Source: an uncultured Acidobacteriota bacterium (GTDB lineage: Bacteria; Acidobacteriota; Thermoanaerobaculia; UBA5066; Gp7-AA6). From it: a stretch of DNA of 64,000 nucleotides. Below are positions 1 through 64,000 of the stretch, piece by piece. The translations under genes and the position numbers were made by a program. The first letter of the stretch is position 1; each line of letters starts with the position of its first letter. Where the stretch lies: NCBI GenBank assembly GCA_963738945.1, contig CAVTYD010000002.1, positions 911,027-975,026 of the forward strand, given 5' to 3'. Below the pieces are notes generated by a model. It was not told the origin of the DNA and searched no databases. It saw nothing but the letters and a program-made list of their open reading frames with translations.

Positions 1-2402
<2,402 letters not shown>

Positions 2403-2451
2403 CCCGCTATCGTATTACGCCCCCACTCCTGCTGTTAACATTGGCCGGCGG

Positions 2452-3261
2452 ATGGCGTCCCACCTCTACGGATGGCTCGCGGTGGCCTGTTACGCGGCCG
2501 CGGAAGCCTCCGCGATCCGGTCCCTCCTCGCGCCGCGGGAACGATGGAGCGGACTGACGCCGCTCCTGGTCGCCGCGGGGCTGGTTCTCCAGTTCCGCGA
2601 CCTTCTCGTCCGCGCGCGGGCCCTCGGCTCCGTGCCCTACCGAACTCTCGGAGGCTCGGTCTCGCTCTTCGGCTGGATGCTCGGCATCGCGTTCCTCCTC
2701 CTGCTGATGCGCCACCGCGAGCGGGCGATCGGGCCCTTTCTCATTCCGTTCGTCGTCCTGATGACGGCGGTCGGGCTGAGTCTTCCCGATTCGACGTCGG
2801 CTCCGGCACAGGGCACGCATGGCTCGCTCTTCGCGCTGCACGTGACCCTCGCGATCCTGGCCTATGCCGCCTTCACGTTCTCGTTCGTGCTCTCGCTGCT
2901 CTACCTGGTGCAGGACCGGCAACTGCGGAGGCACCGGAACGGCATGCTCTTCGCGCGGCTGCCGGCGCTCGAGGTGATCGGGCGCCTGAACCGGACGAGC
3001 GTCACGATCGGGCTGACGACGCTGGCGGTGTCGCTGGTTCTGGGGATCCTGGAGGCGCGAGCCGTCTGGCCGAGCCTCGCCGATCCGAAGATCGTCTGGG
3101 CGCTCGTCACGGTGTTCGTCTACGGCCTGCTGCTCTGGATGGAGCGGCGCGGGTGGAAGGGGCCTCGCGTGGCGATCCTGTCGATCGTCGGCTTCGGGGT
3201 CGTGATGTTTTCCTACACGGTCGTCAACGTGTTCCTGAGCGCGGAGCACCGCTTCCGATGA
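2452..3261 (+). CDS. cytochrome c assembly (CcsA/HemX-like) integral membrane protein, first gene of the hem operon
   Basis: 269-aa polytopic membrane protein. Its stop overlaps the hemA start (ATGA). CcsA-like proteins commonly precede hemA in such operons. Confidence 0.7.
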   Translation: MASHLYGWLAVACYAAAEASAIRSLLAPRERWSGLTPLLVAAGLVLQFRDLLVRARALGSVPYRTLGGSVSLFGWMLGIAFLLLLMRHRERAIGPFLIPFVVLMTAVGLSLPDSTSAPAQGTHGSLFALHVTLAILAYAAFTFSFVLSLLYLVQDRQLRRHRNGMLFARLPALEVIGRLNRTSVTIGLTTLAVSLVLGILEARAVWPSLADPKIVWALVTVFVYGLLLWMERRGWKGPRVAILSIVGFGVVMFSYTVVNVFLSAEHRFR

Positions 3262-4517
3262 GCGGAGCGGGGGAAGCCCGGCTGCTGCTGCTCGGCTGGA
3301 ATTTCCGGACCGCCGCGCTCGCGGTGCGGGAGCGCGTGGCGTTCGCGGGAGACGACCTGCGGGAGGCGCTCTCGCGGATTCGCGGCGAGGGGCTGGTGAC
3401 CGAAACCGTCATCGTTTCGACGTGCAACCGCAGCGAGATCTACGGCGTCTCCGACGGCGATGCGACCGGCGAGAAGCTGACCCGCTTCATCTCCGAGTGG
3501 CGGGGTCTCGACCACCGGGAGGCCGTCGCGGGCAGCTTCTTTCGCGAGGGGAGCGAGGCCGCGCGCCACCTCTTCCGCGTCGCCGCCGGCCTCGAATCGC
3601 TCGCCCTCGGCGAAGGCGAGGTGCTCGGCCAGGTTCGATCGGCGCTCCGCGCGGCGCGGGAGGCCGGGACCACGCGAGCCGTGCTGCACCGCATGTTCGA
3701 GACGGCCGTCGCGGCCGGAAAGCGCGTGCGCACCGAGACCGAAATCGCCCGACACCCGCTTTCGATTCCCTCGATCGGCTTCGAGCTCGCCACGAAGGTC
3801 TTCGGCGATCTGGCGGAGCGGACCGTCCTCGTCCTCGGCGCCGGAGAGACCGGCGCTCTCTTCGCCGAGCAGGCCGCCGCCGCCGGAGTGCGGGACGTCC
3901 GGGTGGCCAACCGCGGGGCCGCGCGTTCCGAATCGCTCGGGCGCCGCCTCTCGGTCACCGCGGTGGCCTGGGAGGATCTGCCACGCGTCCTTCCGGAGGC
4001 CGACGTCGTCGTCGGCACGACCGCGAGCCCGACGCCCGTTGTGTCGAAGGCGGACCTCGAGCGCTCGATGCGGGAGAGGCGCGGGAAGCCGATGTTCCTT
4101 CTCGATCTCGCCATGCCGCGCGACTTCGAGGCGGGGGTCGGGGAGCTCTACAACGTCTACGCCTACGGGCTCGACGATCTCGGCGAAGTGGCCGAGGAAA
4201 ACCGGCACCGACGCAGCCGCGAGGTGCCGCAGGCCGAGGCCATTCTCGAAGAGGAGCTCTCGCGCTTTCTCGGATGGTTCGGGAACCTCGCCGTCGTTCC
4301 GACGCTGAACGACCTGCGCGCGCGTCTCGCGGCGCTTCGGGACGCGGAGCTCGACCGGATGCCCGCCGCCGATCGCGAGCGCTTTCGCGCCTTCGCGGAC
4401 GCGATCGCGAACAAGCTCCTCCACGAGCCGCTGCGGAGGCTGAAGTCCGAGAGCGACGCCTCGCGCAAGCTCGACCGGGTCGAGGCCGTGCGGCACCTCT
4501 TCGACCTGGACTCATGA
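3258..4517 (+). CDS. hemA: glutamyl-tRNA reductase
   Basis: Internal ATG of ORF 2472..4517. Translation MSGAGEARLLLLGWNFRTA...VIVSTCNRSEIYG carries the catalytic Cys motif, and LVLGAGETG is the NADPH-binding loop. Confidence 0.93.
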   Translation: MSGAGEARLLLLGWNFRTAALAVRERVAFAGDDLREALSRIRGEGLVTETVIVSTCNRSEIYGVSDGDATGEKLTRFISEWRGLDHREAVAGSFFREGSEAARHLFRVAAGLESLALGEGEVLGQVRSALRAAREAGTTRAVLHRMFETAVAAGKRVRTETEIARHPLSIPSIGFELATKVFGDLAERTVLVLGAGETGALFAEQAAAAGVRDVRVANRGAARSESLGRRLSVTAVAWEDLPRVLPEADVVVGTTASPTPVVSKADLERSMRERRGKPMFLLDLAMPRDFEAGVGELYNVYAYGLDDLGEVAEENRHRRSREVPQAEAILEEELSRFLGWFGNLAVVPTLNDLRARLAALRDAELDRMPAADRERFRAFADAIANKLLHEPLRRLKSESDASRKLDRVEAVRHLFDLDS

Positions 4518-5413
4518 GCCTGCGGCTCGGCGCGCGGGGGAGTGCGCTCTCCCTCGCCCAGGCCTCGATCGTGCAGAGGGCCATGGGGGGCGAGGGCGAG
4601 GTCGAGATTGTCGTCGTGCGCACGACCGGTGATCGCCTCTCGTCCGAAGGCGCGCCGATCGGCTGGAAGGGAGACTTCACGAAGGAGCTCGACGAGGCCC
4701 TGCGGGACGGCCGGATCGATCTCGCCGTCCACAGCCTCAAGGACGTCCCGTCGGCGCTGCCGGCGGAGCTGATCCTCGCGGCGGTTCCCGAACGCGAGGA
4801 CCCGCGCGACGTCCTCGTGGCCGAGCCGCGGCGGAGCTTTGCGGAGCTTCCGCGCGGAGCGCGCGTCGGCACGTCGAGCCCGCGCCGTCAGGCCCAGATT
4901 CTTGCCGTCCGGCCGGACATCGAGGTCGTCCCGGCGCGCGGAAACGTGGATACGCGGATCCGACGTCTGCGCGAGGGCCGCTTCGACGCCATCGTCCTCG
5001 CCCGCGCCGGCCTCGCGCGTCTCGGGAGGACCGAGGAGATCTCGGAGATCTTCGACGAGGACGTCCTGCTGCCGGCGGTCGGCCAGGGCGCGCTCGCCAT
5101 CGTGACGCGTCGCGACGGGAACACGGCCGCGGTCCGGCGGCTCGACCATGCCGCCTCGCACGCCGAGGCCCTCGCCGAGCGCGCGTTTCTCGTGGCCCTC
5201 GAGGCGGGATGCCGCGGCCCGGTGGCCGGGCGGGCGAAGCGCACGGAGGGCTCTCTCGAGATGCGCGGCGGGGTCTTTTCGCTCGACGGATCGCGCGCCC
5301 TGCGCGGATCGCGGGCGGGCCGCGAGGAGGATGCGGAGGCCATCGGCCGCGGCCTCGCCGCGGATCTCCTGTCCCGCGGAGCGGCGGCGCTCATCGCGGC
5401 GGCGCCGGGGTGA
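4514..5413 (+). CDS. hemC: porphobilinogen deaminase (hydroxymethylbilane synthase)
   Basis: In-frame ATG at 4514 of ORF 3422..5413. Translation [15 protein letters not shown]...[11 protein letters not shown]...[11 protein letters not shown] is typical HemC. ATGA overlap with hemA. Confidence 0.93.
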
Positions 5414-6150
5414 GCCTCCCTCGCGTGCTCGTCGTGCGCTCGGGAGAGGGGCCGTTCCCCTCTTCGGGAGGCGAGGCGCGCCTGGACATCGTCGAGCGCG
5501 TCAGCCACACGGTCGAGACGGTCGATCCCGGCTCGAGCGTCTCGGGTTCCTTCGGCCTGGCCGTCTTCACGAGCCGCATCGCCGTCCGCCGGGGACTGGG
5601 GGGAGCGGGAGGCGAGGCGCTGCGCCGCGCGATCGAGGCGTCGCGGATCGTCGCCGTCGGCGAGGCCACCGCGGAGGCCCTGCGCGCGCGGGGGATCGGG
5701 CCGCACCAGATCGCGGCCGGGTCGGCTCAGGCGGTGCTCGACGAGCTCCCGGAGCGCCTCGATCGGGTGAGGGTCCTCCTGCCGTGCGGAGAGGATGCGT
5801 CGCCGCATCTCTACCGGGTCCTCGCGGCCCGCGGCGCCGACGTGACGCGCTGCATCGTCTATCGCAAGATCTCCCGGCCTCCCGATCGCGACCTCGAGTC
5901 GGAGATCCTCGAACGGCCCTTCCGCGCTTTTTGTCCGACGTCCCCTGCGGCCGCCCGGTGGCTCTTCGAGAGCGCGGGAGAGCGCGGCATGGGAGCCCTG
6001 CTTTCGACGGCGGCGGTGGCCCTCGGCCCCTCGACCCGCGCGTATCTCCAGGACCGCGGCGTGTCGCGAATCGCGGTGCCGAACCGCCCCGGATTCCGCG
6101 ACGCGCTCGGGCTTCTCGCGGCGCTTGCCACGTCGCCCTTCGGGAAATAG
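5410..6150 (+). CDS. hemD: uroporphyrinogen-III synthase
   Basis: GTG at 5410 overlaps the hemC stop (GTGA). 246 aa with a HemD-like two-lobed pattern (VFTSRIAV..., [22 protein letters not shown]). Positioned between hemC and hemB. Confidence 0.75.
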
Positions 6151-6161
6151 GCTGCGGGGCC

Positions 6162-7145
6162 ATGGCGGCCTTTCCGGAGCTGAGACTCCGTCGATTCCGG
6201 CGCACCGCGGCCCTTCGAGGCCTGGTCCGCGAGACGCGCCTCTCGGCCGAGCAGCTGGTGGCCCCGCTTTTCGTGCGGCAGGGAAGCGGCCGGCGGGAGG
6301 CGATCTCCTCGCTGCCCGGCGTCGATCGGCTGTCCCCGGACGAGGTCGACGCGGAGGCCGAGCGGCTCCGCGCCCTCGGGGTGAACGCCGTCATCCTCTT
6401 CGGAATCCCGGAGCGAAAGGACGAGACGGGAAGCGAGGCCTGGAACGACGAGGCGGCCCTCCAGGAGGCGATCCGCCGCGTGAAGCGCCGCGTGCCCGGG
6501 ATGGCCGTGATCACGGACGTCTGCCTCGACGAGTACACGTCCCACGGCCACTGCGGGGTCGTGAAGGACGGCGACGTGGACAATGACGCGACCCTTCCGC
6601 TTCTCGCGCGCACGGCCGTCTCGCACGCGCGGGCCGGGGCCGACGTGGTGGCCCCCTCCGACATGATGGACGGGCGCGTCGCGGCGATCCGCCGCGAGCT
6701 GGACGGTCAGGGCCTCTCCGCGGTCGCGATCCTCGCGTATGCGGCAAAGGCCGCATCCGCGTACTACGGTCCGTTCCGCGAGGCCGCGGATTCGGCGCCG
6801 AAGTTCGGCGATCGCCGGGGCTATCAGATGGACGGCGCGAATCGCCGCGAGGCGATGCGGGAGATCGCGCTGGACGTCGAGGAGGGAGCCGACGCGGTGA
6901 TGGTCAAGCCCGCGCTCGCCTATCTCGACGTCCTCCGCGATGCCCGCGAGCGCTTCGATCTGCCGATTGCCGCCTACAACGTCTCCGGCGAGTACGCCAT
7001 GGTCAAGGCGGCGGCGGCGAACGGCTGGATCGACGAGAAGCGGATCGTCCTCGAAACCCTGACCTCCATCGTGCGGGCGGGAGCCGATTTCGTCCTGACC
7101 TACCACGCCGCCGACGCCGCACGCTGGTTGAAGGAAGGGGCCTAG
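6162..7145 (+). CDS. hemB: porphobilinogen synthase (delta-aminolevulinate dehydratase)
   Basis: In-frame ATG at 6162 of ORF 5148..7145. Motifs [21 protein letters not shown] (Schiff-base Lys region) and YNVSGEYAM. Confidence 0.95.
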
Positions 7146-7152
7146 GCTTCGG

Positions 7153-8508
7153 GTGAAGGCCTCGAAGGCGGCCGGCAAGCCCCGAAACACGAAGCCCGGT
7201 ACCCGGAACTCGAGCCGGCTCTTCCGGCGCGCGCAAGCCGTGATGCCGGGAGGCGTGAGCTCGCCGGTGAGGTCCTTCGCGTCGGTCGGCGGCGAGCCGT
7301 TCTTCGTCGCCTCCGCGCGGGGAGCCCGCGTTCGCGATGCCGACGGACGCTCGTACATCGACTACGTCGGTTCCTACGGCCCGCATTTGTTCGGCCACGG
7401 TCCGCCGTTCGTTCGGCGCGCGCTCGCTCGGGCCTCGAGGCGCGGGACTTCGTTCGGCGCGCCGACGGAGCTCGAGGTCCGCCTCGCCGAGAGGGTGGCG
7501 AGCCTCGTTCCCTCGATCGAGATGGTGCGCTTCGTCAACTCCGGGACCGAGGCGACGATGAGCGCCGCGCGCCTCGCCCGCGCGGCGACGGGCCGCTCGC
7601 GGCTCGTCAAGATGGAGGGCGGGTACCACGGCCACGGCGACTCCTTTCTCGCGGCCGCGGGGTCGGGCGTCGCGACGCTCGGCATCGCCGGCAGCCCGGG
7701 CGTTCCCGCGGAGCTCGCGGCTCTGACGACCGTCGTCCCGTACAACGACGTGCCGGCGCTCGAGGCGGCGTTCGAGCGGTTTCCCGGCCAGATCGCGGCG
7801 GTGTTTCTCGAACCGGTCGCCGCCAACATGGGGCTCGTCCTTCCGAAGGACGGGTACCTCGAGCAGGTCCGCCGCCTGGCCTCGGCGCACGGCGCCCTCC
7901 TCGTCTTCGACGAAGTGATCTCCGGCTTTCGCCTCGCGGCGGGAGGAGCGCAGGAGACTTTCGGCGTCACTCCGGACCTCACGACGCTCGGCAAGATCCT
8001 CGGCGGCGGACTGCCGATCGGCGCCTACGGCGGCTGCCGGGATCTCATGGAGCGCATGGCTCCCGTCGGACCGGTCTATCAGGCCGGCACGCTCTCGGGA
8101 AACCCGCTCGCGACCTCGGCCGGCCTCGCGATGCTCGAAGAGATCCGGGCTCGCCCGCCGTACGCGCTGCTCGAGAAGCGAGGCGCCCTGCTCGAATCGC
8201 TCCTGGCGCAGGAGATCCTGCGGCGCGGGCTCTCGGACCGCCTCTGCCTGACGCGCGCGGGCTCGCTGCTGACGCTCTTCTTCGCGCCGGGCCCGATCGA
8301 GAGCTTCACCGACGCGAAAAGGAGCGACACGCGACGCTACGCCGTCTTCTTTCACGCCATGCGGGAGCGCGGCATCTTTCTTCCTCCGGCGCAGTTCGAG
8401 GCGTGGTTCGTCTCGACCGCGCACGGCGAGGCCGATCTGCGCCGGACGGCGCGGGCGGCCGGGGAGAGCCTCGAGGCCGCGTTCGGCTCGCCGGAAGCCG
8501 CCGGCTAG
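7153..8508 (+). CDS. hemL: glutamate-1-semialdehyde 2,1-aminomutase
   Basis: ORF 7153..8508. Motifs MPGGVSSPVRSF, VNSGTEATM, FDEVISGFR and TLGKILGGGLP (PLP lysine). Confidence 0.95.
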   Translation: MKASKAAGKPRNTKPGTRNSSRLFRRAQAVMPGGVSSPVRSFASVGGEPFFVASARGARVRDADGRSYIDYVGSYGPHLFGHGPPFVRRALARASRRGTSFGAPTELEVRLAERVASLVPSIEMVRFVNSGTEATMSAARLARAATGRSRLVKMEGGYHGHGDSFLAAAGSGVATLGIAGSPGVPAELAALTTVVPYNDVPALEAAFERFPGQIAAVFLEPVAANMGLVLPKDGYLEQVRRLASAHGALLVFDEVISGFRLAAGGAQETFGVTPDLTTLGKILGGGLPIGAYGGCRDLMERMAPVGPVYQAGTLSGNPLATSAGLAMLEEIRARPPYALLEKRGALLESLLAQEILRRGLSDRLCLTRAGSLLTLFFAPGPIESFTDAKRSDTRRYAVFFHAMRERGIFLPPAQFEAWFVSTAHGEADLRRTARAAGESLEAAFGSPEAAG

Positions 8509-8566
8509 CGGCCGGCCCGTCTTCTATCCTCGACCCGGAAACTCTGGTAGCCTCGCGCCGCCCATC

Positions 8567-9877
8567 ATGAGCTCGACCGCCGCCGCCTCCCCGGGGCACG
8601 GCTCCGCGCCGGGCCGCCATCCTCGCGGTCTCTATGTCCTCTTCGCGACCGAGATGTGGGAGCGGTTCAGCTTCTACACGATGCTGGCGCTCTTCACGCT
8701 CTATCTCCAGGACAAGGCGGAGGGATTCGGCTGGACGGCGGCGCAGGCGACGACGCTGCGCGCAAACTACCTGGGCGCCGTCTTCTTCAGCCCGATCATC
8801 GGCGGCTGGCTCGCGGATCGCTTCCTCGGGTACCGGCGGGCGGCCATGATCGGCGGCGTCTTCTTCATCGTGGGCCACGTGCTGCTCGCATTTCCCTCGA
8901 TTGAGGTCGTGTACGCCGCCCTGGTCTGTCTCGTCATCGGCAACGGACTCTTCAAGCCGAACGTCTCCACGATCGTCGGAAACCTCTACCCCAAGGGCAG
9001 CCACCTGCGCGACCGCGCCTACAACATCTTTTACATGGGCATCAACCTCGGCGCGACGCTCGGCCCCATCGTGGTCGAATTCGTCCACGCGAAGTACGGC
9101 TTTCATCCCGCCTTCGCGGTAGCGGCCGGTGGAATGCTGATCTCCGTGCTGACCATGGTCGTCTTCCGGAAGGACATCGAACCCGGTGACCGCCTTCCGG
9201 GAGGGGCGAAGGAGGACGTCGAAGACTCCGGTCCGCCGACCGCCATCGACGCCGTACCCGAGGGCAAGCGGATCGGGGCGCTCATCGTGATCTACGTCGT
9301 GTCGGTCGTCTTCTGGATGCTCTTCTTCCAGAACGGCTCGACGCTGACGTATTTCGCGAACGACAACACGGCCTGGAGCTTCTCCGGGATCATCTCGAAT
9401 GCGATCGAGCCGTTTTTCGTGATCGCGTTCAGCCTTCCGCTCGTCCTGCTCTGGAAGGCCCTCGATCGACGGGGCCTGGAGCCGGCCACGACGACGAAGA
9501 TCGTCGTCGGGATGTTCCTGATGGCCCTCGCTTACTTCGTGATGTTCTTCGCCGGGAGGGCGGGCGGGGACACGGGGAAGGTTTCTCCGGCGTGGCTCGT
9601 CGGGTGCTATGCCCTGATGGGGCTGGCGGAGATCACGCTGTCGCCGATGGCCCTCTCGCTCGTTTCGAAAGTCGCGCCCGCGCGCGTCCGCGGGTTGATG
9701 ATGGGTCTCTGGTTCGTCGCCACGGGCCTCGGCGGCAAGCTCACGCAGATCGGCGTCTACTGGACGGAATGGAAGCATTCGACCTTTTTCGGCGTGCTCG
9801 CCGCGATGTCGCTCGCGACGGGGATCCTGCTGGTCGCTGTGTTGCGGCCCATGAAGCGCGCCCTGCCCGGCGTCTGA
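8567..9877 (+). CDS. POT/PTR2 family di-/tripeptide:proton symporter
   Basis: ORF 8567..9877. PTR2 signature EMWERFSFYTM near the N-terminus and about 12 TM segments. Confidence 0.88.
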   Translation: MSSTAAASPGHGSAPGRHPRGLYVLFATEMWERFSFYTMLALFTLYLQDKAEGFGWTAAQATTLRANYLGAVFFSPIIGGWLADRFLGYRRAAMIGGVFFIVGHVLLAFPSIEVVYAALVCLVIGNGLFKPNVSTIVGNLYPKGSHLRDRAYNIFYMGINLGATLGPIVVEFVHAKYGFHPAFAVAAGGMLISVLTMVVFRKDIEPGDRLPGGAKEDVEDSGPPTAIDAVPEGKRIGALIVIYVVSVVFWMLFFQNGSTLTYFANDNTAWSFSGIISNAIEPFFVIAFSLPLVLLWKALDRRGLEPATTTKIVVGMFLMALAYFVMFFAGRAGGDTGKVSPAWLVGCYALMGLAEITLSPMALSLVSKVAPARVRGLMMGLWFVATGLGGKLTQIGVYWTEWKHSTFFGVLAAMSLATGILLVAVLRPMKRALPGV

Positions 9878-10758
9878 GGCGGGCCATCGGCCGGGGTGCG
9901 GCGCTGCTGGCGGCCGCGTGGACGCTGGCCGGCCTCGCGCCCGTGCCGACGCCCGACGCGCTGACCGCGCTCCGGGCGGCCCTCGATGCCGGGGACCTTC
10001 CGCGGGCCGTCCGCGAGGGCGAGGCGGCGGTCGCCGCGGACCCGACGAGCGCGGAGGCGCACGATCTCCTCGGCCGCGCGTACGGCTTGACGGCCCGGGA
10101 TGCCCCGCTGCTCGAGCAGATGCACCTGGCGCGCAAGGCGCGGGCGGGCTTCGCGCGGGCCGTCGAGCTCGATCCGGAGAATGTCGCGGCCCTCTCGGAT
10201 CTGGCGCGCTACGACATGCGCGCGCCGGCGCTGCTCGGCGGGGGAAAGAAGAAGGCGCGCGAGATCATCGAGCGCGTGCTGGTCCTCGACCCGGAGCGGG
10301 GGCACGTGCTGCGGGGTGAGCTCGCCGAGCAGGAGCGCAACCTGCCGGAGGCGGAGGCCGAGTTCCGCCAGGCCGCGGCCGCCGCGCCGGAGGGGGAGAG
10401 AGGCCGATCGGCGCTCTCCGACTTTCTCGTCTCTCGAAAGAGGTACGGCGAGGCCCGCGGAATCTGGATCCAGCCGAAGGGACGGGCCGGTCCGGACGGC
10501 CTCGCCGAGTTCGAGCTCGCGGGCATCGCGCTCGCGTCGGGCGAGGAAATGGAGGCCGCGGTCAAGGGGCTCGAGGAGGCGCTGGCGAGGCCGGCCGTCC
10601 CGGACGGTCCGCCGCCCGCCCTGATCCACGAGCGGCTCTCCCTCCTCTACGAGCGGCTCGGAAGGAGCCGCGAGGCCGCGAGCGAGCTCCAGGCGGCCCT
10701 GAGCCTCGAGCCGGGGCGGGCGGAGTGGCGTCGGCGGCTGACCCGGCTCGAGCGATGA
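9874..10758 (+). CDS. secreted TPR-like repeat protein (start uncertain, possibly CTG)
   Basis: 3-prime part of ORF 9592..10758. Signal-peptide-like RRAIGRGAALLAAAWTLAGLAP begins immediately after the POT stop. No ATG/GTG/TTG is available there; CTG at 9874 overlaps the TGA as CTGA. Helical repeat content follows. Confidence 0.5.
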   Translation: MRRAIGRGAALLAAAWTLAGLAPVPTPDALTALRAALDAGDLPRAVREGEAAVAADPTSAEAHDLLGRAYGLTARDAPLLEQMHLARKARAGFARAVELDPENVAALSDLARYDMRAPALLGGGKKKAREIIERVLVLDPERGHVLRGELAEQERNLPEAEAEFRQAAAAAPEGERGRSALSDFLVSRKRYGEARGIWIQPKGRAGPDGLAEFELAGIALASGEEMEAAVKGLEEALARPAVPDGPPPALIHERLSLLYERLGRSREAASELQAALSLEPGRAEWRRRLTRLER

Positions 10759-11942
10759 GCGCGGCCGAGCCGCCGCGCGGCGATCCCTCGCATCCCGGCT
10801 GGACGGACCGGCGCGCGGGTCCGATCCTGGAGCTCGACGGCGTGAGGGGCCTGGCGATCCTGCTCGTGATGCTGTTTCACTTCCAGGGAACACGGCCGCA
10901 CCTGATTCCGAAGGCGCTGACCTATCCGATGCTGCTCGGCTGGTCGGGCGTGGATCTCTTTTTCGTCCTGTCGGGTTTCCTGATCACGGGCATCCTGATC
11001 GAGACCCGCCGCGCCGACAACTACTTCTCCTCGTTCTACGCGCGGCGAGTCCTGCGCATCGTTCCGTTGTACCTGCTGGCCGTGTTTCTCTGCTTCCGCG
11101 TCGCGCTTCCTCTGGCCCGATCGCGGGGATACGACCTGGATCCCGGCGGCGCTCTCGAGCCGTGGTACTGGCTCCACGCATCCAACTGGAAGTCGGCCTT
11201 CGGCGCGGACGTCCGGCCCCTGTCGCACTTCTGGTCGCTCTCGATCGAAGAGCAGTTCTATCTGGTGTGGCCGGCCTTCGTCCTTTGGGTGCCTCCGAAG
11301 CGGCTCGGCGCCGCGTGCGCACTGCTCGCGGCCGCGGCGTGCGGCCTGCGCTGGTTCGCGGCCGCGCACGGCGCCCCCCCGGAGGCCCTCCACCGCCTCA
11401 CGATCTTTCGGATCGATTCGCTCGCGCTGGGGGGCTTCGTCGCGGTGCTGGTCCGGCAGCCCCGCTGGCGCCGGGCGCTGCGGCGCCGGCTGAAGCCGGT
11501 CGTTCTCGCCATCTCCGCGGTCCTCGTCGCGCTGCTCGTGCTCGGGCGCGGCGCGACCTCGCCGCCCATGACGCGCTTCGGCTATTCGGCGTTCGGGCTC
11601 CTCTACGCCTGCCTCGTCTTCGCCGCCTTCGACCGCGCCGGCTCGGGCGCGTGGCTGGCGGTGCAGCTTCGGCGCCGTCCGCTGCGTGCCTTCGGCCGAT
11701 ACAGCTACGCGATGTACGTCTTTCACTATCCGATCTCGCTCTACCAGGCCGGATTCTTCGAGCAGTGGGCGCGGGGAGCGTCGGATGCGGCGCTCGCGGC
11801 CATCTGGCTCGCGTCGGTCGGCTTCGGCATCCTGGGGTCCTTCGCCGTGGGCCTGGTCTCGTGGAACCTCGTGGAGAAGCACTTTCTCGAGCTCAAGAAG
11901 TACTTTGCCGCCCGCGCGGCGCCGTCGCCCGTGATCCCGTGA
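10755..11942 (+). CDS. acyltransferase 3 family membrane O-acyltransferase
   Basis: ATG at 10755 (ATGA overlap). Translation LDGVRGLAILLVMLFH...GVDLFFVLSGFLIT...RRVLRIVPLY is typical of the acyltransferase_3/OafA family. Confidence 0.85.
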   Translation: MSAAEPPRGDPSHPGWTDRRAGPILELDGVRGLAILLVMLFHFQGTRPHLIPKALTYPMLLGWSGVDLFFVLSGFLITGILIETRRADNYFSSFYARRVLRIVPLYLLAVFLCFRVALPLARSRGYDLDPGGALEPWYWLHASNWKSAFGADVRPLSHFWSLSIEEQFYLVWPAFVLWVPPKRLGAACALLAAAACGLRWFAAAHGAPPEALHRLTIFRIDSLALGGFVAVLVRQPRWRRALRRRLKPVVLAISAVLVALLVLGRGATSPPMTRFGYSAFGLLYACLVFAAFDRAGSGAWLAVQLRRRPLRAFGRYSYAMYVFHYPISLYQAGFFEQWARGASDAALAAIWLASVGFGILGSFAVGLVSWNLVEKHFLELKKYFAARAAPSPVIP

Positions 11943-13441
11943 CGGCGCCGCAGTCCGGGCGACGGGACCGCGGGGGGCTGTTCGTCGAAGCGCTCGCTGC
12001 GGCCGTGATCGTCAGGCTCTGGATCATGCCGCTGTGGTCGAGCCTGTGGCTCGACGAGTTCGGCACCGCCTGGGTCACGTCGGGGCGCTGGGATCAGCTG
12101 GTCGAGCGGGCGCGCCTCTTTCCTCAGTCTCTGCCGTATGCGGCCATCGTCGAGGCTTCGCGTTCGCTTTTCGGGTCGAGCGAGGCGGCGCTGAGGTGGC
12201 CATCCCTTCTCGCGATGCTGGCCGCCGCGGCAGCCGTCGTTGCCCTGGGGCGAGAGCTCTTCGATCGTCGCGCCGGCCGGGCGGCCGGGGCCGTCTTTCT
12301 CCTCTTTCCGGCGGTCGAGTTCGCGGCGGCGGATGCGCGGCCGTATGCGTTTGCGGTTCTCGCGGCCGCGGCGGCGACGTATCTGCTCGTGCGCTGGCTC
12401 GACCGGGGCGGAGTCGGCGCCGGCGTCGGGTACGTGGTCACGGCGGCGGCCATGGTGTACTTCCAGTACCTTTTCGCGGTTTGCCTCGCCGCGCACGCGG
12501 CGTACGCGTGGCGCCGCCGCCGGACCGCAGCGGTGGGCCCGGTGGCGATGTCTTCGGCCGGAGCGGCGATCGGCTTGCTCCTCCTCCCCGCGGCGGTGCT
12601 CGTTCTCGAGATCGGGCGGTCTCGCGAGCTCCATGCGTTCGGGGCGGAGCCGGGAGCGGGAGATCTGCTCCGCGCCCTGGCGCCCGTGCGCGGACTGGCG
12701 CTGCTCCTCCCCGGTCTGGTTCTCGCCGGAGTCACCGGCGCGGTAGGCGGAATCCGGCGGGACGCGATCGGTCCGCGTGAGAAGGACGGTCTGGTGCTCC
12801 TCGCCGTCGGCGCCCTGGCGCCGGGGCTGGCCCTCTTCGGGCTCTCGCGTGCCGTCGGCGGCAGCCTGCTCGAGGGCCGGTACGTGCTCGGCGCGGCTCC
12901 CGCGTGGGCGCTGCTCGCCGGCTGGGCCCTGACGCGCATCGAGCCCCCGCGCGCGCGCCGGTTCGCCCTTTCGGGCGCGCTTCTGCTCGTGCTGGTTCTG
13001 CGCGGGGAGCTCGGGAGATGGGCGATGGCTCACGGCCGTGAAGACTGGCGCGCGGCGGTCGCGGCGATGAATGCCGCCAACGACGGTCATCCCGTCTTTC
13101 TCGGCGGGTCCTTCACGGAGTCCCGCGACCTTTCGGTGGCCGCCGATCCGCGGCAGTCCGCCTATCTGCTCGCGCCGCTTTCCTACTACCGGCCGGCCGG
13201 GCCCGCGGCCGTCCTGCCTCTCCGGGTCGCCAGCGCCGCGGAACGGTGGGTCGCAGGGAGGCTGACGGAGGTCCCTGCGCCGGATGGATTTGCCGTCATC
13301 GAGCGAAGCTCTCGGTTTCCGTCGTGGATTCCGTGGCTCGACGAACGGGTGCGGGCCGGCGGCTTCACGTCGCGAGAGGTCTTCCGCGGCGGTTCGCTCG
13401 AGGTCCGCGTCTTCTCGCGATCCTCCGCCAAGGGACCGTAG
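11939..13441 (+). CDS. GT-C fold glycosyltransferase, ArnT/PMT (GT39/GT83)-like
   Basis: GTG at 11939 (GTGA overlap) within ORF 11162..13441. Polytopic N-terminal half with a first-loop LWLDEFGT (DE motif) and a soluble C-terminal domain. Confidence 0.6.
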   Translation: MTAPQSGRRDRGGLFVEALAAAVIVRLWIMPLWSSLWLDEFGTAWVTSGRWDQLVERARLFPQSLPYAAIVEASRSLFGSSEAALRWPSLLAMLAAAAAVVALGRELFDRRAGRAAGAVFLLFPAVEFAAADARPYAFAVLAAAAATYLLVRWLDRGGVGAGVGYVVTAAAMVYFQYLFAVCLAAHAAYAWRRRRTAAVGPVAMSSAGAAIGLLLLPAAVLVLEIGRSRELHAFGAEPGAGDLLRALAPVRGLALLLPGLVLAGVTGAVGGIRRDAIGPREKDGLVLLAVGALAPGLALFGLSRAVGGSLLEGRYVLGAAPAWALLAGWALTRIEPPRARRFALSGALLLVLVLRGELGRWAMAHGREDWRAAVAAMNAANDGHPVFLGGSFTESRDLSVAADPRQSAYLLAPLSYYRPAGPAAVLPLRVASAAERWVAGRLTEVPAPDGFAVIERSSRFPSWIPWLDERVRAGGFTSREVFRGGSLEVRVFSRSSAKGP

Positions 13442-13447
13442 GGGAGC

Positions 13448-13684
13448 TCAGCGAGCGGCGGTCTGCAGCCGGAGCGCGGCCGCGGCGTAGTAGACGGGGG
13501 CGCAGGAGTCGATGGGCTCGACGACCAGACCCTGCGCATCGATCGTGGAGCCTTCGACGTGAACGCACCGTCGCCGGCGGACGTCGAGCGCGCCGCGCCG
13601 CTGGCAGACCGTGCACAGAACGATGCTGCGCGACTCGGAGACCAGAGACCCGAGCGGAAGTCTGGTGAAGTCCTCGATCATCAT
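13448..13684 (-). CDS. hypothetical small Cys-containing protein (78 aa)
   Basis: Inner ATG of ORF 13448..13711, preceded by GGAAGGAG about 8 nt upstream. Third-codon positions are strongly G/C as in neighbouring genes. Contains CTVC plus two further Cys. Lies co-directionally downstream of purA. Confidence 0.5.
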   Translation of the reverse strand: MMIEDFTRLPLGSLVSESRSIVLCTVCQRRGALDVRRRRCVHVEGSTIDAQGLVVEPIDSCAPVYYAAAALRLQTAAR

Positions 13685-13797
13685 TTCGCGCGCTCCTTCC
13701 GCGGCGTACACCAGGCCGCGACCGGAGGGGATTCAAGAATCGCGCCAAGGTGGGGCGGGGCGGGTCCGCTGCGCGGCGAGGTTGGAGCGTGCCGCTC

Positions 13798-15108
13798 TCA
13801 GCGAGGCGGCGGAAGCTCGGCCAGCAGCGTCGACTCGGAGCGCCAGATCGTCTCCTCGCGCCGCGGGCCGGTCGAGACGAACACGGCCGGGACCCCGACC
13901 GCCTGCTCCAGTCTTCGCACGTAGGAACGCGCGGCCTCGGGAAGCTGGTCGTAGCGCGTGGCACCCGTCGTGGTGGCTTTCCAACCGGGAAGCGTTTCGA
14001 GCACGGGCTCGAGCCGGGCGACGTCCTCGGCGAGCGGCGGAAGATCCGACATCGGCCGGCCGTCCAGCCGGTAGCCGACGCAGATCGGAATCTCCTCGAG
14101 CTCGTCCAGGCAGTCGAGCTTGGTGAGAGCCATGGCGTCGGCGCCCGAGAGCTCGACGGCCGTACGGGCCACGACGGCGTCGAACCAGCCGGTGCGGCGG
14201 GGGCGGCCGGTCGACGTCCCGTACTCGTTGCCGCGCTTTCGCAGAAACTCGCCGGTCTCGTCGGAGAGCTCGGTCGGAAAGGGACCCTCTCCCACCCGCG
14301 TCGTGTAAGCCTTGAGGACCAGGAGGCTCGCGTCGAGCTGACGCGGCGCGATGGCGAGCCCGGCCGCCACGGAGGCGGACGTGCAGTGGGAGGACGTGAC
14401 GTACGGATACGTTCCGGCGGAGAGGTCCAGCATCGCGCCGTGGGCTCCCTCGGCCAGCAGCGTTCCGCCGGCCTCGAGCCGGCGTCGCAGGAAGCGGCCG
14501 GTGTCGGTCACGTGCGGCTCGAGCCGGTCGGCGGCGGCGCGCAGGGAGGCGACGACCTCCTCCGGTCCGGGCACCGCCGGCTCGCCGAGCACCCGCAGCA
14601 GCGCGCCCGTCTCGGCGTGGATGGCGGCGACGCGGGCCGACAGGATCTCCGGACGAAACAGCTCCGCCACGCGGACGGCGCGGCGCGCGGCGACCGATTC
14701 GTAGGCGGGGCCGATTCCTCGCAGGGTCGTCCCGAGCTTCGCGTCGCCGGCCGCCTTCTCGCGGGCGGCGTCGAGCAGCCGGTGGTAGGGAAGGATGACG
14801 GTGGCCCGGTCCGACAGAAGGAGGTTCTCGCCGATGGGAATGCCCTCGGCCCGGACCGCCTCGATCTCCTCCAGAAGCGCCTGGAGGTCCACGACGAGGC
14901 CCGGCCCGATCACGCCGATGCGCCCGCGGACGATCCCGGCCGGGAGCAGGTGCAGGGCGAAGCGCCGCGACCCGAACTTGACCGTGTGTCCCGCGTTGTG
15001 TCCGCCGTGATAGCGCGCCACGACGTCGAAACGGTCGGCGAGCAGGTCCACGACCTTGCCCTTGCCCTCGTCGCCCCATTGTCCGCCCAGAACGGCCAGA
15101 ACCTTCAC
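13798..15108 (-). CDS. purA: adenylosuccinate synthetase
   Basis: Last 436 codons of the 3019-aa ORF. GTG start at 15108 with GAGGAG 7 nt upstream. Motifs VLGGQWGDEGKGK, GHNAGH, TTLRGIGPAY and TKLDCLD. Confidence 0.95.
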   Translation of the reverse strand: MKVLAVLGGQWGDEGKGKVVDLLADRFDVVARYHGGHNAGHTVKFGSRRFALHLLPAGIVRGRIGVIGPGLVVDLQALLEEIEAVRAEGIPIGENLLLSDRATVILPYHRLLDAAREKAAGDAKLGTTLRGIGPAYESVAARRAVRVAELFRPEILSARVAAIHAETGALLRVLGEPAVPGPEEVVASLRAAADRLEPHVTDTGRFLRRRLEAGGTLLAEGAHGAMLDLSAGTYPYVTSSHCTSASVAAGLAIAPRQLDASLLVLKAYTTRVGEGPFPTELSDETGEFLRKRGNEYGTSTGRPRRTGWFDAVVARTAVELSGADAMALTKLDCLDELEEIPICVGYRLDGRPMSDLPPLAEDVARLEPVLETLPGWKATTTGATRYDQLPEAARSYVRRLEQAVGVPAVFVSTGPRREETIWRSESTLLAELPPPR

Positions 15109-15276
15109 GTCGTCGCTCCTCGTGCGTGCAGAAAAACAGCGCAGACTAACACGTGAGTGGGGCTCGCGCGGGATCGAAAGCGGTGGCGGAAGAATCTGTC
15201 CGGGGGAGGTCGCCGGCGCGAGTTCCCCTCCCTCGTCGGTCGGGCCGCACGGCGGCCCGCTCCGAGTCCGAGCGGG

Positions 15277-15282
15277 TAGAAT
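15277..15282 (+). promoter_or_regulatory. putative -10 box TAGAAT for hutH (9 nt before the ATG; near-leaderless)
   Basis: AT-rich hexamer in a GC-rich intergenic region. The same TAGAAT hexamer recurs upstream of prs, rplY, rnpB and the ORF at 31278. Confidence 0.4.
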
Positions 15283-15291
15283 CGCCGGCGC

Positions 15292-16809
15292 ATGCGGACC
15301 TTGCGCGTCTCCGGGTCGAGCCTCGGCCTGGACGATCTCGTCGCGGTGTCCCGTCGCCTGGCGCGCGTCGTTCTTTCGGCCGGGGCGCGGCGGTCCATGG
15401 CGGCTTCGCGCCGCGTCGTGGATCGGGCCATCCGGCGGGGGGCGACGGTGTACGGCGTGACCACCGGCTTCGGGAAGTTCGCCGACGTCGCCATCGCGCC
15501 CTCGGACATCGCCGAACTGCAGCGCAATCTCGTCCGCAGCCACGCCGCGGGAGTCGGTCCGCCGCTCGGAGCGGAGGCCGTGCGGGCGATGATGCTGCTG
15601 CGAGCCAACGCGCTCGCGCGCGGCAACTCCGGCATCCGCGTCGCCGCCGTCGAGACGCTGCTCGCGATGCTCGCCGCCGACGTGCTGCCGGTCGTGCCGT
15701 CGCAGGGCTCGGTCGGAGCCTCCGGCGACCTCGCGCCGCTGTCTCACCTGGCGCTGGCTCTCATCGGCGAGGGGAGGGTGACGCTGAAGGGCCGGGAGAT
15801 GCCGGCGAAGTCCGCGTTGCGCCGCGCGCGAATCCGGCCCGTGGCTCTCGCCGCCAAGGAGGGCCTCGCGCTGATCAACGGGGTGCAGATGTCGGTCGCC
15901 GTCGGCGGTCTGGCGCTCGCGCGGGCGATCGATCTGTCCCGGGTGAGCGACGTGATCGGAGCGGCGTCCGTGGACGCTTCGCGGGGCTCCGATACCGCCT
16001 TCGACCCTCGAATCGTCGCCGCGCGCCCGCACCCGGGTGCGATCGCGAGCGCCCGCAATCTCCGGCGTCTCCTGCGGGGCAGCGCGATCCGGGAATCGCA
16101 TCGCGGCTGCGGGCGGGTCCAGGACAACTACGCGCTGCGCTGCATGCCCCAGGTCCACGGCGCGGCACGGGATGCCTTCGCCCACGCCCGGGGCGTCCTC
16201 GAGACGGAGATGAACAGCGCGACCGACAACCCCCTCGTCTTCGCCGCCGCCGGCGACATCCTGTCGGGGGGAAACTTTCACGGGGCGCCGGTCGGCCTGG
16301 TGCTCGACTATGCGGCCGTCGCGGCCACGGACCTCGCCTCGATTTCCGAACGGCGCATCGAGAAGCTCGTCAATCCGGCGCTCTCCGACCTGCCGGCATT
16401 TCTCGTGGAGGAGGGCGGGCTCCACTCGGGCCTCATGATGGCCCAGGTGACCGCGGCCGCGCTCGTCTCGGAATGCAAGATCCTCGCACACCCGGCGTCG
16501 GTCGACTCCATCCCGACGTCCGCGGCCAAGGAGGACCACGTCTCGATGTCGCCGATCGCGGCTCGCAAGCTGGCGGCGATCGTCGAGAACCTCGAGCGGG
16601 TCCTCGCGATCGAGGCCCTCGCCGCCTTCCAGGCCATGGAATTCCTGCGGCCCCTGTCCTCGTCGGCTCCGCTCGAGAAGCTGCGCCGTGACTTTCGGCG
16701 TGCGGTCCGACCCTGGAACCGGGATCGCGAGATGCACGCCGAGATCGAGTCCGCGCGCCGCTTCCTGAGAAGCGAGCCGATGTCGCAGGCGATCGCGGGC
16801 CTCGCGTAG
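15292..16809 (+). CDS. hutH: histidine ammonia-lyase
   Basis: ORF 15292..16809. GSVGASGDLAPLSH carries the MIO-forming Ala-Ser-Gly. Confidence 0.95.
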   Translation: MRTLRVSGSSLGLDDLVAVSRRLARVVLSAGARRSMAASRRVVDRAIRRGATVYGVTTGFGKFADVAIAPSDIAELQRNLVRSHAAGVGPPLGAEAVRAMMLLRANALARGNSGIRVAAVETLLAMLAADVLPVVPSQGSVGASGDLAPLSHLALALIGEGRVTLKGREMPAKSALRRARIRPVALAAKEGLALINGVQMSVAVGGLALARAIDLSRVSDVIGAASVDASRGSDTAFDPRIVAARPHPGAIASARNLRRLLRGSAIRESHRGCGRVQDNYALRCMPQVHGAARDAFAHARGVLETEMNSATDNPLVFAAAGDILSGGNFHGAPVGLVLDYAAVAATDLASISERRIEKLVNPALSDLPAFLVEEGGLHSGLMMAQVTAAALVSECKILAHPASVDSIPTSAAKEDHVSMSPIAARKLAAIVENLERVLAIEALAAFQAMEFLRPLSSSAPLEKLRRDFRRAVRPWNRDREMHAEIESARRFLRSEPMSQAIAGLA

Positions 16810-16832
16810 CGCGCGGGGCGCAGCGCCCGGAA

Positions 16833-16838
16833 TATAAT
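16833..16838 (+). promoter_or_regulatory. putative -10 box TATAAT for hutU (7 nt before the ATG; leaderless)
   Basis: Perfect TATAAT in the 36-nt hutH-hutU spacer. No Shine-Dalgarno sequence fits between it and the ATG at 16846. Confidence 0.45.
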
Positions 16839-16845
16839 CCGCGCC

Positions 16846-18516
<1,671 letters not shown>

Positions 18517-18540
18517 CGGCGATTCGGTCCGCGGGCTGAC

Positions 18541-21500
18541 GTGCAACGCCGGGCGCTTCTCGCCGCCGACTTCCTGATCGCCCTCGCGGCCCTCCTCTGG
18601 CTGGACGGCTGGTGGAGCATCCCGGGAAGAAACGCTCCGGCCGCCTCCCCGCCGGCCACGCTCTCCCGGGCTCTGGCGGGAATCGCCGACGACCTCGGTC
18701 AGCGGGCACGGGCCTTCGCGGAGAATCCCGAAGTGTCGCGCTCGCTCGAGGGCGGCGGCATCGCGCTGCAGCGGCAGTCGCTCTTCGCCGCTGCCCGCGA
18801 GGCGATGACCGGGGCATCGCCCGGGAGCTGGATCGCGCTGGCGGATCCCGAGGGCAACGTGCTCGCCTGGTGGGGTGAGGCGCCCGCTCGCATGCCGGCG
18901 GCGCCGCGCGCCGGCTCCCTCTCGATTCGCTGGTCCGCGACGCGGATGGAGCTGGCTCATTGGAGGGCCGCGGGCAGCGGCGTCTTCTCGGGGGTCGTGT
19001 GCGCCGCGCGCTGGCTGCCGGTCGAGGCGCCGGGGTTTGCCGAGGCGCTGGGCTTGACGGGAGCCGCAGTCGCATGGGAGCCCGTGTCGCCGGAGGCCGG
19101 CCGCCCGGCGCTTCTCGCCGCGGCCGGCAATCCGGTGGTCGGCGGGAGGCGGGCGGAGCCGCCGGTGGCTGGGGTCGAGCCCGGCCGGAACCTGGCTCTC
19201 GTCGTGATCGTCGCCGCCGCCCTCCCCCTGCTCGCCTCGGGACCGCTCGAAGCCGGCCTCGGCCTGGTGCTCGTCTTCTTCGCGGGGGTCGTCGGGTTTG
19301 CGCCGGCGACTCGAGGCCTTTCGGCGCCGGCGGTCTGGGCACTGGCCCTCGGACCCCTCCTGCTCCCGTTTGCGATCGCTCGTCTCCGGGACCAGGAGTC
19401 CCGGCGACCCGCCTGGCGTGTCCCGATGGGCTTCGTGCTGCTCGGCCTCGCGATCCTGCTCGCCCGCTCGGCGGAGGTCCCCGATCTGGTTCCGGGCCTC
19501 TCGCCGGCGAGCCCGGGATTCTTCGGGCTCGTGGCCCTGACGGCGCTGTTCGGCGCGGCGCTCGCGCTCGGCGCTTCGGGAGGAGGGCCGGCGCGGCGCG
19601 GCACGACCAGCCTGGCCGTGTTCGTGACCGCGGCCGCGCTCGTCCTCGGCCTCGCCCTGGTGACCTCCCGGCCGCAGTTCCCGGCCGAGATCGCCGCGGC
19701 CGCCATCGTTTCCTACGAGCTCTGGAGAAGGTCGGTCGCCGGCGCGGGTCGACGCGGACCGCTCGGGCCCTTCCGATTGACGGCCGCGGCCGCGCTGCTC
19801 GTCGTCCTCGTGGCGGCGCCCTCGCATGCTTTCGATCGGATCCTGCGCGCCGATGCGACCGCGGCCTCGATCCGCCTGCCTGATCCGCAGCGCATTTCGG
19901 CGGGGGCGGTGGTCGCCATCCGCCGCGCGGTCGATCGTGTCGAGCGGTTCGATCTCGCGCGAGACCTGCCGGCGCCCCTCGAGGACGTCGACCTCTCGGA
20001 CCTGGCCTATCGACTGTGGCGCGAAGGAGAAGAGGAGGCCGCGTCGGCGACGCTGATCGCCTACGAGGTCTTCGACGTGACGGGTGCGCTGCGCAGCCGC
20101 TTTTCGCTGATCCCCGAGACGGACTTGACCGGCGGCTCGGAAGAATCCACGGCCCTCATCGATCGGTATCGCGTCGCTCTCGTGCGCCGGCGAGCGGCGC
20201 TGAACGACGGCGCCGCCCGATGGGGCCATGTCGTCGTCGAGGTCGCCGACTGGCCGTCGTGGGATCCGCTTCCGCAGCGGCTCGCGGTGTACCGGCGCCT
20301 GGTGGGCGGCGATTCGTCCGCGGTCCAGACGCCGCGCCCGGTCATCGCGCTGTACGGACCGGACGGAGTCCGCCGCGACGAGGGGCCGCAGCTCTCGCCG
20401 GCTCTCCTGATGCGCGTGCGCCGCACCGGCCTGCCGGCCGTCCTCCGCGTCCGGTATCGGGGCGAGGAGCTCCAAGGCGAGGTGCGGCCGCTCAAGGATG
20501 GGTTCGAGCTCGTCGCGATTCCGGGTCCTGGGTTTCTCGAGCGGCTGCTCGCCGCCACGCAGCTGCTCGTGGCCGCGGCGGCGCTCTACGTCGTCGGCCT
20601 GTTCGTGGTCGTCTGGCGGCGCGTGGCGGAGAGGCGTCCGGTCGCGCAGGCGTTCCCGACCGCGGGCCGGAGCTTCCGGGGGCGTCTCGTGGCGCTCTTC
20701 GTGCTTTCGGTGATGGTGCCGCTGATGGCGGTGACGTTCTTCCTGAGGGCCTCGATCGCCACGCGCTCGCGGCGCGACACGCTCGATCACGGCCGCACCG
20801 CGCTCGACACGGCGCGCCGGGTGCTCGACGATTATCTTCCGACCGCCGAGGCCCAGCTCGGCCGGCTCGGCCTGATCGACGACACGCTGCTGTCCTGGCT
20901 CGCCAATGCGGTGGGCTACGACCTGTCCGTGTACTCCCCGGAGGCGAGGCTGGTCGCGACGTCGCGCCGCGACCTCTATGCGGCCGGCCTGCTCCCTCAG
21001 CGCGTGCCCGGGGCGACGTACACGGCGATCGGTCTCGGGGCGGCGCGCGAGCTGATCGACGCCCGGCTCATCGCGGGGAGCCGCTTCGAGGAGATCACGA
21101 CCGAGCTCTCGTCGCTGCCGGGAGTGCCGGGAGTGCGAAGCCCCGGCCTGCTGTCGCTGCTCCTGCTGCCGCAGCAGCGCATCGCGGAGGCGGAGGCCGC
21201 GCAGCTGACCGCCGCGGTCTCCGCGTTCAGCCTGCTGGTCTTCCTGGTCTCGGCGGCGATCGCGGGCCGGCTCGCCGTGCGGGTTGCCCGACCGGTCGCG
21301 GATCTCGTCGAGGGGACGCGCGCCGTGGCGCGGGGAGACTTCTCCCCGAAGCTGGCGGAGCCGCCGGACGAAGAGCTGAGGGAGCTCGTCCGGGCTTTTC
21401 TCTACATGTCCCGAAGCCTGAAGGAACAGACCGACGCGCTGTCGCGCGAGAAGGAACGCCTCGCCGCGCTTCTCGCCCAGTTGACCGCCGGTGTCGTGGC

Positions 21501-22452
21501 CTACCGCGACGACGGCGCCGTGCTCCTCGCCAATCCCGCGGCCGCCAAGCTCGGAGGCGGGCGCGCCGGCGGCGAGACCCTCGAGGACGTCTTTCCCGGG
21601 GATGCGATGAAGGGGCTGCGAAGCGCGCTCACGAGCGGCCGCGGGGGCGAGTCGGCCGAGCTCGAGCCTCGCGCCGGCGAGCGATGGCGCGTGGTCACGG
21701 TACCGCTGCCCCTGGGCGGTGCCGGTGCGCGGATGGCGGTCATCGAGGACGTGTCGGACCTCGTTCGCTCCAATCGGCTGGCGGCCTGGGCCGAGATGGC
21801 GCGGATCATCGCCCACGAGATCAAGAATCCGTTGACTCCCATCCGCCTCTCGGTCGAACATCTTCGCGAGGTCTGGAGGCGCGGATCGCCCGACTTCGAT
21901 CGCATTCTGGAGGAGTGCGTGCAGAACGTGCTGCGGCAGACGGAGACCCTGCGCCACTCGGCCGCCGAGTTTTCCGACTACGCGAGGCTCCCGAGGCCGG
22001 AGATGCGGCCGCTCGCCGTGGAAGAGCTCTTGCACGAGGCCGCGGCCGCCTACGCGGGCGCTCCGCGGGTGCGCATCGCCGTCGAGGCCCCGCCGGACCT
22101 TCGAGCCCTCGGCGATGCCCGGCTGCTCTCGCGGTTGCTGTCGAATCTCGTCGGAAACTCGGTCGAGGCGCTCGGAGCCGGCGGCAGCGTCCGGCTGTCG
22201 GCCGAGCGCCGCGGACGGCGCGTCGTGATCTCGGTCGAAGACGACGGCCCGGGCGTGTCCGCGGAGATCCTTCCGCGGCTCTTCGACCCCTACTTCTCGG
22301 CCAAGAGCGGCGGAACGGGGCTCGGGCTCGCCATCGCGAAGAAGATCGTGGAAGAGCATGGAGGCTCGATCGGCGCGGAAAATCGGCCGCCGGCGGGCCT
22401 CCGGGTGCGCTTCGACCTTCCGGAGGCCGAGGCTTCGGGGGGGGCGGCGTGA
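18541..22452 (+). CDS. large membrane-bound sensor histidine kinase (NtrY-like HAMP-PAS-HisKA-HATPase core)
   Basis: ORF 18541..22452, 1303 aa. Many TM segments in the first ~700 aa. H-box IAHEIKNPLTPIRLSVEHL, N-box LSNLVGNSVEAL, G-boxes VEDDGPGV and GGTGLGLAIAKKIV. Confidence 0.85.
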   Translation: MQRRALLAADFLIALAALLWLDGWWSIPGRNAPAASPPATLSRALAGIADDLGQRARAFAENPEVSRSLEGGGIALQRQSLFAAAREAMTGASPGSWIALADPEGNVLAWWGEAPARMPAAPRAGSLSIRWSATRMELAHWRAAGSGVFSGVVCAARWLPVEAPGFAEALGLTGAAVAWEPVSPEAGRPALLAAAGNPVVGGRRAEPPVAGVEPGRNLALVVIVAAALPLLASGPLEAGLGLVLVFFAGVVGFAPATRGLSAPAVWALALGPLLLPFAIARLRDQESRRPAWRVPMGFVLLGLAILLARSAEVPDLVPGLSPASPGFFGLVALTALFGAALALGASGGGPARRGTTSLAVFVTAAALVLGLALVTSRPQFPAEIAAAAIVSYELWRRSVAGAGRRGPLGPFRLTAAAALLVVLVAAPSHAFDRILRADATAASIRLPDPQRISAGAVVAIRRAVDRVERFDLARDLPAPLEDVDLSDLAYRLWREGEEEAASATLIAYEVFDVTGALRSRFSLIPETDLTGGSEESTALIDRYRVALVRRRAALNDGAARWGHVVVEVADWPSWDPLPQRLAVYRRLVGGDSSAVQTPRPVIALYGPDGVRRDEGPQLSPALLMRVRRTGLPAVLRVRYRGEELQGEVRPLKDGFELVAIPGPGFLERLLAATQLLVAAAALYVVGLFVVVWRRVAERRPVAQAFPTAGRSFRGRLVALFVLSVMVPLMAVTFFLRASIATRSRRDTLDHGRTALDTARRVLDDYLPTAEAQLGRLGLIDDTLLSWLANAVGYDLSVYSPEARLVATSRRDLYAAGLLPQRVPGATYTAIGLGAARELIDARLIAGSRFEEITTELSSLPGVPGVRSPGLLSLLLLPQQRIAEAEAAQLTAAVSAFSLLVFLVSAAIAGRLAVRVARPVADLVEGTRAVARGDFSPKLAEPPDEELRELVRAFLYMSRSLKEQTDALSREKERLAALLAQLTAGVVAYRDDGAVLLANPAAAKLGGGRAGGETLEDVFPGDAMKGLRSALTSGRGGESAELEPRAGERWRVVTVPLPLGGAGARMAVIEDVSDLVRSNRLAAWAEMARIIAHEIKNPLTPIRLSVEHLREVWRRGSPDFDRILEECVQNVLRQTETLRHSAAEFSDYARLPRPEMRPLAVEELLHEAAAAYAGAPRVRIAVEAPPDLRALGDARLLSRLLSNLVGNSVEALGAGGSVRLSAERRGRRVVISVEDDGPGVSAEILPRLFDPYFSAKSGGTGLGLAIAKKIVEEHGGSIGAENRPPAGLRVRFDLPEAEASGGAA

Positions 22453-23942
22453 CGGGACGGCGCCTCTCGCCTCTCCTCGCGGCCGCCCTCGCGAGCGCCT
22501 TCTGCCGGCAGGCCCCGGTCCGGCCCGGTCCGTCCGCGACGCGCGTCCCCAAGGGAGACGTCGTGTGGTTCGCGGACCCCGCCGCGGCGAACGACCCGAC
22601 GCTCGACGCGGCGCTCGCGCGGCTCGGCGCCGTCGCGGTCTTTCTCCCGTCTGGAACGCTCGGCGCGTCGCCGGGATCCGGCGTCCTCGCGCCTTCGAGT
22701 CCGCCCGCGCGGCCGTTTCAGAGTCTGCCGGCGGTGCTCGTGCTGGAACCGGACGCCGCGCTGTCCGCGGCACTGACCGGCGCGGATGGGCCCGAGGCCG
22801 GCACGCTCGCGCCGGCGGCCGCGTCCGCGATTTCCCGCGAGATCTCCTCCGGCGCATACGGCCGGGTCGCCGGCGTTCACCTGGACTTTCCGCTCGTGCC
22901 TCGGTCGGCGGCCAGGTATGCCGGGCTCATCGCGGGACTCCGAAGCGGCCTGCCGCCCGGCACCTTCGTCTCGGTGACCCTCGCATCCCTGCCCGCAGCG
23001 CCGGAGGACCGCAGGAAGCTCGCGCCCGTCGTCGATGCCGCCGACGCGCTGGTGGCTTTCGTGTTCGGGACCGGATCCCGGGTCGACCCGATCGCGACGG
23101 ACGGGCTGGGCCGGCCGTGGTGGGTGGGCTACGACTTGCGCGTCGCCGGCGAGCTTCGCGACGCCTCGGGCGCGTCGCGCGGGCCCGTGCCCGAGCGCCT
23201 CCTCGAGCCGCTGTCGGGCAACGCCCGTTTCGAGTTCGAGAACGACCTGACCGGAAACGACGCCAGCGTTTCCGCCTTCACGCTCACGGCGCGCGCCCCG
23301 TTTCGACAGGACGGGTTGTCGATCGAGCCGGGCCAGCGCGTGGCGTTCCGGGTGCCGTCGGTGTCGGAGATGTTGTTCCAGTTGGGCTCCAACCTCGCGG
23401 GCAAGCGCCATGCGCTCGGGCGCGCGATTCTCTTCGGCGGCGCGAGCGAGGGGGAGAGGGTGTTCCCCGTCGGCGCGCTGGAGGACGTTCTGCTGGGCCG
23501 GCCTCTGACGCCCGCGCTCGAGGCCCACGTCCGCCCGGCGGGACGCGGCGCGATCACCGTGGATCTCGTCAACGGATCGCGCCACGCCTCGATTGCCTCG
23601 CGCGTCGACAACTGGGTCGAAGTGGACGTCTCCCCGGCGCATCCCGCCGACGTCCAGGTCGGCGGTTTCGACCGCTACGAGGTCTACGACCGCACGGGCC
23701 GTCCCGTGACGCCGGGTCGAGCCGAGACGGTGCGGCTCTTCGAGACCCTCATCGCTCCGCTCGAGAACGTCTCGCCCGCGCGCATCGCCGTGCGGGGCGC
23801 TCTGCCGGCCCTCTGCTGCCGCTACCGGATCCACGCCGCGTCGGCCGCCGGTCCCGAGATCGCGGGCGATTGGGTCGAGCCGCCCGTACCGCCGACGCCG
23901 GTGCCGTCTCCCCGGCGGCACGCGGCTCCGCGAAAGCGCTAG
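22449..23942 (+). CDS. hypothetical exported protein, translationally coupled to the sensor kinase
   Basis: GTG at 22449 overlaps the kinase stop (GTGA). N-terminal hydrophobic signal RRLSPLLAAALASAFC. 497 aa with no motif I recognise. Confidence 0.55.
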   Translation: MTGRRLSPLLAAALASAFCRQAPVRPGPSATRVPKGDVVWFADPAAANDPTLDAALARLGAVAVFLPSGTLGASPGSGVLAPSSPPARPFQSLPAVLVLEPDAALSAALTGADGPEAGTLAPAAASAISREISSGAYGRVAGVHLDFPLVPRSAARYAGLIAGLRSGLPPGTFVSVTLASLPAAPEDRRKLAPVVDAADALVAFVFGTGSRVDPIATDGLGRPWWVGYDLRVAGELRDASGASRGPVPERLLEPLSGNARFEFENDLTGNDASVSAFTLTARAPFRQDGLSIEPGQRVAFRVPSVSEMLFQLGSNLAGKRHALGRAILFGGASEGERVFPVGALEDVLLGRPLTPALEAHVRPAGRGAITVDLVNGSRHASIASRVDNWVEVDVSPAHPADVQVGGFDRYEVYDRTGRPVTPGRAETVRLFETLIAPLENVSPARIAVRGALPALCCRYRIHAASAAGPEIAGDWVEPPVPPTPVPSPRRHAAPRKR

Positions 23943-24673
23943 CCGGCCGGTTCCTTGCGCCGGAAGAGGCCGACGAGCTTGCCGATGGGGCCCGAGACGG
24001 CGAAGACGAGAGCGAGCGTCGCCAGCGCGATCTCCGGGCGAAGGGCGATCACGGCGAAAAAGAGAGCGATCGCCGGAAGCGTCCAGACCGGCCGCCGCTT
24101 TTTCAGGTCGAGATCCTTGAACGAGCGGTACCGGATCGTCGAGATCATCAGGTAGGAGAGCACGAACGTGAGGACGAGAAGCCCTCCCATCCAGACCCGC
24201 GACTCGAGCCGCTCCGGAGTCGCGAGAACGATGGTGGCGACCACTCCGGCGGCGGCGGGGATGGGGAGGCCGACGAAGAAACGTTTGTCGACGACGTGCG
24301 TCTGGATGTTGAATCGCGCCAGCCGCATCGAGCCGCACACGACGAAGAGAAACGAGGCCATCCAGCCCAGCCGGTGAAAGTCCGCCAGCCCCCAGGAGTA
24401 CGCGAGCACGGCGGGGGCCACGCCGAAGGAGACGAGGTCCGCCAGCGAGTCGTACTCCTCGCCGAACTCCGAGGTCGAATGGGTCATCCGCGCGATGCGC
24501 CCGTCGAGCGCGTCGAGGACTCCGGCCACGATGATCAGGACGGCGGCGAGCTCGAACGTTCCCCGGATCGAGCACCAGATCGAGAGATAGCCGCAGAAGA
24601 GATTCCCGACGGTGAACAGGGTCGGGAGAATGAAGAGACCGCGCGACAGGCGCTCTCGCGAGATCCCCGCCAC
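23939..24673 (-). CDS. pssA: CDP-diacylglycerol--serine O-phosphatidyltransferase
   Basis: ORF 23939..24673. CDP-alcohol phosphatidyltransferase motif DALDGRIARMTHSTSEFGEEYDSLADLV. Confidence 0.9.
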   Translation of the reverse strand: MAGISRERLSRGLFILPTLFTVGNLFCGYLSIWCSIRGTFELAAVLIIVAGVLDALDGRIARMTHSTSEFGEEYDSLADLVSFGVAPAVLAYSWGLADFHRLGWMASFLFVVCGSMRLARFNIQTHVVDKRFFVGLPIPAAAGVVATIVLATPERLESRVWMGGLLVLTFVLSYLMISTIRYRSFKDLDLKKRRPVWTLPAIALFFAVIALRPEIALATLALVFAVSGPIGKLVGLFRRKEPAG

Positions 24674-24674
24674 G

Positions 24675-25310
24675 TCAGGCCCCTCGAGTCCAGCGGGCGA
24701 TCGCCGTGCGTCCGGCCTTCAGCCGGTCGCCCGGCCCGACGAGAATCTCCGCGCCGTCCGGGACGAAGAGGTCGCAGCGCGAGCCGAAGCGGATCAGGCC
24801 GATGCGCTGGCCGCGGACGAGCTCGTCGCCGACGCGCGGGTAGAAGACGATGCGGCGCGCCAGCGCCCCGGCGATCTGCTTGAAGGTCAGGCTGCCGCCC
24901 GGGCCGACGAGTGTGATCCGGTTCTGTTCGTTTTCGAGCGAGGCCTTGTCGGAGAAGGCGGCGTCCTTGCGCCCCCGGACGTAAGCGTAGTCGCCGAGAC
25001 GCCCGGTGACCGGAGCTCGATTGACGTGGCAGTTGAAGACCGACATGAAGACCGACAGCCGCCGGCGGGCGCCGGAAGGAGCCTCCGGGGCCTCGGCGAC
25101 CGAGAGCACGGTCCCGTCGGCCGGGGAGACGATCGTCTCTTCGCCGCCCTCGGGGTGGCGCTCCGGGTCGCGGAAAAACTGCAGCAGAAAAAGCGTGAGC
25201 GCGCCCAAAACGCCTGCCGCCAGCGGGTGGCCGGTCAACCCGGCCACGCCCCCGGCGGCGAGCGGCGGAACGATGAATGCCCAGCCTTCGCGGGCGATGG
25301 GGATCCTCAG
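24675..25310 (-). CDS. psd: phosphatidylserine decarboxylase proenzyme, short form (start probably CTG at 25310)
   Basis: Motifs FFRDPER, VFMSVFNCHVNRAP and LIRFGSRCDLF (GS self-cleavage site). The conserved IAREGWAFIV N-terminal segment lies upstream of the first canonical start (GTG at 25247). Confidence 0.8.
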   Translation of the reverse strand: MRIPIAREGWAFIVPPLAAGGVAGLTGHPLAAGVLGALTLFLLQFFRDPERHPEGGEETIVSPADGTVLSVAEAPEAPSGARRRLSVFMSVFNCHVNRAPVTGRLGDYAYVRGRKDAAFSDKASLENEQNRITLVGPGGSLTFKQIAGALARRIVFYPRVGDELVRGQRIGLIRFGSRCDLFVPDGAEILVGPGDRLKAGRTAIARWTRGA

Positions 25311-25528
25311 CTCGGGACCTCCTCGCGGTGGTTGCGGGAGATGGCTTCCATGCGGTCCTTGAGAAGGAGTTTCTCCTTCTTCAGGCGTTTCTCTTCGATT
25401 TCCTCGTCCTCGGAGAGCCGGGACTTTTCGGCCAACTCGTGGAGCCGTTCCTCGTGGTGGCGGTGTTCATCGCGGAGGCGGCGAAACTCCGGGTCGGAGA
25501 CGGCGGTCTCGCTGTTGCCGTATTCCAT
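25307..25528 (-). CDS. DUF465 (YdcH-like) small coiled-coil protein
   Basis: 73 aa. Pattern DPEFRRLRDEHRHHEERL...EIEEKRLKKEKLLLKDRM matches the family. Confidence 0.8.
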   Translation of the reverse strand: MEYGNSETAVSDPEFRRLRDEHRHHEERLHELAEKSRLSEDEEIEEKRLKKEKLLLKDRMEAISRNHREEVPS

Positions 25529-25654
25529 CGGGTCAAACCTCCTTGTGTTGTGTGGGGAAAAGAGGCGGGGCCGATCACGCCCCTAGTCTAGCCTCGGGTC
25601 CGGAGGGATTCAACGGGTCGCGAAACCGGCGGGAAAACGGGATTTCCCGAGGGC

Positions 25655-26143
25655 TCAGGCGCGGCCGGCATCGAGCGCCATCACCAGCACGAGGGCATCC
25701 TCGCCGTCCTGGTAATACGCACGACGGCGGTACGCCTCGGTGAAATCGTACGAGCGGTAGAAGGCGCGCGCCGCGTCGTTCGAGACCCGGACCTCGAGTG
25801 TGACCGCCGTGGAACCCATCGAGCGGGCGCGGGCGAGCGCGTCCTCGAGGAGCTGGCGGCCGAAGCCCCGCCGCCGCAGCCGCGCATCCGTGGCGATCTT
25901 GTTGATGTGGAACTCCTCGTAGAGCGAGACCGCGAACAGGTAGCCCCCGATGCGAGGCTCCTCGTCGGTCTCACCGACGAGGACCCTCAGGTACCGGTGC
26001 GGCTCGACGAGCTCGCTCGCGAAGAACTCCCGCTTCCACGGAACGGGGAACGATTCGGATTCGATCCGGGCGATCTCGTCGAGGTCGAACGGTCCCGGCG
26101 GACGCAGGCGGTACGGCCGCTCGCGCGGCTCACGCAGCGCCAT
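25655..26143 (-). CDS. rimI: ribosomal-protein-alanine N-acetyltransferase (GNAT)
   Basis: Inner ATG at 26143 of ORF 25655..26272. GNAT motif INKIATDARLRRRGFGRQLLEDAL. Overlaps the tsaB end, matching the usual tsaB-rimI pairing. Confidence 0.85.
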   Translation of the reverse strand: MALREPRERPYRLRPPGPFDLDEIARIESESFPVPWKREFFASELVEPHRYLRVLVGETDEEPRIGGYLFAVSLYEEFHINKIATDARLRRRGFGRQLLEDALARARSMGSTAVTLEVRVSNDAARAFYRSYDFTEAYRRRAYYQDGEDALVLVMALDAGRA

Positions 26144-26771
26144 GCTTTTCCTCCGCGGCGCTCGGCCTCGAATAGACGGCCGGAAGCCCGAGGCTCGGGT
26201 CCGGCGGGCGTCCCTCGCCGGGCCGGCGGGAGATGGCTTCGGCGAGCGCGGCCGCGGGAGTTCGCGCGCCACGCTCCGAGCCTTCGGCCGCGGTCATCGC
26301 CTCGATGGGATCGCCGGCGGCGAACGCCGCGAGATCCTCGGACCGCAACAGACGCCGGGGAGCCATCGAGCGCGCTCTCGGGCCGTCGAGGTCGAATCGC
26401 TCGGCCACGAAGTCTCCTCGGCCGGCGTCGAGTGCGGCGACGATGCGGCTCCTTCCGGTCACGCGAGCGGCCTCGGCCATCGCCTCGAGCGTCGAAACGG
26501 TCTCGACGGGAATTCCCGTGGCTCGCGAGAGACCCCACGCGGTCGCGAGGCCGACGCGCAATCCCGTGAACGAGCCGGGACCGGCGCAGACACCGATGCG
26601 GGTGCAGTCGCCGAGCGCGAGTCCGGCGGCCGCGAGCGCCCGGCGGACCGCCGGCAGGAGATCTTCGGAGGCGCGCCGGTCTTCGGGCAGCGGCTCCTCG
26701 AAGAGGCGGGCGCCGACGATCAGCGCGACCGCCGGCTTCGGGCTGGCGGTGTCGATGGTCAGAACGGTCAT
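26130..26771 (-). CDS. tsaB: tRNA N6-threonylcarbamoyladenosine biosynthesis protein TsaB (YeaZ)
   Basis: ORF 26130..26771. Translation LTIDTASPKPAVAL...GVCAGPGSFTGLRVGLATAWGL is typical. Confidence 0.87.
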   Translation of the reverse strand: MTVLTIDTASPKPAVALIVGARLFEEPLPEDRRASEDLLPAVRRALAAAGLALGDCTRIGVCAGPGSFTGLRVGLATAWGLSRATGIPVETVSTLEAMAEAARVTGRSRIVAALDAGRGDFVAERFDLDGPRARSMAPRRLLRSEDLAAFAAGDPIEAMTAAEGSERGARTPAAALAEAISRRPGEGRPPDPSLGLPAVYSRPSAAEEKHGAA

Positions 26772-26821
26772 CTCAGCATCGGACGCGACGAAGTCCGCGC
26801 CCGTGACAGTATGCTAGCACC

Positions 26822-29377
26822 GTGAGTGCGACGCCCGGGCGCGTGACCCCCATGCTGCGCCAGTACTTCGAGATGAAGAACCGGGTGCCCGACGCGATCC
26901 TCCTCTATCGGATGGGCGACTTCTACGAGATGTTCTTCGACGACGCGCGCGACGCGGCGCCGCTGCTCGGAATCGCGCTGACCCGGCGCCACCGCGATTC
27001 GGACATCGAGGCGCCGATGTGCGGCGTGCCTCACCAGAGCGTGGATCATCACGTCGCCCGTCTCGTCGCGGCGGGCCGGAAGGTCGCCATCTGCGACCAG
27101 ATGGAGGATGCCCGCGGGGCGAAGGGCCTGGTCCGCCGCGACATCACCCGCGTCGTGACGCCCGGGACCGTGCTCGACCCCGAGTCGCTCGCTCCCGGGG
27201 CCCCGTCATACCTCGCCGCCCTTCTGCCTCTCGAACCGGACTGGGGCGTCGCCTTCCTGGACATCTCGACGGGGCGCTTTCTCGCGGGCACGGTGAAGGC
27301 GGCCCGCGTCGCGGACGCGCTCGCGCTGTTCCGGCCGCGGGAGATTCTTCTTCCCGAGGGCGGCGGCTCGGTGGCCTGCGAGGCGGCGGTGACGAGGCGG
27401 TCCGAGTCGTGGTGGAGCGCGGCCCGCGAGCGCGGCGGACGATTCGAGGTCGGCGCGGACTCCGCGGCCGCGGCGGCCGGCGCGGCGCTCGCGTATGCGC
27501 ACGAGATGCGGCCGGGCGGCCTGGAGCACATCGGCGCGCCGGGCGCCCTCGCCTTCGATTCGCGGATGGGCCTGGATGCCGCGGCGATCGCGACCCTCGA
27601 GCTCTTCGAGTCCTCCGACGGCGGCCGGGAGGCGAGCCTGCTCGCGCTCGTGGACCGGACGCGGACGCCTCTCGGCGCCAGGGCTCTCCGGGAGGCTCTT
27701 TCTCATCCGTCCCTCGATCCGATCGAGCTGGCCGCGCGGTGGGACGCGGTCGAGGAGTTGAAGGACGAGTCGGCGGCCGCCGAGAGACTCCAGAAGGCGC
27801 TCGAAGCGGTCGGAGATCTCGAACGGCGCTTTGCCCGCATCGCCGTCGGCTCGGCCGGCCCCCGCGAGGTCGCGGCCCTGGGCTCCGGACTCGCGGCGGT
27901 GCCGTCGGTGATCGAGGCCGCCGGCTCCTTCCAGGCGGCGCGGCTGCGCTCGCTGCGGGAGTCGGTTCCGGCCATGGCCGACTGCGTTGCGCGCATCGAG
28001 GCGACACTCTCTCCGGAGCCGCCGATCCTCGCCTCCTCGGGTGGCGCGATTCGAGACGGCGCCGACGGCGAGCTCGACCAGCTCCGGGCCCTCAGGCGCG
28101 ATGCCCAGGGGGCGTTGCTCTCGATCGAGGCGGAGGAGCGCAAGCGCTCCGGGATCGCATCGGTCAAGGTCCGGTTCAACCGGGTGTTCGGGTACTCGCT
28201 GGAAGTCGGCAATGCCCATCGCGAGAAGGTGCCGGCCGACTGGATTCGCCGCCAGTCGCTCGCCAACGCCGAACGCTACGTCACGCCCGCCCTGAAAGAT
28301 CTCGAGGAGAAGATCCTCGGCGCCGAAGATCGGATCGGGGAGATCGAAGGGCGCATCTATGCGGATCTGCTCGCGGAGCTCTCGCGCGCCGGCGACCGGG
28401 TGACGCGGACGGCCGCCGCGATGGCGGAGCTCGATCTCCACGCCAGCCTCGCCGACGTCGCCCGGCGCGGACGCTGGGTCCGCCCCCGGCTCTCGCCGAC
28501 GGCGCGTCTCCGGATCGTGGGAGGACGCCACCCGATCGTCGAGAGCGTGCGGCGCGAGGAGTCTTTCATTCCGAACGACACGGATCTCTCGCCGGAGCGG
28601 CGGATCCAGCTCGTGACCGGCCCGAACATGGGCGGCAAGTCCACGTATCTGCGGCAGGTCGCGACGATCGCGCTCCTCGCGCAGGCCGGGTCGTTCGTGC
28701 CGGCCGAAGAGGCGGAGCTGTCCCTCGTGGACCGGATCTTCACCCGGGTCGGCGCGGCCGACCACCTTTCGCGGGGAGAGTCGACCTTCATGGTGGAGAT
28801 GCTCGAGTCGGCGGCGATCCTGCGGGAGGCCACGCCGCGGAGCCTCGTGATCCTCGACGAGGTGGGGCGCGGCACGTCCACCTTCGACGGTCTCTCGATC
28901 GCGTGGGCCCTGCTCGAGCATCTGCACGACGCGCCCGAACGCGCCGGGTTCGTCCTGTTCGCGACGCACTACCACGAGCTGACCGAGATTGCCCTCGTGC
29001 GGCCGGCGGTCGTGAACACGACGATGGCGGTCAAGGAAATCGGCGGCCGGGTGGTGTTCCTGCGCAAGGTCGTCCCGGGCGCCGCCGATCGCAGCTACGG
29101 CATCCACGTCGCGGAGCTCGCCGGCCTCCCGGCGGCGGTGATCGGCCGGGCGCGGGAAGTGCTCGCCAATCTCGAAAGGCAGGAGCTCGACGTCCAGGGC
29201 GCGCCCGTGATCGCCCGGACCGGGGGCCAGAGCGCGGGCAGCGGCCAGTTCCTGCTCTTCTCGGCGGAGGAGGAGCTGGCGCTCGAGAAGCTGCGATCCG
29301 TGGACGTGAACCAGTTGACGCCGATCGCGGCGCTTTCGCTCCTGGGCGCGCTGCAGGAGCGGCTGAAGGGCCGGTGA
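26822..29377 (+). CDS. mutS: DNA mismatch repair protein MutS
   Basis: ORF 26822..29377. Motifs TPMLRQYFEMK, YRMGDFYEMF and Walker A GPNMGGKSTYLRQ, plus DEVGRGTSTFDG. Confidence 0.96.
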   Translation: MSATPGRVTPMLRQYFEMKNRVPDAILLYRMGDFYEMFFDDARDAAPLLGIALTRRHRDSDIEAPMCGVPHQSVDHHVARLVAAGRKVAICDQMEDARGAKGLVRRDITRVVTPGTVLDPESLAPGAPSYLAALLPLEPDWGVAFLDISTGRFLAGTVKAARVADALALFRPREILLPEGGGSVACEAAVTRRSESWWSAARERGGRFEVGADSAAAAAGAALAYAHEMRPGGLEHIGAPGALAFDSRMGLDAAAIATLELFESSDGGREASLLALVDRTRTPLGARALREALSHPSLDPIELAARWDAVEELKDESAAAERLQKALEAVGDLERRFARIAVGSAGPREVAALGSGLAAVPSVIEAAGSFQAARLRSLRESVPAMADCVARIEATLSPEPPILASSGGAIRDGADGELDQLRALRRDAQGALLSIEAEERKRSGIASVKVRFNRVFGYSLEVGNAHREKVPADWIRRQSLANAERYVTPALKDLEEKILGAEDRIGEIEGRIYADLLAELSRAGDRVTRTAAAMAELDLHASLADVARRGRWVRPRLSPTARLRIVGGRHPIVESVRREESFIPNDTDLSPERRIQLVTGPNMGGKSTYLRQVATIALLAQAGSFVPAEEAELSLVDRIFTRVGAADHLSRGESTFMVEMLESAAILREATPRSLVILDEVGRGTSTFDGLSIAWALLEHLHDAPERAGFVLFATHYHELTEIALVRPAVVNTTMAVKEIGGRVVFLRKVVPGAADRSYGIHVAELAGLPAAVIGRAREVLANLERQELDVQGAPVIARTGGQSAGSGQFLLFSAEEELALEKLRSVDVNQLTPIAALSLLGALQERLKGR

Positions 29378-30375
29378 CCTCGCGTCTCTTCGGCGTCGGC
29401 CTCGCGGGCGCGGCGCTCGAGCCGGCCGAGCGCGAGATCCTGGCGGCGTTTCCGCCGCGCGGCGTCATTCTCTTCGCGCGCAACCTGGAGTCTCTCGACC
29501 GGCTCGCCCGCCTCGTCGCGGACCTGCGTGGCCTCGGCGTCGCGCGCCTCTATCTCGACCAGGAGGGCGGTCCGGTCGATCGCCTGCGCGATCTCGTCGG
29601 TCCCTCGCCCTCGTTCGCGCTGGCGGCGAGAAGACGGGCCGCGCGCCGCGCCGGTGAGACGGCGGGGGCGATGCTGACGGCGCTCGGTTTCGACGTGGAC
29701 CTGGCTCCCGTCGTGGATCGAGGGATCCCGGGCGCCGGAGCCCTCGTGCTCGGCGAGCGATGTGCCTCGGCAGATCCGGGAGCGATCGTCCGCGCGGCCG
29801 GAGACTTTCTCGACGGTCTCCATTCCCGGGGGGTGGGGGGGTGCCTGAAGCACTTCCCGGGTCTCGGCCGCGCGCGGGTCGACACGCACGAGAGGCTTCC
29901 GGCGCTGCCTTCCGATCCTCGGGAGGAGGCGCTCGACCTCGAGCCGTTCCAAAGGCTCATGGAGCGAGCTCGCGCCGTCATGGTGTCGCACGCGGCCGAC
30001 GACGACGGCATGCCGGCGTCTCTGTCCGCGCGCGTCGCGACGGGATTGTTGCGAAGCGAGCTGCGGTTCACGGGCGCGGCGTTCTCGGATGACCTCGAGA
30101 TGGGCGCCCTCGCGGAGTTCGGCGGTTTGCCGGAGCGGTGCGTCCGCGCCGCCGTCGCAGGCTGCGACCTTCTCCTCGTCTGCCGGAGGATCGCGGACTA
30201 TCCCGCCTGCGTCGAGGCGGTCGAGCGTGCCGTCCCGGGTCCCCGGCGTGACGAGGCTTCGAGCCGCCTCGACGCGTACGACCGGCACGTGGAAGGCCTC
30301 CGTGAAGCCGCGGGTCCGCCCTCGGAGACCATCGCGGCGATCCGAGAAGAGTTGCGCGCGATCGCTTCGGGGTAG
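29374..30375 (+). CDS. nagZ: beta-N-acetylhexosaminidase (GH3, NagZ-like)
   Basis: GTG at 29374 (GTGA overlap with mutS). Motifs DQEGGPVDRL and KHFPGLGRARVDTHE. Confidence 0.85.
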   Translation: MTSRLFGVGLAGAALEPAEREILAAFPPRGVILFARNLESLDRLARLVADLRGLGVARLYLDQEGGPVDRLRDLVGPSPSFALAARRRAARRAGETAGAMLTALGFDVDLAPVVDRGIPGAGALVLGERCASADPGAIVRAAGDFLDGLHSRGVGGCLKHFPGLGRARVDTHERLPALPSDPREEALDLEPFQRLMERARAVMVSHAADDDGMPASLSARVATGLLRSELRFTGAAFSDDLEMGALAEFGGLPERCVRAAVAGCDLLLVCRRIADYPACVEAVERAVPGPRRDEASSRLDAYDRHVEGLREAAGPPSETIAAIREELRAIASG

Positions 30376-30386
30376 CGGCCTCTCGA

Positions 30387-30680
30387 TCAGGTCGGCAGGC
30401 CTTCGATCGCGATCAGCCTCGCGGTCGAGCAGGACTGACGCATCGCCTTGGCCGCCGCGTATTCCTCCGACTCCCACCATCGACGTGCCCGGTCGAGCGA
30501 CGGAAACTCGAGGATGACCAGGCGTCCGGGGCCGGCGTCGCCCTCGAGCGCATCGGTGCGGCCTCCGCGCGCGAGATAGCGCCCGCCGTAGGCCGCGATC
30601 GCCGATGGCGCGAGCTTCTTGTAGTCCTCGTACCGGGCGGAATCCCGGACGTCGACCTCGATGACGACGTAGGCCGGCAT
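30387..30680 (-). CDS. DUF1330 domain protein
   Basis: Inner ATG at 30680. 97-aa translation MPAYVVIEVDVRDSARYEDYKK...LVILEFPSLDRARRWWESEEY is typical DUF1330. Confidence 0.8.
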   Translation of the reverse strand: MPAYVVIEVDVRDSARYEDYKKLAPSAIAAYGGRYLARGGRTDALEGDAGPGRLVILEFPSLDRARRWWESEEYAAAKAMRQSCSTARLIAIEGLPT

Positions 30681-30684
30681 CCGG

Positions 30685-31119
30685 CTAGAACGGCACGTCG
30701 TCGTCGTAGCCGGCGCCGGCGGCGGCGGTGGCCGGCTCGGGGGTCTCGGCGACTTCTCGAGCCGGGCCGGCGGAACGGGCTCCGTCTTCGCGGCGGCCGA
30801 GCATGACGACATTGGAAGCCTTGATCTCGGTCTTGTATCGCTTCTGCCCGTTCTGGTCTTCCCAGCTGCGGGTCTGCAGGCTGCCCTCGACGTAGACCTG
30901 CTTGCCCTTCTGCAGGTATTCGCCGCAGATCTGCGCGAGCTTTTCCCAGGCCACGATGTCGTGCCACTCGGTGCGCTCCTGCTTGGCGCCCGAGGCATCC
31001 TTCCACGCGGTCGTGGTCGCGAGCGAGAAGCGCGCGAGCGTGGTGCCTTGAGGGGTCGTGCGGATCTCCGGGTCCTTTCCGAGGTTTCCGATCAGGATCA
31101 CTTTGTTGACGCTGGCCAT
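30685..31119 (-). CDS. ssb: single-stranded DNA-binding protein
   Basis: ORF 30685..31119. OB-fold N-terminus [18 protein letters not shown] and acidic C-terminal tip DDDVPF. Confidence 0.95.
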
Positions 31120-31239
31120 GTGTTCGCCCTCCTTTCAGGTGCTGACACGATATTCCACTTTCCCCGGAGACAGATGATGTCCGGGCGAAGGAAGCGAGCG
31201 GCGGGCGTTCCCGAGCGAGAGCGGGCAGCCCCGCGGGCG

Positions 31240-31245
31240 TAGAAT
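31240..31245 (+). promoter_or_regulatory. putative -10 box TAGAAT upstream of ORF 31278
   Basis: TAGAAT hexamer in the ssb/31278 divergent intergenic region, about 33 nt before the TTG start. Confidence 0.35.
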
Positions 31246-31277
31246 CGGCCGAGCTTCCGGGAAGAGGCCCCAACGAC

Positions 31278-31709
31278 TTGCCGAGACGTTCGCCGCTCGC
31301 GGCCCGCGGGAGCGCCGCAGTCCTCCTCGTTCTCATCGCCCTTCAGGTGCACCGGCGCGGCTCCGTCCGGCAGTGGCCCTCGACGGTGATCACGAATGCC
31401 TACGTTCCGCTCCGAGCGGCAGAGCCATTGCTCCTCTTCCTGCAGGAGGTGGCGCGGCGCGTCCCGGACGGGGATCGCGTCGTCGTCCTGGCGGGCGACG
31501 ATTCCATCCTCGGATCGGCAGAGCTGGGCCCGAAATTCCTGTTCGGCCTCAGTCAGCTGCCGAGACAGATCGTCCTGCCCGAGCGAGAGCTCGAGTCGAC
31601 GGCCCCCGGGACGCTTTGGGTGGCGTGCTTCGGGAGGGCGTTCGCGGACGAGCGCTTCCGGCCGGTGGCGAGCTTTGCGGGCGGAACCCTGTTCCGGAGC
31701 GCGCCGTGA
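31278..31709 (+). CDS. hypothetical membrane-anchored protein
   Basis: ORF 31278..31709 with a TTG start. N-terminal TM segment AAVLLVLIAL and G/C-rich third codon positions. GTGA overlap with the next gene. Confidence 0.5.
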   Translation: MPRRSPLAARGSAAVLLVLIALQVHRRGSVRQWPSTVITNAYVPLRAAEPLLLFLQEVARRVPDGDRVVVLAGDDSILGSAELGPKFLFGLSQLPRQIVLPERELESTAPGTLWVACFGRAFADERFRPVASFAGGTLFRSAP

Positions 31710-33025
31710 CGGCCTGGGCGTTCCTCGCCTCGCTACTGGCCCTGCCCGTCCTCGGCCTCTCCGTCCGCCGGTGGGTGCTCCCGGGCCCCCGCAGCATCCA
31801 GGCCCTGATCGGCTTCGGCGCCTCCTCGGGCGCCGTCCTTCTCGGCGCGGAGATGCTGGTCCTGACCTGGACCGGCGTCCGCTGGTCGGCGGCGCTGCTC
31901 CTGCTGCCGGTCCTCCTTCTGCTGGTTCCGGGAAACCGCGCCCTCGGTCTCCGGCGCGCCCCCGCGGGCGAGCGAGCCGCGACGCCCGACGTCGCGTTGA
32001 TCGCGCTGACCTTCGGAGCCGTGCTCTATGCCGCGGCGACGGCCCGGGCGACGGGAGGAGATCTGCTGCTCTTCTGGGGCGCCAAGGGCGAGCGATTCGC
32101 GTTGTCCCGATCGATCGACGTCGGATTCCTGCGCGATCCGCTCCACTACCTCATGAACCCGACCTATCCGCCGCTCGTCCCACTGATCTACGCCTGGGGT
32201 TCCATGGCGGCCGGCCGACTGTCCTGGAGCGGGGCCGTCTGGACGATGCCCGTCTTCCTCGCCCTGACGGTCGGCATGTTCCATGGCTTTGCGGAGCCTT
32301 TCGTCGGCATGCGCTCGGCGACGGCGTTCGCCGCCGCCCTGGCCGCGATGCTCGGTCTCGTGATGATCTCGGTTCCGGTTGCCGGCCAGGCCGAGCCCCT
32401 TCTTCTGTACTTCGAAGCGGCTTCGCTCGTCCCGCTTCTCTTTGCGCCTTCCGACGAGACATCCTGCCTGGCCGCGGGAATCGGCCTTGCCGGCGCGGTG
32501 ATGACGAAGGTCGAGGGAGCCGTCTTCGCGCTTCTCGTCGTCTTCGCCCACCTGGCGTTCGGTCGCCGCCGCAGCCTCGCGAATCTCTCGTGCCTCGCCG
32601 GGCCGCCCCTTGTGATCGTGGCCGCGTGGCTCCTGTTCTGCCGCGCCCACGGACTCGCCAGCGTGTACCGGCTCCCCACGATGGCGGCGGCCGCGTTCCT
32701 GCCGGCGATCCTCTCGGAAATGGGGCGGCAGGCCGGCTTCGGAGTCGCCTACGCTCCCTGGATCGCGGTCCTCGCCCTCGGGATCGGAGGGAAATGGTCC
32801 CGGGAGACGTCCGTGGCGGCGACGGTCGCGCTCGGCTTCGTCGGCGCGATGATCGCGATGTACCTCGGAGCGGCCGGGGATCCGCGGCTCTGGGTCTTCT
32901 GGTCGGCGGGACGGCTCTTCATGACGCCGCTCCTCTGCTGTTTTCTCGCCGCGGTCGCGGCGCGGGGCGCGAGGATGTCTCGTTATCCGTCGGCTAATAT
33001 CCGTGCACCGCATGGCCGCGACTGA
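31706..33025 (+). CDS. polytopic membrane protein (possible GT-C-type glycosyltransferase or polymerase)
   Basis: GTG at 31706 within ORF 31373..33025. About 12 predicted TM helices. No diagnostic motif recognised. Confidence 0.55.
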   Translation: MTAWAFLASLLALPVLGLSVRRWVLPGPRSIQALIGFGASSGAVLLGAEMLVLTWTGVRWSAALLLLPVLLLLVPGNRALGLRRAPAGERAATPDVALIALTFGAVLYAAATARATGGDLLLFWGAKGERFALSRSIDVGFLRDPLHYLMNPTYPPLVPLIYAWGSMAAGRLSWSGAVWTMPVFLALTVGMFHGFAEPFVGMRSATAFAAALAAMLGLVMISVPVAGQAEPLLLYFEAASLVPLLFAPSDETSCLAAGIGLAGAVMTKVEGAVFALLVVFAHLAFGRRRSLANLSCLAGPPLVIVAAWLLFCRAHGLASVYRLPTMAAAAFLPAILSEMGRQAGFGVAYAPWIAVLALGIGGKWSRETSVAATVALGFVGAMIAMYLGAAGDPRLWVFWSAGRLFMTPLLCCFLAAVAARGARMSRYPSANIRAPHGRD

Positions 33026-34601
33026 GACCGACGACGTCCGAGGGCGGCTGGTCCGCTCGGCGTCGACGATCACGCCGCTGACGCTGGTCTCCCGGATTAC
33101 GGGGTACCTGCGCGACAAGGTCATCGCCGTGACGCTCGGGGCGGGGCTCCGCACGGACGCGTTCTTCGTGGCGTGGCGGATCCCCAACATGCTGCGGGAG
33201 ATCATCGGCGAGGGCGCGATGTCCTCGGCGGTGATCCCGGTGTACACGGGGGTCGCGCACGATCGGAGCGCCGAGGAGGCCCGGGCGTTCGTCGGCCGCG
33301 TGGTCGGAACGTTCGCCCTCATCCTGACGGGGATCACGGCGCTCGGAATCCTGGCCTCGCCGTGGCTCGTGGGGCTGCTGGCGGCGCCGTATCGAGCCGA
33401 GCCTCACAAGTTCGAGCTGACCGTGCTGCTGAACCGCTGGATTTTTCCTTACATCCTGCTCGTGTCGCTCGCGGCGCTGTGCCAGGCGCTCCTGAACGCA
33501 CACCACCGCTTCGCGGTGTCGGCGGCGGCCCCGATCTTTCTGAACGTCGCCATCATCCTCGCCGCCGTCTTCGTCTCGCCAAGGCTCGCCGAGCCAACCT
33601 ACGGCCTGGCCGCGGGCGTTCTGGTCGGCGGGTTTCTGCAGGTGGCGGTTCAGATCCCTCAACTGAGGCGGCTGAAGGCCGTCGGCCGGCCGGCGCTCGG
33701 CTGGAGCGATCCGGCGGTGCGTTCGGTGCTCCTGCTCATGTCGCCGCGCCTGCTCGCCTACGGCATCAACAGCGTCAATACGGTCGTCTCCACCCGGTTC
33801 GCCGCGAGCCTCGGCGATTCCAGCGTGTCGCACCTCTACTATGCCAACCGGCTGAAGGAGCTCGTCCTCGGAGGATTCGCGGTCTCGATTGCGACCGCGA
33901 TCCTGCCGACGCTCAGCCGTCAGGCGCTCGCCGAAGATCGCGGGCCCTTCAAGGATCACCTCGCCTTCGCGCTGCGGCTCATCGCCTTCGTGACCGTTCC
34001 GGCGAGCGTCGGCCTCATCGTGCTCAAGGTGCCGATCGTGAGGGTCCTCTTCCAGGGCGGCCGCTTCGGCACCGCCGACACGGAGGCCACCGCCGGGGTG
34101 CTCGCGACGCTGGCGCTGGGGCTCTTCTTCTTCGCGGGCATCCGGGTCGTCGTGCCGGCGTTCTACGCGCTCAAGAACACGACGCTTCCGGTGGCGGCGG
34201 CGTTCGCGGACGCGTCGGTCTTCATCCTCCTCTGCGTGCTCCTGACCAGGCCGTACGGCCTGCCGGGCATCGGAGCGGCCGCGTCGGCGGCGGCGGCGGT
34301 CAACATCGGAATCCTGCTCCTCGCCCTGCGGCGCCGGGAGGGGAGGCTTCGGGGGCGCGCCATCGCGGGCTCCCTCTGGCGGATCCTCGCCGCGTCGGCC
34401 GCGATGGGGGGCCTTCTGTGGGCCATCGGACGCGTGGTTCCGGCGGCCCTGTACGTCGGCTGGAGAGGCGCGGGAATCCTGGCGGTGGTGATCGGCGCGG
34501 CGACCGCCTGCTACTGGCTGGCGGCGCACTGGCTCGGCGCACCGGAGCCGGCGGAGCTGCGGCGGCTCACGGCGCGCCGGCGCACGAAGGGGCGCGCATG
34601 A
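33003..34601 (+). CDS. murJ: lipid II flippase MurJ (MviN)
   Basis: ORF 33003..34601. Translation LVSRITGYLRDKVIAVTLGAG..DAFFVAWRIPNMLREIIGEGAMSSA is typical. The true start may be ATG at 33012. Confidence 0.92.
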   Translation: MHRMAATETDDVRGRLVRSASTITPLTLVSRITGYLRDKVIAVTLGAGLRTDAFFVAWRIPNMLREIIGEGAMSSAVIPVYTGVAHDRSAEEARAFVGRVVGTFALILTGITALGILASPWLVGLLAAPYRAEPHKFELTVLLNRWIFPYILLVSLAALCQALLNAHHRFAVSAAAPIFLNVAIILAAVFVSPRLAEPTYGLAAGVLVGGFLQVAVQIPQLRRLKAVGRPALGWSDPAVRSVLLLMSPRLLAYGINSVNTVVSTRFAASLGDSSVSHLYYANRLKELVLGGFAVSIATAILPTLSRQALAEDRGPFKDHLAFALRLIAFVTVPASVGLIVLKVPIVRVLFQGGRFGTADTEATAGVLATLALGLFFFAGIRVVVPAFYALKNTTLPVAAAFADASVFILLCVLLTRPYGLPGIGAAASAAAAVNIGILLLALRRREGRLRGRAIAGSLWRILAASAAMGGLLWAIGRVVPAALYVGWRGAGILAVVIGAATACYWLAAHWLGAPEPAELRRLTARRRTKGRA

Positions 34602-35056
34602 AGGCCGTCGTGCAGAGGGTCTCCCGAGCGGCGGTGCGCGTCGCCGGCCGGACCGTCGGCGAGATCGAGCGCGGGTTCCTGGTGCTCCTGGGCGCGGAGA
34701 CGGGCGACGATCCGGCCCTCGCCGAGGAGGCCGCGCGCAAGATCGCCGGTCTCCGCGTCTTCGATGACGAGGCCGGGAAGATGAACCTCGCGCTCGCCGA
34801 CGTCGGGGGCGCGGTGCTCGCGGTGTCTCAATTCACGCTCGCCGCGGATCTCTCGCGCGGGCGGCGTCCGGGCTTCGAGCGCGCGCTGCGCGGCCCCGAG
34901 GCGGAGCCGCTCTACGAGCGGTTCGTCGCGGCCCTGCGCGACGCAGGCCTGACGGTCGCGACCGGAATCTTCGGCGCCTCGATGGAGGTCGAGCTCGTCA
35001 ACGACGGCCCCGCGACGTTCCTGGTGGACCTGTCCAAGCGCGAGCCGTCCGTCTAG
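34598..35056 (+). CDS. dtd: D-aminoacyl-tRNA deacylase
   Basis: ATG at 34598 (ATGA overlap). Translation MKAVVQRVSRA...GFLVLLG...SQFTLAAD...RPGF is typical. Confidence 0.93.
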   Translation: MKAVVQRVSRAAVRVAGRTVGEIERGFLVLLGAETGDDPALAEEAARKIAGLRVFDDEAGKMNLALADVGGAVLAVSQFTLAADLSRGRRPGFERALRGPEAEPLYERFVAALRDAGLTVATGIFGASMEVELVNDGPATFLVDLSKREPSV

Positions 35057-35922
35057 ACGAACCGGATCGGCGTGAGCGAGAAGCTGACGAGAAACACCGC
35101 CACGCACAGCAGCGCGACGAGCGTCCGCCCGAAGTCGAGCGGGGCGTCGTCGTCCTCGACGGGAGGGTGGCGTATGCCCATCAGCAGCGCGACGAGGAGC
35201 GGAAGGACGAGCCAGACCGACGAGCGCGTCACGCCGGCGAGGACGCACAGCCCGAGCGCGACCGCCGAGACGATCGGCTGGCGCCTGCCCAGAGCGGCGC
35301 GCAGGACGTGTCCGCCGTCGAGCTGGCCGATCGGCAGGAGGTTCAGACACGTCACCAGCAACCCGAACCATGCCGCCATGAAGGCGGGGTGCTCATGGAC
35401 GGTCGCGCTCGTGTACGGCCCGACGCCCACCCAGTGTTGCGCCCAGCGGACGATCAGCGGATATCCGAAGAGGACCTCGCCGGGCTGAGGGGGACTCGAG
35501 TTCGGCTGGGGATGGGCGGCGCCATAGAGAAGAAACGGGATCGCGGTGAAGAAGCCGGCGAGGGGCCCGGCGGCACCGACGTCGAGAAGCTGCTTCTTCC
35601 AGCGGATCGGCTCCTTGATGCGAATCACCGCGCCGAACGTGCCGATGATGTTCAGGAAGGGCGACGGGATGAAGTAGGGGAGCGTGGCCGCGAGCCCGTA
35701 TCGGCGGCACATCGCGTAGTGCCCCAGCTCGTGCACGCCGAGGATCGCGAGCAGCGGCACCGAGAAGGGAAGCCCGTCCGTGAAATGACCGTGGAGAAGC
35801 GGGCCGCCTCCGGGCGCGAACACGCCGCCCGCCAGGGTCGTCGTCACGAAGGTGGCGAGCAGAAGCCCGAGGTGAAAGAGCGGGTGCTCGAGCGTGCGGC
35901 GCCAGCCGCGCGGCGGAGGCAT
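35053..35922 (-). CDS. site-2 protease family (M50) membrane zinc metalloprotease
   Basis: Inner ATG at 35922 of ORF 35053..36507. HELGHY zinc motif, downstream NLLPIGQLDGG motif, multiple TM segments. Confidence 0.85.
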   Translation of the reverse strand: MPPPRGWRRTLEHPLFHLGLLLATFVTTTLAGGVFAPGGGPLLHGHFTDGLPFSVPLLAILGVHELGHYAMCRRYGLAATLPYFIPSPFLNIIGTFGAVIRIKEPIRWKKQLLDVGAAGPLAGFFTAIPFLLYGAAHPQPNSSPPQPGEVLFGYPLIVRWAQHWVGVGPYTSATVHEHPAFMAAWFGLLVTCLNLLPIGQLDGGHVLRAALGRRQPIVSAVALGLCVLAGVTRSSVWLVLPLLVALLMGIRHPPVEDDDAPLDFGRTLVALLCVAVFLVSFSLTPIRFV

Positions 35923-35957
35923 CGCCTCCGCGAAGGGATCGGGCGCCGGGCCGTCCA

Positions 35958-37250
35958 CTAAGCGGGGAGCGCCCGCCGCAGATCGAGGAGCAGCCGCGCG
36001 AGCGAGCTTCCGAGCGCGCTCGCCGCGATCTCGAGACCGCGGTAGTCCTCCTCCGAGAGCGGGGCGCCGAGGCGGTCCGCGTACAGGAACGCGACGAGGC
36101 GATCCTTGATGCGGACCGGGAAGACCGCGCAGCACGCCGCGGCCTTGTCGCCAAGCAGGGCGGCGAGCTTCGGCGGAATGAGGATCCGGGACAGCGGGCC
36201 CCGGTGGGGCGATCCCGAAAGCTTGACGAACGCAAAAATGGACGGCTCGCCCCAGGGGATCCGCACGCCGGAGATCTGGTCGCGCGTCAGGCCGCCGCCG
36301 CGCGCCGTCCATCCGAAAACGCCGTCCTGGCCCGACGTGAGCAGGAACGCCCGCGGCAGACGGCCGCAGACGGTTTCGAGCGTCGACTCCGCGAGCCGAT
36401 CGCGCGCCGGAGTCCGCGGGGGCTCGGCCGCGGGCGACGGCTCGGCGGCGTGGGCTTCCCACATCGACCGGACCTGCGAGTCGTCGGAGTCCTCGTCCGC
36501 CTTCCACATGCGATCGGCCATCTCGTCGGGCGTGAGGGTATGCGGCGGCGTGAACTCGGGCAGCAGGTCCGTCGCATCGGCGAGCTCGCCCGGCTGTTCG
36601 GCGGCGATGAAGGGGGCGGCATAGCTGACCGGATGAGAGACGTCGGCGTCCGCCGCCGAGGCCGGCGTCTTCGCGATGGCGATTGGCCGACCGGGCAGCG
36701 GGCTCGCGTTGACGAAGCGCCCGCGCCGGGGCGCCGGCTGGGTCGCCCGCGTCCGGTAGAGCCGCCGCTCTTCGTTGCGCTCGAGCTTGCCGAGCACGCC
36801 CCGAAACTCGATCGGGATCGGCCGGCCGTAGAAAAGGTTGAATGCCTGGAGCAGGCGGATCTCCGAGATCACGGCCGGCACGACCGGCCGGTTCGTCACG
36901 GCCGAGACCTCGTCCACCGCCGCGAGATTCGAGGGGTTCTTGAACGCGACGCGCACACCCCGCCCTTCGAGGGCGTAGGGAATCGCGGCGAGACGAACGG
37001 CGGCCCGTTCCGGGAGAAGCCGAACGACCTGGGGAGGGGCCTTCAGGACGTCGGACCAGGTCACGTAGTCGCAGCGGTGAATGACCGACAGGGCGCGCAG
37101 GAGGTTCTCTTCCGGAAGAAGATCTCGGTCGAGAAGGATCGTCCCGAGGCGGAAGGGCTCGCCCGTATGCCGCTGGAAGCCGAGCGCACTCTGCACGGCG
37201 AGTTCGGAAACGACGCCGTCCGCAACGAGAAGCTCGCCGATTCGCGGCAT
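35958..37250 (-). CDS. MshEN (T2SS-E N-terminal-like) domain protein with Pro-rich linker and GAF-like C-terminal domain; paralog 1
   Basis: ORF 35958..37250. N-terminus RIGELLVADGVVSELAVQSALGFQ matches the MshEN c-di-GMP-binding motif. No ATPase domain. C-terminal domain shared with 37566..38879. Confidence 0.8.
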   Translation of the reverse strand: MPRIGELLVADGVVSELAVQSALGFQRHTGEPFRLGTILLDRDLLPEENLLRALSVIHRCDYVTWSDVLKAPPQVVRLLPERAAVRLAAIPYALEGRGVRVAFKNPSNLAAVDEVSAVTNRPVVPAVISEIRLLQAFNLFYGRPIPIEFRGVLGKLERNEERRLYRTRATQPAPRRGRFVNASPLPGRPIAIAKTPASAADADVSHPVSYAAPFIAAEQPGELADATDLLPEFTPPHTLTPDEMADRMWKADEDSDDSQVRSMWEAHAAEPSPAAEPPRTPARDRLAESTLETVCGRLPRAFLLTSGQDGVFGWTARGGGLTRDQISGVRIPWGEPSIFAFVKLSGSPHRGPLSRILIPPKLAALLGDKAAACCAVFPVRIKDRLVAFLYADRLGAPLSEEDYRGLEIAASALGSSLARLLLDLRRALPA

Positions 37251-37270
37251 CGTGTGATTCTACAGTTTGG

Positions 37271-37540
37271 CTAAGGCAGGTCCCGCAAGTCTTTTCCCGG
37301 CTTGAACCGGATCGTGTTCCCCGGAGGAATCGAAACCTCGACGCCCGTTTTCGGATTGCGGCCGATGCCGCGCTTGCGTCGCTTCACCTGGAAGACGCCG
37401 AATCCCCGCAGCTCGATCCGGTCGCCGGCTCCGAGAGCCGAGCGCATCGCCTCGATGACCGTTTCGACGGCCGTCGCGGCCTTCGCGCGCGGAATCTGAG
37501 CGAGGTCGACCACCCGGTCCACGATGTCGGCTTTGATCAT
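37271..37540 (-). CDS. HU/IHF family DNA-binding protein
   Basis: 89 aa. RGFGVFQVKRRKRGIGRNPKTGVEVSIP is the beta-arm signature. Confidence 0.9.
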   Translation of the reverse strand: MIKADIVDRVVDLAQIPRAKAATAVETVIEAMRSALGAGDRIELRGFGVFQVKRRKRGIGRNPKTGVEVSIPPGNTIRFKPGKDLRDLP

Positions 37541-37565
37541 GATTTCCTCCGGGGTTGATCCCGGA

Positions 37566-38879
37566 TTATATAACCTGCTTTTTCTTCAATCGGATGGAGG
37601 CCGCCAGGGCCGCCGCCGCGGCGCCGGAGAGCTCACGCAGGTAAGTCAGGTCCGCCGGGGTCGCCCCCTGCGCCCCCGCACATTCCGCATACAGGAATGC
37701 CACGGTCTTGTCCCGCATCCGGACCGGCTGGACGACGCATTCGGTCGGCCACCCTCCGAGGGCCGCCGCCAGGGCGTCGTGACGAGGCAGGGGCGGGAGC
37801 GGGCCGAGATAGAAGGCCTGGCCCATGCGAACGTTCAGGAAGATGGACGGCTCGGTCCAGGGGATCAGGAGCGCCCGCAGGGCGCGCTGATCCACGCGCT
37901 CGCCGGCGCCGCTCCATCCCGCCGCCCCGTCGGAACGCGCGGCGAAGACCGCGCTGCGAGCGAAGCGCCGGCGTAGAGCGCGGAGGGCCGCGTCGAACAC
38001 GCCGTCGCGATCTCGCGCCGCGAGCATCTCGCTGAAATCGGCATTGGTCGGCATGCCGGCGACGGGAGACGGCGTCTCGTGGGCGGGGGCCGCCGCTCGG
38101 CGCCACGGAACGGGCGGATGGGGCGCGGTGGGCGTGGCGACGGGCGGCTCGGCCGGCACGGAGGCCTGCCCGGGAAGCTCCTCCCAGGGAATGGCCTCGA
38201 GATCGTCCTCGGAGCCTTCGGGCGGGGGGGGCGCCGGCTGGTTGGCCCAGCCGACCGGCGGAAGGTCCGCGACGGTCCAGATGGGCGGGGTCTGCGGCCC
38301 ATCGTCGGCCGCGGACGGCTCGACGGCGGGCTCGCCGGGCATCGGGACTCTCTCCGTCGAAAAGTCGGGCGGCGGAGGCAGGGGCTTCTTGATCACGGAC
38401 GGCGCGATCGGGCGCGACAGCTTCTCGGCGAGGATCGCGAACCGCGGCGTCCGGCGCTCGCCGTAGCACTTCTCGAGCGCCTGGTAGATGCGGACCTCGG
38501 GGGCCGCGGCGGGGACGATTTTCTTTCCGGTGACGAAGAAGAGCTCGTCGAGGATGCGGAGGTTCGAGGGATCCCGGAGGACGACGCGGACGAATCCTTC
38601 GCCGACTTCCACCGGAACGGCGGAGTGCCGGATCGCGAACTTCGCCGGAAGCGCCGCGATGACCGCGGGCGGCAGAGAGCCGAGTGTTTTCCAGGGAACG
38701 TATTCGCAGCCGTGCTGTTCGGCGAGGGCACGGCCGACGTCGTCTTCGGAGACGGAGCCTCGTTCGAGCAGAAGGGTACCGACCCGGCCGCCCGTAAATC
38801 CCTGAACGGCCAGCGCCCGGTGCACGTTCTCTTCGCTCACGGCGCCGGCTCGAACCAGCAGGACACCCAGTCGCGGCAT
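37566..38879 (-). CDS. MshEN (T2SS-E N-terminal-like) domain protein with Pro-rich linker and GAF-like C-terminal domain; paralog 2
   Basis: ORF 37566..38879. Tandem motifs RLGVLLVRAGAVSEENVHRALAVQ, spacer GFTGG, then RVGTLLLERGSVSEDDVGRALAEQ. Confidence 0.8.
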   Translation of the reverse strand: MPRLGVLLVRAGAVSEENVHRALAVQGFTGGRVGTLLLERGSVSEDDVGRALAEQHGCEYVPWKTLGSLPPAVIAALPAKFAIRHSAVPVEVGEGFVRVVLRDPSNLRILDELFFVTGKKIVPAAAPEVRIYQALEKCYGERRTPRFAILAEKLSRPIAPSVIKKPLPPPPDFSTERVPMPGEPAVEPSAADDGPQTPPIWTVADLPPVGWANQPAPPPPEGSEDDLEAIPWEELPGQASVPAEPPVATPTAPHPPVPWRRAAAPAHETPSPVAGMPTNADFSEMLAARDRDGVFDAALRALRRRFARSAVFAARSDGAAGWSGAGERVDQRALRALLIPWTEPSIFLNVRMGQAFYLGPLPPLPRHDALAAALGGWPTECVVQPVRMRDKTVAFLYAECAGAQGATPADLTYLRELSGAAAAALAASIRLKKKQVI

Positions 38880-38998
38880 TCGCTATCCGATTATCGCGTA
38901 ACCCGGAGAAGAAAGGAGCCGTTCGGCTCCCGGCCGGCGTTCTCGCTTCGAGGACAGCATAACGCCCGCGCGGGCGCGTCCGAGCGCGGCGAACGTGT

Positions 38999-39004
38999 TA
39001 TCGT
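38999..39004 (+). promoter_or_regulatory. putative extended -10 (TGtTATCGT) 6 nt upstream of the GTG at 39011
   Basis: AT-rich hexamer preceded by TGn, in the divergent intergenic region. No room for a Shine-Dalgarno sequence. Confidence 0.35.
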
Positions 39005-39010
39005 GAATCG

Positions 39011-40912
39011 GTGACGCTGACGTCCACCGCCCTCCTCCTGGTCCTCACCCTCGTCCAGCCCGCCGGCAGCCCGGACGCCCTGCTCGAGAGCCGAAAGGCG
39101 TTCCTGGCGGCCCGGTCGGCCATCGCCGACGGCCGCTACCAGGAGGCGCTGACCCTCTACCGGAAGGCGCTTTCCGTCGTCCCCGACGATCCGATCGTGC
39201 ATCTCGAATACGCCCAGCTGCTGCGGGACCTGAACGTGACCGACGAGGCGACGACTCAGGCCCGAGAGGCGGTCCGGCTGGATCCGGACCTCGCCGAAGC
39301 GCGGCGGCTGCTCGGCTCCCTCGAGCTCGCGGCCGCGGAGAAGGACCCGTCTCGCCTGCCGGCGGCGATCGAGCAGCTGTCGGCGGCCCATCGCCTCGCG
39401 CCGAACGATGCCGGGACCTCGGTGACTCTGGCGCGTGCGCTGCTCGCGGCGGACCGGGCGGCGGAAGCCGCGGCCATCCTCGACGACCTTCCCGAGCTCG
39501 GGGGCCAGCCGGCGATTCAGCGACTCACGGCGGAGGCCAAGGCCAAGAGCGGACAGTATCGCGAGGCCGAGGAGCTGTACGAGGCGCTGTGGGAGGCCGA
39601 TCCGGCCGACCGGGAGATCGCGGCCGCGCTCATCGATCTGTACGAGGACGAGGACAAGCTCGACGAAGCGCTCGCCGCTCTGGAGAAGCTGGCCGCGCGC
39701 GATTCCGAGAACCCGGCGATCGGGGAGCGGATCGTGCTCGATCTGGCCCGGGAGGGCCGTTTTCCGGAATCGGAGAAGAAGGCCCGCGAGCTCGTCGCGA
39801 AACGCCCCGAGAACCGCGCCGGGCAGCGGCTGCTCGCGACCGTGCTCTTCGAGCGGGGCAGCATCGCCGAGGGAGAAAAAATCCTGCGCGGGCTCCTCGA
39901 GTCCGATCCGGACGATCCGGTCACCCGGCGGGCTCTGGCCGCGGAGCTCGTCCGCGAGCGGCGATTCGACGAGGCGCGCGCGATGTACCAGGAGACGATT
40001 CACCGCGCCGGCGACGATCCGCGGAAGGCGGAAGCGAAGAGCGCCGCCACCATCGAGCTCGGTTTCATCGCGTACCTCGAAAAGGACTACGCGGGCGCGC
40101 GCCAGATCCTTGCGCCCCTGGCCGTCGCGGACGGGCAGGTGCAGGATCGGGCCGCCCGCATCCTGCTCGCCGCCGATCGGGACGGCGAGGACTACGCCGA
40201 CGGCAAGAAGAGCTCGGCCGCCCTGCTCGCGGCCAAACCGTCGGATCCCGAATGGCAGGCCGAGAGCGCGGAGTTCCGGTACCGGACCGGCGAGACGAAG
40301 GCCGCGGAGGAAATCCTCGATGCGCTCGGATCCTCGGGCCAGCTGGAGAAGATGATGGCGGCGGCCGACGCCTACGGACGCCTCAAGAAATACGATGCGG
40401 CCGTACGCATCGCGCGCGCGGCGGCGGCGAAGTTTCCGGAGTCCACCGACGCGCTCTTCCGGCTGGGATCGAGCCTCGAGCGGGGAGGACAGCCCGCGGA
40501 GTCGGAGAAGGTGTTCCTTCAACTGCTCGCCCTGCGGCCCAACGACGCCGCCACGCTGAACTACCTCGGCTACATGTGGGCCGACCAGGGAGTTCAGCTC
40601 GAGCGGGCGAAGGAGATGCTCGAGAAGGCCGTGGCCCGCGAGCCGCGCAACGCGGCGTATCTCGATTCGCTCGGCTGGGCGTACTTCCGGCTCGGGCAGA
40701 TCCCGGACGCCGAGAAGAACCTGCGAGAGGCCTACCGGCGCGAGCCGAGCGATCCCACGATCGAGGAGCACATCGGCGACCTCGACGCCCGGCAGGGCAA
40801 CGTCGAAGGCGCGATCCGCCACTGGGAGAAGGCCCTCGACCTGAAGTCCGAGGAGCCGGATCGCGTTCGAGAGAAGCTGCGTCGCGCCCGGGCTCCCGTG
40901 TCGCAGCGTTGA
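39011..40912 (+). CDS. exported TPR repeat protein
   Basis: ORF 39011..40912. Signal-like N-terminus followed by many TPR-like repeats (e.g. AATLNYLGYMWADQG, AAYLDSLGWAYFRLG). Confidence 0.85.
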   Translation: MTLTSTALLLVLTLVQPAGSPDALLESRKAFLAARSAIADGRYQEALTLYRKALSVVPDDPIVHLEYAQLLRDLNVTDEATTQAREAVRLDPDLAEARRLLGSLELAAAEKDPSRLPAAIEQLSAAHRLAPNDAGTSVTLARALLAADRAAEAAAILDDLPELGGQPAIQRLTAEAKAKSGQYREAEELYEALWEADPADREIAAALIDLYEDEDKLDEALAALEKLAARDSENPAIGERIVLDLAREGRFPESEKKARELVAKRPENRAGQRLLATVLFERGSIAEGEKILRGLLESDPDDPVTRRALAAELVRERRFDEARAMYQETIHRAGDDPRKAEAKSAATIELGFIAYLEKDYAGARQILAPLAVADGQVQDRAARILLAADRDGEDYADGKKSSAALLAAKPSDPEWQAESAEFRYRTGETKAAEEILDALGSSGQLEKMMAAADAYGRLKKYDAAVRIARAAAAKFPESTDALFRLGSSLERGGQPAESEKVFLQLLALRPNDAATLNYLGYMWADQGVQLERAKEMLEKAVAREPRNAAYLDSLGWAYFRLGQIPDAEKNLREAYRREPSDPTIEEHIGDLDARQGNVEGAIRHWEKALDLKSEEPDRVREKLRRARAPVSQR

Positions 40913-41586
40913 CCGCGAGGCTCCTTCGCTATCTCGCCGCCGCCGGCGGCACGGTCATGCTCGTCGCGTGCGCATCCACGCATCCCGCGAGATCCTTCCC
41001 TCCGGCGAGCCCCGACGACGCGCGCCGTGCCCTGGCGGCCTGGTCGGCGGCTCGCGCGCGTGCGGCGAGCTTGCCGGCCTCGCGGCTCCTCTACGACGCG
41101 AAGCTCGGAGCCGGGGGCGCTCCCTCGGTGCCGGGAACGCTGGCGGTGACCTACGACGGCACGGCGATCGTCACCGCCTCGCTCACCGGCCCCTTCGGTT
41201 CGCCGGTCGCCGAGTATCGCGGGGGGACCATCACGGGGAAGGACCGGGAGGCGTTCGTCGTGGATCCGGAGGCGCTCCGCGCGGTGCTGTCCGGGATCTG
41301 GAACGACGCCGCGCCGTCCGTCGAGGGATCGGACGGCGGCCAGTGCCGGCTCGCCCTCTCGGGAGAGACCGAGCATGCCGTCGCGGTTCTCGACCTCGCG
41401 AGCGAGCGCGTCGTGTCGCTCGACCTGAGCGGGCCGGCGGGCCGGCTCGTCGTGAGCTATTCCGGAGAGGCGAGTCCGTGGCCGTCCCGGCTCACGATGC
41501 GGGACGAGACGACGAAAAAGAGCCTCGGCCTTAAGCTCGTCGCCGTCGAGCGAGGCATCGAATCTCCGGGAAACGCCTCGCCGTGA
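40909..41586 (+). CDS. lipoprotein, LolB-like by position (TPR-lipoprotein-ispE-prs synteny)
   Basis: TTG at 40909 (TTGA overlap). Lipobox MLVAC. About 225 aa, in the position lolB occupies next to ispE-prs in proteobacteria. Confidence 0.5.
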   Translation: MTARLLRYLAAAGGTVMLVACASTHPARSFPPASPDDARRALAAWSAARARAASLPASRLLYDAKLGAGGAPSVPGTLAVTYDGTAIVTASLTGPFGSPVAEYRGGTITGKDREAFVVDPEALRAVLSGIWNDAAPSVEGSDGGQCRLALSGETEHAVAVLDLASERVVSLDLSGPAGRLVVSYSGEASPWPSRLTMRDETTKKSLGLKLVAVERGIESPGNASP

Positions 41587-42446
41587 TTCTCGCCGCCGAG
41601 GCTCCGGCCAAGATCAACCGGGAGCTGCGGGTCGGCCGGACCCGACCCGACGGCTATCACGAGGTGTTCTCCCGCATGGTCTCGATCGACCTGGGAGACC
41701 GGATCACCGCCGCGCCGGCGACGGACCTCGTCTTCACGTGCGACGACCCGGCCGTTCCGCTCGGAGAAGACAACCTCGTCGTCAAGGCCGCGCGGCTGCT
41801 CGCGGAGAAGGCGGGGGTGCCCGCGCGCGCCCGGCTCCATCTCGAGAAGCGGACGCCGACGGGCGGCGGGCTCGGAGGCGGCAGCGCGGACGCCGGCGTG
41901 ACCCTTCTCCTGCTCGCCGAGCTGTGGCGTTGCGGAGACGCGGTCCTCGATGCGCTTCCGGAGCTCGCGGCTCGCCTCGGGAGCGACGTTCCGTTTTTCC
42001 TTCAGGGAGGACAGGCCGACGTGCGTGGCCGCGGGGAGGCGGTCACCCCCGTCGCCGACGCGCCTCCGGAGCCGCTTCTCCTTCTGGTGCCGCCGTTTTC
42101 GATCTCCACGGCCGCCGTCTATCGGGCGTATGCCGGGCGGGGCCGGCTGCCCGAGCGGCTGGACGTCGATTCCCCGGGGCGGCGAGAGTATCTGGGCCCG
42201 AACGATCTGTCCGCCGCCGTGCTACAAGTGGAGCCCAGGATGGAGGAATACCTCGCGTCCGCCGCCCGCGTCGCCGAGGAGCACGCCATCAGCGGCTCCG
42301 GGTCGACGATCGTCCTGGCCCGGGCTGCCACGGGGGCGCGCGAAGAGCTCGAGCGCCGCCATCCTCGAGCCCGGCTGTTTCCCTGCGCGACTCTCACCCG
42401 CGATTCCTACCGGCTTCGGACCAGACCCCACGGAGGCTCTCCATGA
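41583..42446 (+). CDS. ispE: 4-diphosphocytidyl-2-C-methyl-D-erythritol kinase
   Basis: ORF 41583..42446. APAKINRELRV N-terminus and GHMP kinase motif PTGGGLGGGSADAG. Confidence 0.92.
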   Translation: MILAAEAPAKINRELRVGRTRPDGYHEVFSRMVSIDLGDRITAAPATDLVFTCDDPAVPLGEDNLVVKAARLLAEKAGVPARARLHLEKRTPTGGGLGGGSADAGVTLLLLAELWRCGDAVLDALPELAARLGSDVPFFLQGGQADVRGRGEAVTPVADAPPEPLLLLVPPFSISTAAVYRAYAGRGRLPERLDVDSPGRREYLGPNDLSAAVLQVEPRMEEYLASAARVAEEHAISGSGSTIVLARAATGAREELERRHPRARLFPCATLTRDSYRLRTRPHGGSP

Positions 42447-42796
42447 ACATCACGCAGGTGAAGGTGTTTCCGGTCAACGAGGAGAAGCTCAAGGCCTACG
42501 TCTCGATCGTCTTCGACGGCTGTTTCCTGGTTTCGGATCTGAAGATCATCCAGGGACCCAACGGGCTCTTCATCTCGATGCCTTCCAAGCGGAAGAAGAA
42601 CGGCGAGTTCAAGGACGTCGCGCACCCGCTGAACCGCGAGACGCGCGAGATGCTCGAGAAGCACATCCTCGGGGAATACGAGCGCGTGAAGGCCGCGGCG
42701 CCGGCCATCTCCGCCGCCGTGGCGGCGCCCGCCGCGGTGACCGCGGGCGCTCCGTCCCCGGCAGAACCCGGCGCACCCGATGAGGCCGGAGAGTAA
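42443..42796 (+). CDS. spoVG: SpoVG family protein
   Basis: ATG at 42443 (ATGA overlap). Translation MNITQVKVFPVNEEKLKAYVSIVFDGCFLVSDLKIIQGPNGLFISMPS is typical. Confidence 0.92.
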   Translation: MNITQVKVFPVNEEKLKAYVSIVFDGCFLVSDLKIIQGPNGLFISMPSKRKKNGEFKDVAHPLNRETREMLEKHILGEYERVKAAAPAISAAVAAPAAVTAGAPSPAEPGAPDEAGE

Positions 42797-42808
42797 AATC
42801 GCCCCGGA

Positions 42809-42884
42809 TGGGGCGTCGCCAAATTGGTAAGGCACCGGCCTTTGGAGCCGGCATCTCCAGGTTCGAGTCCTGGCGCCCCAGCCA
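42809..42884 (+). tRNA. tRNA-Gln (anticodon TTG), CCA encoded
   Basis: Hand-folded cloverleaf. Acceptor stem TGGGGCG/CGCCCCA, anticodon stem CCGGC/GCCGG with loop CTTTGGA, T-arm CCAGGTTCGAGTCCTGG, discriminator G, then CCA. Confidence 0.92.
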
Positions 42885-42972
42885 ACCGTCCATTCGGCGG
42901 CGGATAGGCGAGAGATTTGCAAGGGTCGCCAGCGAGCGGTCAGTGGTCGCTCAGACTTCTAAGGAGGCTCCG

Positions 42973-43656
42973 ATGCGTTCCCGGTTCTCCCGCCCGGCCT
43001 TTCTCGGCCTCGCCCTTGCGGCGGTTCCCCTCGTTCTTGCCGCCCAGAGTGTGAACGCCAGTTTCACTTACTCGCCGCACAATCCCACCCTCGGTCAGAT
43101 GGTTCAGTTCACGGATACGACCACGCCTGCTCCGGGCTCCTGGGCGTGGAACTTCGGGGACCCGAATTCGGGTACTTCGAACACGTCGACGGTCCAGAAT
43201 CCGACGCATCTCTTCAGCGCGGTCGGGACCTACCAGGTGACCATGACCGTTCCCGGCGCGAACCCGGTCGTCCAGGCCGTCACGGTGCAGAGCACTACAG
43301 GCACGTGCCAGCAGGGCCCGGGGTTCCTGTGCCTGAACGGCGGTCGCTTCCAGGTCAACGCCACCTGGACAAAGACCGACGGGACGTCCGCCGCGGGAAC
43401 CGCGGTGACGCTGACGGACGACTCCGGCTACTTCTGGTTCTTCGACCCGGCCAACATCGAGATGGTCGTGAAGGTCCTGAACGGCTGCTCCCTCACCAAC
43501 GCTTACTGGGTCTTCGCGGCCGGCCTGACGAACGTCCAGGTCGACTGGCAGGTCGTGGACATGCAGACCGGGGTGATCTACACGCAGCAAAACCCCCAGG
43601 GCGTGCCGTTCGCTCCGGTCCAGGACACGAAGGCCTTCCCGACGTCCTGTCCGTAG
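42973..43656 (+). CDS. secreted PKD-domain protein with an uncharacterised Cys-containing C-terminal domain
   Basis: ATG at 42973 preceded by AAGGAGG. Signal peptide. PKD-like FTYSP...VQFTDTT...WNFGD...THLFSAVGTYQVTMTV. C-terminal FLCLNGGRFQV...DSGYFWFF...NGC domain. Confidence 0.8.
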   Translation: MRSRFSRPAFLGLALAAVPLVLAAQSVNASFTYSPHNPTLGQMVQFTDTTTPAPGSWAWNFGDPNSGTSNTSTVQNPTHLFSAVGTYQVTMTVPGANPVVQAVTVQSTTGTCQQGPGFLCLNGGRFQVNATWTKTDGTSAAGTAVTLTDDSGYFWFFDPANIEMVVKVLNGCSLTNAYWVFAAGLTNVQVDWQVVDMQTGVIYTQQNPQGVPFAPVQDTKAFPTSCP

Positions 43657-43680
43657 CGACCCGCGCGTCACTTCGTTTCA

Positions 43681-43713
43681 AACGGCCCCGACCGCTCGGG
43701 GCCGTTTTCTTTT
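43681..43713 (+). terminator. rho-independent terminator after the PKD-domain gene
   Basis: 10-bp GC-rich stem AACGGCCCCG/CGGGGCCGTT with a 6-nt loop, followed by TTCTTTT. Confidence 0.7.
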
Positions 43714-43743
43714 CCGGCGGTCGACGCGCGGAGGATTCCCGCG

Positions 43744-43749
43744 TAGAAT
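43744..43749 (+). promoter_or_regulatory. putative -10 box TAGAAT for prs (9 nt before the TTG start; near-leaderless)
   Basis: TAGAAT hexamer with a -35-like TCGACG 17 nt upstream. Confidence 0.45.
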
Positions 43750-43758
43750 CCGGCTCGC

Positions 43759-44718
43759 TTGACGTCGCACGCCTTCAATTACGGAGACCTCAAGATCTTT
43801 TCCGGGCGCGCTCACCCGGGGCTCGCCCGCGAGATCTGCGCGTACCTCTCGATTCCTCTCGGTGAGCTGACCCTCTACAACTTCTCCGACGGCGAGGACT
43901 ACTGTCAGATCGACGAGAACGTCCGGGGCGCCGACGTCTTCGTCGTGCAGCCCACCTGCTCGCCGGTCAACGATCACGTCATGGAGCTCCTGATCCTGCT
44001 CGACGCGTTCCGCCGGTCGTCGGCCTCGCGGATCACCGCCGTCATGCCGTACTTCGGCTACGCGCGGCAGGACAAGAAGGACAAGCCCCGGGTGCCGATC
44101 GCCGCGAAGCTGATGGCCGATCTGCTGACGGCGGCGGGCGCCGACCGCATCCTCACGATGGACCTGCACGCCGCCCAGATCCAGGGATTCTTCAACATTC
44201 CGGTGGACCACCTCTTCGCCGCGCCCGTCATCCTCGACGCCATCCGGAAGGTGGAGGCGGAGGACCTCGTCATCGTGTCTCCGGACGTGGGCGGACTGAC
44301 GCGCGCGCGGGCGATCGCCAAGCGACTCGATGCCTCCCTCGCGGTCATCGACAAGCGCCGGACCGGAAAGAACGAGACCGAGATCCTGAACGTCGTCGGC
44401 GAGGTCGAGGGCAAGGACGTCCTGATTCTGGACGACATCATCGACACGGCCGGGACGCTGGTTCAGGCGGAGGAGGCGCTCCGTCGGCAGGGAGCGCGGC
44501 GGACCTACGCGGCCGCCGTCCACGGCGTCTTCTCGGGCCCCGCCCTCGAGCGGATCGAGGCCTCCCAGCTCCAGAGCCTCCTCGTGACCAACACGATCCC
44601 GGTCGAGGCGGCCCAGGCCCGCTGTCCCCGGATCAGGGCGCTTTCGGTGGCCAACCTGCTCGGCGAGGCCATCCAGCGCATCCACGACGGGGCTTCCGTT
44701 TCCTCGCTTTTTGTGTAG
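43759..44718 (+). CDS. prs: ribose-phosphate pyrophosphokinase
   Basis: ORF 43759..44718. Motifs FGYARQDKK, DLHAAQIQGFF, VSPDVGG and ILDDIIDTAGT. Confidence 0.95.
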   Translation: MTSHAFNYGDLKIFSGRAHPGLAREICAYLSIPLGELTLYNFSDGEDYCQIDENVRGADVFVVQPTCSPVNDHVMELLILLDAFRRSSASRITAVMPYFGYARQDKKDKPRVPIAAKLMADLLTAAGADRILTMDLHAAQIQGFFNIPVDHLFAAPVILDAIRKVEAEDLVIVSPDVGGLTRARAIAKRLDASLAVIDKRRTGKNETEILNVVGEVEGKDVLILDDIIDTAGTLVQAEEALRRQGARRTYAAAVHGVFSGPALERIEASQLQSLLVTNTIPVEAAQARCPRIRALSVANLLGEAIQRIHDGASVSSLFV

Positions 44719-44754
44719 AATCCGCCTCTTTGCGCGGGGATTCCGCGCGAGGAA

Positions 44755-44818
44755 CGCGGCGAGGAAACGCCGCGTCGAAGCCGGGGCCGAGCGCAGCGAG
44801 GGCCGGGCTTCGAAAAGG
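44755..44818. repeat. single inverted copy of a ~65-nt structured intergenic repeat (family shared with 53487..53619)
   Basis: The reverse complement aligns by hand at about 87% identity to the unit at 53489..53552. It contains hairpin CGCGGCG-aggaaa-CGCCGCG and long stem TCGAAGC...GCTTCGA. Confidence 0.6.
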
Positions 44819-44830
44819 GGTGCGAGACTC

Positions 44831-45546
44831 ATGAAAACCATCGAGCTCCAGGTCGAGAAACGCTCGACGACCGGAAAGAACGAGGCCCGGCGCGACCGGG
44901 TCGCGGGGCGGATCCCGGCCATCGTCTACGGGGCCGGCAAGCCGAACGTCTCCATCTCCGTGAACCGGAAGGCCCTCTCCGACGTCTTCCGCGAGGGAGC
45001 CGGGGAAAACGCCATTTTCCTGCTCAAGCTGCGGCTCCGACCAGAGCCGCCACGCCATGATCAAGGAGATGCAGCGGGACCCGGTCTCGCGCAAGCCGCT
45101 GCACATCGATTTCGTCCGCGTCCTGATGGACGTCAAGATCACCCTCCGCGTGCCGATCGAGGTCGTCGGGCGTGGCGCGCGGCGTGAAGGCGGACGGCGG
45201 CATTCTCGACATCGTGACTCGCGAGATCGAGATCGAGTGCCTCCCGTCGAACATTCCTGCGCACCTGACGGTGGACGTCAGCGAGCTCGGCATCGGCGAC
45301 GCGATCCGCATCTCGGAGATTCCCGCGGTCGAGGGCGTGCAGATCGTCGACAACCCGGAGAAGGTCGTGGCGCACGTCGCCCACCCGGCGCGCGAGGAGG
45401 AGCCCGCCGCCGTCGCCGAGGCCGCCGCCGAGCCCACCGAGCCCGAGGTTCTGAAGAAGGGCAAGGCCGTGGCCGAGGAAGAGGGCGGTGCGGAGCCGGA
45501 GAAGTCCGACAAGAAGGACAAGAAGGAGAAGGAAAAGGAGAAGTAG
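44831..45546 (+). pseudogene. rplY: 50S ribosomal protein L25/Ctc, interrupted by two +1 frameshifts as assembled
   Basis: The L25 sequence runs through three frames: MKTIELQVEKRSTTGKNEARR...IFLLKL, then SDQSRHAMIKEMQRDPVSRKPLHIDFVRV...PIEVVG, then ARGVKADGGILDIV...ECLPSNIP. Length is 716 nt, i.e. 3n+2. Confidence 0.85.
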
Positions 45547-45549
45547 CCT

Positions 45550-46149
45550 CTGCGCGTCATCGCCGGCCTCGGCAATCCCGGGGACGAATACGAGGCGACC
45601 CGGCACAACGCCGGGTTCCGCGTCGTGGAGGCGCTGGCGGCGGAGGAAGGAATCCGGATTCGCGCGCGGGAGTGTTCCTCGCGCGTCGGCCGGGGGAGAG
45701 TCGGGGCCGAACCGGTGCTCCTGGCCCTCCCGCAAACGTACATGAACGCCTCGGGCGAGGCCGTCTCGGCTCTTTGCAATAAATATAGCGTCGCACCCCC
45801 GGAGCTCTGCGTCGTCGTGGACGACATCGACCTTCCGCTCGGAGCCCTGCGCCTGAAGGCGCGCGGCTCGGCGGGGGGGCAGAAGGGCCTCCGATCGGTG
45901 ATCGCGCATCTCGGGACGACGGAGTTTCCGCGCCTTCGCGTGGGAATTCGCGGCGAGCGTTACTCGCGGGACCGGGACCTCGCGGACTACGTCCTCGAGC
46001 GGTTCGGCAAGGCCGAGCGCGAACAGTACGAGAACAGCATCGGCAGGGCCGTCGAGGCCCTCCGCATCTGGTTGACGCAAGGAATCGACGCCGCGATGCG
46101 GCGGGCGAATGTTTTACCTTCCTCTCCGGACCGCCTCGATCCGGATTGA
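45550..46149 (+). CDS. pth: peptidyl-tRNA hydrolase (apparent CTG start)
   Basis: The conserved N-terminus LRVIAGLGNPGDEYEATRHNAGF lies upstream of the first canonical start (GTG at 25 codons in, position 45625). CTG at 45550 is the second codon after the rplY TAG. Confidence 0.87.
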   Translation: MRVIAGLGNPGDEYEATRHNAGFRVVEALAAEEGIRIRARECSSRVGRGRVGAEPVLLALPQTYMNASGEAVSALCNKYSVAPPELCVVVDDIDLPLGALRLKARGSAGGQKGLRSVIAHLGTTEFPRLRVGIRGERYSRDRDLADYVLERFGKAEREQYENSIGRAVEALRIWLTQGIDAAMRRANVLPSSPDRLDPD

Positions 46150-46167
46150 CATCCATGAGGAGGAATC

Positions 46168-46581
46168 ATGAGGCTCTATGACATCGTCGTTCTGGTCACG
46201 CCCGACCTGAGCGACGAGGACGCGACGAAGGTCGCGGCCGAATACAAGAAGGTCCTGACGGACGGCGGGGCGACCGTGGTCAAGGAAGAGCCGTGGGGCA
46301 AGCGCCGCCTCGCCTTCCCGATCCTGCGCAAGCGGGAGGCCCACTACCACTACTGGCAGGTCGAGGCCGCTCCGGCGGCGGTGGCCGAGGTGGAGCGCCG
46401 CATGGGGCTCTCCGACCAGGTCCTGCGGCATCTCGCCGTGCGGGTCGACGAGGAGCTGAAGCGCAGCGCCAAGATGGCCGAGCGCCTCAGGATCAAGGCG
46501 ATCAAGCGGCCGCCCCGTCCCGTGCCGACGGCCGCCCCGGCCGAAGCGGCCCCGGCGGCGCCCGAAAGGAGCGAGTCATGA
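46168..46581 (+). CDS. rpsF: 30S ribosomal protein S6
   Basis: ORF 46168..46581. Translation [18 protein letters not shown]...[10 protein letters not shown] is typical. RBS GAGGAGG. Confidence 0.95.
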
Positions 46582-46877
46582 GGATGGGAGGAGGCTCCGG
46601 CCGCTCGTCCGGCGCGCGCGGCGCTGCGGGACGCGACGGCAAGGGCGGTCCGCGAAAGAAGTTCTTCGTTCGGCGGCGCAAGGTCTGCAAGTTCTGCGCG
46701 GAGAAGCTCGAGTACATCGACTGGAAGGACGTCAAGCTCCTCCAGGGTTTCATTCCGGAGCGCGGCAAGATTCTGCCTCGCCGGATTTCGGGAACGTGCG
46801 CGCTCCACCAGCGCAAGCTGCAGACGGCGATCAAACGTGCCCGGTCGATCGCGCTGCTTCCGTACGCCACGGACTAG
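46578..46877 (+). CDS. rpsR: 30S ribosomal protein S18
   Basis: ATG at 46578 (ATGA overlap). Translation [47 protein letters not shown] is typical. Confidence 0.95.
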
Positions 46878-46955
46878 CCGGGTGCGGAAAGAGGGTGTGA
46901 GGCGGCGCGAGACGACGCCCGCATCCGTTCTCCCGCAGCCGGCGAGCGAGAGGCG

Positions 46956-47945
46956 ATGAGCTCTCCGGTGCCGGCGACGGAGCCGCTGCCGTCGCCCATC
47001 GGACGGTACGAGCTGCCGCTCGCCGGCCTGGCGTCGGCCGCGGCGTTCTCGGCGCTCTTCCTCATGCCGTTCGTCGGCGTTCTCGGCGTGCCCCTGGCCG
47101 CGGTGCCGGCCGTGCGCGTGGCCCACCGGCAGGGCCTGGTGGCGGGGATGACGGCGTGCGGGCTGGCGTCGGCGGTGATCTTCGGGCTGGGCTGGGCGGC
47201 CGACGGGGCCGGGGCCGGAATCGCGCTCGCCTTCGCCGCCCTGGCCGTGACGGCCCTGCCGACGGCATCGGTCGGCTTTCTCCGCGCCGGCGCCGAGCCG
47301 TCCCGCTGCTATCTCGGCCTCTGCCTCGCGGGCTGCGCGATGCTCGCGGCGGTCTACGCGGCCTCGGTCAACGGGGCGGGCGCTTCGATCTCGGCCGAGG
47401 TGTCCGGCACCTTCGACCGCATGATTCCCGCGGCCCTCGATTCCTACGCCCGCTCGGGAGCCGACGCCGATTCGGTGGCGCGGATGCGGCAAGCCTTCGA
47501 GGCCGCGCGCGAGTTCACGCGCGAGTGTCTCTGGGGCATGCTCGCGACCCTCTGGGTGCTCGGGGGAGCCGTCGCGTTCTACCTCGGAGCCCTGACGGCC
47601 CGGCCCGGCGAAACGGCCGACGCGGCCCGGTTCGAGCTGCTGCGGGTGCCGCCCGTGGTGGCGGCCTTCTTCGTCGGGGCGGGGGCGGCTTTCGGGCTCC
47701 TCCCCGGGGTGGGGCGCATCGTGGCGGCCAACGTGCTTCTGCCGCTTCTGGCCTTGTATTTTGTGGCCGGCCTCTCTATCATCTGCCACTTCTTTCGAAG
47801 GTGGTTCCGGGTCCGGATTCTTCGAATTGGTCTTTACGCCCTGGCCGCCTACTTTCCCCTCAACATCGGGGTGGCGCTGCTCGGGCTGTTCGATTGGTAC
47901 GTGGATTTTCGCCGCCGGGGCGAGGGAGCCGCAGAGAAATCATGA
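46956..47945 (+). CDS. DUF2232 (YybS-like) membrane protein
   Basis: Polytopic 329-aa protein between rpsR and rplI, the position of yybS in Firmicutes. Called from synteny and topology only. Confidence 0.6.
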   Translation: MSSPVPATEPLPSPIGRYELPLAGLASAAAFSALFLMPFVGVLGVPLAAVPAVRVAHRQGLVAGMTACGLASAVIFGLGWAADGAGAGIALAFAALAVTALPTASVGFLRAGAEPSRCYLGLCLAGCAMLAAVYAASVNGAGASISAEVSGTFDRMIPAALDSYARSGADADSVARMRQAFEAAREFTRECLWGMLATLWVLGGAVAFYLGALTARPGETADAARFELLRVPPVVAAFFVGAGAAFGLLPGVGRIVAANVLLPLLALYFVAGLSIICHFFRRWFRVRILRIGLYALAAYFPLNIGVALLGLFDWYVDFRRRGEGAAEKS

Positions 47946-48400
47946 AAGTCATTCTGGCCGACGACGTCCGCGGGCTCGGGCACCGCGGAGAGACGGTGAC
48001 CGTCAAGCCCGGGTACGCCCGCAACTACCTCCTCCCGCAGGGATTCGCCTACGAGGCGACCGACGCGAACGTGCGCCGCTTGACCGAGGAGCGCAAGAAG
48101 TACGACGAGAAGATGCTCCGCGAAAAGGCCGTGGCCTCGGACGCCGCGTCCAAGGTCGAGGGCCTGAGCGTCACGATCACGAAGAAGGCGGGCGAAGAGG
48201 GCCACCTCTATGGCTCCGTGACCGCGTCGGAGATCGCCGATGCCCTGGCCGCCAAGCACGTCGAGGTGGATCGCCGCCGCATCGAGCTGGCCGAGCCCAT
48301 CCGGCGCGTCGGGACTCACACCGTCCACGTGCGCCTCCATCGCGACGTGGTCGCGACCCTGACCGTCGACGTGCAGGCCGCCGGGTCTCAGCCGGCCTGA
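47942..48400 (+). CDS. rplI: 50S ribosomal protein L9
   Basis: ATG at 47942 (ATGA overlap). Translation MKVILADDVRGLGHRGETVTVKPGYARNYLLPQG is typical. Confidence 0.95.
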   Translation: MKVILADDVRGLGHRGETVTVKPGYARNYLLPQGFAYEATDANVRRLTEERKKYDEKMLREKAVASDAASKVEGLSVTITKKAGEEGHLYGSVTASEIADALAAKHVEVDRRRIELAEPIRRVGTHTVHVRLHRDVVATLTVDVQAAGSQPA

Positions 48401-48401
48401 T

Positions 48402-50810
48402 TCAGGGCCGCGCGGGAGGCGGCGTCGGCGCGGCGGGCGGCGGCAGCGATCCTTCGTCGGGAAGCTCGCCCTTCTTCGGAACGTAGAAGGGCTGCTGCAG
48501 CGACCACGGCAGCTTCGCGATCTCCTGGGAGCGCGCGGTCCACTCTTCGGTCGGCTGGGAGCCGCTCACGAACGCCTCGAGGACGGGGATCGGCGTGTCG
48601 GCCGTCGCCTTGAGTCCCGTCTCGTAGTCCACCGGCGTGAGCACGATTCCCGGGGGCACGTCGAAGTCCTCCTGCGGATCGATGCGACCGTGGTCGCGCA
48701 TCTGCTCGATGATCCGGATCCAGATCGGGAGGGCGACGCGGGAGCCCTCGGCGCCCTTGCCGATCGACACCTTCTTTTCGTCGTTGCCGACCCAGACGCC
48801 GATCGTGTAGCGCGGCGTCATGCCGATGAACCAGGCGTCGGTCCACTCGTTCGTCGTCCCGGTCTTTCCGGCGATGTTCAGCTTGAGATTCGCCCGGGCC
48901 ACGGCCGCCGCGGCGGTTCCCCGCTGCGTGACCCCCCGAAGAATCTGGAGAAGCTGGAAGGTCGATTGGGGGTTCTCGACTTCGCGCGGATCCGGATGCG
49001 TCTGCTCGAGGACGTCGCCGTCGGAGTCGGTCACGCGCTCGATGAGGTACGGCGAGAACGCGAGGCCCTGGTTCGCGAAGACCGTGTAGGCCGACGTCAG
49101 CTCCATCAACGTGACCTCGAAGGCCCCGAGCGCGAGGGAGGGGTACGGCTCGAGGTTCTGGTGGACGCCCAGGCGGTGGGCGGTCTCGATGATGTTCGGC
49201 AGACCCACCATCTCGGCCACCCGGATCGCCGGGATGTTGTAGGAATGCTCGAGGGCCTTCCGGAACGTCACGATGCCGTGAAACTTGCCGTCGTAGTTGA
49301 CCGGCCGGTAGGGAGGCTGGTGCGGGTCGATCGTGATCGAGAGCGGGCCGTCGAACACGGTGTCGGCTCCCGTGTAGCCCTGGTCGAGCGCCGTCAGGTA
49401 GACGAACGGCTTGAAGGCCGAGCCGGCCTGCCGTACCGCCTGGGTCGCGCGGTTGAACTTGGACAGGCTCCAGTCGGAGCCGCCGACCATCGCCCGGATG
49501 GCGCCCGTCGAGTTCTCCAGGATCAGGACGGAGCCCTGCTCGCGGGGCTCCTGCTCGAGGGCCGCCACCAGCGTGCCGTCCTTGGCCTTCTGGAACTCGG
49601 CGACGATCAGGTCGCCGGGTTTCAGGATCTTCGCCGCGGTGCTCGCCCCCGTCCACGCGACGGTGGCGTTCGGCAGCGCGAAGGTCTGCTTTCCGACGCG
49701 GACGTCGGCGCCCGATGCGGTCACGCGCATCACGACGGCGCGGACGGCGGCGCCCTCCTCGATCTTCGCGCTTTCCCACGACGGATCCACATAGCCCTCG
49801 AACGAGCGGTAGCCGTCCTCGGAGAGGTTGCGCGGCCGGTGAAATCCGTGGCGCTTCGAGACCTGGCGCAGGCCCCATCCGAGCGCGTCCTCGGACCACG
49901 TCTGCATCTCCGGATCGAGCGTCGATTCGACGTGAAGGCCCCGCCGGTACAGGTCCTTCTCGCCGTAGGACTTCTCGAGGTACTGGCGGATGTCTTCGCA
50001 GAAGTAGGGCGCGATGATGGACTCGGGCAGGGACGGCGCGGCCGGCAATGGCTCGGCATCGGCCGCGCGGCGTTCCGCCTCGGTGATGTAGCCCTCGGCG
50101 AGCATGCGCCGAAGGGCCGTCGACCGGCGCGACCGGGCGAGGGCGGGGTTGCGGAAGGGGGACTGGTCCTCCGGCCGCTGCACGATGCCCGCGAGCAGCG
50201 CCGCCTCGGCGAGCGAGATCTCCTTGATGCTCTTGCCGAAGTAATACCGGCTGGCCGCCTCGATGCCGTAGTTGCCGTGGCCGAGGTAGATCTCGTTGGC
50301 GTACATCGTGAGGATCTGGTCCTTGGAGTACCGCCGCTCGATCTCGAAGGAGACGAGCGCCTCGTTGACCTTGCGCGAGAGCGTCTTGCGCGGAGAGAGA
50401 AAGATCGCCCGAGCGAGCTGCTGGGTCAGGGTCGAGCCGCCCTGCGCGTACCCGCCCTGCCGGAGATTCGCGACCAGCGCCGAAAAGGTCCGCCGCACGT
50501 CCACGCCGCCGTGGCGGAAGAAGTTCTTGTCCTCGGTGGCGACGAGCGCGTGGGTGAGGACCGCGGGGATGTCCGCCCGGGTGACGAGCGTGCGCCGCTC
50601 GATCGCGTATCGTGCGATCGTCGAGCCGTCGCGTGCCGTGATGCGGGTGACGATGTCGGGCCGGTAGGTGGCCAGCTCGGAAACCCTCGGGACGCGGACG
50701 AAGTTCGTCGCGAACGAACCGACCACCGATCCGAGAAAAGCGACGAAGGCGAGCGGGAGGACGAGCGCCGCCGCGCGGGCGAACCCTTTCACGGTCCGAT
50801 TGTGAGGCAA
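48402..50810 (-). CDS. mrcA: penicillin-binding protein 1A (bifunctional transglycosylase/transpeptidase)
   Basis: ORF 48402..50810. GT51 motifs ATEDKNFFRHGGVD and RKVNEAL. Transpeptidase motifs SAFKPFVY and KTGTTN. Confidence 0.93.
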   Translation of the reverse strand: MPHNRTVKGFARAAALVLPLAFVAFLGSVVGSFATNFVRVPRVSELATYRPDIVTRITARDGSTIARYAIERRTLVTRADIPAVLTHALVATEDKNFFRHGGVDVRRTFSALVANLRQGGYAQGGSTLTQQLARAIFLSPRKTLSRKVNEALVSFEIERRYSKDQILTMYANEIYLGHGNYGIEAASRYYFGKSIKEISLAEAALLAGIVQRPEDQSPFRNPALARSRRSTALRRMLAEGYITEAERRAADAEPLPAAPSLPESIIAPYFCEDIRQYLEKSYGEKDLYRRGLHVESTLDPEMQTWSEDALGWGLRQVSKRHGFHRPRNLSEDGYRSFEGYVDPSWESAKIEEGAAVRAVVMRVTASGADVRVGKQTFALPNATVAWTGASTAAKILKPGDLIVAEFQKAKDGTLVAALEQEPREQGSVLILENSTGAIRAMVGGSDWSLSKFNRATQAVRQAGSAFKPFVYLTALDQGYTGADTVFDGPLSITIDPHQPPYRPVNYDGKFHGIVTFRKALEHSYNIPAIRVAEMVGLPNIIETAHRLGVHQNLEPYPSLALGAFEVTLMELTSAYTVFANQGLAFSPYLIERVTDSDGDVLEQTHPDPREVENPQSTFQLLQILRGVTQRGTAAAAVARANLKLNIAGKTGTTNEWTDAWFIGMTPRYTIGVWVGNDEKKVSIGKGAEGSRVALPIWIRIIEQMRDHGRIDPQEDFDVPPGIVLTPVDYETGLKATADTPIPVLEAFVSGSQPTEEWTARSQEIAKLPWSLQQPFYVPKKGELPDEGSLPPPAAPTPPPARP

Positions 50811-50845
50811 ACGGGCTTCTTATGCTATAAGCGGCGATTCACCCC

Positions 50846-52909
50846 ATGGCGCGCGTTTCCGAACCCCGGTCCCCCTCGTCTTCCGGCAAGCCGCCGAGCT
50901 ACCTCGAGGCCCAGGCCAGCGCCACCGGCCGCTTCCGGCTCACGACCGATTTCACGCCCCAGGGCGACCAGGTCCGGGCGATCGCCAAACTCGTCGAGGG
51001 TCTGGCGGACCGGCGGACCGACCAGGTCCTTCTCGGCGTGACGGGATCGGGCAAGACGTTCACGATCGCGAAAGTCGTCGAGGCGATCAACCGCCCGACT
51101 CTCGTCCTCTCCCACAACAAGACGCTCGCGGCCCAGCTGTACCAGGAGTTCCGGAGCTTCTTTCCGGAGAACTCGGTCGAGTACTTCGTGTCCTACTACG
51201 ACTACTACCAGCCGGAGGCCTACGTTCCGCAGACGGACACGTACATCGAGAAGGAGACCTCCCGCAACGAGGAGATCGACAAGCTGCGCCTGGCGGCCTC
51301 CAAGGCTCTCTTCGAGCGCCGCGACGTCATCGTGGTCGCCTCCGTGTCCTGCATCTACGGCCTCGGCGCGCCCGACTCGTACTACGACATGCTGGCCTAC
51401 CTCGAGGTGGGCGACGTTCAGGGGATGCCGGCGCTGCTGGCGCGCCTGGTCGAGATGCAGTACGAGCGGACGAACCTGGACCTGGCGCGCGGCAGTTTCC
51501 GCGTGCGGGGCGACGTCCTCGAGATCCAGCCCGCCTACGAGGACACGGCGGTGCGCGTCGAGTTCTTCGGCGACGAGATCGAGAAGATCACCAAGACCGA
51601 CCCGCTGCGGGGCACCGCGCTGCAGAGGGTCGATCGACTGGCCCTCTATCCGCGCACGTTCTATGCGACGCCGCGCGAGACCCTCGAGCGAGCGATCGGC
51701 TCGATCCGCCTGGAGCTCGACGAGCGGATGGCGGAGCTCACCCGGGCCGGCCGCCTCCTCGAGGCGCAGCGGCTGCACCAGCGGACGATGTTCGATCTCG
51801 AGATGATCAAGGAGCTCGGCTATTGCAACGGCATCGAGAACTACTCCCGCCACCTCTCGGGCCGCGCCCCCGGCGAGCCGCCGCCGACGCTTCTCGACTA
51901 CTTCCCGAAGGACTTCCTGCTCGTCGTGGACGAATCGCACGTGACGCTGCCGCAGGTCCGCGGCATGTATTTCGGGGATCGGTCGCGCAAGCAGGTTCTC
52001 GTCGACTACGGCTTCCGCCTGCCGTCGGCTCTGGACAATCGCCCGCTCACCTACGACGAATTCCGGACTCGCGTGAACCAGGTCATCGCGGTCAGCGCCA
52101 CGCCCGGCCCGGAAGAGCTGGAGCGCTCGGGCGGCGAGATCGTCGAGCAGGTCATCCGGCCGACGGGCCTCGTGGATCCCTCGATCGAAGTGCGGCCGGT
52201 CAAGGGACAGGTGGACGACCTGCTCGCGGTCGTGCGGGCGGCCGCGGCGGAGAACGAGCGCGTCCTCGTGACGACGCTGACCAAGCGGATGGCCGAGGAG
52301 CTCACGAACTACTTCACCGAGGTCGGCGTGCGCTGCCGGTACCTCCACTCCGACATCGAGGTCATGGATCGCGTGAGCATCCTGGCGGACTTCCGGCGGG
52401 GCGTCTTCGACTGCCTGATCGGGATCAACCTGCTGCGCGAGGGACTGGACCTTCCCGAGGTCGCCGTCGTCGCGATCCTCGACGCCGACAAGGAGGGATT
52501 CCTGCGGAGCGAGACCTCGCTGATCCAGACGGCGGGCCGCGCGGCGCGGAATCTGAAGGGGAGGGTGATCTTCTACGCGGATGCGGTGACCGACTCCATG
52601 CGCCGCGCGATGGAGGAGACGGGCCGCCGCCGCACGATCCAGGAGGCGCACAACCGGGAGCACGGGATCGTCCCGGCCTCCATCGTCAAGCAGGTCAACT
52701 CGCCGCTCGTCCGCATGGCGAACCTCGACTACTACGAGATGCCGTCGGCACCCCGGCCCGACGTGCCCGACGCCGACTCGCTGCGCCGGCGGATCGCGGA
52801 CCTCGAGAAGCAGATGAAGGCCGCGGCCAAGGAGCTCGATTTCGAGAGGGCGGCCGCGCTGCGGGACGAGATCCGCGGCCTGCGGGAGCTCGAAATCTTC
52901 AGGGCTTGA
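50846..52909 (+). CDS. uvrB: excinuclease ABC subunit B
   Basis: ORF 50846..52909. Motifs GVTGSGKTF and VVDESHVT, beta-hairpin region [11 protein letters not shown]-terminal UVR domain [11 protein letters not shown]. Confidence 0.97.
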
Positions 52910-53246
52910 CGGCCGGCGTCGCCGCCGGCCCGGGGGTTGGAGTCCGGGGCTTCAACGGGTTCTTCTTCACGTAGAGCCGGGCGGCATCGTCGACCGGATC
53001 GCCCGAGATCGGCCAGGCGATCATCCGCGGCCTCAGGGCGTTGTCCAGCCCGACGCCGACCAGGGTGTTGCCGTAGCCGGCATCCGGCAGATTCGCCGCG
53101 GCGTCCGCGGGACGCAGCCCGTAAGGAACCGAGCACGGAAACGCCGCGTGGCAGCGGGAGAGCGGAACGAGCTGGGCCCGGAGCGCGCCGCTCGAGGCGA
53201 GCAGCATACCGATTGCGGCCGCGCCGAACTTCGCCCCGCGGCTCAT
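52899..53246 (-). CDS. hypothetical small secreted protein (115 aa)
   Basis: Inner ATG at 53246 of ORF 52899..53444. Signal peptide [18 protein letters not shown] and G/C-rich third codon positions. ATGA overlap with the upstream zinc-ribbon gene. Confidence 0.5.
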
Positions 53247-53458
53247 ATCCAGTGGCACGCGCGGGCGAGCCCCGCCAGGACCAGCAGAAGCGCGGCGATC
53301 GCGGCCGCCCAGACCGCCGTGCGCGATTTGGTCGCCAGCGGCCGCTGGCGGGTGTAGAAGCCGGTCTGCCACCGCTCGAGCTCGCGGTTGCACTTGGGGC
53401 ACACGGGAGTGCCGGGCTCCACCGGGGTGTAGCAGTACGGGCACTCGTACATCGGCAT
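53243..53458 (-). CDS. zinc-ribbon (CxxC...CxxC) protein with C-terminal TM helix (71 aa)
   Basis: Last 71 codons of ORF 53243..54892: MPMYECPYCYTPVEPGTPVCPKCNREL...AVWAAAIAALLLVLAGLA. Coding-like codon bias. Confidence 0.6.
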   Translation of the reverse strand: MPMYECPYCYTPVEPGTPVCPKCNRELERWQTGFYTRQRPLATKSRTAVWAAAIAALLLVLAGLARACHWI

Positions 53459-53464
53459 GCGGTG

Positions 53465-53470
53465 ATCATA
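53465..53470 (-). promoter_or_regulatory. putative -10 box TATGAT 6 nt upstream of the zinc-ribbon gene ATG (leaderless)
   Basis: The reverse strand reads GCAGTATGATCACCGCATG. No Shine-Dalgarno sequence is possible. Confidence 0.4.
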
Positions 53471-53486
53471 CTGCCGGCGAGCGCGA

Positions 53487-53619
53487 GTCCTTTTCGTAGC
53501 CCGGCCCTCGCCTTGCTCGGCCCGAGCTACGACGCGGCGTTTTCCCGCCGCGGGTCTTTTCGCAGCCCAGCCCTCGCTTTGCTCGGCCTGGTCTACGACG
53601 CGGCGTTTTCCCGCCGCGG
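53487..53619. repeat. tandem direct duplication (67 + 66 nt, ~90% identical) of a structured intergenic repeat
   Basis: Unit 1 at 53487..53553 and unit 2 at 53554..53619 aligned by hand (6 substitutions, 1 indel). Each ends in hairpin CGCGGCG-ttttcc-CGCCGCG. Confidence 0.75.
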
Positions 53620-53644
53620 GTGGGGTTCGGGTTACACTCACGTC

Positions 53645-55460
53645 GTGGTCGAGCCTCGCCGCGGCCCGGAGAATCTGCCGGATTCCCCGGGCGTCTATCT
53701 CTTCCGCGGCGACAGGGGGAAGATCCTCTACGTCGGCAAAGCCCTGTCGCTGCGCAAACGCGTCGCCTCCTACTTCAACCCGGCCGGGGGCGGCGCGAAA
53801 GAAGAGGCTCTGCGCCGACTTCACCGCGAGGTCGAAACGATCTCGACGCGCACGGAGCTCGAGGCGCTGCTGCTCGAAAACACGCTCATCAAGAAGCACC
53901 GCCCGAAATACAACGTCTGCCTGCGCGACGACAAGACCTATCCCTACATCAAGATCACGACCGGCGAGGACTGGCCTCGGGCTCTCGTCACGAGGCGTGT
54001 CGAGGAGGACGGACACTCCTACTACGGCCCGTTCTGGGGTGGCCTGGCGCGTCGGATCATGCGGATGATCACGCGCCACTTCCAGATCCGCACGTGCACG
54101 ATCGAGATCGACGGAAAGCTCCCCAGGCCGTGCCTCTACTACGACCTTCACGCCTGTCTCGGCCCGTGCGTGGCGGGGCTGACGACGAGGGAGACGTATC
54201 GGAGCGCCGTCCACGACGTCGTGCTCTTCCTCGAGGGGCGCAACCGCGAGCTCGAGGCGAGCCTGACCGCGAAGATGCAGACCTCGGCGGAGGCCGAGAA
54301 CTTCGAGATGGCCGCCGCCTACCGGGACGCCCTTCGCACGGTCCGCGACGTGTCGGAGAGCCAGGTCGTCCAGTCGCTCCGAGGCGAGAACGTCGACGTC
54401 TTCGGATTCTTCGAGTCCGGACAGGACGTGGCCATCTGCGTTCTGGTCGTGCGCGGCGGAGTCCTCCAGGACCGGCGCGACTTCTTCTTCGAAAAGGCGC
54501 AGGAGCTCGACCCGCCGGCGTTTCTCGAGGCGTTTCTGCCCCAGTTCTACGATGCGAATCCGTTTCTCCCCTCCGAGGTTCACCTTCCCGTCACGATCGC
54601 GGGCGCGAAGCTGGTCGAGGACTACATCGCGGCGCGCCGCAACGCGAAGGTCGCGGTGCGCACGCCGCAGCGCGGGGATGCGGCCGACCGCATCCGCATG
54701 GCGGAGACGAACGCGCGCGAGCGCCACCGGGTCCGCTTCCGCGGGACCGGGGGCGACGAGGCGGTCGCCGTCGAGAAGCTGGCGCGCGCGCTCGGCCTCG
54801 GCGATCCCGCCCCGGCGCATCGAGGCCTTCGACATCTCGCACACGCAGGGGACGGACAGCGTGGCCTCGCTCGTGGTGTTCGAGGAGGGCAAGCCGAAGA
54901 AGTCCGACTACCGCCTCTTCAACATCGAGTCGCAGACCCTGCTCGAGCCGGACGACTTCCGGAGCATGGCCGAGGCCGTGGATCGCCGGTATCGCCGCCT
55001 CCAAGCGGAAGGCTCGCCGATGCCCGACCTGATCCTGATCGACGGCGGGCGCGGGCAGCTCCAGGCGGCGCTGACCGCTCTCGACCGGCTGGGCCTCGAC
55101 CTTCCGGCCGTCGGCCTCGCCAAGCGGGAGGAAGAGATCTGGGCGCCGGGGCGGCCCGAGCCCATCCGTCTGTCGCGAAAGGATCCGGCCCTGCAGCTCG
55201 TCCAGCGCGTCCGGGACGAGGCGCATCGGTTCGCGATCTCGAGACATCGACAGCGCCGCGGAAAGCGGATGCGCCAGACCGGCCTGACGGAGATCCCGGG
55301 AGTCGGCCCGGTGCGCGCCCGGTTGCTGCTGCGCCGGTTCGGTTCCGTGAAGGGCTTGCGGGTCGCCGATCCGCGCGAGATCGCGGCGGCCGTCGGCCCG
55401 ACGACGGCGCGCGCCGTGGCCGCGTACCTCGGCGCGGGGGAGGGAGCGGCGGGCGCATGA
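53645..55460 (+). pseudogene. uvrC: excinuclease ABC subunit C, interrupted by one +1 frameshift near 54810 as assembled
   Basis: The GIY-YIG N-terminus PGVYLFRGDRGKILYVGKALSLRKRV is in the frame of ORF 52937..57259. From RIEAFDISHTQG onward (with the HhH C-terminus) it is in the frame of ORF 54552..55460. Length is 1816 nt, i.e. 3n+1. Confidence 0.9.
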
Positions 55461-57259
55461 GAACGGTGTTCGAGCCCGAGGGGGACCTGCGCGGGGTAGA
55501 CGTGCTCGCGGCGTTCGTGGCGCTCTGGCGCGCGGCGGGAAGCGGGTCGCTGCAGTTCTCGAGGTCCGGCGCGACCGCCGGGTTCGAGATCGCCGGAGGA
55601 GAGCTCCTCGCCAGCTCCTCCTCGGATCCCCGCTTCGACACGGCCGCCATTCTCGTTCGGGCGGGAAAGCTCGACACGCGGACGCTCGAGCGGCTCGCCG
55701 CGCCGGAAGGAGCGGACCGGGCGCTGCTGGCCCTCCAGGCCGGGGTCCTCACGCGCCGCGAATACCGCTGGGGCGAGAAGATCCGGGCGGTCGAGATCCT
55801 CTCCGATCTGCTGACCTGGCTCGAAGGGGAGTACTTCTTTCTTCCGAGGGAGGAACCCGAGCGGGAAACGACCGAGCCCCGCCTGCCGATTCCGCGGCTG
55901 ATCCTCGAGCTGTTCCTGAGGTCGCGCGACCGCAGCCTCGTCCTGAAACACCTCGGCGGGGCGGACGTGCCGCTGGCCCGCGCGTCGAATTTCGACGCCG
56001 AATTCGCGACCTTCGGCCTGACGGCCGACGCCGAATCGGTCGTCCGTCTGATCGATGGGACCTCGAGCGCCGCCGAGATCGCGAGCGAGGCTCCCGCCGA
56101 GTCCTTCGCCATCGAAAAGCTCCTGGCAGCTCTCGTCACGCTCGGTCTCGTGGCGCCGGCGTTCGCCGGAGCGGGACCGGCCGAGTCTCAGCCTCCGGCG
56201 CCGCTCGCGGTCGAACGCGAGGCGATCGGGGAGACCGGCGCCGCGGAGGAAGAAGTTCGAGGAGAGGAAGAAGAGGCGGAAGAAGACGCGGAAGAACGGC
56301 CGCCAACGGGCGCCGAGCGGATGACGGAAGAGCCGGCCGCGCCTTCGGAGGCCCTCGACGAGGCCGCCCGGTCATGGGACGAGGAAGACCGGCACGCCGC
56401 GGAAGAGGAATCGGGCGAGGGCCCGAGCGAGCTCGGCGACGAGCTCGAGGACGAGGAGGAGGCGGCCGAGGAGGAGCCCGTGGACGCGCCTCTCTCCGGC
56501 CGGGCTTCGGTCGCGCCCGATCTGGAGTTTGCGAGCCTGGGCGACGAGCCGGGACGAGCCGTCCCGGAGGCATCGAACCTGGCGGTCGGAGAAGCGGCGG
56601 GCTTCGATCGGCCGCTCGACACGGCCTCGAACGGCGACCTCGAGCGTCCGCCGCAGCGCTCCGGCTCTCTCCTGATCTGGGTTCTCGCTCTTCTCGCCGC
56701 GGGCGTCGTGGCGATTCTCTGGCTGCGCGGCCGCGGCCCTGCCGCTCCGGCGGCCGCCGTCGCCGCTCCGACGGCCACGGCCACGGAGATGCCGACGACT
56801 CCCGTGGGACCGGGTGCCGAAGCGACACCGGCGCCCTCGACTCCCGTGCCGGCCGCGGCGGTTCCCACCGAGGCCCCGATGGCGGCGCCGACGCGGACGC
56901 GCCCGACGGCCGTGCCGCCTTCCGCCGCGGCGCCGGCGGCGGCGGGACATACGAATTCCCGGCAGTACTGGCAGGACCGCGCGGCGCGCGATGCCCGCCG
57001 CCTTTCGACCGACAAGAAGACGCGCTATGCGATCCAGCTCGAGCTCGCCTGTGAAGTCGGCTCGCTCGTGGACGCCTTCCAGCACGACCGGCCCGCGGGC
57101 ACGATGTGGGTCCTCGCGACCTCGTACCAGGGCCGGACGTGCTTCCGGGTGCTCTGGGGCCGATACGCCACGCCGGAAGCGGCCCGGCGCGCGATTTCGG
57201 GCGTCCCGCGCTTCTTCGTGACCTCGAAAAACCACCCCGCCGTCACCGGCGTGCGCTGA
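55457..57259 (+). CDS. DUF4388 (PATAN-like) domain membrane protein with acidic linker, one TM helix, Pro/Ala/Thr-rich region and SPOR-like C-terminus
   Basis: ATG at 55457 (ATGA overlap with uvrC). N-terminal GDLRGVDVLAAFVALWRAAGSGSLQF... is DUF4388-like. TM segment LLIWVLALLAAGVVAILWL. C-terminal YAIQLEL...CFRVLWGRYATPEAARRA is SPOR-like. Confidence 0.65.
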   Translation: MRTVFEPEGDLRGVDVLAAFVALWRAAGSGSLQFSRSGATAGFEIAGGELLASSSSDPRFDTAAILVRAGKLDTRTLERLAAPEGADRALLALQAGVLTRREYRWGEKIRAVEILSDLLTWLEGEYFFLPREEPERETTEPRLPIPRLILELFLRSRDRSLVLKHLGGADVPLARASNFDAEFATFGLTADAESVVRLIDGTSSAAEIASEAPAESFAIEKLLAALVTLGLVAPAFAGAGPAESQPPAPLAVEREAIGETGAAEEEVRGEEEEAEEDAEERPPTGAERMTEEPAAPSEALDEAARSWDEEDRHAAEEESGEGPSELGDELEDEEEAAEEEPVDAPLSGRASVAPDLEFASLGDEPGRAVPEASNLAVGEAAGFDRPLDTASNGDLERPPQRSGSLLIWVLALLAAGVVAILWLRGRGPAAPAAAVAAPTATATEMPTTPVGPGAEATPAPSTPVPAAAVPTEAPMAAPTRTRPTAVPPSAAAPAAAGHTNSRQYWQDRAARDARRLSTDKKTRYAIQLELACEVGSLVDAFQHDRPAGTMWVLATSYQGRTCFRVLWGRYATPEAARRAISGVPRFFVTSKNHPAVTGVR

Positions 57260-57312
57260 CGCCGCAGGATTCTGCTACCCTCATTCATCCTGCGCGCGAG
57301 TCGTCAGACGCC

Positions 57313-58933
57313 ATGAGCACCCCCGCGACCACCGCCGGTTTCCGCGGGTCTCTGTCGGAGACCCCGCTTCCGCAGGTCCTGCGCCGGATATTTCTCGAGA
57401 CCCTGAAGGGCACGCTTTCGCTGGTCCACGGCGACGAGACGCGACACCTGTTCTTCGAGAAAGGCGAGCTGCGGACGGCCACCTCGTCGCGCGAGGGACA
57501 GCGGATCGGAGCCTTCCTCAAGCGGCGCGGCTGGATCACGGACACCGACCTGAACTGGGCGCTCGAGACCGTGACGAAGCAGGGAAGGGCGCGGCTCGGC
57601 AAGATCCTGATCGAGCGAGGCCTCGTCTCCCGCACGGTCCTCGACGCCGAGATGCGGCGCCTCGTCGAGGAGATCGTCTTCTCGACGTTTGCCTGGGACA
57701 GCGGCGAGTACAAGTTTCAGGCGTCACAGGGAGTCCTCGACCCGGACGTCGCCCTGACGCTCTCGACCGCGGCCGTCATCGTCGAGGGGCTTCGGCGGCT
57801 GCCGGAGAGCGACCTCTTCCGGGAGCGGCTCGGCGACGGACACCGTGTGCCGATGCTCGCCACCGACCCGATGTCCCGATACCAGTACCTGCCGCTCGCT
57901 CCGCAGGAGGCGTACCTGCTCTCCCGGATCGACGGCATTCTCGACGTCGATTCGCTGCTCAAGATCGCGGGCACGTCCCGCGGCGGCGATGGCGAAGATT
58001 CTCTATGCGCTGGTTTCGTGCGGCATCGTCGAATGGAAGCAGGACGGCGTCCAGCGCCCGGCCAGCGGACGCGGCGGCTTCCACGGACTGAACGTCGAGG
58101 TTTCGGCGGCTCCGGCCGAGCGGTCCCCGGGCCACGCGGAGCTCGTCAAGAACACGTACCGCCGGATCGACTGGCTCACGCATTACGAGCTGCTCGGCGT
58201 CACGCGCGAAGCGTCGCCGGAGAAGATTGCGGAGGCTTACTTCGAACGCAGCCGCCTCTTTCACCCGGACCTGCGCCATCGCGAGGACCTCGCGCGTTTC
58301 GAGAAGGAGCTGACGGCCGTCTTCGAACGTATGAAGAAGGCGTACGAATCCCTCTCGGACCCGGAGAAGCGGGCCCTCTACGACCAGAGCCTCGATGCGG
58401 CTCCGTCGCCGGTGGTCAACGCGGAGGCCGACCCGGAGATGCGCAAGAAGCTCGCGGCTCAGAACTTCCGGCGAGCGAAGGCAGCTCATCGACGACAAGG
58501 ACTATCACCCGGCCGTCGAGATGCTGCGGGAGGCCGTGCGCTTCGTGCCCGACCACGCCGAATATCGCTACATCCTTTCGCAGGTCGAGCTCAAGAATCC
58601 CGAACTGGATCGGATCAGGGCCTGTCGAACCTCAAGGAGGCGGCGCGGCTCGACAGCCGCCGTGTCGCCTTCTCGGTGGAAGCGGCCCGGGCCCTCCTCG
58701 ACCACAAGCGGGCGCACGAGGCGGAACCGTTCGCCCGGCGCGCCGTGTCGCTCGATCCCTCTCCCGAAAACGAGGCGCTCCTCCAGCGGGCGGTGGAGGC
58801 GCAGGCCGGATCGCCGGCCGCGTCGGAGACGGAAACCGCCGTCTCCTCGGACGAGTCCGCTCCGGCCGCCGACGAGGGAGCGCCGCAAGCCCCGCAGCCG
58901 GGTCTGCTCTCGCGCCTCTTCCGACGCGGTTGA
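57313..58933 (+). pseudogene. DUF4388 - J-domain (DnaJ) - TPR protein, interrupted by three frameshifts as assembled
   Basis: Frame A has the DUF4388 part (LSETPLPQVLRRIFLETLKGTLSLVHGDETRHLFFEKGEL). Frame B has the J domain (HYELLGV...LFHPD...AYESLSDPEKRALYD). Frame C has a TPR helix (LIDDKDYHPAVEMLREAVRFVPDHAEYRY). The reading then returns to frame B. Confidence 0.75.
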
Positions 58934-59529
58934 CCGCGATCCTCACCGGCCTCGGCCTTTCGGCCTCCGCCGGACTGAACGCCTGGGCGATCCTGCTGCT
59001 CTTCAACGGGCTCTATCTCCTGCAGCCGCTCGAGTTTCCCGGCACGACCGCGCCGCTTCTCTCCAGCCACTTCGCGCTGACGGCGGCCCTGGTCCTTTTT
59101 CTGGCGGAATTCGTCGCCGACAAGATTCCGATCGTGGACCACCTCTGGAATCTGCTTCAGACGGTCCTGCGCCCGGTCGTCGGGGCGATGTTGACGCTCG
59201 CGGCCGTGCCGGAGACCTCCACGGTTCCTAGAATCGGCCTGGCATTCGCCGGAGCGGCGGCGACGCTGGCAACGCACCTGGTGAAGTCGACCACGAGACT
59301 GACCTCCACCGCCGCCACGCGCGGTCTCGCGCAGCTTGCGGTCTCCCTGGCCGAAGACGCCTTCGCGGTCACGCTCGGTGCGCTCGTGTTCTTCGTGCCA
59401 TGGTTCACGGCGATCCTGATCGGCGCACTCGCCTTTCTCTTGCTTCTCGAGCGGCGGAGGGTGGTCCACGCCCTGGGGGTCCTCTTTTTCCGGCTCAAGC
59501 ATCCGCGCCGACTGCTCGGCAAAGCCTGA
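58930..59529 (+). CDS. DUF4126 family membrane protein
   Basis: TTG at 58930 (TTGA overlap). Translation GLGLSASAGLNAWAILLL...AEFVADKIPIVDHLWN is typical of DUF4126. Confidence 0.72.
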   Translation: MTAILTGLGLSASAGLNAWAILLLFNGLYLLQPLEFPGTTAPLLSSHFALTAALVLFLAEFVADKIPIVDHLWNLLQTVLRPVVGAMLTLAAVPETSTVPRIGLAFAGAAATLATHLVKSTTRLTSTAATRGLAQLAVSLAEDAFAVTLGALVFFVPWFTAILIGALAFLLLLERRRVVHALGVLFFRLKHPRRLLGKA

Positions 59530-59554
59530 GGTTCCGGAGAAGCCGCTCCGCGTG

Positions 59555-59560
59555 TAGAAT
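59555..59560 (+). promoter_or_regulatory. putative -10 box (GTGTAGAAT) for RNase P RNA
   Basis: TAGAAT lies 10 nt upstream of the predicted P1 5-prime end. The same GTGTAGAAT string occurs at 44713..44721 upstream of rplY. Confidence 0.45.
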
Positions 59561-59570
59561 GGCCGTGGCT

Positions 59571-59966
59571 CCGAGCGGGCCACGTGATCGCTCCGGACTC
59601 CTTTTAACGAGAAGTCCGGGGAGGAAAGTCCGAACTCCACACGGGCGGCATGCCGGGTAACCCCCGGTCGCGGCGACGCGAAGGAAAGTGCCACAGAGAA
59701 CAGACCGCCTTCCGAAAGGACGGCAAGGGTGAAACGGTGCGGTAAGAGCGCACCGCTCCGCCGGCAACGGCGGGGGCACGGTAAACCCCATGCGGAGCAA
59801 GGCCAAATAGGGAGACAGTGGGCGCCCGTCCCGCCTCACACGTCGTGAGCTGTCTCCGGGTCGGCTGCTCGAGCCCGAGGGCGACCTCGGGCCCAGAGGA
59901 ATGATCGCGGCCTCGGCCGGGGAGACCCGCCGGGGTACAGAATTCGGCTTATCGGCCCGCTCGGAG
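59571..59966 (+). ncRNA. rnpB: RNase P RNA, bacterial type A
   Basis: Universally conserved blocks GGAGGAAAGTCCGAAC (P4), GTGCCACAGAGAA, GGTGAAACGGTGCGGTAAGAGCGCACC, GGTAAACCCCATGCGGAGCAAGGCCAAATAGG and ACAGAATTCGGCTTATCGG. P1 pairing is CCGAGCGGGCC with GGCCCGCTCGG. Confidence 0.93.
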
Positions 59967-59984
59967 CTCTTCGAAGGCCGACTG

Positions 59985-60917
59985 ATGCCGCCGCTTCATT
60001 CTCCTCCGCCGCTGAAGCGCGGCGCCACGATCGGTGTCGCCGCGATCTCCGGCCCCGTGGATCCCGTCCGGCTCGCGCGGGGCGTTTCGAGCCTGGAGCG
60101 GCGCGGTTATCGCATCGTCCTCGCCTCGAACGCGGCGGCGCGGCGGGGTTTTCTCGCGGGCTCCGATTCCGAGCGCTCCGAAGGCTACCGGGAGCTCGTC
60201 CGGCGGCCGGACGTCGAGGCGATCTTTTTTGCGCGGGGCGGCTACGGCGCCTCCCGCATACTCGGCCTCCTCGACGCGGACGAGATCCGGGAGCGCCCGC
60301 GCATCCACCTCGGCGGATCCGACCTGACCGCGTTCTTCGCCTTCCTGTCGCGGAATTGCCGCCTCGCGGCCTACTACGGGCCCATGGTCGCCGTCTCGAT
60401 GGCGGAGGAGGAGGGCCTGGATTGGGAGCGCGTTCTCTGCGGCCAGCCGCCCTCGTCCCATCGATTCGCCGATTCGGAGATCCTCGCCGGCGGCCGCGGC
60501 GAAGGCCCTCTGACGGGAGGCTGCCTCTCGATCCTCGCGTCGCTCTGCGGCACGCCTGAAGCCGTCTCCGGGCGCGGAGCCGTGTTGTTCTGGGAGGATG
60601 TGGGCGAGGACACATACCGGCTCGACCGAATGTTGACCCAGCTGGAGCGGTCGGGTACATTCGACGGACTGCAAGCCATGGTCATCGGCTCGATTTCGCC
60701 CGGCGTGCGCGGCGGCGAGTCTCCGGAAGCCGTCGCCGCATGGCTGCACGACTACTTCTCAGGGGCTCCGTTCCCCGTCGTTTGCGGCTTTCCGGCGGGA
60801 CATCTCGCCCGGACGCGGACCCTCCCGCTCGGGGGGCGGGTCCGCGTGGACGCGTCGAAGGGACTCCTCGAGTTCGTCGGCCCGGCCGAGGCCGAGGAGA
60901 CGGCGTGCCGTCCGTGA
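59985..60917 (+). CDS. ldcA: LD-carboxypeptidase (peptidase S66, LdcA-like)
   Basis: Inner ATG at 59985 of ORF 59901..60917; the upstream part of that ORF overlaps rnpB. Translation IGVAAISGP...FFARGGYGASR...GGSDLTA...FPAGH is typical S66. Confidence 0.83.
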   Translation: MPPLHSPPPLKRGATIGVAAISGPVDPVRLARGVSSLERRGYRIVLASNAAARRGFLAGSDSERSEGYRELVRRPDVEAIFFARGGYGASRILGLLDADEIRERPRIHLGGSDLTAFFAFLSRNCRLAAYYGPMVAVSMAEEEGLDWERVLCGQPPSSHRFADSEILAGGRGEGPLTGGCLSILASLCGTPEAVSGRGAVLFWEDVGEDTYRLDRMLTQLERSGTFDGLQAMVIGSISPGVRGGESPEAVAAWLHDYFSGAPFPVVCGFPAGHLARTRTLPLGGRVRVDASKGLLEFVGPAEAEETACRP

Positions 60918-61702
60918 AAGCCGTTTTCAAATCGGGGCCGGGAGGCGGCGGGAAGAACCCCTACGAGAAGTATCTCGTCAGCCATCTGATGGGCGACATC
61001 ATCTTCTCCGAGGGCGACATCGGGACCGACATGTACATCATCCAGTCCGGGACGGTGGAGCTCCTGAAGTCGATCGGCGGCGAGACGCGCGCGCTGTCGA
61101 CGCTCGAGAAGGGCGACTTCTTCGGTGAGATGAGCGTGCTCGAGGACGTCCCGCGCTCGGCCTCGGCCCGCGCCAAGACCGACGTGGAGCTCGTGCGGAT
61201 CAATGGGGCCACGTTCGACGCGATGCTGAAGAGCAATACGGAGATCGCGGTGCGCATGATGCGCAAGCTCTCGCGCCGGCTGCGCGAGGTCACTGCGATG
61301 CTCGAGGAGGCGGTCGGGCGCCGCGTTCCGGAGGAAGAGAAGCCCGCTCCGCGCCGGGTGGCTCCGGAGCAGAACGCGTGCCGGCTCGTCTGCGACGACC
61401 CGACGGCCGAGTTCTTCCTGAACCGCGAGGGCGACACCCTCGTCGGCCGCAGCGACCCCGTCACGGGGATCACTCCCGACGTGGATCTCACTCCGCTCGA
61501 CCCGCAGCGCTCGACGTCGCGCCGCCACGCCAAGCTCTACCAAATGAGCGATACGTACTACGTCATGGAAGAGATCGGCGTGATGAACGGGACCTACGTC
61601 AACGGCAACCGGCTCACGACCGGGGTTCCCATCGCGGTCCGGAACGGCGACGTTCTCAAGTTCGGCCTCGTCTCGATGACCTTCCACGCCCCCGCGAGCT
61701 AG
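60914..61702 (+). CDS. cyclic-nucleotide-binding domain / FHA domain fusion protein
   Basis: GTG at 60914 (GTGA overlap). cNMP-binding core GDFFGEMSVLEDVPRSASARA. C-terminal FHA motifs LVGRS...TSRRHAKL...NGTYVNGNRL. Confidence 0.8.
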   Translation: MKAVFKSGPGGGGKNPYEKYLVSHLMGDIIFSEGDIGTDMYIIQSGTVELLKSIGGETRALSTLEKGDFFGEMSVLEDVPRSASARAKTDVELVRINGATFDAMLKSNTEIAVRMMRKLSRRLREVTAMLEEAVGRRVPEEEKPAPRRVAPEQNACRLVCDDPTAEFFLNREGDTLVGRSDPVTGITPDVDLTPLDPQRSTSRRHAKLYQMSDTYYVMEEIGVMNGTYVNGNRLTTGVPIAVRNGDVLKFGLVSMTFHAPAS

Positions 61703-61738
61703 CCGACGAGTCTCGCGCCGCCGCCCTCGCACGTCCCT

Positions 61739-63771
61739 CTGCGCCTGCGCGACCCGGTCTCGCGGATTCCCGGAGTCGGGCCGGCGCGGGCCGACAAGCT
61801 GGCGGCGGAAGGGTTTCGGACGGTCGGCGATTTCCTGCTGTCGCTTCCGTTCCGCTACGAGGACCGCCGGAATTTCGCGACCGTCGGCGGGCTCGAGTGG
61901 GGACGCCCGGCGACCGTGCTCGTGCGCTTCCAGGGCGTGCGCTCCGTGCGCATGCGCCGGGGCACCCTCCGCGTCGAAGCCGTGGCGGCGGACGAGACGG
62001 GGTCGGTTCGCGTCGTCTGGCACAACCGCTATCCCTCGTTCGTCAAGGCGCTCGCCGGCTCCCGCGCCGCGCTCTACGGCGTCCCGGAGGCCTCCTCCCG
62101 CGGCGAGATGCGCATCGAGAACCCCGAGACGGAGTTCATCGCGGCGGGCGAGGAAGCCGATCCCGTCCACTCGGGTCGGATCGTCGGGATCTACCACCGC
62201 GCCGCCGACGTCTCGCCGCGCCTGTGGCGCACGTTCGCCCGGCGTGCCCTCGATCGGCTCGAGACCGGCTTCGAGTCGGCGGCAGGCGATCCCGCCGCGA
62301 TCCGCGAGGCCCTCGAGGAGGTCCACTTCCCCTCCTCCGCGGAGGCGGCCGAGGCGTCGCGCCGGCTCCTGGCCCGCGAAGAGCTGGTCGTGCTGGCGGC
62401 CGGCATCGAGGAAAAGCGCGCGCAGGCTGCACGCGCGCCGCGGCGTCGTGCTCGCCGCGGACGAGGCCCTGCGCGAGAGAGCGCGCCGGGCCGTTCCCTT
62501 CTCGCCTGACCGGAGCCCAGAAGCGCGCGATCCGCGAGATCGCCGCCGACCTGGCCTCGGGACGGGCGATGGCCCGGCTGCTCCAGGGCGACGTCGGGTC
62601 GGGAAAGACGGTCGTCGCGGGCCTGGCCTTGCTCCTCGCCGCGGGCAGGCGGGTCCAGGGCGCCCTGATGGCTCCGACGGAGATCCTCGCCGAACAGCAT
62701 GCCGAGAGCCTCGCGTCCTGGCTGACCGCCGCGGGTGTGCGGCTCGCGCTCCTGACCGGGCGCGTCCGAGGGGAGGCCCGGCGCCGCCTGCTCGCCGAGC
62801 TGTCGAGCGGCCGCATCGACATTCTCGTCGGCACCCACGCGCTCGCGGAGGCGCCGGTCGCATTCCGCCGCCTGGGACTCGTCGTCGTGGACGAGCAGCA
62901 TCGTTTCGGCGTGGCGCATCGCGCACGCCTCTTCCGCAAGGGCGACGTGCCCCACGTGCTCGTCATGACCGCGACGCCGATTCCCCGCTCGCTCGCATGG
63001 GCGATCTACGGGGAGCTCGACGTCTCGGTGCTCGACGAGAAGCCGCCCGGCCGGGGAGAGATCCTGACGCGGGTCCGGGACGAGGAGGCCCGAGAGAAGG
63101 TGTACCGGTTCGCCGGCGAGCGTGCCGCGGCGGGCGAGAGGATCTACGTCGTGGTTCCGGCCATCGAGGAGGGCGAGCGGGAGGTCGCCGCCACCCGCGA
63201 CACGGCCGAGCGGCTCGCCGCGGTCCTTCCCTCCGTGCGGATCGGCGTCCTGCACGGAAGGATGCCGGCGCCCGAGCGCACCGCCGTGCTTCGGGACTTT
63301 GCGAGCGGCAGGATTCCGATTCTCGTCTCGACGACGGTCGTCGAGGTCGGCGTGGACGTCCCGGAGGCGACGCTCATGATCGTCGAGAACGCCGAGGTCT
63401 TCGGCCTCGCCCAGCTCCACCAGCTGCGCGGTCGGGTGGGCCGAAGCGGCCGCAAGTCGTGGTGCGCCCTCATCGTCGGACGCGGAGCGACGCCCGAGGC
63501 CCGGGCTCGCCTCGCGGTCCTCGAGGCGACGTCGGACGGGTTCGTCATCGCGGAGAAGGACCTCGAGGCGCGCGGGCCGGGCGACCTCCTCGGCAGCCGG
63601 CAATCGGGGCTGCCGGCGATGCGCGTGGCCGATCCGGTCCGCGATCTGGCCGCCCTCGGCGAGGCGCGCCGCCACGTCGCGGCTTCGAGGGAGAGCGGCC
63701 GGCCTCTCGGTGCGCAGCGACCTGTTCGGCTTTCCGTAGACGGCATCGGTCGGCGCTCGAGATGCTCGTGA
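61739..63771 (+). pseudogene. recG: ATP-dependent DNA helicase RecG, interrupted by two +1 frameshifts as assembled; no canonical start codon
   Basis: Wedge-domain N-terminus (IPGVGPARADKLAAEGFRTVGDFLLSLPFRYEDRR) is in frame X. VVLAADEALRERARRAVPFS is in frame X+1. The helicase core (GDVGSGKT, VVDEQHRFG, TATPIPRS, QLRGRVGRS) is in frame X+2. Confidence 0.85.
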
Positions 63772-63799
63772 TACGAAGCGCCGACCACGGAGGAGTCCG

Positions 63800-64000
63800 A
63801 TGAAGGTACTCGTCACCGGCGGGACCGGCTTCGTCGGGACACACCTCGTCAACCGGTTGCTGCATCGGGGGCACGCGGTCGCGGTCCTCGCCCGGGATTC
63901 GCGGAAGACCCGAAACCGCTACAACCGCCCGGTCGAGACGGTTCGCGGGCGACGTGCTCGATCCCTCGACGCTCGTACCGGCGACGGCGGGCCGCGACGC
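63800..64000 (+). CDS. NAD-dependent epimerase/dehydratase family protein (partial; apparent +1 frameshift near 63946)
   Basis: ATG at 63800 after GGAGGAG. Rossmann motif MKVLVTGGTGFVGTHL. After VETVRG the expected GDVLDPSTLVPATAGRD continues in the +1 frame. Confidence 0.7.
   Translation, partial: MKVLVTGGTGFVGTHLVNRLLHRGHAVAVLARDSRKTRNRYNRPVETVRGRRARSLDARTGDGGPRR

Follow-up and report, generated by a model that had tools for sequence, protein, structure and literature searches.

MshEN-linker-GAF proteins of Acidobacteriota: a candidate c-di-GMP receptor and its diverged paralog on either side of an HU/IHF gene

Two paralogous proteins with MshEN-type N-termini flank a gene for an HU/IHF-family protein, which raises the question whether they are c-di-GMP receptors and whether their position around HU reflects a common function. 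The locus was analysed within a window of 64 kb, the whole stretch of DNA considered here. The two ORFs, P1 (430 aa) and P2 (437 aa), are paralogous (BLASTP, 34% identity over 415 aa, E 4e-44). P2, HU, P1 and an M50 protease gene form a group of four co-directional genes. The initial annotation described two proteins of about 430 residues with a common architecture (MshEN, Pro/Ala-rich linker, C-terminal domain), an HU/IHF gene between them and the protease gene downstream, and all of these elements are present:

38889..38900, minus strand: -10-like box of P2, TACGCGATAATC, ending 10 nt before the P2 ATG
37566..38879, minus strand: P2, 437-aa MshEN-linker-GAF protein (ORF, Pfam and NCBIfam matches, 334 homologs, trees)
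38715..38873, minus strand: P2 MshEN_N subdomain, aa 3-55, two 24-residue half-motifs and spacer GFTGG, predicted c-di-GMP site
38451..38675, minus strand: P2 MshEN_C (T2SSE_N1-like) subdomain, aa 69-143 (PF05157, 53.3 bits)
38034..38411, minus strand: P2 Pro/Ala-rich linker, 28% Pro (ortholog alignment, composition, pLDDT)
37569..38033, minus strand: P2 C-terminal GAF-fold domain, aa 283-437 (AF2 model and Foldseek)
37546..37570, minus strand: HU expression signals, TATAAT (37570..37565) and Shine-Dalgarno GGAGG (37550..37546)
37271..37540, minus strand: HU/IHF-family DNA-binding protein, 89 aa (PF00216, 90 bits)
37257..37262, minus strand: -10-like box TAGAAT of P1, 6 nt before the P1 ATG
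35958..37250, minus strand: P1, 430-aa diverged paralog with the architecture of P2, between HU and M50
37080..37244, minus strand: P1 MshEN_N region, aa 3-57 (NF053729, 38.1 bits, cutoff 38)
36822..37046, minus strand: P1 MshEN_C subdomain, aa 69-143 (PF05157, 46.6 bits)
35961..36413, minus strand: P1 C-terminal GAF-type domain, aa 280-430 (alignments, ~30% identity to the P2 GAF domain)
35053..35958, minus strand: M50-family (site-2-protease-like) membrane metalloprotease, 301 aa (PF02163, 74.8 bits)

In both proteins PF05157 (MshEN, gathering score 23.1 bits) is matched at residues 69-143, in agreement with the T2SSE_N-type domain proposed at first. The NCBIfam model NF053729 ('c-di-GMP_motif', a 53-residue tandem-motif domain with a curated cutoff of 38 bits) is matched at residues 3-55 of both, with 49.0 bits for P2 and 38.1 bits for P1. 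PDB homologs of the P2 N-domain are the c-di-GMP domains of PilF, PilB and MshE and also the N-domain of XpsE. The region shows significant sequence homology to the MshEN module of V. cholerae MshE (PDB 5HTL; PMC5013675) and shares its two-subdomain layout: a four-helix bundle formed by the paired 24-residue half-motifs (5 residues apart in P2) precedes a T2SSE_N1-like alpha/beta subdomain. Unlike in MshE, the T2SSE ATPase is replaced by a disordered linker of ~125 aa and a GAF domain. No Pfam match to the T2SSE ATPase domain (Walker A/B) was obtained for P1 or P2, as had been stated, and the NCBIfam PilB and GspE models cover only the N-terminal ~140 residues, far under their cutoffs. An assignment as GspE, PilB or MshE secretion ATPases was rejected because the T2SSE domain is absent. 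The Pfam search revealed no enzymatic, DNA-binding or other further domain in either protein, and neither has a transmembrane-like segment (maximum Kyte-Doolittle 19-residue score of 1.4). Among all candidate ORFs of the window there is no Pfam match for GGDEF, EAL, HD-GYP, T2SS or T4P genes, in line with the earlier description.

The absence of the ATPase that normally follows MshEN had been pointed out. It is not unusual, since ATPase-less MshEN proteins are an already published class, which includes PA3740, FrgA (MshEN-UNK-HEAT), NfrB (GT2-MshEN), MshEN-REC, (MshEN_N)2-CheX and Bd2402 (PMC5013675, Suppl. Table 4). In these proteins MshEN is a detachable c-di-GMP input on non-ATPase partners, as it may be in P1 and P2, and the MshEN-GAF proteins belong to this known class of fusions. 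The combination of MshEN, linker and C-terminal GAF domain, on the other hand, is absent from Suppl. Table 4 of PMC5013675, where GAF occurs only as GAF-MshEN-T2SSE.

The linker of P2 is predicted to be disordered (pLDDT <50 over residues 183-271); short motifs within it are kept among the orthologs (KKPLPPPPDFS, VPDxPPVGWGG and ESIPWEE). The AlphaFold model of the C-terminal domain has a pLDDT of 95.1 and a pTM of 0.90. Foldseek yielded 95 PDB matches at E<=1e-3, and the 50 listed are all GAF domains; the best among those listed is 5w10 (TM 0.79, E 2.6e-6). As modelled, the domain is a true GAF fold, and its initial description as GAF-like holds. Solved GAF domains (Lcd1 with cAMP, PDB 5W10; PtsP, DevS/DosS, phytochrome and PDE2A) superimpose with TM values of 0.6-0.79 and have the same order of secondary-structure elements. 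They differ from the P2 domain in sequence, with identities of 9-21%, and the NKFDE cyclic-nucleotide signature is absent from the GAF domains of both P1 and P2. In the Pfam search, GAF_2 reaches 26.0 bits in P2, under the gathering score of 28.6 bits, and is not matched in P1; the suggested GAF assignment was therefore obtained from structure and not from this profile. Many P2 orthologs carry a precomputed PF13185 match. JGI names some fragments 'GAF domain-containing protein'. For P1, which falls into the same profile family, a GAF fold would follow by homology from the P2 model. The P2 domain ends in a near-invariant basic tail (IRLKKKQVI).

Homologs number 334 for P2, with Thermoanaerobaculia as the named sources, and 253 for P1. 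Clustered at 50% identity, the family comprises 2,793 clusters at a threshold of E<=1e-3, or 894 at E<=1e-10, so far in Acidobacteriota-labelled records only. An MshEN N-terminus is present in 95 of 96 full-length representatives. The MshEN-linker-GAF family is large, uniform in architecture and uncharacterised. Some members already carry the label 'T2SS protein E N-terminal domain/GAF domain' from automatic annotation at JGI.

The published c-di-GMP motif is RLGxx(L/V/I)(L/V/I)xxG(L/V/I)(L/V/I)xxxxLxxxLxxQ, present twice (Wang et al. 2016, PMC5013675). A pattern search for the strict 24-residue motif gave no match among 52 P1 or P2 orthologs, and the relaxed pattern of Wang et al. 2016 is fitted by half I only. 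The motif peptides quoted in the initial annotation are correct in every string; the claim that both proteins match the published motif is not upheld, and 8-9 of the 11 specified positions are kept per half-site. The half-motifs of P2 retain 9/11 and 8/11 key positions. They deviate from the strict motif of MshE by Val for Leu at position 17 in both halves and by Ala or Ser at position 11. The canonical five-residue spacer GFTGG had been recognised correctly, and its length is 5 in 42/42 scored orthologs. P2 and the related MshEN-GAF proteins encoded by single-copy loci keep R1, G3, G10 and Q24. At E<=1e-9, taken as about the cutoff of NF053729, the model is matched in 20/20 proteins of the single-copy type, in 23/24 P2 orthologs and in 14/28 P1 orthologs. 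As judged from these alignments, the tandem motif is under strong purifying selection in P2 and the single-copy type.

In the PDB, the P2 N-domain is closest in sequence to GSPII-A/B/C of Thermus thermophilus PilF (PMC11731258; PDB 8pfa, 8pdk, 6f8l). GSPII-B binds c-di-GMP at 6 nM despite motif deviations, whereas GSPII-A, in which one half is degenerate, does not bind it, and MshEN-like domains can accordingly be non-binders (PMC11731258). A score of 8-9/11 key positions equals that of a validated binder (PMC11731258), and P2 is a plausible c-di-GMP receptor. The two PilF domains are a direct analogy for P2 and P1, in that paralogous MshEN copies can differ; unlike the tandem domains within one ATPase, P1 and P2 are separate proteins with GAF domains.

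In P1, half-motif I is good. It is followed by a 7-residue spacer (RHTGEPF) and by a half-motif II in which G10 is replaced by D43 and Q24 by I57, all three differing from MshE. D43, I57 and the spacer are invariant in 28 P1 orthologs; in a wider sample the spacer is 7 in 65/66 and position 24 is I or L in 58/66. With 9/11 key positions kept, half-motif II of P1 has decayed far less than its counterpart in GSPII-A (45%), and the NF053729 score lies right at the cutoff. P1 is doubtful as a c-di-GMP receptor. The earlier designation as candidate orphan c-di-GMP receptors is thus reasonable for P2 with its well-kept tandem motif and questionable for P1 with its eroded one.

The MshEN-like domains of P1, and possibly of P2, might no longer sense c-di-GMP at all and serve solely as scaffolds for protein interactions, with the GAF domain as the real small-molecule sensor. 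The most conserved GAF residues (PSxF, GPLPP and H) sit in the beta3-beta5 segment. In GAF domains generally, this segment forms the ligand-pocket side, and by topology these residues would line up with such a role. The lack of a strict motif match, the non-conservative and invariant G10D and Q24I exchanges together with the 7-residue spacer of P1, and the non-binding precedents XpsE and PilF GSPII-A (PMC5013675; PMC11731258) also agree with a scaffold function. However, the selection on R1, G3, G10 and Q24 in P2 and the single-copy type, NF053729 scores well above the cutoff in both, and 8-9/11 key positions, far above the 45% of motif II in the non-binder GSPII-A (PMC11731258), argue for a functional site, and the GAF domains lack the NKFDE signature. 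We consider a loss of c-di-GMP sensing unlikely.

HU follows P2 in 70/71 P2-type loci and P1 follows HU in 68/68, and the arrangement is conserved beyond the source genome. In single-copy loci HU follows the MshEN-GAF gene in 51/53 and M50 follows HU in 36/38; P1 is absent from all 80 loci of this type. Across Thermoanaerobaculia the order is fixed, with a single-copy MshEN-GAF gene: TPR, MshEN-GAF, HU, M50, dtd. Trees of the N-domain and of the C-domain agree that P2 groups with the single-copy genes and that P1 forms a separate long-branch clade. P2 is thus orthologous to the single-copy gene by both position and phylogeny, and P1 is a lineage-specific duplicate that evolves faster and was inserted behind HU. 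A lone MshEN-GAF gene with HU and then M50 behind it is the ancestral and commoner state. The bracketing of HU noted at first is real in this genome but is a derived state.

The HU/IHF protein exceeds the PF00216 threshold (22.4 bits) by far, and its best PDB matches are IHF and HU. It scores under the equivalog cutoffs for IHF-alpha, IHF-beta, HU-alpha and HU-beta, and therefore no subtype is assignable. P2, HU and P1 each have a -10-like box. The P2 box is conserved in 24 aligned orthologous loci, one of which has CATAAT for GATAAT, and lies 7-11 nt, mostly 10 nt, before the ATG; as a consensus match, it would imply a leaderless or near-leaderless P2 transcript. The TATAAT of HU overlaps the P2 stop codon and is kept in 30/30 loci, down to a clade of 44-55% identity, with the Shine-Dalgarno sequence CCGGAGG before HU in all but one of them. 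TAGAAT before P1 is invariant in 18/18 loci despite an HU-P1 spacer ranging from 15 to 106 nt. This consensus match is a putative -10-like element for a leaderless transcript of P1 (and M50).

Do the MshEN-GAF proteins then act on HU? They might bind the HU/IHF-like protein or set its abundance in response to c-di-GMP, and the second messenger would then feed into nucleoid structure or IHF-dependent transcription. The MshEN-GAF/HU adjacency is kept at 35-55% protein identity and across GC contents of 0.56-0.77. It outlasts usual neutral synteny, so a functional tie with HU is conceivable. It also survives the insertion of five genes between HU and M50 in locus L085 and the absence of M50 from L137 and L140, and the HU box lies across the P2 stop codon. 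A conceptual precedent, with no homology to this locus, is provided by Myxococcus xanthus CdbA/CdbB: CdbA is a ribbon-helix-helix DNA binder that itself binds c-di-GMP and involves no MshEN, GAF or HU (PMC7156744). No other well-documented action of c-di-GMP on a nucleoid-associated protein was found. Among the papers searched, none connects MshEN with HU or IHF. The link to HU is weak because the entire 15-kb neighbourhood is equally syntenic, with the flanking housekeeping genes prs, SpoVG, ispE, TPR, dtd, MurJ and SSB as conserved as HU, because the genes have separate -10-like boxes, HU also its own Shine-Dalgarno sequence, and because five family members of other subtypes or contexts (L086, L087 and L170-L172) have no HU nearby. 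For the same reasons the proposed 'module' gained no support. We regard an action on HU as very improbable; the placement around HU most plausibly reflects gene order inherited within a highly stable block of the chromosome.

The M50 gene encodes HELGH and NLLPIGQLDGGH (LDG zinc-site motif); its PDB matches, mjS2P and SpoIVFB, are weak. In the sequence TAGTG, the stop codon of P1 and the GTG start of M50 overlap. P1/M50 is the sole overlapping gene pair of the group, and the overlap suggests translational coupling. P1, and ancestrally the single-copy protein, could regulate intramembrane proteolysis or serve as its adaptor, for instance for an anti-sigma factor, which would make an ECF sigma response depend on c-di-GMP or on a GAF ligand. 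Besides the overlap and the frequent M50 gene after HU in single-copy loci, ECF sigma genes lie 1-3 genes from MshEN-GAF genes in L085, L170 and L171, with a zf-HC2 anti-sigma gene beside them in L085 and L170; in L085 the sigma/anti-sigma pair is directly upstream of M50. However, ECF sigma genes are generally regarded as numerous in Acidobacteria, and these three neighbours are therefore anecdotal. P1 and P2 have no membrane segment, M50 is missing in L137 and L140, in L067 and L069 it is shifted by about 2.6 kb, and the M50 protein bears only a distant resemblance to characterised S2Ps. A role in proteolysis is quite unlikely. As improbable as an action on HU is a combination of both ideas, in which the conserved MshEN-GAF, HU/IHF and M50 are one working unit, c-di-GMP controls the nucleoid protein or anti-sigma proteolysis, and the motif-eroded P1 of the P1/P2 clade is a c-di-GMP-blind partner or decoy co-translated with the protease.

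The reading that we favour, and hold to be probable, is that P1 and P2 are soluble proteins with a signalling or adaptor role, P2 being the conserved, likely c-di-GMP binder, P1 its duplicate and the neighbourhood to HU a matter of inherited order. Both would consist of an MshEN input, a disordered Pro-rich tether with short motifs and a GAF-fold domain, with no enzyme. Most likely, to judge from its motif, P2 binds one c-di-GMP on its N-terminal bundle of four helices. If P2 works like MshE and PilF, the ligand would turn the two MshEN subdomains relative to each other, as demonstrated for PilF GSPII-B (PMC11731258), and this may alter which partners can be engaged by MshEN_C, by the linker motifs and by the GAF domain. 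Dimerisation or a second input is the probable role of the latter. P1, with a seemingly relaxed or altered nucleotide site and a putative translational coupling to M50, may act beside P2 as a partner that is blind to c-di-GMP or has a low affinity for it.

As it stands, the locus offers a well-defined candidate and not a surprise. MshEN is among the few c-di-GMP receptor domains that are predictable from sequence, and for most MshEN proteins other than the pilus and secretion ATPases no output is known. The MshEN-linker-GAF family delimited by the analysis is large, uniform and unstudied, and it belongs to Acidobacteriota, a soil phylum that is abundant yet poorly studied; the model of P2 shows that the C-terminal domain of the family is a GAF fold. 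P2 with its intact motif and P1 with its eroded one are a natural pair that could reveal which motif positions and which spacer length are needed for binding. If HU/IHF or M50 were the output, the family would represent a new branch of c-di-GMP signalling.

The locus consists of four genes, all of which lie on the minus strand:

37566..38879, minus strand: P2, an open reading frame of 437 aa
between P2 and P1, minus strand: an HU/IHF-family gene of 89 aa (PF00216, 90 bits)
35958..37250, minus strand: P1, an open reading frame of 430 aa
downstream of P1, minus strand: an M50 peptidase gene (PF02163, 74.8 bits)

The initial annotation, made from the sequence, described P1 and P2 as two proteins of about 430 residues with one shared architecture, which flank the HU/IHF gene upstream of a co-directional M50 protease gene. 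Both open reading frames are real and paralogous (34% identity across 415 residues, E 4e-44), and the gene arrangement is as described. The T2SSE_N/MshEN assignment is upheld by PF05157-type MshEN matches at residues 69–143 (46.6 bits in P1 and 53.3 bits in P2, Pfam gathering score 23.1). Residues 3–55 match NF053729, the model of a 53-residue c-di-GMP motif, with 49.0 bits in P2 and 38.1 bits in P1 (NCBIfam cutoff 38). Homologs of the first 150 residues include the c-di-GMP-binding domains of PilF, PilB and MshE, whose structures are solved. A conserved helix (YGERRTPRFAILAEKL in P2) follows the MshEN_C subdomain and leads into a Pro/Ala-rich linker of ~125 residues (28% Pro in P2), which is predicted to be disordered. 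The P2 linker contains the motifs KKPLPPPPDFS, VPDxPPVGWGG and ESIPWEE, which are invariant or almost so in P2 orthologs. The T2SSE ATPase domain is absent from both proteins in Pfam and NCBIfam searches, in line with the original reading, and membrane-like segments are lacking in both. P1 and P2 belong to the MshEN family and the GAF fold class but fall outside the GspE/PilB ATPase families. The reported lack of GGDEF, EAL, HD-GYP, T2SS and T4P genes also holds for the ORFs scanned, which were all candidate ORFs in those parts of the window that existing gene calls do not cover.

The C-terminal ~150 residues match GAF_2 of Pfam below threshold in P2 and not at all in P1. A PDB sequence search with the C-domain profile gave nothing significant (best E~1); 2vzw, a DosT GAF domain, was among these matches. 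The full-length AlphaFold model of P2 built from 24 close orthologs is poor (pLDDT 55.6, with 30–60 in the N-domain), so the c-di-GMP site could not be judged from it. The model of the P2 C-domain derived from a diverse family alignment reached a pLDDT of 95.1 and a pTM of 0.90. Foldseek found 95 matches to this model in the PDB at E≤1e-3. Every one of the 50 listed is a GAF domain, and the best TM-score among the matches listed is 0.79, for the cAMP-bound GAF domain of Lcd1. Because of this confident model and its structural matches, the term 'GAF-like' is right at the level of the fold. The NKFDE cyclic-nucleotide signature was not found in the GAF domains of P1 and P2.

The family is large. 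Close homologs of P1 and P2 number in the hundreds; those named by source are all Thermoanaerobaculia or Acidobacteriota MAGs, apart from one Syntrophomonadaceae-labelled record, in which mis-binning is suspected. Searching the C-domain profile against 1.84 billion representatives yielded 2,793 clusters at E≤1e-3 and 894 at E≤1e-10; some of the weaker matches may be generic GAF proteins. Taxonomic names within this wider family were obtained for three of the 20 clusters looked up. Among the best 150 profile matches, 95 of the 96 full-length proteins carry a MshEN-type N-terminus, and the two-domain architecture of MshEN and GAF is therefore the family norm. Some members are annotated automatically as 'T2SS protein E N-terminal domain/GAF domain'.

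The nucleotide site differs between the paralogs. In P2 orthologs, R1, G3, G10 and Q24 are kept in both 24-residue half-motifs, and the spacer has five residues. Departures from the motif are conservative (Val/Ile in place of Leu at position 17, Ala/Ser at position 11). In P1, half-motif I is good, but it is followed by a spacer of seven residues (RHTGEPF) that is invariant across orthologs, and in half-motif II position 10 is occupied by Asp and position 24 by Ile or Leu. Both proteins had been reported to match the published motif. The peptide strings are correct, but the strict 24-residue pattern is matched by no P1 or P2 ortholog, with 8–9 of 11 specified positions retained per half-site. 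At E≤1e-9, which is about the NCBIfam cutoff, NF053729 matches 20/20 proteins of the single-copy type (the lone MshEN-GAF protein of related genomes), 23/24 P2 orthologs and 14/28 P1 orthologs. The motif alone is not decisive, since GSPII-B of PilF, which has neither Arg residue and whose second motif is shortened, still binds at 6 nM (PMC11731258), whereas PilF GSPII-A, in which one motif is degenerate and keeps 45% of the key positions (PMC11731258), and XpsE (PMC5013675) are non-binders. Of the proposed receptor pair, P2 is a plausible c-di-GMP binder that retains motif and spacer, and binding is somewhat favoured. P1, with its eroded motif, is a doubtful one, for which binding is rather unlikely.

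The MshEN-HU-MshEN arrangement is conserved outside the source genome. The P2-type set comprises 80 reference-genome loci (44–90% identity), all from Acidobacteriota or Thermoanaerobaculia MAGs. The HU gene is next after P2 in 70 of the 71 loci that extend far enough downstream. P1 comes after HU in 68/68, with M50 downstream in all 68. The single-copy set comprises 80 metagenome loci with 35–57% identity to the query P0296, a protein of this type, and a GC content of 0.56–0.77. Here HU is next in 51/53 loci and M50 follows HU in 36/38, while a P1-like gene is present in none of the 80. Two further loci, L084 and L085, show the same pattern. The ancestral, widespread order is thus TPR / MshEN-GAF → HU → M50 / dtd, and the 'bracketing' of HU arose by addition of P1 in one clade. 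Neighbour-joining trees calculated separately for the N-domain and the C-domain each contain three clean clades, in which P2 groups with the single-copy type and P1 is the more divergent clade. The mean N-domain identity is 40% for P2 and the single-copy type, 33% for P1 and the single-copy type and 37% for P1 and P2.

Several long-read MAG assemblies have P1 or P2 orthologs split over 2–3 frames (L003/L033, 11706-13079; L015, L059, L073, L082, L083). These are apparently frameshift errors and not pseudogenes, and a similar error likely hides the HU gene of L046. Two related genomes carry an insert of ~2.6 kb between P1 and M50 (L067 and L069, 11040-13690). GC content at the locus is flat, the context is housekeeping, and nothing there hints at a defence-system or mobile-element origin.

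A -10-like box precedes each of the three upstream genes:

38889-38900, minus strand: conserved P2 box TACGCGATAATC (GATAAT), which ends 10 nt before the ATG
37565-37570, minus strand: conserved HU box TATAAT, which overlaps the P2 stop codon; a conserved Shine-Dalgarno sequence, CCGGAGG (GGAGG), comes after it
37257-37262, minus strand: invariant P1 box TAGAAT, 5–7 nt before the ATG

The P1 box is invariant while the spacer length ranges from 15 to 106 nt among aligned loci. These sequence features suggest that P2, HU and P1 are transcribed individually, which weakens the reading as a single operon. As the GATAAT and TAGAAT boxes lie only 5–11 nt ahead of the start codons, the P1 and P2 mRNAs of this Acidobacteriota lineage may be leaderless. 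A generic sigma-70 scan found no promoters at these boxes because it demands a -35 box. The codons of the near-invariant P2 tail IRLKKKQVI* lie in an AT-rich stretch (37566-37595, minus strand) that also holds the HU box; the tail may therefore owe its conservation to two constraints, one on the protein and one on the promoter.

No riboswitch or other RNA element was matched in the P2 leader by an Rfam search. In the divergent TPR/P2 intergenic region, a T-tract comes after a terminator-like hairpin, GGGAGCCGAACGGCTCC (38905-38931, minus strand; hairpin 38931..38914). A few close relatives have such a hairpin, with different stem sequences. That it is a conserved feature, kept through compensatory changes, was rejected, as z-scores were near 0 in most of the 23 orthologous leaders folded.

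A functional module of P1 and P2 centred on HU, as originally proposed, is not supported beyond the conserved position. The whole block is equally conserved, with prs-SpoVG-ispE-TPR on one side and dtd-MurJ-SSB on the other, and conservation of the arrangement is no proof of function because these flanking housekeeping genes are conserved equally. The separate -10-like boxes also argue against the module. Furthermore, MshEN-GAF genes of other sequence subtypes are found at unrelated sites where HU and M50 are missing (loci L086, L087, L170, L171 and L172).

The only tight physical coupling at the locus is that of P1 to M50, whose stop codon and GTG start overlap (TAGTG). In three of the non-standard contexts, ECF sigma genes lie within 1–3 genes of MshEN-GAF genes (L085, 11713-13049; L170, 10363-11687; L171, 7207-7785). 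A zf-HC2 anti-sigma gene accompanies the sigma gene in L085 and L170, and the L085 pair is directly upstream of M50. Together with the site-2-protease neighbour, the sigma genes are an anecdotal lead. In L170, a stand-alone 159-aa GAF protein (7118-7597) and an MGMT-type DNA_binding_1 gene are encoded immediately upstream of the other-subtype gene.

Elsewhere in the window, a cyclic-nucleotide-binding and FHA domain protein is encoded at 60560-61702 (plus strand), a signalling gene of the second-messenger type. A HAMP/HisKA/HATPase sensor kinase of 1,311 aa (18517-22452, plus strand), whose very long N-terminal part gave no Pfam match, directly follows hutH (15280-16809) and hutU (16810-18516). 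Downstream of uvrC, in the same long open frame (52910-57259), is a weak DUF4388 match (~55480-55920, plus strand; 22.2 bits, under the cutoff). One published architecture that combines DUF4388 and MshEN is MshEN-HD-GYP-REC-DUF4388 (PMC5013675, Suppl. Table 4). Class A RNase P RNA is found at 59572-59967 (plus strand, 296 bits). A tRNA gene (42809-42881, plus strand) overlaps the 5' end of the mechanically called ORF 42808-43656, a PKD-domain protein according to the gene calls of locus L001, and the true start is therefore further downstream.

Domain composition, GAF fold, motif conservation, the relationships of P1, P2 and the single-copy type, gene order and gene junctions rest on direct results. 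For the mechanism, P2 would bind one c-di-GMP molecule via its four-helix bundle, and binding would reorient the MshEN subdomains, by likeness to PilF GSPII-B (PMC11731258). Since a catalytic or DNA-binding domain is absent, the output would have to be protein-protein, via MshEN_C, the conserved linker motifs and the GAF domain. The GAF domain may mediate dimerisation or sense a second ligand. P1 may act as a partner that has low affinity for the ligand or is blind to it, and that is expressed with M50. On balance, this overall reading is reasonably probable.

ATPase-less MshEN proteins have been published before, for example PA3740, FrgA, NfrB, MshEN-REC and (MshEN_N)2-CheX (PMC5013675, Suppl. 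Table 4). That list has GAF solely as GAF-MshEN-T2SSE, whereas P1 and P2 are MshEN-linker-GAF proteins. MshEN proteins of M. xanthus besides PilB are still uncharacterised (PMC8844925). In a literature search, neither a description of a MshEN-linker-GAF protein nor a connection of MshEN with HU/IHF nor a treatment of c-di-GMP in Thermoanaerobaculia was found. Overall, the initial observation is confirmed and its interpretation as a receptor module is supported in part. The MshEN-linker-GAF proteins are a new, well-populated family within a known receptor class, and P1 and P2 are an instructive pair of paralogs with an eroded and an intact motif. They are chiefly useful as well-defined proteins in which to assay binding and look for partners, in a phylum that has been little studied.
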